Origin: Octopus bimaculoides
Lineage: Eukaryota
Assembly: GCF_001194135.2 (NCBI RefSeq)
Contig: NC_068981.1
Span: forward strand, 161,547,283-161,598,277
Reading direction: 5' to 3'
Length of the DNA: 50,995 nucleotides
Every line of letters starts with the position of its first letter. The first letter of the stretch is position 1. The translations under genes and the position numbers were made by a program. The notes under the pieces are model-generated. The model saw only the letters and a program-made list of their open reading frames with translations. It did no database searches and was not told the origin of the DNA. This document shows positions 1 through 50,995 of the stretch, piece by piece.

Positions 1-66
1 CACAGAACCGTTATACCACAAAGCATTTCGCCCGGCGGGTTAACGTTTCTGCCAACTTGCCGCCTT
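1..66 (-). mobile_element. SINE family A, 5' head fragment
   Basis: Reverse complement of the AAGGCGGCGAGCTGGCAGAA..GTTAGCACGCCGGGCGAAATGCTT head seen at 5023, 31736 and 41668. Confidence 0.75.
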
Positions 67-797
67 ATCTCTTTAGTTTCTTATCTGCATTATCTGGATC
101 ATAAATGAGTGTAAACCAAGTCACTAGTGTACCAGAAGGATAATTAATTGTTTTTATGAACCAGGCGTATCTTTGCGAGAAACAGAAGCTACTAAACTTG
201 AAATATGGAAGAAAAAGAAAAAAAAAACCTTGAGAAGCACACACAGCACGTTCAATGTCAGGTGTGATTCAATATATTTACGTAAATTTTGAGAGTTAAA
301 AACATTAATAAATAAAATTTTATCGCATGTCCTGCAGACAAAAGTAGTTATATTAGGCTCAAAATGTTTTTAAAATAGTAAAGGACCGTTTGTTCTCAAA
401 AAAAATCGATCAATGAAATATCAAAAAAAATGTTGGTTTAAAAGAAGGTTCGGAAATGGATGTTTAGAAGTTTGACGGTCATAACTTGTTCTCTAGAGAA
501 GAAAGAGCTTTGGACCTTTGTTGTTCACTATTTTCCCGAAATACTAATAAATTTTCTTTGGAATAAGATAATGAATTTATGATTTGAAAATACCAGTTCT
601 ATGCAGTTTCTTTTAAATTTTTGCCTTTCTGCTTTGTTCCTTAGTTGCAGAATTGGCACATTACTTAAGCGTTTTAAAACGTTAGCCAAATCTTGTTCAT
701 TTAGAATTTTCACTATTTGGCATTGAGCAATACATTTTCTTTAGCTTTATTTGAAGTGAATTTTATTAATACTATAACATTATTGTTTTAAAAAGAA

Positions 798-1460
798 GTC
801 ATTATTCAGTTTTAATTCAATATTTATTGCCGACAGAGAAAGAGCCGGTTTCTAACCTAGATCCAAGGCTCCTTCATTGGAATTTCAACATCAATAGGGT
901 ATTTTGTATGTATGTATGTATGTATGTATGTACGTATGCATGCATGCATGCATGCATGTATGTATGTATGTATGTATATATGTTTGTATACATGTATGTG
1001 TGCAGATTTGTATGTTTTGTTTTATGTATGTATTCTCATGCATATAGTTGCATGTCTAGACATGGTCATATATACTTAAATGTTCTGGAAAGTTTTACAG
1101 ATTTTTACAGTTCCAGTGATGGCTTGACTCTGTGATCTAATCAGCTTTCTCCTTTCTGGTTTTGAGAAGCCTAATTTCTCAAGATTGGTATTTAGGCAGT
1201 GTGTTACATATCCCAGTGCTCCAATAATTACAGGTATAAACCTGAACTTGTAATTTGGATAGAGTAACTGTAGATTCCTCAATAGTTCAGCGTAGGTATT
1301 TTGTTTTTCGCTGATCTTTAGCTTTATGTTAACATTCGCTGGACAGCTGATTTCCACAACCGTACACAGTTTCTCTTCTCTATCCCAAATTACAATGTCA
1401 GGTATATTATGTTTACATTTTATTGAAGTTTTCACTGGGACATTACATCAGTTCTCTTTA
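798..1460 (-). mobile_element. R4/Dong-clade non-LTR retrotransposon, 5'-truncated (restriction-like endonuclease C-terminus plus 3' UTR)
   Basis: ORF 1435-1076 reads KHNIPDIVIWD..TVVEISCP..EKQNTYAELL..FIPVIIGALG..GTVKICK, an RLE PD-(D/E)xK-like signature. The 3' UTR has an internal (ACAT)n/(GCAT)n tract and ends AATAATGAC, as in the copies at 17013 and 46294. Confidence 0.8.
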
Positions 1461-1489
1461 TTATTATGAGTGGATATGGGTTGTATGTA

Positions 1490-2676
1490 TCTTGCACTAT
1501 CTCTAACTCTTCTGTCGAATTTCTCGACATTTCTTTCAGCATCCACCACTCCGCTCTCACTACCTCCATCCACTACAAACACACTAACTCACATTCCTAC
1601 CTTAACTTCTCCTCCTCTCACCCTACCCACACCAAGTTCTCCAGTTCCTACTCCCAATTCCTCCGTCTACGCAGGCGCTGCAGTGACGACCATGATTTTG
1701 AGACTCAGTCTCAACTCATTGCTCGCCACTTCATCCTACGTGGATATCATGTCGGCATTATCTACACTGCCCTTGCCCGGGCACGATCTGTGGACCGCGC
1801 CTCTTCTCTTTCTCCTCGTACCCACTCCACCTTTACCCGTTTCCCCTCACCTACCACCCCTCCACCCTACCCCTCCAACGCACCATTCTCCGAGCCTTCC
1901 GGTGACTCCAGTCCGACACCTCCACCTTGCACATCTCCCCTAACTTACCCCTTCACTCCTTCAAACGAGCCCATAACCTGCGTGACCTCCTGGTCCACAG
2001 TTTCTTCCCTACTCCCACTTCCCAGTCTGACTCCTTTACCTGCTCCCGCCCACGCTGTCGCACCTGCCCTACCTCTCCAACACTACCATCTTCACAGGCA
2101 CCACTAACTCCTTTACCCGCACCTCTAGTAATGCCATTTACTGCATCTCTGGCTCTTTCTGTCCTCTGTACATTGGTCAAACGGAATACCGCTTGGCTGA
2201 CCGGTTCGCGAAGCACCTCCGGGACATCAGACTCGGTAATCACACCCTGGTCTCGTGCTGTTCTCGCTCTATTGGTCATTCGCTACAACATCTGTTTGTG
2301 TTCGGACTGTCTCTGCACAGGGGCTACTCGGACTCACGCCTTCGCTGTGAACAAGGTTTAATCTTCTCTCTTCGTTCCTTTGCGTCACATGGGCTCAACT
2401 CACCTCCTCTCTTCATCCGACACCAACCTCGCCTCCTCTCTTCATTTGATACCAATTCCACACAGATTCCCACTCACCTCCAACAACCTCCACCTACATA
2501 CCTGCATGCCGTCTCGGTACCCTCACCCACCACACACCACTATACACACACCCATACACACTGTTCGACTCATCACTCACTTCACACACCATTGCACACA
2601 CACTCACAATACCTTCCCACTCCACACACACTTCTCAGCTCCCACACTTCTCAGCTCCCACACAACACACTATCAT

Positions 2677-2712
<36 letters not shown>

Positions 2713-3350
2713 TTCAATAGCGTCACTACACATACTATATGAGCAGCCACACACACTAACTCAGTACACACTCCACACACCATTATACACGCTTTTACAC
2801 TCACACAAGCATATAATACCTGAACACAGACAATATATACATATACACACATACGTAACACACATAGACAAAAATAACTTTCGCCCACATGCATACACTA
2901 TACTCATGCACACACTTTGATCACGCACACACATGGGCACGCACCACGTGAAAAAGCACACAATAACTGCTACACACAACACATACACACGTCAAACTCA
3001 CTCTCCCCCATTCACACATACACACATACACCCTTCTCACATACATACACACACACACGCTTGCGTACCTCCTCTTGTTGGGATCACCATGAGTTATCTC
3101 CCCGTCATTCAACCTCTTTATTATCATCTCCCTTTCATTCAACCTCTTTTTTTCCAGTCATTCGCCATGTTGGACTACTGAACTCATTACGGTTGTTTTC
3201 CATTCTTTCTCTATTTATTTCCTCTTATTCCTTTCTTTCGAAGAGCGTAGGCTCGAAACGTAAAAGACTTTTTCATTTTTTCCCGAGCGTCAAACTAATA
3301 CACTTGCTTGTAGTTCCTACATCTGTCTTCGTGTTTGTTTTTCTATAAAT
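1490..3350 (+). mobile_element. Penelope-like element (Neptune-type), 5'-truncated and frameshifted: RT thumb, Cys linker, GIY-YIG endonuclease, CA-rich tract, hammerhead-bearing tail
   Basis: FLDI..TTSIHYKHTNSHSYLNFSSSHP..YSQFLRLRRRCS..RGY, then SFKRAHNLRDLLVHS, CSRPRCRTCP, a YIGQT motif, RLADRFAKHLRDIR and EQGLIFSL..HGLN across three frames. The tail at about 3060-3350 matches 48800-49010. Confidence 0.88.
3231..3266 (+). ncRNA. Degenerate minimal hammerhead ribozyme motif (Penelope tail)
   Basis: CTTT-CTTTCGAA-GAGC gtag GCTC-GAAA-CG-TA-AAAG. Stem I is CTTT/AAAG, stem II is 4 bp, and stem III is the palindrome ACGT. The core differs from CUGANGA at two positions. Confidence 0.6.
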
Positions 3351-3409
3351 TTGATGTATGTATGTATGGATGGATGGATGCATGCATGCATGCATGTAAA
3401 ATTTGTTTC

Positions 3410-3645
3410 AAGCCTGTAAGATCACGTGGCCGGAACTTACCCAAGTGGCAGAGTTGTTTATGTGACTAAAACTCCTCTGAACGGCGTGTTAGTCCGTCGT
3501 AGGGTTATCTCACTTTTCAACCGTGTGAATAGAAGTAACATGTGGTACAATGCCTTGCTGAAGGACACAACGCACCACCGAATCTGGAATTCGAATGCAC
3601 GAGCAAACGATCGTTAGTTGGACACTCTAACCACTAGACCACGCG
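3410..3645 (-). mobile_element. tRNA-derived SINE (family E)
   Basis: The reverse strand has a tRNA-like head with A/B boxes (TAGTGGTTAGAGTG..GAATTCCAG). The body is similar to 23775-24020. Confidence 0.6.
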
Positions 3646-4511
3646 TCTTCATACATACATACATACATACGCGCGCGCGCACACAAAACACCTTTCGAAT
3701 ATCCTCACTTTTACTGCCTTTAATTCAAATTAGTCTATTGACTGCGCCTTTATGGTCCAATATCATAATTTGTTGCATGGTTGGATGTCCACGTGCAAAA
3801 ATTACTGTTGTTGACCCAAACAAAATATTGTACATTGCTGCTACACGTTGAGAAATTTGTACAGTTTTTCTTCTTTTTTATTCAACAAGTGCTCTCGAAT
3901 TAGATGTTACTGTGTTGAACGGATCATAAAACATGTCATTTTATTTGCATGAACGACGTGGAGTGTCTTACTCTGCTAATTTCATATAAGGAATATTGTG
4001 ACCATTACAGTTGAGGCAATAATGTAAAAATCCATTCTTTAAGAATCGATTATTACTCAGTCACATTTTTTAATAAGGCGACACAAGTGCTTACATATTG
4101 GTGATACAGAGAACTTCCTCAAAAGTATGTTGCTAATTAAAAATACATCACGATATTCTTATTGATAGAATGTAGCACAGTTTATATGTACAGTGGGATA
4201 TTTTAGTTTCCCTGAAACAATTCAGAGCCATCGCTTTTTCTAGTTGAATTTTGGGACCGTAAAAGTGTGGACACCCCGATTTTCCAAAATACAAAGTGAA
4301 GAAAGATCATTTCCATATGAATTTTAAAAATTAAAAAATTTTCTATTGAAAACCAAGTAGTTTTTGTAACATAGTAGAGGCTATCATACACAACCATTAT
4401 TAACTATACACAGCTGTTCTAACTATGTTAGAAAGTTACTGCTAAACTTGAACCAGCTGCAGTATTCTAAGAAGGAAAAAAAATAGTTTATTTATCTATG
4501 GAGGTCATTGG

Positions 4512-4790
4512 TGGAGACGCAATGGCCCAGTGGTTAGGGCAGCGGACTCGCGGTCGGAGGATCGCGGTTTCGATTCCCAGACCGCGCGTTGTGTGTGTTT
4601 ATTGAGCGAAAACACCTAAAGCTCCATGAGGCTCCGGCAAGGGTGGTGGCGACCCCTGTTGTACTCTTTCGCCCCAACTTTCACTCTTTCTTCCTGTTTC
4701 TTGAGTAACGCTTAGATGGACTGGCGTCCCGTCCAGCTGGGGGGAACACATACGCCATAGAAACCGGGCCATGAAACCGGGCGCATAATA
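4512..4790 (+). mobile_element. tRNA-derived SINE (family D)
   Basis: Head TGGCCCAGTGGTTAGGGCAGCGGACTCGCGGTCGGAGGATCGCGGTTTCGATTCCC with A and B boxes, a GATGGACTGGCGTCCCGTCCAG body and an A-rich end. Confidence 0.75.
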
Positions 4791-5022
4791 AATAAAAAAT
4801 AATGGATGTCATTGAAGACACTTCTGATTAATATTTCGAATTATGTACCAATTATTTATTGTTTAGAACAAAACTGCTTGTAACCTACACGCGATCCATT
4901 TGAAAACAACGTATGCCTCTTTTTTCACAGAAATAAAGATTCTAAAAGGACTGTTGCCATACATATCTAACCCTAACTGTTTGTTGTTGCTGATATCGAT
5001 GTAAGGCAATATTCTACACATG

Positions 5023-5235
5023 AAGGCAGCAAGCTGGCAGAATCATTAGCTTGTCGTGAAAATACTTAGCATCATTTCGTCCGTCGTTATGTTCTGAGTT
5101 CAAATTCCGCCGAGGTCGACTTTGCCTTTCATCCTTTCAGAGTCGATAAAAAGAATACCAGTTGAGTACTTAGGTCGATGTCATCAACTTACCCTCTTCT
5201 TCGAAATTGTTGGCCTTGTGCCAAAATGTGAAATC
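5023..5235 (+). mobile_element. SINE family A
   Basis: Matches the GTTCTGAGTTCAAATTCCGCCGAGGTCGACTTTGCCTTTCATCCTTTC core repeated many times in the window. Confidence 0.85.
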
Positions 5236-5344
5236 ATTGCTATTATTAGTGGCTGTTACTTTAGATAGAGTGATAATTCTTTTTAATTAAATTAAAGGAA
5301 AAAGTTCACTGCCCGTGAATATGAAGGTTTTGCTATTTTTCAAG

Positions 5345-5376
<32 letters not shown>
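5345..5376. repeat. (ATT)n microsatellite abutting an assembly gap
   Basis: Direct reading. Confidence 0.95.
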
Positions 5377-6495
5377 NNNNNNNNNNNNNNNNNNNNNNNN
5401 NNNNNNNNNNNNNNNNNNNNNNNNNNNNNNNNNNNNNNNNNNNNNNNNNNNNNNNNNNNNNNNNNNNNNNNNNNNNNNNNNNNNNNNNNNNNNNNNNNNN
5501 NNNNNNNNNNNNNNNNNNNNNNNNNNNNNNNNNNNNNNNNNNNNNNNNNNNNNNNNNNNNNNNNNNNNNNNNNNNNNNNNNNNNNNNNNNNNNNNNNNNN
5601 NNNNNNNNNNNNNNNNNNNNNNNNNNNNNNNNNNNNNNNNNNNNNNNNNNNNNNNNNNNNNNNNNNNNNNNNNNNNNNNNNNNNNNNNNNNNNNNNNNNN
5701 NNNNNNNNNNNNNNNNNNNNNNNNNNNNNNNNNNNNNNNNNNNNNNNNNNNNNNNNNNNNNNNNNNNNNNNNNNNNNNNNNNNNNNNNNNNNNNNNNNNN
5801 NNNNNNNNNNNNNNNNNNNNNNNNNNNNNNNNNNNNNNNNNNNNNNNNNNNNNNNNNNNNNNNNNNNNNNNNNNNNNNNNTTTTCCAATCGAACTGAATA
5901 GTCTGTTATCGTACACGCTGTACGTAATTCTCCAGCTGAAAAGCGTGGCACAATGTGTGTGACAAGGCTTATGCCGTTTATATCATGGGTAGAACCCACC
6001 CGACGGGCTTCTTTTTTTTTTTTACCGTTTTCGTCAACCTAATTTCATTCACAACGTGTGAGTAGAAACAAAATGACATAATAATAAATGCTCAAGATGT
6101 GCAACGTTGGATTAACCATTAAGCATTAAGCATTATAAACAAGCGTTTAGAGCATCAAGGGAAGAGGAGAACGACAAAAATGAGACATAGTCTACGGCAC
6201 AAAAGAAATCACTTTAAACTTGTTAAAATAATATTCGGGATGCCACATCCCTACAAAGTATAGAAACAGATGTGTAACGTAAGATTAATTTTGAAGATCT
6301 GACCAACGACTTTGCAATTAAAAAAAAAAGTAAGGGAAAACTTTTCAAATACAAATAAAGTGGAAGTATACAAAAATAAATATTTCACATCTTACCGTTA
6401 GTTTTGTTTCATTTTTTAAAAATAACATATATTATGTTTATTTCGTTTTTGTATTTGGTTTGCAAGATTCTTTAAGTGAATTCGTGTGTTGAAGC

Positions 6496-6664
6496 ATATT
6501 TTATTGTGTCTGAGAAGAATCGTTCTCTTTTAGTGTCTTATTACTTAGCACACTCAAAAATTTTAGAAAAAATAAATAAGTAAATGAGTGGAAATCGAAC
6601 CGGTGAGTGCGTTAAGTAATAAGGCACTAAAAGAGAACGATTTTCCCCAGACAGAATAAAATAT
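6496..6664. repeat. Fold-back inverted repeat (about 60-bp arms, about 47-bp spacer)
   Basis: 6499-6556 versus the reverse complement of 6604-6661, about 86% identical. Confidence 0.85.
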
Positions 6665-6669
6665 TTTAT

Positions 6670-6761
6670 GTTTAGTTATTGTTTATATTTTGTATTACCT
6701 ATATATGGGAACGCCAAAATCTTTTAAGTGCTTAGAGCCTCTGGGTCTTAAACCGGCCCCG
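6670..6761 (-). mobile_element. End of a hAT-type MITE (same family as 18660-19075 and 43146-43600)
   Basis: Contains CCAAAATCTTTTAAGTGC..AGAGCCTC and ends TCTTAAACCGGCCCCG, the reverse complement of a CAGGGCCGGATTAAG-like TIR. Confidence 0.6.
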
Positions 6762-7249
6762 AAGAATGTCGCATGGTCAGATCGAATTCGAAACCTTGAG
6801 GTGGCCATGCAAACATCTTAACCATTCGGCCATAGTGTTCTGACAATAAACATGAAAAAAATCCGTTGTAAGTGATCATGAGAAATCTATAAAACAGAAA
6901 AACTGCTAATAGTTGTACAAAAACAAATCTAATTTCAAGCTTGTTGACAAAGGCTAATACTGAAAATACGAAAATGTAAACATTTGAAATTTACTGTAGT
7001 GTACAAACGGCATGTCACTGAAGTCAGTAGCATTCAATTGACGGATCACCAAATTGTTCCAATAACAATTTAATAAAGGAAGTGGACTTGAAAAGGTTAA
7101 GTAACATCAAACAAAATTCATGGATCAAATTAATCATGTTATTGCTCAAGCTTTGAGTGTGAAGCTCGTCGATAACTTAGAAATGACAAAAATACGCGTT
7201 ATTAATTGACGAACCAATTAATATAAGCGTCATAAAAAGTGATGTGTTT

Positions 7250-9480
7250 ATAAGTAAATATTTTTTCCTACAAAAAACGAAGAATTAAAAACTATTTATT
7301 TAGGCTGAACAACTTAACGAAAATTTTTCATAATGAAACTGAAAGTTTTTAATAACAAACAACTTTTTGCAAATAATTACGTTGGATAAGAGGTAGATGG
7401 AGTAAATACTGTTGATGTGCAAAATGCATTAGTGTTTTAGAAATTTGAAAAGTATGAACCCCAAATATATAGCTCGGTTTCGCTATATGAAACCAAAAGG
7501 AAAATTTGTTTTGCGTTTGCGCCCGTCATCGAGATGACTGCAAGAAAATTTAATACATGCTACAAAATTAGCCCGCCCATGCATGACTCGTAGGTCGATC
7601 AAAGGGAAATAAATGTATACTAATAATCCAACGGCAACGGATGGATCACGTGGCCTATATTATGTCAATTGCTGAATTACATGTTGCATACTCTGAATAT
7701 TGAACTTCGGAACTTCGGGGCACAACTAATAAATTTTATCATAATTTCACTTGCCAGTTTATCTTGAATTTCGAGTCTATAAATGTAGTTTTGAATTATC
7801 CTTTGGTTGGGCTAGAGAGGACGCGGTGTAACGTGATCCAAGCAAGGGAATATTTTAAAGTCCGATTCAACTGTTGTTGAGATGGGATCCTATTCTAACA
7901 GAGTAAGTACCAAGAGTAGAAGATACTATAAAAGGAGGGAACATCTACAGTTTCACTATCTCCCAAGTAACAGATTGAGTTTATCTCAACTTTCTAATCT
8001 AGTGAAAGTGATCTCAAAAATATTTCGCCATTATCGTGAATGAAATTCCAAACATCTCCCACTTTGAGCAGATAATATATAAGTCCGAGGTATGTTAATT
8101 TAAATGAAGGTAGGTACAAAACAGATTTCTGAAGTTTGCATATTGCATCAGTAAATCGAAGAGATTATTCAGCTTATCATGGGTGCCTTCGAAGAACGTG
8201 CCTTTCCTTACAGTGACTGAAAGGCGCACGCTTATAACAACGATGCAAACATGGCAGAAAAGTATAACGAAGCTTAAGCGAAAATACTAGAGCCAGTGTT
8301 CGATGGAAATAATTTCTTTACGTGGCTACTATATTCTCAGTTGGTATAGAAATAACGCAGCTAAGTGCATACCGCAAGCCATAGCATATTTTGGAACAGT
8401 TCTAACGATTTACACCTTGTTTAGTTCCAACTCTTAACGATGGGAATTACTTAAAATTCGCTTAGGTTGTTCTCTACAAAGCGTATCAAAAACCAAATGG
8501 TCTGACAGACTTGAATATATCAAGCATTTTGCATCTTACCTTACCGGCATATAGTTAGCGTTACAAGATCTCTCAGAGCTTAATTTAACTATCAAGAAGT
8601 GAACGAAATATTAGTACAATTGAAACAGTTTAACAAGTGTTAATGTCAGCTGTTTGGCTACAGTGTTGATTTCCATTAGTATTTGCAATAAGGTCATTCA
8701 AATTGAAGATACCACACTGGATGTGGAGGCATCTAAAACTGAAACTTTCTTTGAAGAGTTAGTTGATGAAGCTTACGAAACATCTGGAAAAGGATCTGAG
8801 AAAGAAGTTTTGAGATGTAAATCAAACTCGCCATCGACTTGGAAGCGTGAGTCGAAACGGGAAGGTACACCATGAAACAAATCCTCATGACAACCTTGTG
8901 GAGGTGAATGAGGCAGGTGATTTGCCTCAAGAAGCCTACTTCTAAAAATCTCTGTTTTATGTTTTGACTAATAATGTTACAGTAACATTAAATACGCGTT
9001 TTAATAGTGTTAAATAATTGGCTGAAAATGTTGTTACTTGTCGAAAAATCTAACAAAAAACTGAAAAAAGCCAGAAAAAAGCGAATTATTTTCACACAAA
9101 TAATCCTACTTGACCTTAACGATGAATATTTTGAGATGCAACATTTAACGTCAGCATATAAAACAGATTTTGGAAAACCAGAAATAAAACCGTTAGAGAT
9201 AATGAATTTAGAAACTGACTAAAATTATGTGAGATATCTCCAAATGCTTATGTTTGAGAATATTATTAACTATTACAGCAACAGCAACTGCAGCGGAGAA
9301 ATACGATCTTTTAGCAGATTCAAACATCTCAAAAATTGTTGAAGTCCATTATGTCTGAAACTAGGTTTGTTGATTTTAGCGAGGCAGAGAATTGACTCAA
9401 GTATTGCCAGGGAAATTGTCTTGGCAGTATTATTAGAAGTTTTGCAGAGACAGGAAGCTCATTTAATTAGCCGATTAGGC
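7250..9480 (+). pseudogene. Highly decayed hAT transposase (Tip100/ZMYM1-like)
   Basis: Colinear motifs across frameshifts: YFAIIVNEIPNISHFEQI (8021, first catalytic-Asp region), AYNNDANMAEKYN, AAKCIPQAIAYFGTVLTIYTLFSS, KWSDRL, and the dimerisation-like LRILLTI..AAE/RSFSRFKHLKN/IMSE (about 9250-9370). Confidence 0.75.
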
Positions 9481-9807
9481 TTATCGTTGTTTTGTATAGA
9501 GTATATAACTATCAATATTTAAGAAAGTTTATCAGTGATCATATCAAGGTAGCCTGAGATTAGCCATGATGTTGAATTATACTTTCATTATAGTGCGTGC
9601 AAAAGCTCATATTTAATCCTGTATTTCTCTCTTTCATCCTCTCTCTTTCTCTCTCTCAGATTTTATATAAAAAGTTGGCAATCTGCTCAGATTCGCCTTG
9701 AGTTGAGTTGTCAATTGGTGAAACTCTGAGTAAACTGTCAAACTTATGATCTAATTAACATATCTAACCGCTATATCAAATAGTGTTTGAGCTACGTAAA
9801 ATATCTA

Positions 9808-10000
9808 AGGCGCAGGCGTGACTGTGTGGTAAGCAGCTTGATTACCAACCACATGGTTCTGAGTTCCGTCCCACTGCGTGGTACCTTGGGCAAGTATTTT
9901 CTACTATAGTTTCGGGCCGACCAAGGCTTTGTGTGTGGACAGAAACTGAAAGAAGCTCGTCGAATATGTGTGTGTGTGTGTGTGTATGTGTGTGTGTGTG
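9808..10000 (+). mobile_element. tRNA-derived SINE family B, 5' half ending in (TG)n
   Basis: AGGCGCAGGCGTGACTGTGTGGTAAG..CACATGGTTCTGAGTTCCGTCCCACTGCGTGGTACCTTGGGCAAG. Confidence 0.85.
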
Positions 10001-10002
10001 CA

Positions 10003-12080
10003 AGAGGGATTTCTGGAAGTTATCCATAGGCCTAGGCCCAAAAGTTCTCCGAAATAGACCGGTTAGTTGATTCTCGTCGACGCCTAGAATTTCTCCAAGA
10101 ACGTCGTCGCACTTCCCCTCCACTAGCTCTCTATAGAACGCTAGAGTGTAACTACCACCGACCCCATTGCCCGGCTGGTGGAGAGCTGTGAGCGCTTGAC
10201 GGCACTCGAGGTGCCAAGCGCTCCTCCTCAGTCTACGCCTAATCCAGTTTTTCATGTCAGGCAAAAAGACGAGCTGTGGAAAAGTGAGTCTTACAAACGG
10301 CGACCACACCTGCTCGCCGTCAAGGAAACGCTGAAGATGCCGTAGCCTGAGCGCATGTTTGCGCATCAGTAACCACAGCATTCCCAGCCCTCTATTCAGC
10401 GGCTGTTGACAGCAGATAGAGCACCTGACCGGTGGAACGCGCTTCTTCCACAGAAAGCGGAAGAGTAAGCGCATCAGCTTGGTCAACCAGCAAACGCGGC
10501 AAGGAACGACGGTCAAGTGGTAATAGATGACAGATGCGATGTACGCATTCACCACCTCGGCTTGACCTTTCAGGGACAGCTTCCTCTCGGCCCATTTCTG
10601 GGTGAGATTGACTACCCTGCTCTCACCTCGTCCCAGTTTTTCTCTACCTGGAGGTCTGGACCGAACCAGACCCCGATGAATTTAACCGGGGCCTCTGTCC
10701 AGCGCCCCACAACGCTGTTGGAAGGCATGGACTTGCCGACTTGCCGACTTGCCGAGCTGCAAGCCTACTGACTTTTCAGCGTTAATTTTTGCTCCTGTCA
10801 CCGCTTTATATTCTTTTAGTGTGTCACCGATCAGGGCTATATGCCTGTGGTTCGACATTATAGCGGTAACATCGTCAACGTAAGCAGACACACTTCTCCC
10901 ACATCTTAGATCATGCAGGACACCCCTCAAAGCCTCCAACTTCCGCAGCAATAGCTCAAGAGTCAGTACATACAGAAGGAGGAGAGAGGGCACCCTTGAC
11001 GGACTGAGTGCAAGATGCTGAATGGTTCCGACAGGTGACCATTCACCCGAACAACTGAGAAGCAGCGATCCAACCACGGACAACCCGATCGAAACCGGCT
11101 TCCCCGAGGACAAGCTGCCAAGTATTGATGGTCGACCCTATCAAAGGCTTTAGATTGGCCTAAATTGATCAGAACCCCACCCATGCCAGCTTCGTTACTC
11201 ACCTTCTCTATGATGTAGCGCATGAGATTGTCGTGAGTAGTCTTGGTTGGGATGGCGTATGTTTGCGCCTCGCCAACCAGCTTGCCCATGACAAACACCA
11301 ACCTCTTTGGATAACACCTTGGCCAAAATCTTCAACTTTGCATTGAGCGGAGTAATGGGCCTGAAATTTTCTAGAACGTCGCCCTTGTTTGAGCCCTTTC
11401 TCAGCAGTGCCACCGCCCCTCGACAGGCAAAGGTGGAAACTCCCCCATTCTGCTGCCAGTTGCAGTAGTTGTCTGCTAAGAGACTCGCAAACAAGTTTGG
11501 CATCGAAATATAAAGCTCGTAAGGCAGACCATCCCAAACCGGTGATCTGCCTCTCGTGCGGCTCTTCATCGCTTTCTGTATCTCTATAGCTGTTTTCGGT
11601 CTTTCGCAGCACTCCGCCTCGCTCGCCGAGATTCGTGGCAGGCCGTCCAGGTAGACACTGTAGTCTGCCCTCTTATCCGTCCTACCATTCGTCCTGAACA
11701 GTCGAGCAAAGTGCTGCTGAAAAGCCGTACACATGTTTCGGTTTGAACACCTCGCGCCCGTTCTGGTCCACCAAAGACCGAATGGTGGCTTTGTTGCCAC
11801 GTTTTGTCTCCGCCAATCGGGTGGCTTTCGTTCCCTCCCCGCTCTGACAACGCAACTTTCGTGTTTGGCATAAAAAAATTGGTCGAGAGCCAACCTCGCA
11901 GCCAACACGTCGGTTGCGATGCCTGTCCTAAGCGCCCCATCTAACCTTCTAACTAAGTCTCTCTCTATTCTATTTCTTTCTACTGCTAAAGCCTTTCTAA
12001 ACCTAATCAATTTTATTCTAATTGTCCTTTTAAGAGCAAACCACCAGTTGTTGTTGTTTTTTTCAGCTATTAATAATGAA
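10003..12080 (-). mobile_element. Tx1/L1-clade LINE ORF2 fragment (reverse transcriptase), frameshifted and truncated at both ends
   Basis: SPVWDGLPYELY, NFRPITPLNAKLKILAKVL, QSKAFDRVDHQYL, SVRQGCPLS, SAYVDD, GAKINAEKS, FLWK..GLGM over several frames. Confidence 0.92.
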
Positions 12081-13048
12081 GCATTTAAAGTTATGCGATG
12101 TTACGTGAAATCAAAAAAGTGGTTCAGAGAAGAAATTTAACAAGATCTCTGTCACCTATTTCAGCAACATCGAAATACCTAAGAATATTTGGTGGAAGTA
12201 GGTGCAATTTGTCTAGTCTTATGCAAAACAATGTAGAGATTTTTAATGCAACAGGTCATCTGTATGTTTTGTAGTGTGAGCAAACATTATCGAAGAAACT
12301 CTCTGCGTTATGAGGATGCTTAACAGAGAGGACAGCCTATTCTTGAAAGTCATCAAAATTGGCATTCATTGCTAATCCTTTAACAGACTTATTTCTACTT
12401 TGAAAGTTTATTCGGTGTGGTTTCTCAGCATCCTGTTTGTTTGCACTGATGTTACTGTACAACAAAAATGTAGCAAAACTAATGGAAAATTACGAAAAAG
12501 TTAAAAGGAAATACTAACAATCTGTTATAGGCGACGAGTGGTCAGCATCGTAAAGAAAAAGAAAGAATGAAAGAAAAAGGAAAGAAAGAAAGGAAGAAAG
12601 AAGGAACATGATAGAATTTATAGCAATACCACAGGGAACGAAATAGTTTAACAGACACATGTCAGCAGGCTCAGGAGATCTAAAATGGAGGCCATCGTGA
12701 AAAGCGGTTTGTCGCTAGAAGTCGCCCACGCACACATACATCTGTAAATGCGAGCGATCACAAACACACGGGCCGAAATATAAATAAACTTGTACGGACA
12801 CCTATGCAGGATCTTAAATACTCAATAACAAAAGTAGTAGTAACAGTAACAATTATAATAGTTATGAAAATCACAATATTAAAAAGGTTACAAAATATGG
12901 CACAAGGCCAGTGAAATATTCGGATGAGGTGGAGTAGGGGAGGGGTCAATCACTTAAATCCCCGTGGTCGACTGGCACTTCATTCATCTACTTCCCCGTC
13001 CCCCAAAAGATAAAAGGTAAATTGAACCTCAGTGGAATTTGAGTTCAG

Positions 13049-13884
13049 GGATCTTTGTGATTTGACGGGCAACACTTATTTTCTTAACGAAACACTTTCA
13101 AACTTGGGACACTGGTAGAATGTGTCATACAAAACAACTTTTTCTCTTAGCCTTCTTAACAAAAAAATGTACATCGCAAGTTATTTCATGTTAAAGTTGT
13201 TGTATTTCTGTAATTTCAACCAATCACTGACGTCTATTCAGCTGAATACAGTCAGTGCTGGCCGGTCATAAAAATGTTATTCTCTGTGACATATTTCATC
13301 CGGTTTAATCGTAATTTATACGCATATATTGTTTATATAATAAATTACGCTGTGCGTATCTGTGTGTGTATATTTTTCCCATAACCTCACTCATAACCCT
13401 ATCCCTAACCATAACCCTAACCCTAACCCTAACCCCAACCCTAACCCTAACTCTAAAACCCGAACCCTAACCCTAAACTAGAGTTTGATTTGAAGAAGAT
13501 TTGGCTGCTATTTCTAGGAAATGAAGCACTTAGTGGAGGTGCATTAATAATTCTGGTAGCTCCAATAACAAATGCAGGCAATATTCAAGTATTTTGATGG
13601 CTTTTTCCCTTTTGTTTACGAACAGTCTAGTTAATCGGAAATGTCAGAACTAACGGGGATTAATACCATATACACCGTCACAGCAGTTACTGTATTCAAC
13701 TGAATAGACGTCAGTGATTAGTTGAAATTATCGAAATAAGACAATTTTTAACGTGAAATAACTTCGAATACAAAATTTATTATCTGTTCTATACCACAAA
13801 ATATACAAGTATACGAAGTTTGAAAGTGTTTCGGTACCAAAAACACTACATAAAAAAATGTTGCCCGTCAAATCACAGAGGTCC
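13049..13884. mobile_element. Non-autonomous TIR DNA transposon (836 bp, 26-bp TIRs, 8-bp TSD) containing (TAACCC)n
   Basis: TIR GGATCTTTGTGATTTGACGGGCAACA versus GGACCTCTGTGATTTGACGGGCAACA. TSD GAGTTCAG/GAATTCAG. A second internal inverted pair lies at about 13212-13250 and 13690-13730. Confidence 0.85.
13382..13477 (+). repeat. Interstitial telomere-like (TAACCC)n, degenerate
   Basis: ATAACCCTAACCCTAACCCTAACCCCAACCCTAACCCTAAC.. read directly. Confidence 0.9.
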
Positions 13885-14046
13885 GAATTCAGAATGTAAA
13901 GGCGGACGAAATGCCGCAAAGCATTTTGCTCGATATGCTAACGATTCAGCCAGTTCGCTGGCTACAAATGCATCAGATAAGGAGACGTTACAAGAACAGT
14001 TTACAATGTTTACGGTTTGTGTGAGGATTTACGTAAAAGATGAGTC

Positions 14047-14347
14047 GAAAAAAAAAGGGATAAAGGTATACAAAATATGTGAACTCATGAATGGTGCAGC
14101 CCTTCTGGTACAGGAGTATCTCTACCAAGGGTCAATCAAGTAACCCCACAGAACTAGGATCCAGGCCCGTCACCAAACTTTAGTGCCTGGGGGTAAATTG
14201 AAAAAAAAAAGGGATAAAGGTATACAAAATATGTGAACTCATGAATGATGCAGCCCTTCTGGTACATGAGTATCTCCACCAAGGGTCAATCAAGTAACCC
14301 CACAGAACTAGGATCCAGACTCGTCACCAGATTTTGGTGCCTGGGGG
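14047..14347. repeat. Tandem duplication of a unit of about 150 bp
   Basis: (A)nGGGATAAAGGTATACAAAATATGTGAACTCATG..AGAACTAGGATCCAG..GTGCCTGGGGGT occurs twice, about 90-95% identical. Confidence 0.9.
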
Positions 14348-14622
14348 TGCTTCAAAATATTCGTGTTAGGCACTAATTTTTGTAAACTGTATTTTTGTGA
14401 ATTGTATTTTCTAAATCTGAGAGTGCACCGTTGAATAGTGAGAGGGAAATGCCGTCCACTGCACACCCTTAGTGAAAGACATGCTAAGGTCACTCTGACC
14501 ACCAAAGCCAGCAGCTCTCGCCCAATTGTTGTTTTCCATTCTATAGGCGCATGCTTAGAGTAGGTCCGTTCACCCTAACCATTTCTGACAATTTTACTGA
14601 GAGAGTGCACTTCCTTTCCCAC

Positions 14623-14780
14623 CAGGGGCGGACTGAGCCGTCGGTCAATCGGGCACTGCCCGAGGGTCCGGAGCTCTGAGGGACCCGCAATCTACATGTT
14701 AACTCTACTAAGTCACACATTCAAAGGGACCCGGTAAAAAGCTATGCCCGAGGGCCCTTAATACTCTCAGTTCGCTCCTG
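14623..14780. mobile_element. hAT-like MITE (158 bp)
   Basis: TIR CAGGGGCGGACTGAG versus CAGGAGCGAACTGAG (13/15). The flanks TTTCCCAC/CTCTCCAC match only partially. Confidence 0.65.
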
Positions 14781-15148
14781 CTCTCCACCTTCACTTTTCC
14801 TTCCAAGTGGAACTTAAAAAAATTGATGAGAGCCGAACCGAAGAGGAAGGTGTCTTTCCTCAAATCTTTCAAACACGTCCACTACCCAACCTCTTTTACG
14901 GTAGCCACTACACAGAAGACTACCGCCTGCCCTGCCTTGTTAAAGGTTGGTGATGGGGCGATCCTCACGACTGACTCGACCGATAGTCGGATTGAAATTT
15001 TAGTACAAGGCCAGCAATTTTTCTGGGAAGGGCAAGTCAGTTACATCACCCTCAGTGCCTGCTAAGGCTTGTTAAAGGGGCGATCCTCACGATTGACTCG
15101 ACAGATAGTCGGATTCCTCATAATTATAACAATGTAAAGGTTTGAAAT

Positions 15149-15485
15149 GTGAAGGCGCATGGCTCAGTGGTTAGAGCGTCGAACTTACGATCGTGATGTT
15201 GTGAGTTCGAATCCCGGATCGAGCTGCGTGTTGTGTTCTTGAGCAAGACACTTTATTTCACGTTGCTCCACTTCACTCAGCTGTAGAAATGAATTGCGAT
15301 GTCACAGGTGCCAAGCTGTATCGGCCTTTGTCTTTCCCTTGAATAACACTGGTGATGTGGAGAGGGGACGCCAGTATGCATGGGCGACTGCTGGTCTTCC
15401 ATAAGCAACCTTGCCTGTACTTGTGCCTGGGAGGGTAACTTTCTAGGTGCAATCCCATGGTTAGTCATGACCGAAGGAGGTTTCA
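15149..15485 (+). mobile_element. Full-length tRNA-derived SINE family C with 15-bp TSD
   Basis: Head GGCTCAGTGGTTAGAGCG..GAGTTCGAATCCC. TSD GTAAAGGTTTGAAAT (15134-15148) and GTAAAGGTTTCAAAT (15486-15500). Paralog at 47355-47645. Confidence 0.88.
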
Positions 15486-15499
15486 GTAAAGGTTTCAAA

Positions 15500-15697
15500 T
15501 TTTAGTTCAAGGCCAGCAATTTTTTTAGGGTGGGGGGTAAATCGATAACATCGACCCCAGTGCTCAGCTGATACATTACTTTATCGACTCTGAAAGGCAA
15601 AGTTAAGTTAATCTCGGTGGAATTTGAACTCGAAACGTAAAGCCGGAAAAAATGCCGCTAAGCATTTTGCCCGGCGTGTTATCGATTCTGCCAGCTT
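15500..15697 (-). mobile_element. SINE family A
   Basis: Reverse-complement match to the family A head, core and tail. Confidence 0.75.
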
Positions 15698-15924
15698 ACA
15701 CGATTAAATAACAACAAACGAAAATAAATATAAACAAGTATAAAAACGGATAATGTATAAAGGCCTTCGTGTTTCTTTCGTGGATTTCTTACTGAACAAT
15801 ACCGATGAATGGGACTGGCGGCATTTGTTCATGCTCACGTAAGTGATGTCTGTCAATCTTACGAAACATGTACATTATTATATAAAGCATTAACACTGAC
15901 TGAATCCCTTTTCTATTATATATT

Positions 15925-16343
15925 CCTTTCTACTCAAGGCACAAGGCTCGAAATTTTGGGGGAGGGAGCCAGTTGCTTAGATCGAGCCCACTACGCAACT
16001 GGTACTTAATTTATCGACCCTGAAAGGATGAAAAGCAAAGTCGACCTCGGCAGATTTTGAACTCAGAATGTAAAGACAGACAAAATACTGCTAAGCATTT
16101 CACCTGGCATGCTAACGTTTCTTATTTCTTTATTGCCCACAAGGGGCTAAACATAGAGGGGACAAACAAGGAAAGACAAAGGGATTAAGTCGATTACATC
16201 GACCCGAGTGCGTAACTGGTACTAACGTTTCTTATTTCTTTATTGCCCACAAGGGGCTAAATATAGAGGGAACAAACAAGAACAGACGAACGGATTAAGT
16301 CGATTACATCGACCCCAGTGCGTAACTGGTACTTAATTTATCG
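15925..16343 (-). mobile_element. Multimeric SINE family A array running into a gap
   Basis: Units are joined by the linker ..GCCCCTTGTGGGCAATAAAGAAATAAGAAACGTTAG. The same junction is at about 31970. Confidence 0.8.
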
Positions 16344-16854
16344 NNNNNNNNNNNNNNNNNNNNNNNNNNNNNNNNNNNNNNNNNNNNNNNNNNNNNNNNN
16401 NNNNNNNNNNNNNNNNNNNNNNNNNNNNNNNNNNNNNNNNNNNNNNNNNNNNNNNNNNNNNNNNNNNNNNNNNNNNNNNNNNNNNNNNNNNNNNNNNNNN
16501 NNNNNNNNNNNNNNNNNNNNNNNNNNNNNNNNNNNNNNNNNNNNNNNNNNNNNNNNNNNNNNNNNNNNNNNNNNNNNNNNNNNNNNNNNNNNNNNNNNNN
16601 NNNNNNNNNNNNNNNNNNNNNNNNNNNNNNNNNNNNNNNNNNNNNNNNNNNNNNNNNNNNNNNNNNNNNNNNNNNNNNNNNNNNNNNNNNNNNNNNNNNN
16701 NNNNNNNNNNNNNNNNNNNNNNNNNNNNNNNNNNNNNNNNNNNNNNNNNNNNNNNNNNNNNNNNNNNNNNNNNNNNNNNNNNNNNNNNNNNNNNNNNNNN
16801 NNNNNNNNNNNNNNNNNNNNNNNNNNNNNNNNNNNNNNNNNNNNNNNNNNNNNN

Positions 16855-16910
16855 TGGAAAACGGCTCCCTCCTCATCGGAATATTTATAATAATTAAAAA
16901 AATAGAAGAG
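16855..16910 (+). mobile_element. Diverged 3' terminus of the R4-like family
   Basis: GAAAACGGCTCCCTCCTCATCGGAATA..AATAGAAGAG aligns loosely with GAAACCGGCTCTTTCTCTGTCGGCAATA..AATAATG and is followed by (ACAT)n. Confidence 0.5.
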
Positions 16911-17012
16911 ACATACATACATACATACATACATACATACATACGTACGTACGTACATACATACATACATACATACATACATACATACATACATACATAC
17001 ATACATACATAC

Positions 17013-17429
17013 GCTGAACTATTGAGAAATCTGCAGTTACTCTATCCAGATTACAAGTATCAGGTTTATACCTGTAATTATTGGAGTACTGGGATATATG
17101 CCAATCTTGAGAAATTAGGCTTCTCAAAACCAGAAAGGAGAAAGCTGATGAGAAGACGACAGAGTCAAGCCATCACTAGAACTGTAAAAATCTGTAAAAC
17201 TTTCCAGAAGTTTATCATTTAAGTATATATGCCATGTCTCGATATGCAAGTATATACATGAGAAGACATACATGAAACAAAGCATACACATCTACACGCA
17301 TACATACATGCATACATACATACATACATACAAAATACCCTGTTGATGTTGAACTTCGAATGAAGGAGCCTAGTTAGAAACCGGCTCTTCCTCTGTTGGC
17401 AAGAAATCCTGAAATAAAACTGAATAATG
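17013..17429 (+). mobile_element. R4-like non-LTR element, 5'-truncated, flanked on both sides by (ACAT)n
   Basis: Nucleotide match to 798-1290 (minus). Encodes LRNLQLLYP..EKLGFSKPERRKL..TVKICKTFQKFII* (stop at 17220-17222). Confidence 0.85.
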
Positions 17430-17954
17430 ACATACATACATACATACATACATACATACGTACGTACGTACGTAACTCGTGTACTGTTTGCATTAGACTG
17501 AATTGAACGGCAAACTAGATTCATATTTTGGTCATAAAACTATAACAGCATATGTCTGACTGATGAAAAATTTAGGTATATATTATTAAATAGTTCAGTG
17601 AGTGAAAGCACATTTCACGTATGGAACATTAAATTAAAATAATGGAATAAATCATTAAAGCTATCATATAGTCAGTGAGATAAAATATCTGTTAATGGCT
17701 ATTAAGTAGTGGAGTCTAAGAACTATATCGGTTCTAGTAAACTAAATAAATGAATAAATGAAACAAGCTTATGCGAGATTTTCACCTTATTTGTAAATTC
17801 AACAAGCGTGTCTGTATGTGGTCGCTCAATCTGCTAGGAATAGCAGCCGAATTTTGTATAAATAACGCTGTGATCACAGCTGGTTACTATCTTTGATACT
17901 TGGTCTTCTTGATCGATGTGGACCAACTAAATCAATTTTTTTTTTTACTTATAA

Positions 17955-18184
17955 TCTTTTACTTGTTTCTGTTGCTGGACTGCAGCCATGCTGGGGCAAC
18001 ATTTTGAAGGATTTAGCCGAAGAGATCAACCTCAGTGCTTTTTAATTTTTTTTTAAAGTCTAGTACTTATTCTACCGGTCTAGTGTGCCAAAACTGCTAT
18101 TAAGTTTTGAAGGATGGAAACAAAACAACACCTTTTGTGAAGCCAGCACCTTTTGTTAGGGGGTCACACAAAAACAAACACATA

Positions 18185-18217
<33 letters not shown>

Positions 18218-18425
18218 TTATCTGTCTGTATGTATGTATATGAGTGTATGTATGTGTATGTGTGTGTGTGTGGGCTCCACTCAGTTTCCATCTAGCAAAT
18301 TTACTTACAAGGTCGGCGTAATGCTATAGAAGAAGAAAACACTTACCCAAAGTATCGTGTAGTGGGACTGAACCGCGAACACGTGGCTACAAACTGGGTT
18401 TCTTAACCACACAGCTACGCCTGCA
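17955..18425 (-). mobile_element. SINE family B with internal (CTGT)n/(TATG)n/(TG)n
   Basis: Tail GACTGCAGCCATGCTGGGGCA.. and head ..TTAACCACACAGCTACGCCTGCACCT in reverse orientation. Confidence 0.8.
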
Positions 18426-18659
18426 CCTAGCCTTTTTTTCTCTTTCTTTTTTCTCACAGCCCGTGTTCGATTGCTCTTCAGTTTAGTTTAGCCACTACGA
18501 CCAAAGCCATGCTGGAACCCCTCTTTTAGGTGTTGCTGCAATAGGAAGTATCACATCAAGATATCGATTTATCATCCTCATTTCGAAACCTGATTCGAAT
18601 GTCTGCAACAAAGCGAACTCCACAAAAGGCACCCACCGATTAGGTACTAAGCCTACCAC

Positions 18660-19075
18660 CAGGGACACATTAAAACTCATAGAGGTCCTATGCACTTAAA
18701 AGATTTTGGTACCCCTATATATATGTAATTCAAAATATAAGCAATAATAAGCCATAAAATAATTCGTATATTTTAAGATGAAACAAAACTAATAGTAAGA
18801 TGGAAAATAAGGTTTGTTTTTGTATGGTTCCGCTTTATTTATATTTGAAGTTTTCTACTTTTTTTAATGGCAAAGTCTTTGATCAGATCCTTACTATGAC
18901 ACCATGAACACTTCAAAATTATATTTTCATTTATATAAACCACTTCGAATACTATGTTAGCAAGTTTAAAATGATTTCTTTTGTGCCGTAGACCATTTAC
19001 CTTTTCTGTGGTGCTCCGCTTCCCTTGATGTTCTAAGTACGTGCTTATTTTGCTTAATGGTTAAATCCAGCGCTG
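18660..19075 (+). mobile_element. hAT-type MITE (416 bp) with 8-bp TSD
   Basis: TSD CCTACCAC/CCCACCAC. Ends CAGGGAC.. and ..TTAAATCCAGCGCTG. The body aligns with 43195-43600. Confidence 0.8.
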
Positions 19076-19224
19076 CCCACCACATAAATATTGATATGGT
19101 TTATCCGATGCATCTCTTCTTACTTTCCCTCGATTCAGTGTCATTCAAATACAAGCGCAAACTTTTTAGACTTACAGAGAGAGGCTGATAAATATTACTT
19201 TTCTACAGCATTCTTTTAGCATTT

Positions 19225-19580
19225 ACTTGTTTCAGCTACTTGACTGTGACCATGCTGGGACACAACCTTGAAGGTTTTAGTTGAACCAATTGAGCCTTGT
19301 ACACAAGCTTAGTACTTATTTTATTGGACTCTTATGTCGAACCGCTAAGTTACAGAGACATAAATACACCAACACTGGTTGTCAAGTGGTGGTAGGTGAC
19401 CAACACACACACACACACGCACACTTACACACGCGCGCGAGCACACACTCATATATATATACCGGTCTTCTTTCAGTTTCCATCCACCAAATCCACTCAC
19501 AAGGCTTTGGTCGGCCGAAGGCTACAGTGGAAGACAATTGCCCAACGTGCCATGCAGTGGGACTGAACTCGGAACCATAT
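19225..19580 (-). mobile_element. SINE family B
   Basis: Family B body and head in reverse orientation with a central (CA)n/(TA)n. Confidence 0.8.
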
Positions 19581-19859
19581 TGAACGTACGATCTGCCTGA
19601 TAATGAACCTTGTTTTCATACGACCCGCTTCTCGAATAAGGTTACCCGTGCCTGGACTAGGGTCTAGTAACTTTTTATTGCAGTGGGATTGTACGAGTGT
19701 ATAAAGCGAAAGAAAATTGTAAGAAGCAGCAGTGCTAAAAACAAAAGTGAAATTAATTGTTAAACGAAAACCAAATCGGTTAAATGAGGTGCGAAGCTAT
19801 ATTATCATCTAAGCCCGCATAAACCTACGATTGCAATAATCAAATGATTTCTGCTCTTT

Positions 19860-21012
19860 TTTTGTTTCAGTCATTAGGCTGTGGCCATGCTGGAGCACTG
19901 CCTTGAAGGAGTTTTAGTCGAATGAATCGACCCCAGTGCTTTTTTTTCTTTTTAAAACCTGGTACTTATTCTGTTGATATCTTTTGCCGAACTGCTGCAT
20001 TACGGGGACGCAAACACACCAATACCGGTTGTCAAGCGGTGGTGGGACACATACACTCACACAATATATGTGTGTGTGTGTGTGTGGTCTGATCAATAAG
20101 TATCCGGAATGATGATGTAGTAACAAAGTTAATGCACGCAGAGTGAAGCCACTTGGCACAGATTGACCGCGAACTCTGCTGTGCATGCGCACTAAGTTCT
20201 AAGGTTCTAGCTTACTTCCGCTGTATACAGCAGAGCTTGGTAGGAACGTGTATAGTGTGTGATCATCGCATTGACCATGACAGAGAAAGTTGAACAGAGA
20301 ACCTGCATCAAATTTTGTCAAAAGCATGGCGATACCTGCTCAGAGGCCTACGCAAAGTTTTCAAAAAGTTTTCATCATTCTCGACACAATCAAGGAGACC
20401 TTGTGCCACTGAAACCCCAGTGTTTTTTTCCTTTTTTTCCAGCTGAAAGCAGTTTAAGCACAAACTTGGCAGACATGCGTATCATATTCAAATGGTGATA
20501 ATGGATTGATAATGGACTGAACTGAACTGTAACTAATCTATACATCCTCTAATAACTCACGGATGGTGATTCGACGATTTCCCCTCATAGCTGCACGCAC
20601 ATGTGCGATGTTTTTCTCATTTCTGCTGGTTGCGGGTCTCCAAGAACGTTCGTCAATATCGACATTTTTTCGGCCATCTTGGAAACGTTTGAACCACTCG
20701 TACACTTGTGTGCGGTTCATACACTCCTCTCCATACACTTTCTGCAACTTTGTGCAGGCCTCTGAGCAGGTATCGCCATGACAACTTTCTCTGTCATGGT
20801 AAATGCGACGATCAGATGCTACACACGTTCTTTCCCAGTACTGCTGTAAACAGCGGAAGTGAGATAGAACGTTAAAACTTAGTGCGCATGCACAGCAGAG
20901 TTCAAGGTCATTCTATGCCAAGCGGCTTTACTCTGCGTGCTTTAGCTTCGTTACTGTGGCGACAGCCCAGATACTTATTGATCAGACCTCGTATATATAC
21001 ATATACACACAG

Positions 21013-21075
<63 letters not shown>

Positions 21076-21235
21076 CGACGGCTTTCTTTCAGTTTCCGTG
21101 TACCAAATTCACTCACAAGGTCATTGACCGTCCCAAGACAATAGTGGAAGATACTTGCCTAAGGTGCCACGCAGCGTGACTGAACTCGGAACCATATGGT
21201 TGAGAAGCAAGCTTCTTACCATATAGCTATGCCTG
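19860..21235 (-). mobile_element. SINE family B interrupted by a mariner derivative in its microsatellite
   Basis: The tail half at 19860-20082 and the head half at about 21073-21235 flank 20083-20991. Confidence 0.75.
20083..20991. mobile_element. Mariner-derived fold-back element made of two inverted 5' ends
   Basis: TIR (CGA)GGTCTGATCAATAAGTATC at both ends. Plus strand encodes MTEKVEQRTCIKFCQKHGDTCSEAY; minus strand encodes QKVYGEECMNRTQVYEWFKRFQDGR..RRITIREL (mariner HTH). Confidence 0.88.
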
Positions 21236-21539
21236 CATCTATAATATTAATTTCGCTTCCTTTTACTTAGTATAAAGTATGATTTAATAAAAATAACGTG
21301 ACACTTCCCACTCTACTCAGACGTTTTCAGTTTTGGAAAAGTTTTGAGCAACGCTAAGGTAAGGGCCTGTGTTGAATTCCCAACCTCTGCACACGTCTTT
21401 ATTGCAGCTATTTAACAGTTATCTTTTATCAGTTCATTTGCCTAGTGTTCTTAAAGATTTTAATCAATATTGTCGGATGTATAAAAGTAACCTCTTTCAC
21501 ATAACATAGTAATTGTAAAAGAGAAAGGGTTGCAAATAT

Positions 21540-22740
21540 AAAGTTCTGTATTCGATGAAAAATGACTGACTTTTTTTCCATATAAGTAAATGGAAACTTT
21601 GTCTTAGCTGTAATGATTCGGTTTTAGCTTATAAAAAAAAGTACAATCATAAACACAACTATTTGACCAAACATAAGTGATACAAAAAAAAAACTGTAAA
21701 GGAATATGAAATTAGTCAAGTTCGCATTGTTAAAAGAAACTTTCTGCATACAGCAATCTATTTTCAAAAGATTTATTTATGAAAATACCTCCGTAAAACA
21801 ATATTATTGAAGTATGTAAGGTTGTTAGCTGATAAAATCGTTAGCACGTCGGGCAAAATGTTTAGCAGCATTTGTTCTGAGTTCAAATTCCGCTGTGGTT
21901 GACTTTACCTTTCGTTCTTTCGGCGTCGGTGAAATAAGTACCAGTTGAGTACTAGGATCGATCTAATCAACTTGCCTCTCCCCCAACATTTCTGGCCGTG
22001 TGCCAAAATTTGAAATCAATACTTTTTCAGTGTGTGAGCAAATTACAAAGAAAGTGAAATTACATATTCAGCGTGAATATGTTGCAGCTGCACGAATTTA
22101 AACACCAGAAAAAGTCAAATATTTGATAATATTAGTTTACATTGGAGGATAATTCCTCACCTCATAAACGACATGGTTAACGCTATCTAAGTATCCTTGA
22201 AACAAGTAGTATCAGGATTTAATTATTCAATAACTGTAAATGGGACATTTGATAAAATAAATGCAACACAGCTGTCTGTCTTTGTATATACGATAACGGA
22301 AAATTTTACTTTACGAGAACGTATATTTGTTTTAAAATCGATTAATGGGATTGCTGAAGGTAATTTTTTTTTACTGGGTCGAATCACCGATAAGTGATTT
22401 CGATTTGCTCTCAGCGAAGTCGATGCCATAAGTTGCACTGTCCAGAGTATGATCTCGTAAAGGACGTCTTGTTATTAATCAAGCAACGACTGGACAACTG
22501 CCAAGCGGATTCTAATATCTTAATATTGTGTCTTTATCGTATTAACCAACAAAACATGAATACATTCTCTAAGAATGAACACTGTGAAGCGCTAGCAAAA
22601 TGATAAGCTGAACATAGAGAATTTTCAAAAATTTTGAAGCAGAATTGGTGACTTACTGTACCACTGTCTGGTTCGCTGGAAAAGCAAAGAGCGCATGCTC
22701 AAGATGATTGAAATTCTTTATGGAAGTTAGTCGTTCTTGT
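21540..22740 (+). pseudogene. Decayed hAT transposase (Charlie/SPIN/GTF2IRD2-like), interrupted by a SINE
   Basis: LCLSCNDSVLAYKKKYNHKHNYLTKH (Zn-finger-like) and FNYSITVNGTFDKINATQLSVFVYTITENFTLRE (first-Asp region, cf. FSLALDESTD..QL.IF), plus a HREF-like segment. Confidence 0.62.
21820..22020 (+). mobile_element. SINE family A
   Basis: GTTAGCACG..GTTCTGAGTTCAAATTCCGC..GGCCGTGTGCCAAAATTTGAAATC. Confidence 0.8.
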
Positions 22741-22859
22741 TATGGAATCAAAAGGATAACAAAAAAAGAAAGGCTGTGATTTGGTATTTTCGGTTGCTAT
22801 TACTAACCACTTAAATTATCAAGGTTTGAAATTACGAAGTCCGAATAAGCTAATCAGTT

Positions 22860-23260
22860 ACCTTGGCCCATGAACAAATTCTTCAGAGGCTATTACACTC
22901 GGACTATACGGACGACCTTCAGCGTCAGCTGAATATAGAAATTACCAACGAGTAACCCTATGTCAACTACTCCACTTCATCTGACGAACAGAAATAACAG
23001 GCAGACAGCTGCCACTTGTCGGACACTAACTGAAACATCGAAAATTTCCAGCCGACCAAATCATTATCTGAGAATCAATCAATGGAAGGATAAACCGTGG
23101 GCGTCTTTCTAAAGTAGCGCTTAAGATCTTGGAGGACAGTGGTACCATGATTGCGCATGAACCTAGGGTACCAGTGGTGCTAGCACGGAAAATGTGACAC
23201 GCCCATCATCGTGCCTGATTCGAGAGTAAGTTGTAATCAATAGACGATCATGATACACGG
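22860..23260 (+). mobile_element. RTE-clade LINE 3' fragment
   Basis: GYYTRTIRTTFSVS* and RQLPLVGH*LKH..PADQIII*ESINGRINRGR..LEDSG, an RTE C-terminal pattern, followed by a (GAT)n tail. Confidence 0.62.
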
Positions 23261-23271
23261 CGATGATAGTA

Positions 23272-23305
<34 letters not shown>

Positions 23306-23535
23306 CAATGATGATGACGTCGACGACGATGATGATGACGATGATGATGTTGACGATGACGATAACGATTCTGTTGCTGCTGCTGCTGCTGCTGACGACG
23401 ACGACGACGATGATGATGACGAAGATGACGATGACGTCAACGACAATGATGATGATGATGACGATGATGACGATGACGATGCTGTTGCTATTAACACTGA
23501 CGACGACGACGACGGCGGCGGCGATGATGATGACT
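23261..23535. repeat. Compound (GAT)/(GAC)/(GCT) trinucleotide microsatellite, probably an expanded RTE tail
   Basis: Direct reading. It begins right after the RTE-like stop region. Confidence 0.9.
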
Positions 23536-23774
23536 GCCAATATCGGGAGACTGAATCGTTGCACCAATTGTCCGTAACTCAACTGTAAAACAAAACATGC
23601 CACGGTACATTTTCCAACAGTGAAAGAACAGTAACCAGAATCTATAATGGAGAGTGTTTCAATTTTTCAGAGAAATTTCCAGAAGTTTCTCGATTCACAA
23701 AATCACGAACAAAATGCGAAACTCCGAAACTTCTGATAACTCACAACTCGAGTTATCGAATAATACTTTGATAT

Positions 23775-24020
23775 CACACGATCACGTGACCGACCAGGCT
23801 ATCAGATGTTGTTACACATCGCTGGTCATAATGCGCATTGCTTTAGCCATCAAATGGCGCCACTCCGCTGGCTAGGCAAGCAGGCCAACATTCCCCACTG
23901 ATCGAAGGGGGACTGGAGCAATGTGAAATGAAGTGTTTTGTTCAAGAATACAACGCGCCGCCCTTTCAGGGAATCGAATCCACGATCTGGCGATAGTGAG
24001 TGCAACAGCCTAACCACCAG
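23775..24020 (-). mobile_element. tRNA-derived SINE (family E)
   Basis: The reverse strand head TGGTTAGGCTGTTGCACTC..GGATTCGATTCCC; the body resembles 3410-3645. Confidence 0.6.
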
Positions 24021-24240
24021 TTTTTATTAACCATATATTAGTGAAAATGCATTCATAAATAAAGTACAGAACTGGGAATGGTTATTATCGGTTTAGCCTA
24101 GAGATAAGTAAATTCGACCTAGCCTAGCTTAGAGACAAGCTAATTCGACTTAAGTCGTTTTACGACTCAAGTCGTGTCCCCTGGAACCAATTAACGACGT
24201 AGGGTGAGGTATGCCAGTATTTAGACTTTCTTCCGTCTCC

Positions 24241-24277
24241 TGTTTCTGACGAAGAACTTTGCTCGAAACGTAAAACG
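24241..24277 (+). ncRNA. Minimal type I hammerhead ribozyme with intact core (Penelope-type tail)
   Basis: TGTTT-CTGACGA-A-GAAC ttt GCTC-GAAA-CG-TA-AAACG. All core nucleotides are present, stem I is 5 bp, and stem III is the zero-loop palindrome ACGT. A T-rich tail like 3265-3350 follows. Confidence 0.75.
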
Positions 24278-25105
24278 ATCTTTCTTTCTTTACCTGAGTG
24301 TCTGCTAATACTTTGCATCTACCACGTCCTCGCGTTGTTGTCTTTTTCTTGTGTTTATTTTTCGTTTTAATGTTTATATGCCAACAGAATATAGCAGTCC
24401 TATAAANNNNNNNNNNNNNNNNNNNNNNNNNNNNNNNNNNNNNNNNNNNNNNNNNNNNNNNNNNNNNNNNNNNNNNNNNNNNNNNNNNNNNNNNNNNNNN
24501 NNNNNNNNNNNNNNNNNNNNNNNNNNNNNNNNNNNNNNNNNNNNNNNNNNNNNNNNNNNNNNNNNNNNNNNNNNNNNNNNNNNNNNNNNNNNNNNNNNNN
24601 NNNNNNNNNNNNNNNNNNNNNNNNNNNNNNNNNNNNNNNNNNNNNNNNNNNNNNNNNNNNNNNNNNNNNNNNNNNNNNNNNNNNNNNNNNNNNNNNNNNN
24701 NNNNNNNNNNNNNNNNNNNNNNNNNNNNNNNNNNNNNNNNNNNNNNNNNNNNNNNNNNNNNNNNNNNNNNNNNNNNNNNNNNNNNNNNNNNNNNNNNNNN
24801 NNNNNNNNNNNNNNNNNNNNNNNNNNNNNNNNNNNNNNNNNNNNNNNNNNNNNNNNNNNNNNNNNNNNNNNNNNNNNNNNNNNNNNNNNNNNNNNNNNNN
24901 NNNNNNNNCTGCAAATTAAGATATATAAATCTCGCTTTATGAGACGCTCTCATATAATAAATTCAAATTACGACAAACGTAAATAAACAAACGAAGTTTG
25001 CTTTTAGAAGCGTTGAGATGTCTTTAGAAAGTTAAATGATTATAAAAAATTCTCAATCGCATAAAGCGAGATTTATATATCTTAATTTGCAGAGGAATTT
25101 GTAGT

Positions 25106-25180
25106 GGGTAGTTTAGCTTAATCAGTCAAAGCATCGTGATATGTAATCTCGGGGATGTGAGTTCGAGTCCATAGCTAGCC
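25106..25180 (+). pseudogene. tRNA-like sequence (Thr-UGU-like, non-canonical)
   Basis: A box TAGCTTAATCAGT, D stem GCTT/AAGC, anticodon loop TATGTAA, B box GTTCGAGTCC, acceptor 7/8 paired. Position 33 is A rather than U and the T stem lacks one base. Confidence 0.55.
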
Positions 25181-25299
25181 ACCTACACTTTTCTCTGCAA
25201 AATAGGGGTAGTTTATCCTGTTCAGGCTATATTATTAGCATTATTCTGCGATTGAGAATTTTTAAAAATCATTTAACTTTTTATATATATATGTATTTA

Positions 25300-27888
25300 T
25301 ATTTCTAATTTACAATATTTCTAGAAGAATTTCTGCCTTAACTTTTTGTACGGAAGTTTTCGATAGGAATGCTGATTACTATAATATCGCTCTTAAAAAG
25401 GCCGGTTACAATAGGAAAATTGAATGTCTAGATATTTCTAGCAATGAATATACTGATAAAACGAAACTTACTAGTAATGGTTATGGATTTGATTTTAAAT
25501 GTCCCAAATCTAAACGGAAGGGTAAGTGTAAATCAGGAAGTGAGCATAACTACTGTGATTGTAATCCTTTAAATCCAGATATTAATGTTCGCAAATATAA
25601 ATATAATTATGTGATAAAAGGTTATAATTCTAAATTGGTCTATAAGGTGAATAATCTAGGTCATTCTAATTTAGTTTTGGACAAGCGTAACATTATATGG
25701 TATGTTATTCCCTATGCCAGTCAATTAAAAAGTAACTTAGTTGGGGCGGTGTATCAATTGTTTTTAAAACACTTCAATAAAAAATTGAAATGTAATGAGG
25801 TTTTGAATCCGAGATCCATTAAGGTTGCTTTTTCGGTCTCTCGGAATTTATCTCAGATTATTTCTTCTATTAATGAAAAGAAATTATCCAGTTTTTTTTA
25901 TCTTCGAGATAACTTCGTTAATACTAGCGTGACTGATTCCATGAGTACCAATGTTAATGACTTTCCTAAAAGCCAGTTTGGTAGCGATAGTTTGAATTCT
26001 TATATATATTTCAATAATAGTGGAGGTAATAGCCTTTCATTTAATGATAATTCAATTGTTGAAGGTGCAAGTAGGGGTGAGAATTTCCTTTGTGATTGTA
26101 GAAAGAAACAAAATTGTTTATTTGGTAATTTTTGTAAGCGTAAGGAAATCGTCTATCAAGCTAAAGTTATTTCTGAAGGTAATGATTACTTTTATATCGG
26201 TTCTTCTGCTAATTGTATTAAGAAGAAGGTTTCGAATCATTGCTATTCCTTTAAGGGACAGAAGTAGGGCTTCTACTAGTTTTAGTAATTTCATCTGGAA
26301 TCTTAGAGATAATAATAAAACGTACTTTATTGAATGGAACATTTGGGGGACGGCCCCGGCTTATAGGATTGGTAATAGGTTCTGCTCTCTTTGTCCTGAG
26401 AAATTATTTCTGATTCTCTTTTCTAGAAGAAGGCTGCTAAACTCTAAATCTGAAAGGGGTTTTTTCTGTGTTCATAGGAATAAATATGTGTTTAAATATT
26501 TTAATTAAATTTGTCTATTATAGGTGTTTTATTCTATCTAGTTTTATTTTGATTTAGTGGTTTTTGATTCTGATAATTTCGGTTTCACCCTTTGTACTTA
26601 GTACTCAAGTTGGTTCCTCTCGCATTGTTTCTTTTATTAAAAAAAAAAATTTTAATCTTTTAATTTTTTTAATTAAAAAAAATTAATTTAATTTTTAAGA
26701 TATTGAATATTCTAATTTTGGTTCATCTGTGATTGGGAGACGGTAGATTTTTACATTTAATTCATTTAATTATCTTACTACCGTTTTGATATTTCTATAT
26801 ATCTATTTATTAGCTGACCCCGTGCCGTTTATAATTGATGGCTAATTGTTATTTAAAAAAGCCACAAAATGAAGTACAGAATATTCACAGATACAAGCGT
26901 GCACATATTTCCCAAGCGCACGCATACACACACACATACTCAAACAAAATTGGAATGATGTCAGTTTTTTTTTATTTTCAGAGTTGTACGTTTCCATTAC
27001 GCACGCACGCACACACACACACACACACACACTAACATTCACATACCTCCCTTTTTCATACACACACATATACACATATATTCGCACAAAGCTGAATGGC
27101 GGTTTTTACTTTTTTCGCCCCTTCCTTTCTCATTCATATGTTGAGAACAGAAGATACACTCCGCGTTCTTCTTTCTCAAACGTTTCTTATTTTCTCTCAC
27201 TCTCTCAGTCATGGCTATTACTCTTTACCTCTCCTTCACTGTTTTACTATTTTCTCTCCTCTCCCTCCACTGATATTACTCTTTCTCTTTCTCCGTTCTA
27301 CTGTTTTACTTGTAGAAGGCTATTTTGTAAACAAATTTTTTTTTCTTTTTTGCTTTTGTTATTTTTATTTTAAATTTTGTTTGATATTATAATATTTTTA
27401 ACTTTGAATTAGGACATTTATTACTTTTTAGTGGGTAATATATCGGTTTGTCGTTATTAATTTAAATTTTTTGATTAGATAACCCTCTTATTTTTGTAGT
27501 TAATTTTTGTTTCATTAAATTTATCTGATTTTTCTAGATATTTACATATCGTGAGTTGTAATGTTAATAAAACGCTGGAGTGTTTTTTACTTAATATATA
27601 TTTTTCTGGTTTTGAATATTTGGCGTTCTAGTTATCTTTCATTCTATCATAATTTGTTCGTTCCCGTCTGGGCTATGAAAGGTCTTTGTATATTTTTGTT
27701 AGTCGTAATTATTCATACCAGTATGTAATTCCTGACGAAGAATCTAATTTTTATGAGGTTTTCGTTTTTGTCTTTGGAATTAATTAGACTCTGAAACAAT
27801 TTGTAGAATAAGTAGAAAGACATATTTTTCAACGCATAAATACTGAACAGTAAATTGAAAGGATAAAATACTTTTAAGAGCAGAAAAA
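25300..27888 (+). mobile_element. Penelope-like element (Naiad-type), 5'-truncated: RT thumb, GIY-YIG endonuclease, long AT-rich tail with hammerhead
   Basis: Open frame about 25302-26267: RRISAL..YNIALKKAGY..RNIIWY..SIKVAFS..CDCRKKQNC..C..IVYQAKV..YFYIGSS..SNHCYSF. One frameshift leads to STSFSNFIWNL..IEWNI..CSLC.EK..LLNSKSE..CVHRNKY* (26508). Confidence 0.85.
27728..27809 (+). ncRNA. Type I hammerhead ribozyme with intact core and 11-bp stem II
   Basis: ATTC-CTGACGA-AGAATCTAATT..32 nt..AATTAGACTCT-GAA-ACA att TGT-A-GAAT. The predicted cleavage is after GUA at 27805. Confidence 0.75.
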
Positions 27889-27922
27889 TTTTTCTGCTCT
27901 CAAAAGGATTTTATCCTTTATA

Positions 27923-29861
27923 CCAGGGTTTTCCGAAAATCCACCCATCCATTAGATCGCCCATGGGCGTTTATTTGGATGGGCGGTTATTTGAGGTTAA
28001 AAGTTGAAACAGAGTTAGTGTTCTTGTTTCCATTCTGTTTAGACGTTCATTTGCTCTACGTCTGTAGATAAATTCAAAGAATTTTTATTCCCAATAATGG
28101 AGTCGAAAGAAAATATATCAAAACGTGTTCAACGATCATATACCATTAGTGATAAATTGAGTGCTATTAAACGAGTGAAAGAACATTCTGGCAATTTATC
28201 TACTGCGTCAAGAGACAGGTATTGATAGAAAACGATTGAGAGAATGATGCACAAAAGAAACTGAGTTAATCCATATGTCAGACAAGAGGAGGCGCAGATC
28301 AATTGGTGGAGGTAGAGGACCAGCACATAGAGATCTAGAGTTTGAACTCTTACAGTGAATTGTTGTTCAGCGTGCAAACAATATAATTGTAAATTGTCGC
28401 CATTTATGGGAATATACTTTTGAATTGGTAAAAAGGTTTGGAATTGAAATGAACAGCTTTAGATGTTCTGATAAATAGATTTTCAATTTCATGAAACGGA
28501 ATAAATTGACTGTGAGAAAGATTACTCATGTTGGTCAAGCAGACAATAAAACACTTAGAGAAAAGGCACAAATCGCCAGTGACTATCTAGATAGCATTCC
28601 AGTATTAATAGCAGATAAGGATACTGACCAGATTTATAATATGGATGAAACACCTGTATACGTTGACATGTTGAGTTCAACAACCATAGACTTTGTTGGC
28701 TATAAAAATGTAGGTGCTAGCCACTGTGGTGCTACCAAAGCTCGTTTTACTGTTGTGTTGTGTGTTAATGTTGCAGGAAAGGTTTTGAAAACAATGATTA
28801 TCCTTAAAGGATTGAAAAACGTGCCCAAAATCAAGGTCCCAAAGAATATTCACTTAAAAGTCTCCAACAGGGGATCAATCACATATGAACTCATGGAGCT
28901 GTGGGCTGACAAAGTGTTTGGGCAGAGAGCAGCACAACAATTCTATGCTAAAAATTCAGTGCTATTCATGGATGAATGCTCAGTGCACAAGAAAACAGAG
29001 CTCCTAGAATTGTTCAAACGTAGGAATACAAGTCTCAAAATTATACCTCCTAAAACAACATCTTACTTGCAGCCGTTAGATGTATCAATTATTGATCCTT
29101 TCAAGGAAGCCCTTTGTGCTGAATGGGAGAATTGGTTTTCAAATGGCAAAAAGGAGTATACAAATAAAGGATATCGCAAAAAACCTTATTATCAAGAGAT
29201 AGTGAACTTTGTGACCCAAGCTGTTGCCACTTTAAATAACGAAACTACAAAGCGTGCTTTTGAGTGTTGTGGAATTACTCCTCGTGGACAGACTGTAGAA
29301 CATAGACTCTTAAGCACACGCTTACAGTATGTTTTGTCTGGCCTTGAGGTAAATTCAACAGATGCACACAATGACAAAATTGAAGATGAGATACAAGTAA
29401 TTGAAATTTGCTCTGATGTGAATTATGGCCAAGCAACAAATGAAGAAATTCGTGATATTTAACTTGAAACTATTCGGTTATTATTCTACCATAAATGCCC
29501 AAGGACATTATTTGTTCATATGAGGCTTCTATCCATGTTTTCAACAGTTTAATTTTCAATATTTCCTAATAGATCCATTGTTAACTTCAGAAAATTTTTT
29601 AATATGCTACTTTTTTTAAGGATGTTTCAGTTTCTTTATGTCTATATATCTGATAACTGAAACGATAGAAGTTTAATGGAATTGTATAAAATAAATATGG
29701 TTTTTGAGAATATCTTTGCTTTTCCTAGGTGAAATATTTTACTTCCATATCACTGCCCATGGGCGCTTATTATAGGTGGGCGGTTATTTAAGCCAAAAAA
29801 TAGTTTTGTAAAACAGAATTTTCCGTTTAAGAGCCCTGGGCGGATTTTCGGAAAACTCTGG
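27923..29861 (+). mobile_element. Full-length pogo-superfamily DNA transposon (DD35D), defective
   Basis: TIR CCAGGGTTTTCCGAAAATCCACCCA versus CCAGAGTTTTCCGAAAATCCGCCCA, with a TA TSD. A subterminal direct repeat GCCCATGGGCG..GGGCGGTTATTT occurs near both ends. Confidence 0.93.
28097..29462 (+). pseudogene. pogo transposase (Brinker/CENP-B-like HTH region plus DDE_1 domain), with one frameshift and three stops in the N-terminus
   Basis: ATG at 28097 (MESKENISKRVQRSYTISDKL). The catalytic motifs NMDETP, FMDECSVH and QPLDVS have 35 residues between the last two Asp. 28491-29462 is open. Confidence 0.9.
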
Positions 29862-30708
29862 TATATACTGTTCAGTTTTTACGTGTTGAAAAATATGTCT
29901 TTCAACTTGTTCTACAATACATTTCAACGCTACAAAAACAAACATAACTTTGTTTACATATGACGTGATTTGTAGAATGTATATTGGTTCTGTACAAACC
30001 TGGATTATGAATTAAAGTTCGTCTACATCTACAATTTTACCTTTCCTTACACTTCATTTATTGTGTTTGCATATACTGAAAATGTATTTTTTATATATAT
30101 ATATATTCTTTACTTGAACTGTACCGGCAGACTTGGATGTTTTGACATCCCTTTGAAGGATTTCGGTCAAATTTATATGTTTATACATATATATGTATAT
30201 ATGTACATATATATATANNNNNNNNNNNNNNNNNNNNNNNNNNNNNNNNNNNNNNNNNNNNNNNNNNNNNNNNNNNNNNNNNNNNNNNNNNNNNNNNNNN
30301 NNNNNNNNNNNNNNNNNNNNNNNNNNNNNNNNNNNNNNNNNNNNNNNNNNNNNNNNNNNNNNNNNNNNNNNNNNNNNNNNNNNNNNNNNNNNNNNNNNNN
30401 NNNNNNNNNNNNNNNNNNNNNNNNNNNNNNNNNNNNNNNNNNNNNNNNNNNNNNNNNNNNNNNNNNNNNNNNNNNNNNNNNNNNNNNNNNNNNNNNNNNN
30501 NNNNNNNNNNNNNNNNNNNNNNNNNNNNNNNNNNNNNNNNNNNNNNNNNNNNNNNNNNNNNNNNNNNNNNNNNNNNNNNNNNNNNNNNNNNNNNNNNNNN
30601 NNNNNNNNNNNNNNNNNNNNNNNNNNNNNNNNNNNNNNNNNNNNNNNNNNNNNNNNNNNNNNNNNNNNNNNNNNNNNNNNNNNNNNNNNNNNNNNNNNNN
30701 NNNNNNNN

Positions 30709-30801
30709 CATATACATCTATACATATACTTGTAAACATATACATCTATATATATACATGTATGTATATATGCATATATGTACATACATATATATGTACA
30801 G

Positions 30802-30848
<47 letters not shown>

Positions 30849-31150
30849 CATATATATGCATGCATGCATGTATGTATGTATGCATGTATGTATGTATACA
30901 TGCATGTATATATATAATATGTAATATGAGATAATAGTTTCACTATTAAAAGTGAAACTACTATCTCACATTACAATAGGGATGTTATTGTTTCACTTTT
31001 GACACAATACTGAAACAGTGTAAGAGATTGCTCTGGGCTCGCATTAGGCAAGAAGCTGAAATTTTTGGGTGCAAGTCACTCAATGGACCTAAGTAGTGCA
31101 TCTGTAAAATTTGAATGAAATCGGTTGGGCAGTTCTCGAGTTTTAGTGAT

Positions 31151-31239
<89 letters not shown>

Positions 31240-31400
31240 TTATCAGTATTATATATATAGATATAATATGTGTGCGTGCGTGTGTATGTGTGTGAGCATC
31301 TATGTATATATATATGTGTCTTTGTGTGTGTGCGTGTGTATGTGTAGATTTTTGTGTGTGAGTATATATGTATAAATGCATGTGTGTATATGTGTGTGTG
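30709..31400. repeat. Compound (CA)n/(TA)n/(TATG)n/(TG)n microsatellite field with a short unique insert
   Basis: Direct reading. Confidence 0.9.
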
Positions 31401-31404
31401 CGCG

Positions 31405-31590
31405 CGTCTTTATGTCTGTCACCTTGACCCTCATCGCTTGACAACCGGTGTTGGTTGGCTTGCGTCTCCATTGCAATGTGGTTCGACAAAAGAGACCGAT
31501 AGCATGAATGCTACACTAAAAATCAAACATAAGATCTGGGGTCGATTTATTCGGCTAAAACCTTTAAAGGTGGTGCTCTAACATGACTAC
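31405..31590 (+). mobile_element. SINE family B, 3' half
   Basis: CGCTTGACAACCGGTGTTGG..TGGGGTCGATTT..AAGGTGGTGCTC. Confidence 0.7.
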
Positions 31591-31735
31591 TGTCCAGTGA
31601 TTGAACATTTCAGTTATCCGACTGCGTTTATGGTGGGATTATCATCTTGAGATATTTCATTAGTTGTATGAAATATTAGTTGCAATATACATAATTTCAT
31701 GTTTCTGTAGCAATGTCATTATGTATGAAACTTAA

Positions 31736-32076
31736 GATGGCGAGCTGGCAGAAATGTTAGCACGCCCGGCGAAATGCTTAGCGGTATTTCGTTTGCCACT
31801 ACGTTCTGAGTTCAAATTTCGCCGAGGTCGACTTTGCCTTTCATCCTTTCGGGGTCGATAAATTAAGTACCAGTTACGCACTTGGATCGATGTAATCGAC
31901 TTAATCCCTTTGTCTGTCCTTGTTTGTCCCCTCTATGTTTAGCCCCTTGTGGGCAATAAAGAAATAAGAAACGTTAGCACGCCGGGCGAAATGCTTAGCG
32001 GTATTTCGTCTGTCTTTACGTTCTGAGTTCAAATTCCGCCTAGATCGACTTTCTTTTCATCTTTTCAGAGCCAATA
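31736..32076 (+). mobile_element. Multimeric SINE family A running into a gap
   Basis: Head, core, linker ..GGGCAATAAAGAAATAAG, then a second unit starting AAACGTTAGCACG. Confidence 0.85.
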
Positions 32077-32511
32077 NNNNNNNNNNNNNNNNNNNNNNNN
32101 NNNNNNNNNNNNNNNNNNNNNNNNNNNNNNNNNNNNNNNNNNNNNNNNNNNNNNNNNNNNNNNNNNNNNNNNNNNNNNNNNNNNNNNNNNNNNNNNNNNN
32201 NNNNNNNNNNNNNNNNNNNNNNNNNNNNNNNNNNNNNNNCATGACTACTGTCCAGTGATTGAACATTTCAGTTATCCGACTGCGTTTATGGTGGGATTAT
32301 CATCTTGAGATATTTCATTAGTTGTATGAAATATTAGTTGCAATATACATAATTTCATGTTTCTGTAGCAATGTCATTATGTATGAAACTTACAGCTACT
32401 GATACAGGTAGTTAAAGAATTGTAAAAAAAAAATTGCTTGAAAAGACAATTTTGAAAAATGCATTCAGAGATGCTGGAGTGGTCGTTCCCGTTGCTTCCT
32501 ATTAACTACGC

Positions 32512-32829
32512 CACTGGTTCCCAAAGTGGGTGGTATTGCCCTCCTGCGGGAAAGGGGGGGGGGTGGAAAGTTCCAAGAGGAGCGTTGAAGAAGAGTGTGG
32601 CGATAACGGGGTAGCGATTCATGTAAAAAGTGGGGCGATAATGGAGTAGCGCTTAATGTAAAAACAAAATAATGGATCCATTAGGTTAAGTTTTATTTAT
32701 TAAATACAGTTGCTTTGAATTTACTTCAGAAAGAGGTCTATGTTTGTGATGGTTGGTTGGTTGTGGGGCGCTAGGAATGTGGTCTGGGTGTCAAGATGGC
32801 GGTAACCCGAAAAAGTCTGGGAAACACTG
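32512..32829. mobile_element. hAT/Charlie-type MITE (318 bp) with perfect 8-bp TSD
   Basis: TSD AACTACGC at 32504-32511 and 32830-32837. TIR CACTGGTTCCCAAAGT versus CAGTGTTTCCCAGACT. Confidence 0.88.
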
Positions 32830-33180
32830 AACTACGCCATTGGTTGTAATCGTTTGGGGAGTAACTTGATCTGAGAGCGTACGTTGAATATGAAATGATT
32901 ACATCATGGAAGAGCCATTTTAGCCATATAAAAACACATTTCTTATTTAAACCTGCCAAATCGTTCTAGATCTCTCTATACACGGGTACACGGTGTAAAT
33001 AACAACTTCTTAAATTTATAATTATTATGAAAGTATTATTTTAATTACATAATAATTATTTAGCTAATTATATATTTTCCATTATGATTTAGCTAGTTTG
33101 ACAAATTACACTTTGGTGTTGAAACATTATAAAGAAAAAGTAGATTTTAGATGATGTGAATTGTTTGAAATATTTACATC

Positions 33181-35205
33181 AGGCGTGTCTGTGTGGTAAG
33201 AAGCTTGCTTCCGGTTACTGCGCATGCGTTGATTCATTTGCTGTTTTTTTTTTTTGAGAGTTGGACAGAATTTTTGTGCTACTTACAGCGGTTTAGAGAA
33301 AATGTATTCAGACGTTAGCGGGTCTGAATTGTCTTCAGCAGAGGAGGAGATGGTGAAGGCGGTGAGAAGAATGGACGAAATATTGGAGAGAACAAGAAGT
33401 TTTTTCTGAGTCGGCGGAGGTGAAGAAAAAGGGTGTAGAGCTGGTTGGACTAAAGGAATATGGNNNNNNNNNNNNNNNNNNNNNNNNNNNNNNNNNNNNN
33501 NNNNNNNNNNNNNNNNNNNNNNNNNNNNNNNNNNNNNNNNNNNNNNNNNNNNNNNNNNNNNNNNNNNNNNNNNNNNNNNNNNNNNNNNNNNNNNNNNNNN
33601 NNNNNNNNNNNNNNNNNNNNNNNNNNNNNNNNNNNNNNNNNNNNNNNNNNNNNNNNNNNNNNNNNNNNNNNNNNNNNNNNNNNNNNNNNNNNNNNNNNNN
33701 NNNNNNNNNNNNNNNNNNNNNNNNNNNNNNNNNNNNNNNNNNNNNNNNNNNNNNNNNNNNNNNNNNNNNNNNNNNNNNNNNNNNNNNNNNNNNNNNNNNN
33801 NNNNNNNNNNNNNNNNNNNNNNNNNNNNNNNNNNNNNNNNNNNNNNNNNNNNNNNNNNNNNNNNNNNNNNNNNNNNNNNNNNNNNNNNNNNNNNNNNNNN
33901 NNNNNNNNNNNNNNNNNNNNNNNNNNNNNNNNNNNNNNNNNNNNNNNNNNNNNNNNNNNNNNNNNNNNNNNNNNNNNNNNNNNNNNNNNNNNNNNNNNNN
34001 NNNNNNNNNNNNNNNNNNNNNNNNNNNNNNNNNNNNNNNNATCCTGCAGGTGGAGGAGAAGCAGCTAGAGAGTCTGGCGGAGACGGTGACGTTGGGAGAA
34101 ATTGTTAAGAGTGTGGGTGGAGGGCAGAGTCTCACGTTGTTTTAAATGTGACCAAAAGGACCACATTAGAGCACACTACAGAAGAAAACAATAGATGAAA
34201 CAACAGACGAACCAGTTGTGGAGACGGAGGAGAAAAGAGAGGAAGAAAAGAAAGACTGAGGAAAGGAGGAAGAATGGGTAGTAACAGAGAGTAGAAGGAA
34301 GAAGAGGAAGAAAAGAAAGAACACTGAGTGTAATGTGGTAACCCAGTCCAACTCCATCCCACCCAAGACCACTCAGACCCACCCGCCTTATACAGACACC
34401 GACCCACCCACCCCCTTTTCCCACAGGAAAAAAAAAGAAAAAGAAAAAAGAGCAGACCACAGAATTTAGAAGACCCCTCCCCCGGTGAAAAAGGTTACGA
34501 AAGATTGTTGTCATTGAGCGATAACGAGAGCGGAAATAGAAGGACTAGACCAGAGACTAAAAAGGAATTAGGATTTAGAGGCAGCGAGTGGTGTTACTCA
34601 GTGTGGGATGAGTGACACACTCTTCATATTTTCATTTTCAGATATCATGCATGTTATCATAACCTTAATTTATTTTCTCATGTTCATTTTCACGTCACTC
34701 ATAGTATCATATATTATTTTTACATATTCTTAATTGTTATATGTCCCCCACATGTTTTGTAGTGTCCCCTCTATGTTATGCCTTTATGGCAAAATATTGA
34801 AATAAAGAAGCTTTCTTCTCAACTACATGGCTCCAGGTTCAGACTCACTGAGTGACACCTTGAGCGAGTGTCTTCTATTATAAGCCTCTGGCCGACTTAG
34901 ACACTGTGAGTGGATTTGGTAGAGGGAAACTGAACGCAGCCCGTCGCACATATATATATATATATGTATATATTTATATGTATGTGTTTGTCTTTGTGTC
35001 TGTGTTTGTCCTCCCACCATCGCTTGACAACCGATGTTGGTGTGTTTACGTTCCCATAACGTGGCGGTTCGGCAAAATGGACCGATAGAATAAATACTAG
35101 GCTTACAAAGAATAAATTCTGGGGTCAATTTGTTCGACTAAAAACCCCTTCAAGGCGGTGCTCCAGCATAGCCACAGTCTAATGACTGAAACAACTAAAA
35201 GAATA
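33181..35205 (+). mobile_element. SINE family B split in its tRNA head by the 33213-34804 insertion
   Basis: The head 33181-33212 resumes at 34805 with (AAGAAGCTT..)CAACTACATGG and continues to the AAAGAATAAAAGAATAA tail. Confidence 0.82.
33213..34804 (+). mobile_element. ORF1-only Tx1/L1-derived retroelement (HAL1-like) with 15-bp TSD
   Basis: ATG at 33302 (MYSDVSGSE..); after the gap ILQVEEKQLESLAETVTLG..VEGRVSRCFKCDQKDHIRAH (knuckle), then a K/E-rich tail and about 190 nt ending AATAAA. TSD AAGAAGCTTGCTTCC/AAGAAGCTTTCTTCT. Confidence 0.78.
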
Positions 35206-36432
35206 AAAGAATAAAGAACCTAAGTTAAATGCAAATATTTCCCAAAATTCAGATCTTAATGTTATCTTAGTTTCGTATTTTCTATTGTCTTCTTTAGTCT
35301 TACTCTTTACTTACTTCTTCCAACTTTGGTAGGTGTCTTCTTTCGAACTATGTCTTGTGCGTGAAATTGGGTGGACGAAAATTCTGTGAAAACCTATTTT
35401 TGTAATCCGTGATTTCTTTCCAACTATTGCTGTATTTCACACTTCAGAAATCGTTAACTAACCGAAGTGCACTTTTCATAAAATGTGACGAGCACGCATA
35501 CACAACCGAACTCGCATGATCTCACATAATTTTACAGTTAGTAATTAACATAACATTATATGACAATTATAGAATATCCAGTGCTTCAATCACCGCATAG
35601 CGAAAGAAATAGCATTTAGAAGAAATGTCAAAAAGTTAGAAATTAGTGAGTAAAACAAAACCAAGTAATTAACAGCACAAAATATAATGAGGAAAAAATC
35701 AAGTTGTTATTGTTTAGCATTATAATCATATAATCATTTAAATAGATGGACATTCTTCTAGTTCATTTTGGTGTGTTAGAATTATTTCTTGCAATTATAT
35801 TAAAGTGATGAATTGATATGTCTTTATCAAGTGTTTTCGAAATTTTGCTCATTAGTGTACGAGCAGTAGCAGTACTGAAGTGAGAGATTAGCATTATCCA
35901 TAGGTTTTCAGCAATTTCTGTGAACTTGAGTTTCGGATTCCGGGGTTCGAGACTTTTGAGTCTGTATCACGTCTCTTCTCTGTAAAACGATTTGGGACGT
36001 GGTGATAAGAAAGTATTTCAATCGCGAACACTTTTTCAACTAATGGATATTTCAGCTAGTCGAACTTTCTTTTATGATAAATCATCTGTTCTTTCTAGTA
36101 CTGAACGACGTGTTAAGTTAATTATAACGCTTTGAGGAAATTGCATCTCTAAAGCTCTAGAAGGCGATGATCTAATATTCAGTAAAGCAAATAGGAGTTT
36201 TTTTTGTCCTGTTGTTTTATCGTTTTGTTTGTTTGCATTAGATATAATTGAAGAGGTAGTTTTCCATATGATTCCATTGTATCGGTCACTTTGTTCATTT
36301 GATGGTGGATGGTAAGGAGTCGTTTTAGGAACATGAACAATATTCCATCAACTTATGAATTCCCCAAATTCAGAGCTTTCAGATTCATTGCTACGATTAA
36401 TATGAACAGAACTTGGAGCAACAAATAAGGTA

Positions 36433-36639
36433 CGAGTGGGTGCTGAAAAGTTCCTGACTGTCGCAAAAGGCCTGGCTGGAGGCCTTACCTTCTGAGTTTT
36501 TTTTTTTTAAATTTTTTACAAGGGACCACTACAATAAGTGTGTGAATCTGAGAGGAGAATATGTTGAATAAAACCATAATTAACTGATTCTCCTGTATTT
36601 TCTTTTACCCAAAGCCAGGAACTTTTCAGTATCCCCTCG
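36433..36639 (+). mobile_element. Mariner-derived MITE (207 bp)
   Basis: TIR CGAGTGGGTGCTGAAAAGTTCCTGACT versus CGAGGGGATACTGAAAAGTTCCTGGCT, with a TA TSD. It retains the transposase C-terminus KCVNLRGEYVE*. Confidence 0.88.
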
Positions 36640-37769
36640 TAAATAACGACGGGAAGCATTGAATTATAGCTTGTAAAGTTGTTTTTCTTAAGGTAATTAC
36701 GAAATGGTAACGCGTAATTTCACCGAGTACTGTCAAAATATGAGTAATTCATTTTAGTTATTGGTTTTGGCGACATAGCTTCGAAGGTTTTGTTTACTGA
36801 ATAAGCTAGGCAGATGTAATTTTGGTTCACCTAAATCCTGTGAGTATTCAACGCTTTGATGGGTTGTCAACTATATTATTAGTCTTCAGACCAACGCATG
36901 CTGCGGACAAATTCAAACGTTGAGGTTTACCTTTCAATCCAGCCTGAAGTGACCGAAATTGTGATAATGCAGACATTCCCAACAAGGCAGAGTTATGTAT
37001 TTCACAAACAAGAAACCTTATCTAATGTCTTCTTTTTACCTTTTGCTTGTTTTAAAGTCTGGTACTTTTTCTATCGGTCGATTTAAACAAATTAACACCA
37101 ATTGTCAAGCAGGGAAGCGGGTACAAAGACACACACACACACACACACATTATCGAACATACATAATCTATGTGCTGTGTTTGTTCACTGGTAGGCTGCA
37201 ATTTGGCACAGTGGAGATGACTCCTTCAAAGTGCCGGGTGTTAAAACTCTTGAAAATCATAGACAAGGCGAGAAAACTCGCCTTAAGTCTCATTCCGGAG
37301 CGATGGACATTGTTGTTTCCCCATTTTTGTGGTTTATCAACGTCACGTACCCATATATATATATATATATANNNNNNNNNNNNNNNNNNNNNNNNNNNNN
37401 NNNNNNNNNNNNNNNNNNNATAAGTATCATGTAATATACAAAGATTTAAATGCAAGCCACTATGAGTTTAATGCCTTTAATAATGCAATGCTCAGCGTCC
37501 GACAATTGTATTATCTGAGACATGAAACTGAAACTTATAGTAGTTTGTATTTAACTACTGCATATAATAAATGTGATCGCTTTCTTTTTGTCTCTGTCTC
37601 AGTCTGTCTACCTGCCTGTCTGTCTGATTCTCTCTCTCTCTCTCTATCTATAAGTACACACGCACACACACACACACATACTGAGTCATCCTATAAATAA
37701 TGCTGTTTTTTCAATTGCATGAAATAAGAGTTGGAAAGGAATGGGATAAACTACCTGCATCAACTTGCT

Positions 37770-40395
37770 ATAAAAGCAGGTAGTAATTTTACCTTGTTCA
37801 TTCTTAGTGCAAGTCTCCTGTTGTTGGTACGTTTTACTATTTTCCCTGTGTTTTGTTTGGTTGAAGAAATGCTGTGGAGAGTTGTTGTTGGTTTTGTTGA
37901 AAAGAACTGTTGATTGCTTTTTTGGAAGCAGCTTGTTGAAATTCCCCACCCCTGCGGGGGAATTATTGTTATTATATTTTGTAGCTTTTTAAGCCAATTT
38001 TGTGAAAAAAAAAAAGGAAACTTCTTTGCTTTCACCAGTGTCTGAAGCAGGTGAAAAGAGAATTTTACCGGCGGTGACGCCGAGAAAATTAAACTTTTGT
38101 GGAGAGAAAATATCACCGGTGGTATCGCCCAAAAAGTTCGCCGAGGTAGCGGAAGAAAAGAAACTCAGATAAACACGGAGAGAAGCAACCTGCAAAGATA
38201 CATGTCAATGTTAAAAAAAGAGGGGACCGAAATTCAAGTGGCCCCTCCGGAAGAAACAACTGACATAGTTAACAGGAGGAGAATCTTGTATAAAACTTAC
38301 ACCATAGCGAAAAAAAATGGATATATAAAACCGAGGAGAAAATAGTGGGAAAATGCCTCAGACCCTAAGAACGGAGGAGGTGGTTCTTCTTCCCGTATAT
38401 ATGGGAAGAAAAACGTCAAAGGAGAATTAGAAGGGACAATGCTAATTCAAGCAGAAGTCACAACCCTCGAAAAGATTGCAGAAATGATAAATGTCGGCGG
38501 AGAAGAAAGATTGATAGTATTTGTTGAAGGAAGAAAGCCAAGGCGTTTTAACTGCGGGTTGAAGGGCCACATAAGATCGGAATGTAAACCGAAAGAAACA
38601 GAACAACAATAACAACAACAAGAATTAGAAGAAACAACAAATGAAACGCCAACACCAACACCGAAAGTAGAGTCAACACCAATGCCGACAGAAGAGAGTG
38701 AAGAGAAAGACAGGGCGGAGGGGTGGCCGACTGTTTAAAAAAAAAACAAAAAAAAACACAGACCGCCCCTACTAAACTGAACTTTAAAAAAAAAGAACAA
38801 GAAAGTAAAAGAAAATATGTATATGGCCATTAAGGCATCAAGCAATAGACTCATTAACCGTTTGGCAGCTACTTCATCTGCCAAACTTGTTGAAAAGACC
38901 TCATCAAAAGCCTTTTTTATTTATAAAATCGGCCGAAAGGATTACGGACGGTTAAAGACCGAATTCTTTCACGAATTAGGCCCTCTCAGAATGGATTTTT
39001 CTCCATATATATACGAGGGCCTACGTTCAAATTTGCCTACGTTTCCCTCGAGCCCGGGCAAAGGAGAAAGAAAAAGAAAATGAGAACGAACGAACCTCGA
39101 AACACTGATGCAAGGGTAAGCAATATCGAACATTCGCGTAGGTTGTTTAATGGCGTGGCCTAGTGTCAAGCTGGAAGCAAGGTCGCTTCCTTAATGACAT
39201 CAGGTCGCGTAATTTGGGTGTTATTGTTCTTACAGAAACCCGGTTAAGGGGGCCAAGAGATCTGCTCCCGCTGTTGGATGGTTACGAGAATTTTTTCTCT
39301 CCAAGCTTGACATAGATAAGCTATATAGTAGAGACTCCGGCTACTGGAAACTTTTGGTGATTAAAGAGGACAGAGACCGGACTAAGTTGTTGATTCAGAG
39401 GGCATTAATCGGTTCCATTATTAATAACAAATGGTGGTATGCTCTCAAGCGAGCCATTAAATTTAAGTCTATTAAATATAGCATAGGTTTAGTGACTAGA
39501 GAGGCTAGGAGGGAATCAGCTTTAGTTAAGGACTTAGAGGAAGCAATGAGAACTGGCTGTGCGACTCAGGTGAAGACCAAGAGACTGGCGTTAAACCAGC
39601 ACCTCGAAGCCAAACACATGAGTTGCATTGTCAGGGCTAGACTTCGTGCAGTGGGTTGTGAGGGAATCAAGGCTGCAAGTTGAGCCCGAGTGGTGGAAGC
39701 CCAAAGTGGTAATGATGCCACAATCCGATCTTTGACGAACCAACAAGGGAAGTTGATAGACGAACCCGAAGAGATGTGTGAGGCCTTTCAGGAGTACTTC
39801 GCCCAGCTATTCGGTGGGGGCGGCGGACCGGATAATAGTAGGGACCTAACGGACTTCCTCGCCGGGCTGCTGCGCCTCTCGGGGTGGGACGCGGAGTGCT
39901 GTGAAGGGCCGATCACGCTTGAGGAAGTAATTGAAGCTATGGCAGACTGCGGCGCGGGTAAGGCGCCAGGACTGGATGGTCTACCCTACGAGTTGTAGAA
40001 GAGTATGCCAGACTTGTTCGGGCACCTGCTGGTGAATGTCTACGCGAACTGGCAGCAGAACGGGTTTATTCCCAGATCTGTGCACCGGGGAGGGGTGACG
40101 CTTGTCAGAAAGGACCCGGACAAGGGGGGATTCCGTTGATAATTTTTGGCCTATCACTCTGCTAAACGCAGAGTTGAAGATTTTAGCCAAATTGTTATCG
40201 AAAAGATTGGCGATGTCGCGGATGGTGTAATCGGGGAGGCACAGACATGTGCCGTTCCCAGCAGAACCGTCCAGGATAATCTCCATCTTATACGGTACAC
40301 TTTAGAGGGGTTTAATAGTGATTCTGGCAAGTATGGGGCACTGGTCCATTTAGACCAATCAAAGGATTTCGATAGGGTCGACCATCGGTACCTGT
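37770..40395 (+). mobile_element. Tx1/L1-clade LINE: ORF1 (zinc knuckle), partial APE endonuclease and N-terminal RT, 3'-truncated
   Basis: VFVEGRKPRRFNCGLKGHIRSEC (38521-38585); RVGCL..RGL..LGVIVLTET (about 39135-39240); GKAPGLDGLPYEL, PITLLNAELKILAKLL and LDQSKDFDRVDHRYL. The 5' boundary is approximate. Confidence 0.9.
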
Positions 40396-40689
40396 GGAAC
40401 AGATACGATAATGTATCTTGCATTACCTCCTAACAGTTCCGTCAGTTTATCGCTATGGATTAGTAGTTATTTTTTCTTTTCTTTTTTATCGACCTCGAAA
40501 GGATGACAATCAAAAGCTAGCCTAGTAGGATTTGAACTCTGGGCACAGAGTCGGAACAAATACTGCAAGGCATTCTATCCAACGTTCTAGCGGCGCTGCC
40601 TTACGTGATGATACTGCTGATTCTATTGTTTTTTTCTCTACAGTAGCAACTTAAAGATTATGTTTATTTGTAATAATTCTTTCCATTGT

Positions 40690-40880
40690 TAGTACAAGAC
40701 TTGAAACGTGAGGGAAGAGGTAAGTCGATTACATCAATCCCAGTACTCAACTGGTGCTAATTTTATCGACCCCAAAAGGACGAAAGGCAAAGTCGACCTC
40801 GATGAAATTTGAACTCAGAACGTAAAGCTTGAAGAAATGTTGCTAAGTATTTTGTTGGTCGTACTAAAAATTCTGCTGGT
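40690..40880 (-). mobile_element. SINE family A
   Basis: AAGGCAAAGTCGACCTCGATGAAATTTGAACTCAGAACGTAAAG. Confidence 0.8.
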
Positions 40881-41019
40881 CTACAAGAGTAATAATTCAT
40901 AGACCCTTCCAATAGTTTTGTTGAAATGGTATCATGTAACGTAAAGATTTTCATAATTTTGTAAGCTGTAGCAAACAGCACTTCGATCGGTTTCCTAGTT
41001 TTGGTAAAAAAAAAAAAAG

Positions 41020-41054
<35 letters not shown>

Positions 41055-41667
41055 TATCTCGAAAAGCTTCTTTCGATTGTGATATACAAAATTTACGATA
41101 TTTTGATATTTGTTTAAGAAAACTGACAGTCATAAACAGATTTCCCAGATTGTTGTGTCAATGAATATAATTTTATTCGTTCACTGAGTTTATTTTTATG
41201 TTACTAGTAAATTTAGAAGCGATGAAAATTTTTGCTCCTGAATAATATTGTTATACTATCTTCAACTTCCTACTTTCAAATTTCAGGCCATTCTATTTCA
41301 TCGTAGTAACAAGTTATTGTATCTCCCAGACTTAATAGAAATAAATCAGTGTTTATCATTCTCATCTGGATTCATGACTATAAGACATCTTTCAAATAGA
41401 TAATAGAATATCTTTTTATGTAGAACGATCGATTCTTATTCATGATATAGTTTAATACCGTGACATCTGGAGTATGAAAATTGTAATCTGTAATTTCAAG
41501 AAGTCAATATCTAACCAAAGACGAATTATACGCTCCGGAAACTGTTGACGAACATAAGTCACTTCGTTCAGTTTTTGTAAGTAGTGAGCAAGTGTGTGCA
41601 CAGGACTCCCGTGATCTCACATGATTCTATTGTATGTTACTCCTTTATCAATATAAGACATTTAAGC

Positions 41668-41880
41668 AAGGCGGCGAGCTGGCAGAATCGTTAGCACGCC
41701 GGGCTAAGTGCTTAGCGGCATTTTTTCCGTCTTCACGTTCTGAGTTCAAATCCCACCGAGGCCGACTTTGCTTTCATCCTTTCGGAGTCGATAAAATAAG
41801 TACCAGTTGAGTACTGGGGGTCAATGTAATCTACTACTCCCACAAATTTCAGGCCTTGTGCCTTTAATAGAAACGATTAT
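41668..41880 (+). mobile_element. SINE family A, full length
   Basis: AAGGCGGCGAGCTGGCAGAATCGTTAGCACGCCGGGC..GGCCTTGTGCCTTTAATAGAAACGATTATT. Confidence 0.9.
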
Positions 41881-42765
41881 TATTGCTTAAGGAAAGAAGT
41901 CCAGCAGCCATAATCTTCGCAAAGTCTCCGAGATTGGCAAGAAGTGGAGGAAAGAAACCACTACATATGAGTTGGTGCAGTTGGAGGAAACACATAAGGA
42001 AATATATACGTTACCATAAGGCAACCAAGGAACCTCACACATCTTCGTCACATTTATTTACCTTTCAATAAGAATACAGGTGGGTGGGACAACACTTCCC
42101 TCTCCACTGTCACTTTTCTTTTTGAGTGGATCTTGAAAATGTCGATGAGAACTTGGCTGAAGAGGAAATATCTGTCTTCAGTCCTTTCAACCTCCTTCAC
42201 CACACTACCTCTTTCACCATAGCCACTAAACGAATGAAGACTGCATGGTCCACTCAGCCAAAAGAAGGCGGTGGGGCGATCTTCACGTTGGACTCTGCCG
42301 ATAACCGGATCCACCCTACACGTGTCAACAGCTGTTCGGCAAAGCGCCACATGTCAGCAATTCCCGGATACTGGACAAGTGCCTGAAGAGCAGTTTCATC
42401 GCTCTGCGCGCATCTCAGATAGGTTCGTCTAATAACACTTCTGTGCCTGTAGAGCTTATCCCGAACTGGCAGAACACTTCGGTAGCATTGCCCATAGATT
42501 TCTGGAGATTATCCATAGGCCTCAGCCCAAAAGTCCTCCAGAAAAGACCAGCTAATTGATCTCCCTCGATGCCCAGAGTTTCCCCGAGGACGTCGTAACT
42601 GTTGCCCGCCATTAATCCCCATAGAGCTCCAATGTGGACCTTGCACCGACTGTATTACCCGACTGGCAGAGGTCTGTAAACAGTTGCCGATACTCCAAGT
42701 GCCAAGTGCTCCCCCTTTGTCTATGCTTGATCCAAAACTGTAGTTCCGTCAATGAGACGTGCGGC
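41880..42765 (-). mobile_element. Tx1/L1-clade LINE 3' end
   Basis: DVLGETLGIEGDQLAGLFWRTFGLRPMDNLQKS aligns with DVLGEILGVDENQLTGLFRRTFGPRPMDNFQKS in the 10-kb copy, then continues to a 3' UTR. Confidence 0.85.
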
Positions 42766-42859
42766 GGAAACCCGAACTTTAACACTCTAACCTTTACACT
42801 GAACCCAAATGCTAACCCTGATCAGCTCATTTAACTGCGTAAGACTAGGGACACTGTGG

Positions 42860-43130
42860 TAGAGAGTACGCTAAGGTAACACCGACTCACCAAAAATGAT
42901 ATTGTACAAGGCAAGGGATTGGCAAAACAAGTAAATATACCAGCAGAAGAGTTTGCTGGATTTTTCACATCTTGATGCTATCATTTTATGAAGAAACATA
43001 ACCTAAGCATGAAAGTGAAAGAAGAAGCTTGAAGAGATTTCAGAATAACTCGTGGAGTTTCTCTCGAATATGTGATCACCGTCAGAAAAGAAACAAAATA
43101 TGAAGTATAACAAGGCAAATAGACGGGACT
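42860..43130 (+). pseudogene. pogo-like transposase fragment (CENP-B HTH region)
   Basis: IVQGKGLAKQVNIPAEEFA..FMKKHNLS, resembling KA..LA..F.AS.GW..RFMKRH.LS. Short and decayed. Confidence 0.45.
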
Positions 43131-43145
43131 GTCTTAGTCACGTTA

Positions 43146-43728
43146 TAGGGCCCCGGATAAATCAATTCACTGGGCCCAAGCTGGAGTAAGGCCCATAGAG
43201 GCCCTAAGCATTTAAAAGATTTTGGTGCCTCCTTATATATGTAATTCAAAATACAAAAAATAGCAAATCATTAAATAGATTTTTAATTTTCAAAATGAAA
43301 CAAAACTAACAACAAGATGGAAAATAATGTTTATTTTGTATATTTCCGCTTTATTTATATTTGAAACATTTTCTTCTACTTCTTTTTTTAATTTGCAAAG
43401 TCTTTGATCAGATCCTCACTATGACACCATGAATACTTCGAAATTATATTTCCGATCGTATATACCACTTCGAATATTATCTTAGCAAGTTTAAAGTGAT
43501 TTCTTTTGTACCGTAAACCATTTACCATTTCTGTGGTACATCCACTATCCTTGATGCCTTATGCATGTGCTTATTTTGCTTAATGGTTCATCCAATGCTG
43601 ACGGAGCTCTATGATATTTATTTATTGAGAGCTGGCCAAAGTATACATAAATTAGAATTTGGCCTTAAACCTGTGAGGCCCCTGAGCAACTGCCCAGTGT
43701 GCTCATGCCTTAAGACGGCACTGCAATT
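43146..43728 (+). mobile_element. hAT-type MITE (family of 18660-19075) followed by the end of a second hAT-like MITE
   Basis: 43195-43600 aligns with 18680-19075. 43680-43728 ends CCTTAAGACGGCACTG. No TSD was found. Confidence 0.65.
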
Positions 43729-44251
43729 AAGCAATATGTAAACTGCAGTTGTAACTTCTCAACCGGCATTATCAAAGGCGCTAAGTTATTTTCAAGGATT
43801 TTTTTTCTTTTCTTTTCTTTTCTTTCTTTCTTTCTTGCGATCTTTTCTGTTTGGCTGCACTTGTAGAAATTTTAAAGTTCAGTGAAGATTTTAAAATTTG
43901 ATGTATTGATGTAATTTTCCATGCTGAATCTTATACAAAGAACTTCGTCTTCCATGCCGTAAAATACGGTAACGCATGGTGACTGTCATAAATAGACACT
44001 GTATTTTATTGACTGTAAGCTATATCTAACATAGTCAGCTGTGTGTGACACACAAGAAAAATAGTTTACATTAAAGATTAGTTTCAGAGAACTCCCTTTA
44101 CATGAACACACACACACACTCTCTCTCTCTCCCCCTTTCCTGTCTTTCTTCCTTTCTTTTTCTCTCAATCACGCACTTTCTCGCACACCCGAATGCACGC
44201 GCGCGCACTCTCCGAATATAACGGAGCCTAGAATGTCACCTATCTCTATAG

Positions 44252-44438
44252 TAGTGCTCTGCAACCTTTACGCATTTGCTGAACACTTATATTCTTTTCA
44301 TAATTCGGTGGCACACCTGAACTAAAAATATAACTAGAAGTATAGGGGAAAAAAATTATACTCAGGTTATACTGTGGCATACTTAGCATCGTCTCGTGGC
44401 ACACCAGTGTGCTGCGACGTACCGGTTGTGGAGCACTG
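44252..44438. mobile_element. hAT/Charlie-type MITE (187 bp) with 8-bp TSD
   Basis: TIR TAGTGCTCTGCAACC versus CAGTGCTCCACAACC. TSD CTCTATAG/CTCTGTAG. Confidence 0.85.
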
Positions 44439-45814
44439 CTCTGTAGTATGCAGAGAAGATAATCGGGTAGCGAAATAGTAGGAATCTTGACAATACCTCG
44501 GAAACGCCAGCACAGGTAGTCAGAACAATCTAAATAACTTCCATCCCCATTTCACTCCTACACACCCGACAGTTTAAGTAGTGAATATATCCGGGTATAG
44601 GGTAGTGAATTATGTTCATGTAAAACTATTTTGTTTGAAACCAGATATTTTTTACGAAATAAATATCTATGATAAACCATCAAAACCTTTCTTTTTCTGT
44701 TTTTTATTCTGCATATACTTTGCTAATTGTAGGGTGCGTCTAATCACTAGTAGCTGCTTAAGAAGAAAGGAATACGGCAATTTAATATTTAGTTTCCACA
44801 ACCGTGTGAACGGTACTTTGTATACACTCTGTATATTATAAAGATTATAAATGAAACATTTTCACAAGACAGACAGCGGTTATTTTTCAGTTATTTTTAT
44901 AGTCGGAAGAAAAAAAAAAGCGAAACAAAGTAAATCACGAGGATACGAGGAATAAATAAGATATATATCACCATCATCGTCGTCGTCGACATTAACATCA
45001 TCATCTCCACCACAACTTCTTCTTCTCTGATTATCTTATGTAAACAAAATGCTTTTTTTTTCCTCAACTTTTTAAAAATTCATTCTGTCATTTTTTTTTT
45101 TTTGTAAATAAAAAGTTTTAATCAGTAATTGGTAAGACGAGCAGACGACTTGCTAAAAATGACAGCCCAAATCACTCTCAAATCAAACCTTATTATCTTG
45201 AAAAAAAAAAAGAAGAAAAAAAAAGACATATAGAATAATGCATATCTATATATCCATTAAAAGCTAACAGGGTGGTCCTCGCTTCTCGATCAGGGGTCTG
45301 AGCAAGATGAACAACAGTAACTGGCGCAAGTTTGTCGTTCGGGTTTCAATTCCCACGTCTTCTAAAACATCTTGAGTGTTTGGTGGGTTGTTAGCATAGC
45401 TCTGGCCCTTGTGTAATTACGATCTCTTTGTTCCAATGAGTCGTGAATAAACAATCACGTGATTGGATTGGATAACCTGCGTAAAATCAGGATTCAATTG
45501 ATGTATACACCATCACGTGACAAGGTCATGTGACCACTCGTAAAAAGATACCTCGTATAGACTATTTTCCCACTATTCAAACCTAGTCAGCCGAATGATG
45601 AACATATTTCTACTGCAAGTGTGAAAAGTGAGCAGGATTACAACCAATATTTCGACCAACGAAATTACATATTCCAGATTAGTCGAGCTGCTAAAGTTTC
45701 CATCTCTTTTGATGTCAATAAAGTCGAACAGTTATTGGAGTATATCTTCGATTTGTAAAACATCATGCAATTAACTGACTTGACCTATAGCTCTAGCTAT
45801 CATTTATCTTCCTT

Positions 45815-46110
45815 TTGTTTCAGTCATTAGTCTGCGGCCATACTCGGGCACCTCCTTCAAGGTTTATTCAAACAAATCCACTCCCCACCCCACACACTCC
45901 AGAATACTTATTTACAAAAGAGAATAAAAAGGCTCAGTACATAATCTTTCGTTTTCGTTTTTTTACAGAACCGCTAAATTACGAGGACGTAAAACAACAC
46001 CGGTTGTCAAGCTGTGGCGGGAGACAAACAGCACAAACATGGACGCAATGTCGTTAAACACAAAGACGCGCGCGCACACACACACACAAAATAACAGCTT
46101 CCAAATCCCG
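45815..46110 (-). mobile_element. SINE family B, 3' half
   Basis: TTTCAGTCATTAGTCTGCGGCCATACT..GAACCGCTAAATTACGAGGACGTAAA..CCGGTTGTCAAG. Confidence 0.7.
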
Positions 46111-46293
46111 TTTTCTGACTGGGTAAATAATTATCAAGCTTTAAACATCTATAACTTTCTTTTAAAAGCTTTCTGGAAAGTGAAATATCTCCTGAGATTC
46201 GGCATAGAAATTTGCATCAATACACCAACTTTTAAAATTTGCAATAAAACACAAAAGACCGCCCCACACATATACATACATACATACATACAT

Positions 46294-46464
46294 TATATCA
46301 TGAGAATACATACAAAAAAACAAAACATACAAATCTGCACGTATATATATTTACAAAAATACCCTGTTGATGCTGGTGAAATTCCAATGATGGAGCCTTG
46401 GATCTAAGTTAAAAACTGACTCTTTCTCTATTGGCAAGAAATCTCGAAATAAAACTGAATAATG
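46294..46464 (+). mobile_element. R4-like element, 3' UTR only, flanked on both sides by (ACAT)n
   Basis: CATGAGAATACATAC..AAATACCCTGTTGATG..GAAATAAAACTGAATAATG matches the 3' UTRs at 798-1050 (minus) and 17223-17429. Confidence 0.82.
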
Positions 46465-46680
46465 ACACATACATACATACATACATACATAACACAAATA
46501 ATATAGGAGCATATGCATGTATACATACATATATGTATATACCTACATCTACATGTATATATAGATGCATATCCGGGTACAGGATGTCAAAAAGGAACGG
46601 GAACATAAAGCACAAAAAACGGACTTTTTTACAGACAACAAAATGAACACATAGGAAAACAGACGAGCCACTTATGGAAC

Positions 46681-46752
46681 TTTTCCTTCATCAGCTGCCT
46701 CTATTCTAAACTAGGCGTTTCGAAAATGAGGCAGAACGCGCTCTTAGAATAG
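46681..46752 (-). ncRNA. Candidate hammerhead ribozyme with permuted (ABCABC) strand order, followed by a T-rich Penelope-like tail
   Basis: Minus strand: CUAUUCUAA GAGC GCGU-U / CUGCCUC AUUUUC GAA-ACGC CUAGUUUAGAAUA GAGGCAG CUGAUGA A GGAAAA. All three stems are in register with the core. Confidence 0.6.
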
Positions 46753-46789
46753 CTCTACACACACATACATGCATGCATACATACATAAT

Positions 46790-46915
46790 CTTTCATCTAC
46801 CAAATTCACTCATAAGGCTTTGATCGACCCGGGGCTATAGTAGAAGACACTTTTCCAAAATGTCACGCAGTGGGACTGAAATCAAGACCATATGGTTGGG
46901 AAGCAAACCACACCT
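46790..46915 (-). mobile_element. SINE family B, head half
   Basis: CCAAATTCACTCATAAGGCTTTG..GCAGTGGGACTGAA..CCATATGGTTGGGAAGCAA. Confidence 0.75.
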
Positions 46916-47354
46916 GCACTGCACCTGGTTAGTGTGAAGGATTAAAATAGTGATTTTGCTTTTATTGTTTAATTAGAGACGGAAGTGACAGGGCGGTGCT
47001 TCTGATCTTTTGCATGACCTCTAAAACTGTCGGTAGGAAAGGAGAAACTTAACGTGAGAATGAAAAATCCTGCTTGAATGCTTCCAACAGAGTGGATTCT
47101 ATTAAAGGTGCTGAAAGACAAAAGTGCTGGTATTAAAACAGGTGGCTGAGCACATTGTCAGCAACGAAAACAAGATTCATTTGCCAACCAAAGAGTTAAC
47201 CTCTTTGTAGTTGCTTAGCCTAATAGAAACAACTTCCTCAAGTGACACACAGGAATCTTAAAAGAAAATAGAAAAATGGAGGGTACATTGGAGAATAAGG
47301 CCGATGATCATGGTTGAAGTACCTCTGAATATTGTTTATTCATTAATTTATTTG

Positions 47355-47645
47355 ATTGCTCAGTGGTTAGAGCATCAGACTCAAAATCCTAAGGTAGTGA
47401 GTATGATTCCTGGACCGAGCTGTGTGTTGTGTTCTTGAGCAAGGCACTTTATTTCATGTTGCTCCAGTTCACTCAGCTGTAGAAATGAGTTGCGCCGTCA
47501 CTGGTACCAAGCCGTGTAGGCCTTTGTTTTTCCCTTGGATAACATCGGTGGCATGGAGAGGGGAGGCTAGTCTGGACTTGTGCCACGGAGGGGAACTTTC
47601 TAGGTGCAATCCCATGGTCAATCATGACCGAAGGGGGTCTTTACT
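47355..47645 (+). mobile_element. SINE family C with internal deletion
   Basis: Aligns with 15149-15485 (TTGAGCAAGGCACTTTATTTC..GGTGCAATCCCATGG). Confidence 0.8.
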
Positions 47646-48199
47646 TTTACTGGCTGGTTAATGGACAGCTGGATTAAATTGTATTATCTTCATTACAAGC
47701 TGTAAGGGACAGCGTTAGGTCTGCTAAGAGTGATGCTATTAGAAAGGAGAAGGGCAGGTATGGCAGTGTGGGCGGAAACAGGGAAGGGATCCAAGGAAGG
47801 AACGGGTGGAAGAAGAGAGAAGCGAAAGGATTAGATTGTAAGCAATGGAAGTGGCGGAGGGTGGTGTGTTGTAGACTTTATAAGCCTAGTACTTATTCTA
47901 TTGGTCTTACCAGAGCCTTCCTGCATGTCTTGAAAAGAATTGCTGTAAAACTATTAAGGACTGTTCATGAATTCAAGCTCATCTCATCAATTCAATAGCT
48001 GATATAATACCTTTCTCTCAAATGTCACCAGGGTCGACTTTGCCTTTTATCTTTCCAGGGTTGATTAAATAGGGACTAGTTGAACACTGAAGCCGCTGTA
48101 ATTCACTTACTCCTTCCACCGTGACTGCTGGCCATGTGCTAAAATTAGAAACCGATATATCTTTCTGTTTTATGCTGATTACCTCTTCCTGGTGTAGAA

Positions 48200-48740
48200 C
48201 TGTTCAAGCTTATATGCATATCTCCCAGTAGGAAAGGGAAAACATTTTAACATCAGTTATTTGCAATTTTGATTATCCTTTTGTGAGGGTTTACAGTCTG
48301 TGAGTTTTTTTCTTCAAAAACTGTCACTATTTTGTAACACACCTAAGCAGATTCATTTGCAAATTTATATAAGGTCTTATGATTCATTTTCATGTTTTTA
48401 ACTCCCCTAATACTTTTTTTTTCACTCTCTTTTTCATGGGACAACCTGGCTTTGTTTCTGATCTCTGAAAGTGCCTTTTTTTCTAAGAGGGACTTCTTGC
48501 TGTCTTTAAGTTTTTTATTTACATGATTTGAGATCTTTATTAATATGGATGTTATTCTTCATCTAATAAGAATTATATCTGTCTCTATAAATACTGCTAT
48601 TGTGCGTGTCCACTTTTCTCTCTGGCACAAATTTAAAGTTTATGGTTTGCTTTATTGACATAAATTCTTTTAAGTTTCATTAGGGTTATAGTAGATGACA
48701 TTTGCCCATGGTTGAAAAATAGATTTCTTCACCATGTTAT
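48200..48740 (-). mobile_element. Possible CR1/Jockey-like LINE fragment (between endonuclease and RT)
   Basis: IRNKARLSHEKESEKKSIRGVKNMKMNHKTLYKFAN resembles the SH..E..KA...IK.N.K..Y.FA linker. The match is weak. Confidence 0.3.
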
Positions 48741-48799
48741 GACTGTACTTGTAGACACACACACACACTCACACACTCACACACACACTCACACACACA

Positions 48800-49011
48800 C
48801 ACACACTCCAGCCATTTCATCCTGTTGAGCCATTAATCCCTAACATTTGTTTTCCCTCTCCATTATTTTCCTCTTAATCCTTTCTGTCAAAGAGCGTAGG
48901 CTCAAAACGTTAAAGACTTTTCCATCCTCCCCGACCATTAAACCAATACACCTGCTTATTGTTCCTTCACCTGTCTTCGTCTTTTGTTTCTTGTAAATTT
49001 TAACTATATAC

Positions 49012-49015
<4 letters not shown>
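48800..49015 (+). mobile_element. Solo Penelope tail unit with degenerate hammerhead, between (CA)n and (TG)n
   Basis: CTTT-CTGTCAAA-GAGC gtag GCTC-AAAA-CG-TT-AAAG (48880-48915) plus a tail aligning with 3265-3350. Confidence 0.7.
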
Positions 49016-49076
<61 letters not shown>

Positions 49077-49109
49077 TGTGTGTATAAGTATACATATACA
49101 GGTATCTTT

Positions 49110-49323
49110 TATCTTTTATTTGTTTCAGCCATTAGACTGTAGCTATGCTGGGGCACTGCCTTCAATTTTTAGTTCTATAGTTCTTTTTCTAAGCCTGGTA
49201 TTTATTTTATCAATCTCTTTTGCTGAACTGCTATGCTATGGGAATGCAAACACACCAACACCAGTTGTCAAGTGGTGGTGAGGGGTAAACACAGACAGAA
49301 AGATACACACACATAGATATACA

Positions 49324-49379
<56 letters not shown>

Positions 49380-49535
49380 ACGGGATTCTCTCAGTTTCCA
49401 TCTACCAAATCCAATCACAAAGCTTTAGTTGGCCTGAGGCTATAAGCAGAAAACACCTGCCCAAGGTGCCACGCAATGGGACTGAACCTGGAACCATGTG
49501 GTTGGGAAGCACGCTTCTTATCACACAGCCATGCA
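49110..49535 (-). mobile_element. SINE family B
   Basis: Tail, central (TA)n(TG)n and head in reverse orientation. Confidence 0.82.
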
Positions 49536-50059
49536 TATATACATATATATGTGTGTGTGTGCACGCGCGCGCATTTGTATATGTATGTATTCATGTATAC
49601 TAATAATACTTGTATTCATGGAAGTTCTACAGTTATATTGCAAACAGTAAGATTATTGGAAGTTTATAGGGAGCATAAAATATATCATTTGTTTTGAAAA
49701 TTTCTTATTTGAGAGTGTTTCATCCTTTTGAAGACATACAGAAAGTGAAGGCACAATCTTAGGAAAGATTTCTTCTTGAAGGCTATACATATGTCACCTC
49801 TTCAACCTTGAAAGCTGTTATACAATATCATCATCGTTATCCGTATTATTTTTTATATTGATTTCAAGAAATGAAAACCAAATCATAATCTGTGTATAAA
49901 ATTTTTTTCTGTATGGCATGAATACATTGGGGTCTTAACCCTTTTATTACCAACCTGTCTCAAACCATGCCTTGTTCTATGGTGCAAACTTCCTACTTTA
50001 ATCCTTTAGCATTCAGATTATTCTGTCAAACATACTCTTTACTCTTTACTCTTTTAGCT

Positions 50060-50319
50060 GTTTCAGTCATTTGACTGCGGTCATGCTGGAGCATCGCCTT
50101 TAGTCGAGCAAATCGACCCCAAAACTTATTCTTTGTAAGCCTAGTACTTATTCTATCGGCCCCTTTTGCCGAACCGCTAAGTTACGGGGACGAAAATATA
50201 CCAACATTGATCGTCAAGTGATGTTGGGGAGACAAACACAGACACACAAACATATACACATACATACATACATACATACATANNNNNNNNNNNNNNNNNN
50301 NNNNNNNNNNNNNNNNNNN

Positions 50320-50368
<49 letters not shown>

Positions 50369-50430
50369 TACACACATATATACGACGGGCCTCTTTCAGT
50401 TTCCGTCTACCAAATCCACTCACAAGGCTT
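50060..50430 (-). mobile_element. SINE family B lacking its head, spanning a small gap
   Basis: GTTTCAGTCATTTGACTGCGGTCATGCTGGAGC..CGACGGGCCTCTTTCAGTTTCCGTCTACC. Confidence 0.82.
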
Positions 50431-50431
50431 T

Positions 50432-50745
50432 GATTGTACATGATAACACTTCCAATCAGCTAAGATCAAAAGCCATGAGAGCCACTGCTTGGTACTGCAT
50501 CAGGGCATTTATTATTATTATTATTATTATTCCTATTACTCAGTAGTTTTATATTTATAGCATGCTTTCACTTCAATACTGAGCGCAGCTCTGTGTGCCT
50601 TGGGTATGTGCTGTGGTTTGCTGTGATGCTCTTATGGTTACTGTATTGAAAGTGTTTTGCATAGGATGTGTGCAGTGCCCAGTAGTGCAATTTTCTGTAT
50701 GTTATATATACTTGTAAGTCCTGGTGTTTTTGTTATGCATTTGTC
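50432..50745 (-). mobile_element. Dong-like R4-clade element 3' end associated with (TAA)n
   Basis: The minus strand encodes PGLTSIYNIQKIALLGTAHILCKTLSIQ* (RLE C-terminal QK.ALLGTA.IL motif), then a UTR running into (TAA)n at 50509-50531. Confidence 0.68.
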
Positions 50746-50747
50746 TC

Positions 50748-50995
50748 AATCATCATCATCATCATCATGATCATCGTTTAACGTCCGCTTTCCATGCTAG
50801 CATGGGTTGGACGATTTGACTGAGGACTGGTGAAACCGGATGGCAACACCAGGCTCCAATCTAATTTGGCAGAGTTTCTACAGCTGGATGCCCTTCCTAA
50901 CGCCAACCACTCAGAGAGTGTAGTGGGTGCTTTGACGTGTCACCTGCACGAAAACGGCCACGCTCGAAATGGAGTCTTTTATGTGCCACCCAAAC
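50748..50995. mobile_element. Interspersed repeat end with (ATC)n terminus
   Basis: (ATC)n-GTTTAACGTCCGCTTTCCATGC..GGATGCCCTTCCTAACGCCAACC. I recall this as a SINE/LINE 3' end in reverse; there is no second copy in the window. Confidence 0.5.

What the first reader, a model, noticed from the sequence alone, without database searches (positions are those of the whole stretch)
46681..46752. Hammerhead ribozyme core in an anti-cyclic strand order (three mutually crossing stems)
Seen on the minus strand, 5' to 3': GCGU-U (46739-46735), CUGCCUC (46734-46728), AUUUUC (46727-46722), GAA-ACGC (46721-46715), a 13-nt linker, GAGGCAG (46701-46695), CUGAUGA (46694-46688), an extra A, and GGAAAA (46686-46681). 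This gives stem III ACGC/GCGU, a 7-bp stem I and a 5-bp stem II, each exactly in register with the conserved core and a GUU triplet. An optional 9-bp extension CUAUUCUAA/UUAGAAUAG is also present. Established: types I-III are the three circular permutations of the strands. Here the order is NUH strand, GAAA strand, CUGAUGA strand, which matches none of them and would be missed by standard descriptors. Inference: either a monomeric ABCABC pseudoknot (stems I and II are adjacent in the fold, so a zero-length link is plausible) or a strand-swapped dimer. A T-rich tail ending in (AT)n follows, as in the Penelope tails here. A competing GGAA-aag-UUCC hairpin exists.
Basis: partly seen in the sequence, partly recalled or inferred. 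Interest (0 to 1): 0.9.

Follow-up and report, generated by a model that had tools for sequence, protein, structure and literature searches.

The report
Chance look-alike of permuted hammerhead ribozyme
The hammerhead-ribozyme letters are really there in the unusual strand order, but that order was already described in 2023 (type SGC), and this single, unconserved copy with two very weak helices is most likely a chance match in junk DNA between two retroposon tails.

Summary
The strand order (cleavage-site block, GAAA block, CUGAUGA block) is not unprecedented. It is the "type SGC" non-circular permutation of Eckert et al., NAR 2023, validated by cleavage assays and compensatory mutants.

The candidate fits that architecture formally: stem I 7 bp, 1-nt linker, stem II 5 bp, an extra nucleotide after CUGAUGA, stem III 4 bp. 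Support for function is poor:
- Stem II and the helix tying stems I and II, both required in the validated SGC-3, are worth about -0.1 kcal/mol each, against -4.8 to -7.8 in validated members.
- The region prefers two ordinary hairpins (-31.2 kcal/mol, z = -0.78).
- It has no paralog in the window, no homolog in the searchable collections and no sequence similarity to published members.
- There is no hammerhead of canonical (type I-III) layout, no hairpin ribozyme and no Penelope ORF nearby.

Chance expectation is about 0.004 per window for any strand order, and about 1.5e-5 to 3e-4 for SGC with a short linker. That is roughly one or more per gigabase-scale genome.

Verdict: probably fortuitous. 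About 5% that it is a biological ribozyme, about 10% that it cleaves detectably in vitro.

The parts
46736..46739 (-). Stem III 5' strand GCGU (ends in U16.1)
   Evidence: pairs with ACGC 46715-46718; 4 bp, -3.4 kcal/mol
46735..46735 (-). U17 of the GUU triplet; predicted cleavage would be between 46735 and 46734
   Evidence: position inferred by analogy with hammerhead numbering, not tested
46728..46734 (-). Stem I 5' strand CUGCCUC
   Evidence: 7 bp with GAGGCAG, -11.3 kcal/mol
46727..46727 (-). Single unpaired A linking stem I to stem II (published family: 3-4 nt)
46722..46726 (-). Stem II 3' strand UUUUC
   Evidence: 5 bp incl. one G.U with GGAAA, about -0.1 kcal/mol
46718..46721 (-). GAAA core (G12 A13 A14 A15.1)
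46715..46718 (-). Stem III 3' strand ACGC
46702..46714 (-). 13-nt spacer; GAAU 46703-46706 could form the 5' strand of the stem I-II tying helix
   Evidence: helix 4 bp incl. G.U; -0.1 kcal/mol
46695..46701 (-). Stem I 3' strand GAGGCAG
46688..46694 (-). CUGAUGA core
46687..46687 (-). Extra A between A9 and G10.1 (published SGC members have an extra U here)
46682..46686 (-). Stem II 5' strand GGAAA
46677..46680 (-). GUUC, possible 3' strand of the tying helix; also part of the competing GGAA-AAG-UUCC hairpin
46744..46752 (-). CUAUUCUAA, 5' arm of a competing 9-bp helix with UUAGAAUAG 46701-46709
   Evidence: -7.6 kcal/mol; formed in the 131-nt MFE
46653..46659 (-). UUUUCCU, a stronger alternative partner (7 bp, -5.5 kcal/mol) for AGGAAAA 46681-46687
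46759..46906 (-). SINE-like repeat (46791-46906) and its (UGUA)n tail (46759-46790), immediately 5' of the candidate
46355..46572 (+). Second short repeat family (46355-46466) with an (ACAT)n and degenerate microsatellite tail (46467-46572), bounding the candidate's 185-nt segment on the other side

Best explanation
This is a fortuitous match to the type-SGC hammerhead pattern, in a unique 185-nt stretch of non-coding DNA (46573-46758) trapped between the simple-repeat tails of two short retroposon-like repeats in a draft eukaryotic scaffold. One strong 7-bp complementarity (CUGCCUC/GAGGCAG) happens to abut a CUGAUGA heptamer. The surrounding A/T-rich sequence cheaply supplies a GAAA, a U-run that pairs weakly with GGAAA, and a 4-bp GCGU/ACGC. 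If transcribed, the RNA would fold mainly into two ordinary hairpins and would not self-cleave at a meaningful rate. Shown: the letters, the null expectations, the energies and the absence of relatives. Inferred: lack of activity and lack of function.
For: - Chance rates: 0.003-0.005 per window for any strand order. For SGC order with a short linker, 2.8e-4 per window at 5/4/4 and about 1.5e-5 (extrapolated) at 7/5/4, i.e. about 0.3-5 per Gb. One such hit per large genome is therefore expected.
- No enrichment: CTGANGA 19 vs 20.4 expected; relaxed hammerhead-like parses 14 vs about 17 expected.
- Weak helices: stem II and the I-II tying helix are about -0.1 kcal/mol each, against -4.8 to -7.8 in the validated SGC-1 and SGC-3. 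Disrupting either helix abolished cleavage in SGC-3.
- Competing folds: the 131-nt MFE of -31.2 kcal/mol consists of two plain hairpins that use the stem-I strands and pair AGGAAAA with the downstream UUUUCCU; z = -0.78. For the 101-nt stretch z = -1.27.
- No relatives: no paralog in the window; none in metagenome or viral contigs; an nhmmer profile of published SGC sequences does not hit it at E <= 100.
- No Rfam hammerhead or hairpin ribozyme anywhere in the window, and no canonical CUGANGA-helix II-GAAA unit.
- Eckert et al. searched RefSeq and found no permuted hammerhead in a known organism's genome, apart from one unsupported type-GCS hit.
Against: - The match is formally complete: every invariant core position is present and all three stems are in exact register.
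- For a single 51-kb window the SGC-specific chance probability is only 1e-5 to 3e-4.
- A lone pattern-search hit without covariation (GCS-1) did cleave in vitro in the published work.
- Conservation could not be tested at all, so the absence of homologs reflects a limit of the available databases and is not a negative result.
Confidence: 0.85

Rival explanations
1. It is a genuine monomeric type-SGC hammerhead ribozyme (double pseudoknot), encoded in an animal-type DNA genome. Stem I forms first. The adjacent U-run and GAAA dock onto the CUGAUGA-A-GGAAA strand, helped by the covalent 1-3-nt link. The RNA then cleaves after U46735, perhaps slowly or with a protein or cofactor.
For: - S-G-C order with a complete core, and stems 7/5/4 in register.
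- Its parameters lie within the range of published members on the same greedy parse: stem I 6-8 bp, linker 0-4 nt, stem II 5 bp, extra nucleotide present.
- The topology is experimentally proven to fold and cleave.
- The per-window chance probability is low.
- An extra unpaired nucleotide at the start of stem II also occurs in Penelope-element hammerheads and some canonical ones.
Against: - Stem II and the tying helix are thermodynamically negligible, and both are required in SGC-3.
- Stem III is 4 bp, against 5-7 bp in the family.
- The triplet is GUU, not GUC or AUC.
- Stronger alternative folds exist.
- It is a single copy with no homologs found and no sequence similarity to the family.
- The genomic setting differs from the family's: known members are metatranscriptomic RNAs found together with hairpin ribozymes, and none is present here.
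Confidence: 0.08
2. It is a strand-swapped dimer or trans-acting hammerhead. The contiguous strand CUGCCUC-A-UUUUC-GAAACGC of one transcript is bound and cleaved by the GAGGCAG-CUGAUGA-A-GGAAA strand of another copy.
For: Pairing in trans removes the topological constraints. Dimeric action is established for animal type I and Penelope-element hammerheads.
Against: - The same negligible stem II applies.
- No second copy exists in tandem or nearby, whereas dimeric hammerheads occur as tandem or closely spaced repeats.
- Published SGC ribozymes work as monomers, so a dimer is not needed to explain the order.
Confidence: 0.02
3. It is a decayed remnant of a canonical type III or Penelope-type minimal hammerhead. 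Stem I (26-nt loop), CUGAUGA, an unpaired A and a 6-7-bp helix II (AGGAAAA...UUUUCCU) would survive, while the downstream GAAA and helix III have been lost by mutation.
For: The AGGAAAA/UUUUCCU helix is 7 bp and -5.5 kcal/mol, and forms in the MFE. A long helix II with an unpaired 5' nucleotide is typical of Penelope-element min-hammerheads.
Against: - The 4 nt after UUUUCCU are AUGU, not GAAA, and no helix III partner follows.
- No Penelope ORF, flanking repeat or second copy is present.
- A-run/U-run pairings are cheap in this T-rich sequence.
Confidence: 0.03

Closest known systems
Type-SGC hammerhead ribozymes (HRIMA-1 motif and type-SGC variants; Eckert, Friedrich, Weinberg & Weinberg, Nucleic Acids Res 2023, PMC10085705)
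   Same: - Same 5'-3' block order: cleavage site, then GAAA, then CUGAnGA.
- Same three mutually crossing stems.
- One side of stem I is joined almost directly to one side of stem II.
- 5-bp stem II starting with G-C, and one extra nucleotide after CUGAUGA.
- A spacer precedes the stem I 3' strand, with a possible helix tying stems I and II.
   Different: - No sequence similarity to the family.
- Stem I is strong while stem II and the tying helix are near 0 kcal/mol; validated members show the reverse pattern.
- Stem III is 4 bp vs 5-7 bp.
- GUU triplet vs GUC/AUC, and extra A vs U.
- It sits in a DNA scaffold between retroposon tails, whereas family members are metatranscriptomic, presumably circular RNAs carrying a hairpin ribozyme.
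- It is a single copy with no covariation evidence.
GCS-1, the lone type-GCS hammerhead candidate of Caballeronia peredens (same paper)
   Same: A single genomic pattern-search hit in a non-circular order, with no homologs and no covariation. Its biological relevance was left open by the authors.
   Different: GCS-1 was shown to cleave in vitro (0.014 per min). It has a different block order and is bacterial. The present candidate is untested.
Penelope-like-element minimal hammerheads and other animal type I hammerheads (Cervera & de la Pena 2014, PMC4209133)
   Same: [quoted passage not shown]
   Different: Those hammerheads are type I (C-G-S order) with a 7-8-bp helix II hairpin followed by GAAA, little or no helix III, many copies, tandem or paired arrangement and dimeric action. 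None of these features is found here.
Canonical hammerhead types I, II, III (Rfam Hammerhead_1, Hammerhead_II, Hammerhead_3, HH9, HH10)
   Same: The same conserved core letters and the same three helices around it.
   Different: The block order is not a circular permutation of the canonical one, and no Rfam model matches at E <= 10.

Membership tests
Type-SGC hammerhead ribozyme | Block order S (cleavage site) - G (GAAA) - C (CUGAnGA) on one strand | tested here: met
   definition
Type-SGC hammerhead ribozyme | All invariant core positions: CUGAnGA, GAAA, A15.1-U16.1 pair, H17 not G | tested here: met
   U17 (GUU) is allowed by the NUH rule (established knowledge) but is not the triplet seen in the parsed members (GUC/AUC)
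Type-SGC hammerhead ribozyme | Stem I of at least 5 bp starting right after the cleavage site and ending right before CUGAnGA | tested here: met
   7 bp, -11.3 kcal/mol
Type-SGC hammerhead ribozyme | Short linker (published 3-4 nt) from stem I directly into the stem II 3' strand | tested here: met
   1 nt at maximal pairing, or 3 nt (UCA) if the two distal stem I pairs open. Published members give 0-4 nt on the same greedy parse
Type-SGC hammerhead ribozyme | Stable stem II (about 5 bp) flanking CUGAnGA(+1 nt) and GAAA | tested here: inconclusive
   Length and register are met (5 bp, G10.1-C11.1 closing pair). However, it has one G.U and three A-U pairs and is worth about -0.1 kcal/mol, vs -4.8 and -7.1 in SGC-3 and SGC-1
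Type-SGC hammerhead ribozyme | Stem III of 5-7 bp enclosing the S and G blocks | tested here: not met
   4 bp (GCGU/ACGC), then a C.C mismatch; the members parsed have 5-7 bp. It can be extended only through an internal loop by the 9-bp helix, which then blocks stem I and the tying helix
Type-SGC hammerhead ribozyme | Helix tying the free sides of stems I and II (required for cleavage in SGC-3) | tested here: inconclusive
   GAAU 46706-46703 / GUUC 46680-46677 is in the expected place, but it is 4 bp with one G.U and about -0.1 kcal/mol, vs -6.6 and -7.8 in validated members
Type-SGC hammerhead ribozyme | Covariation or conservation of the stems among homologs (the authors' acceptance criterion) | not testable with these tools
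   No paralog in the window. Nearby ORF handles are absent from the protein collections. Metagenome and viral DNA scans gave only chance hits or none. No eukaryotic genome DNA is searchable here
Type-SGC hammerhead ribozyme | Sequence relatedness to HRIMA-1 or the type-SGC variants | tested here: not met
   An nhmmer profile of 10 published sequences does not hit 46681-46752 at E <= 100
Type-SGC hammerhead ribozyme | Context: metatranscriptomic (probably circular) RNA with a hairpin or other ribozyme on the opposite strand | tested here: not met
   The source is a draft DNA scaffold with N-gaps, SINE/LINE remnants and microsatellites. No hairpin ribozyme or other ribozyme was found by Rfam. 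Context definition
Type-SGC hammerhead ribozyme | Site-specific self-cleavage abolished by mutating the G in CUGAnGA | not testable with these tools
   Needs in vitro transcription and cleavage assays
Canonical hammerhead (types I/II/III) | Block order is a circular permutation of S-C-G, giving a pseudoknot-free three-way junction | tested here: not met
   The order is S-G-C; no Rfam hammerhead model matches at E <= 10
Penelope-like-element minimal hammerhead | CUGAUGA + helix II hairpin + GAAA in type I order, multiple or tandem copies in the flanking repeats of an element with RT/GIY-YIG ORF | tested here: not met
   No CUGANGA site in the window has a helix II-GAAA hairpin of more than 3 bp. 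There is no second copy and no intact ORF in either flank. The only RT remnants lie 6 kb away on the other strand and at 9.8-12 kb, and are LINE-like

The most novel reading that the evidence does not exclude
This would be the first type-SGC (non-circularly permuted, double-pseudoknot) hammerhead ribozyme encoded in the DNA genome of a eukaryote. It would have arisen independently of the metatranscriptomic HRIMA-1 lineage in unique sequence beside a SINE, with an unusually strong stem I compensating for a minimal stem II.
Probability: 0.05. Interest if true: 0.6.

Novelty: not a real feature. Interest (0 to 1): 0.2.

Why it matters
If it were active, it would extend non-circularly permuted hammerheads from unknown environmental RNA replicons to an animal-type chromosome. 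It would also support the view that hammerheads arise repeatedly by convergence, in any strand order.

As it stands, its main value is cautionary. The 'anti-cyclic' order is already a known, named type. A formally perfect descriptor match is expected about once per large genome by chance, which is why the discoverers of type SGC demanded covariation before accepting a hit.

Tried and rejected
- Rfam 15 at gathering threshold and at E <= 10, on the whole window and on 201 nt: no hammerhead or other ribozyme. The only hits are microsatellite-driven pseudo-miRNAs.
- Paralog search by blastn inside the window: none for 46573-46758.
- Routes to orthologs: ten neighbouring ORFs are not in the protein collection, and the DDE transposase ORF is not on record. 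The GC-rich ORFs at 9.8-12 kb turned out to be LINE RT remnants, not a host gene.
- DNA scans: the 20-mer C block in metagenome contigs gave 9 hits with unrelated flanks. The 20-mer S-G junction is absent from viral contigs.
- A covariance model from the published SGC sequences was prepared (alignment A2) but abandoned. MAFFT misplaced gaps in the paired strands, and a CM cannot encode the two crossing stems. A descriptor positive control and an nhmmer profile were used instead.
- The cluster of CTGACGA sites near 23 kb is a (GAT/GAC)n array, not ribozyme-related.
- The weak type I-order parse at 27732 (stems 4/3/4) is at chance level.
- One simulation timed out and one crashed on N characters; both were rerun.
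- The source organism was not identified. The SINE sequence reminds me of cephalopod (octopus) SINEs, but this is a recollection and was not tested.

Full report
**1. Observation**

On the minus strand the window reads ...CUAUUCUAA GAGC GCGU U|CUGCCUC A UUUUC GAAA CGC CUAGUUUAGAAUA GAGGCAG CUGAUGA A GGAAA A GUUCC....

The pairings are in exact hammerhead register:
- C1.1(46734)-G2.1(46695) abuts C3 of CUGAUGA.
- G10.1(46686)-C11.1(46722) abuts G12 of GAAA.
- A15.1(46718) pairs with U16.1(46736).
- H17 is U46735.

Stem I is 7 Watson-Crick pairs. Stem II is 5 pairs including one G.U. Stem III is 4 pairs. One A (46687) is inserted between A9 and G10.1. A script that grows the three stems outward from the core motifs recovers exactly this parse (I/II/III = 7/5/4) as the only strong hammerhead-like assembly in the window.

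**2. The strand order is already known**

[quoted passage not shown] They divide the hammerhead into block S (cleavage site), block G (GAAA) and block C (CUGAnGA). Types I, II and III are CGS, GSC and SCG.

They describe a natural type SGC: 583 sequences, made up of the HRIMA-1 motif plus variants. [quoted passage not shown] Five members cleaved at the predicted site. In SGC-3, disrupting any of the four helices abolished cleavage and compensatory changes restored it. Rates were 0.007-0.19 per min.

**3. Fit to the published family**

The published rows read, for example, AGUAGUC^AUGUU-UA-CGCUC-GAAA-CUACU-GGAG-AACAU-CUGAUGA-U-GAGCG-A-CUCC. As a positive control I ran my descriptor on ten published sequences. 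Nine parse as S-G-C with an extra U after CUGAUGA. The tenth has a transcription error in the held text.

| Feature (same greedy metric) | Published members | Candidate |
|---|---|---|
| Stem I | 6-8 bp | 7 bp |
| Stem I-II linker | 0-4 nt | 1 nt |
| Stem II | 5 bp (3 bp in one row) | 5 bp |
| Stem III | 5-7 bp | 4 bp |
| Cleavage triplet | GUC or AUC | GUU |
| Extra nucleotide after CUGAUGA | U | A |

The candidate also has a possible tying helix, GAAU(46706-46703)/GUUC(46680-46677), in the expected position.

There is no sequence similarity. An nhmmer profile of the published sequences does not touch the candidate at E <= 100. No Rfam 15 model does either, even in a 201-nt search.

**4. Energetics argue against an active fold**

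| Helix, duplex energy in kcal/mol | Candidate | SGC-1 | SGC-3 |
|---|---|---|---|
| Stem I | -11.3 | -1.2 | -2.9 |
| Stem II | -0.1 | -7.1 | -4.8 |
| Stem III | -3.4 | -7.1 | -2.9 |
| Tying helix | -0.1 | -7.8 | -6.6 |

The two helices that are essentially unstable here are both required for cleavage in SGC-3.

Competitors are stronger:
- CUAUUCUAA/UUAGAAUAG is worth -7.6 kcal/mol. It crosses stem I, shares G46701 with it and sequesters the tying-helix strand.
- AGGAAAA pairs better with the downstream UUUUCCU 46659-46653 (-5.5 kcal/mol) than with the upstream UUUUC.

The 131-nt MFE (-31.2 kcal/mol) consists of exactly these two ordinary hairpins and is no more stable than shuffles (z = -0.78). 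For the 101-nt stretch z = -1.27.

**5. Chance expectation**

- CTGANGA occurs 19 times against 20.4 expected.
- Relaxed hammerhead-like parses number 14 against about 17 expected.
- For any of the six block orders with stems >=7/5/4 within 150 nt, 3000 dinucleotide-preserving shuffles (global and 300-nt blocks) give 0.003-0.005 hits per window.
- Restricted to S-G-C with a 0-4-nt linker, a Markov simulation with a planted core gives 2.8e-4 per window at 5/4/4, 1.05e-4 at 5/5/4 and 3.9e-5 at 6/5/4. At 7/5/4 there were none in 1.5 million trials, extrapolating to about 1.5e-5. These rates correspond to about 5, 2, 0.8 and 0.3 per Gb.
- Keeping the real C block and shuffling only the real upstream 120 nt gives 2e-5 per site at 5/4/4 and about 5e-6 (one event) at 7/5/4.

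The match is therefore rare for one window. It is nevertheless expected about once, or a few times, in a gigabase-scale genome, and the thresholds were set post hoc. Eckert et al. expected false positives from such patterns and accepted only hits with covariation.

**6. Context**

The window is a draft eukaryotic scaffold. It has eight N-runs and many microsatellites. It also carries:
- a SINE-like family with at least 7 copies;
- a second short repeat family;
- LINE-type RT remnants;
- a DDE transposase ORF.

On the minus strand the candidate begins just after the (UGUA)n tail of one SINE-like copy (46906-46759). It is followed by T-rich sequence and the (ACAT)n tail of the other repeat family (46572-46355). 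The 185-nt segment between them has no other copy in the window.

The 'Penelope tail' context is not supported:
- Both flanks have about one stop per 15 codons.
- No Penelope RT or GIY-YIG ORF was found.
- None of the 19 CUGANGA sites has a canonical helix II-GAAA hairpin. The window therefore contains no hammerhead of canonical (type I-III) layout, which includes the Penelope-type min-hammerheads of Cervera & de la Pena 2014.

The published SGC ribozymes live in metatranscriptomic, presumably circular RNAs carrying hairpin ribozymes. [quoted passage not shown]

**7. Comparative evidence could not be obtained**

- Ten neighbouring ORFs and the transposase ORF are absent from the protein-indexed assemblies.
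- The candidate's 20-mers gave only unrelated chance hits in metagenome contigs and none in viral contigs.
- No eukaryotic genome DNA collection is searchable here.

Conservation and covariation, the decisive computational tests, therefore remain open.

**8. Verdict**

The best explanation is a fortuitous match to the type-SGC descriptor in unique non-coding DNA between two retroposon tails (confidence about 0.85). The rivals are:
- a genuine but atypical type-SGC ribozyme (about 0.08, of which about 0.05 for biological relevance);
- a trans or dimeric hammerhead (about 0.02);
- a decayed canonical or Penelope-type hammerhead (about 0.03).

If it did cleave, it would be a new member of a known kind, and notable as the first type-SGC hammerhead in a eukaryotic chromosome.

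Noticed in passing
window 5377-5880, 16344-16854, 24407-24908, 30218-30708, 32077-32239, 33464-34040, 37372-37419, 50283-50319: Eight runs of N (scaffold gaps): the window is a draft eukaryotic assembly. Several long 'ORFs' listed across these gaps are artefacts.
   Followed up: partly
window 46791-46906(-), 49396-49511(-), 21101-21210(-), 19478-19580(-), 18286-18372(-), 9838-9937(+), 34812-34923(+): A SINE-like family of about 115 nt (consensus ...GGTTCCGAGTTCAGTCCCACTGCGTGGCACCTTGGGCAAGTGTCTTCTACTATAGCC...GGAAACTGAAAGAAGCCCGTCG) with variable simple-repeat tails, at least 7 copies. It resembles cephalopod SINEs as I recall them; this was not tested.
   Followed up: partly
window 46355-46466(+), 17335-17430(+), 798-905(-): A second short repeat family of about 110 nt (AAAATACCCTGTTGATG...AAAACTGAATAATGAC) flanked by (ACAT)n microsatellites, three copies.
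   Followed up: partly
window 9842-12010(-) and 39354-40433(+): Frame-shifted remnants of non-LTR (LINE-type) reverse transcriptases, with GLPYELY, SKAFDRVDH and YVDDV motifs. RVT_1 matches 40146-40433 at E = 3e-4.
   Followed up: partly
window 28491-29462(+): A 323-aa ORF with a DDE_1 superfamily endonuclease/transposase domain (E = 5.6e-22). This exact protein is not on record in the assemblies index.
   Followed up: partly
window 23262-23530(+): A (GAT/GAC)n trinucleotide array, with a short (GCT)n run. It accounts for two of the five CTGACGA sites on the + strand (23392, 23497) and for the cluster of weak nhmmer hits there. It could encode an acidic tract or be a plain microsatellite.
   Followed up: no
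window 800-1050, 16900-17500, 30700-31330, 46470-46580, 49290-49610, 50250-50390: Dozens of sub-threshold Rfam 'miRNA' matches (mir-297, mir-3149, mir-1277, mir-466, mir-568). All of them are (TG)n, (TA)n or (TGTA)n microsatellite hairpins, not genes.
   Followed up: yes
window 46701-46752(-): The 15-mer UUAGAAUAGAGGCAG is complementary to two upstream segments that occur in swapped order (CUAUUCUAA ... CUGCCUC). The 9-bp and 7-bp helices therefore cross each other and share G46701. A 9-bp perfect complement within 60 nt is expected about 10 times per window by my rough calculation, so this is probably coincidence.
   Followed up: partly
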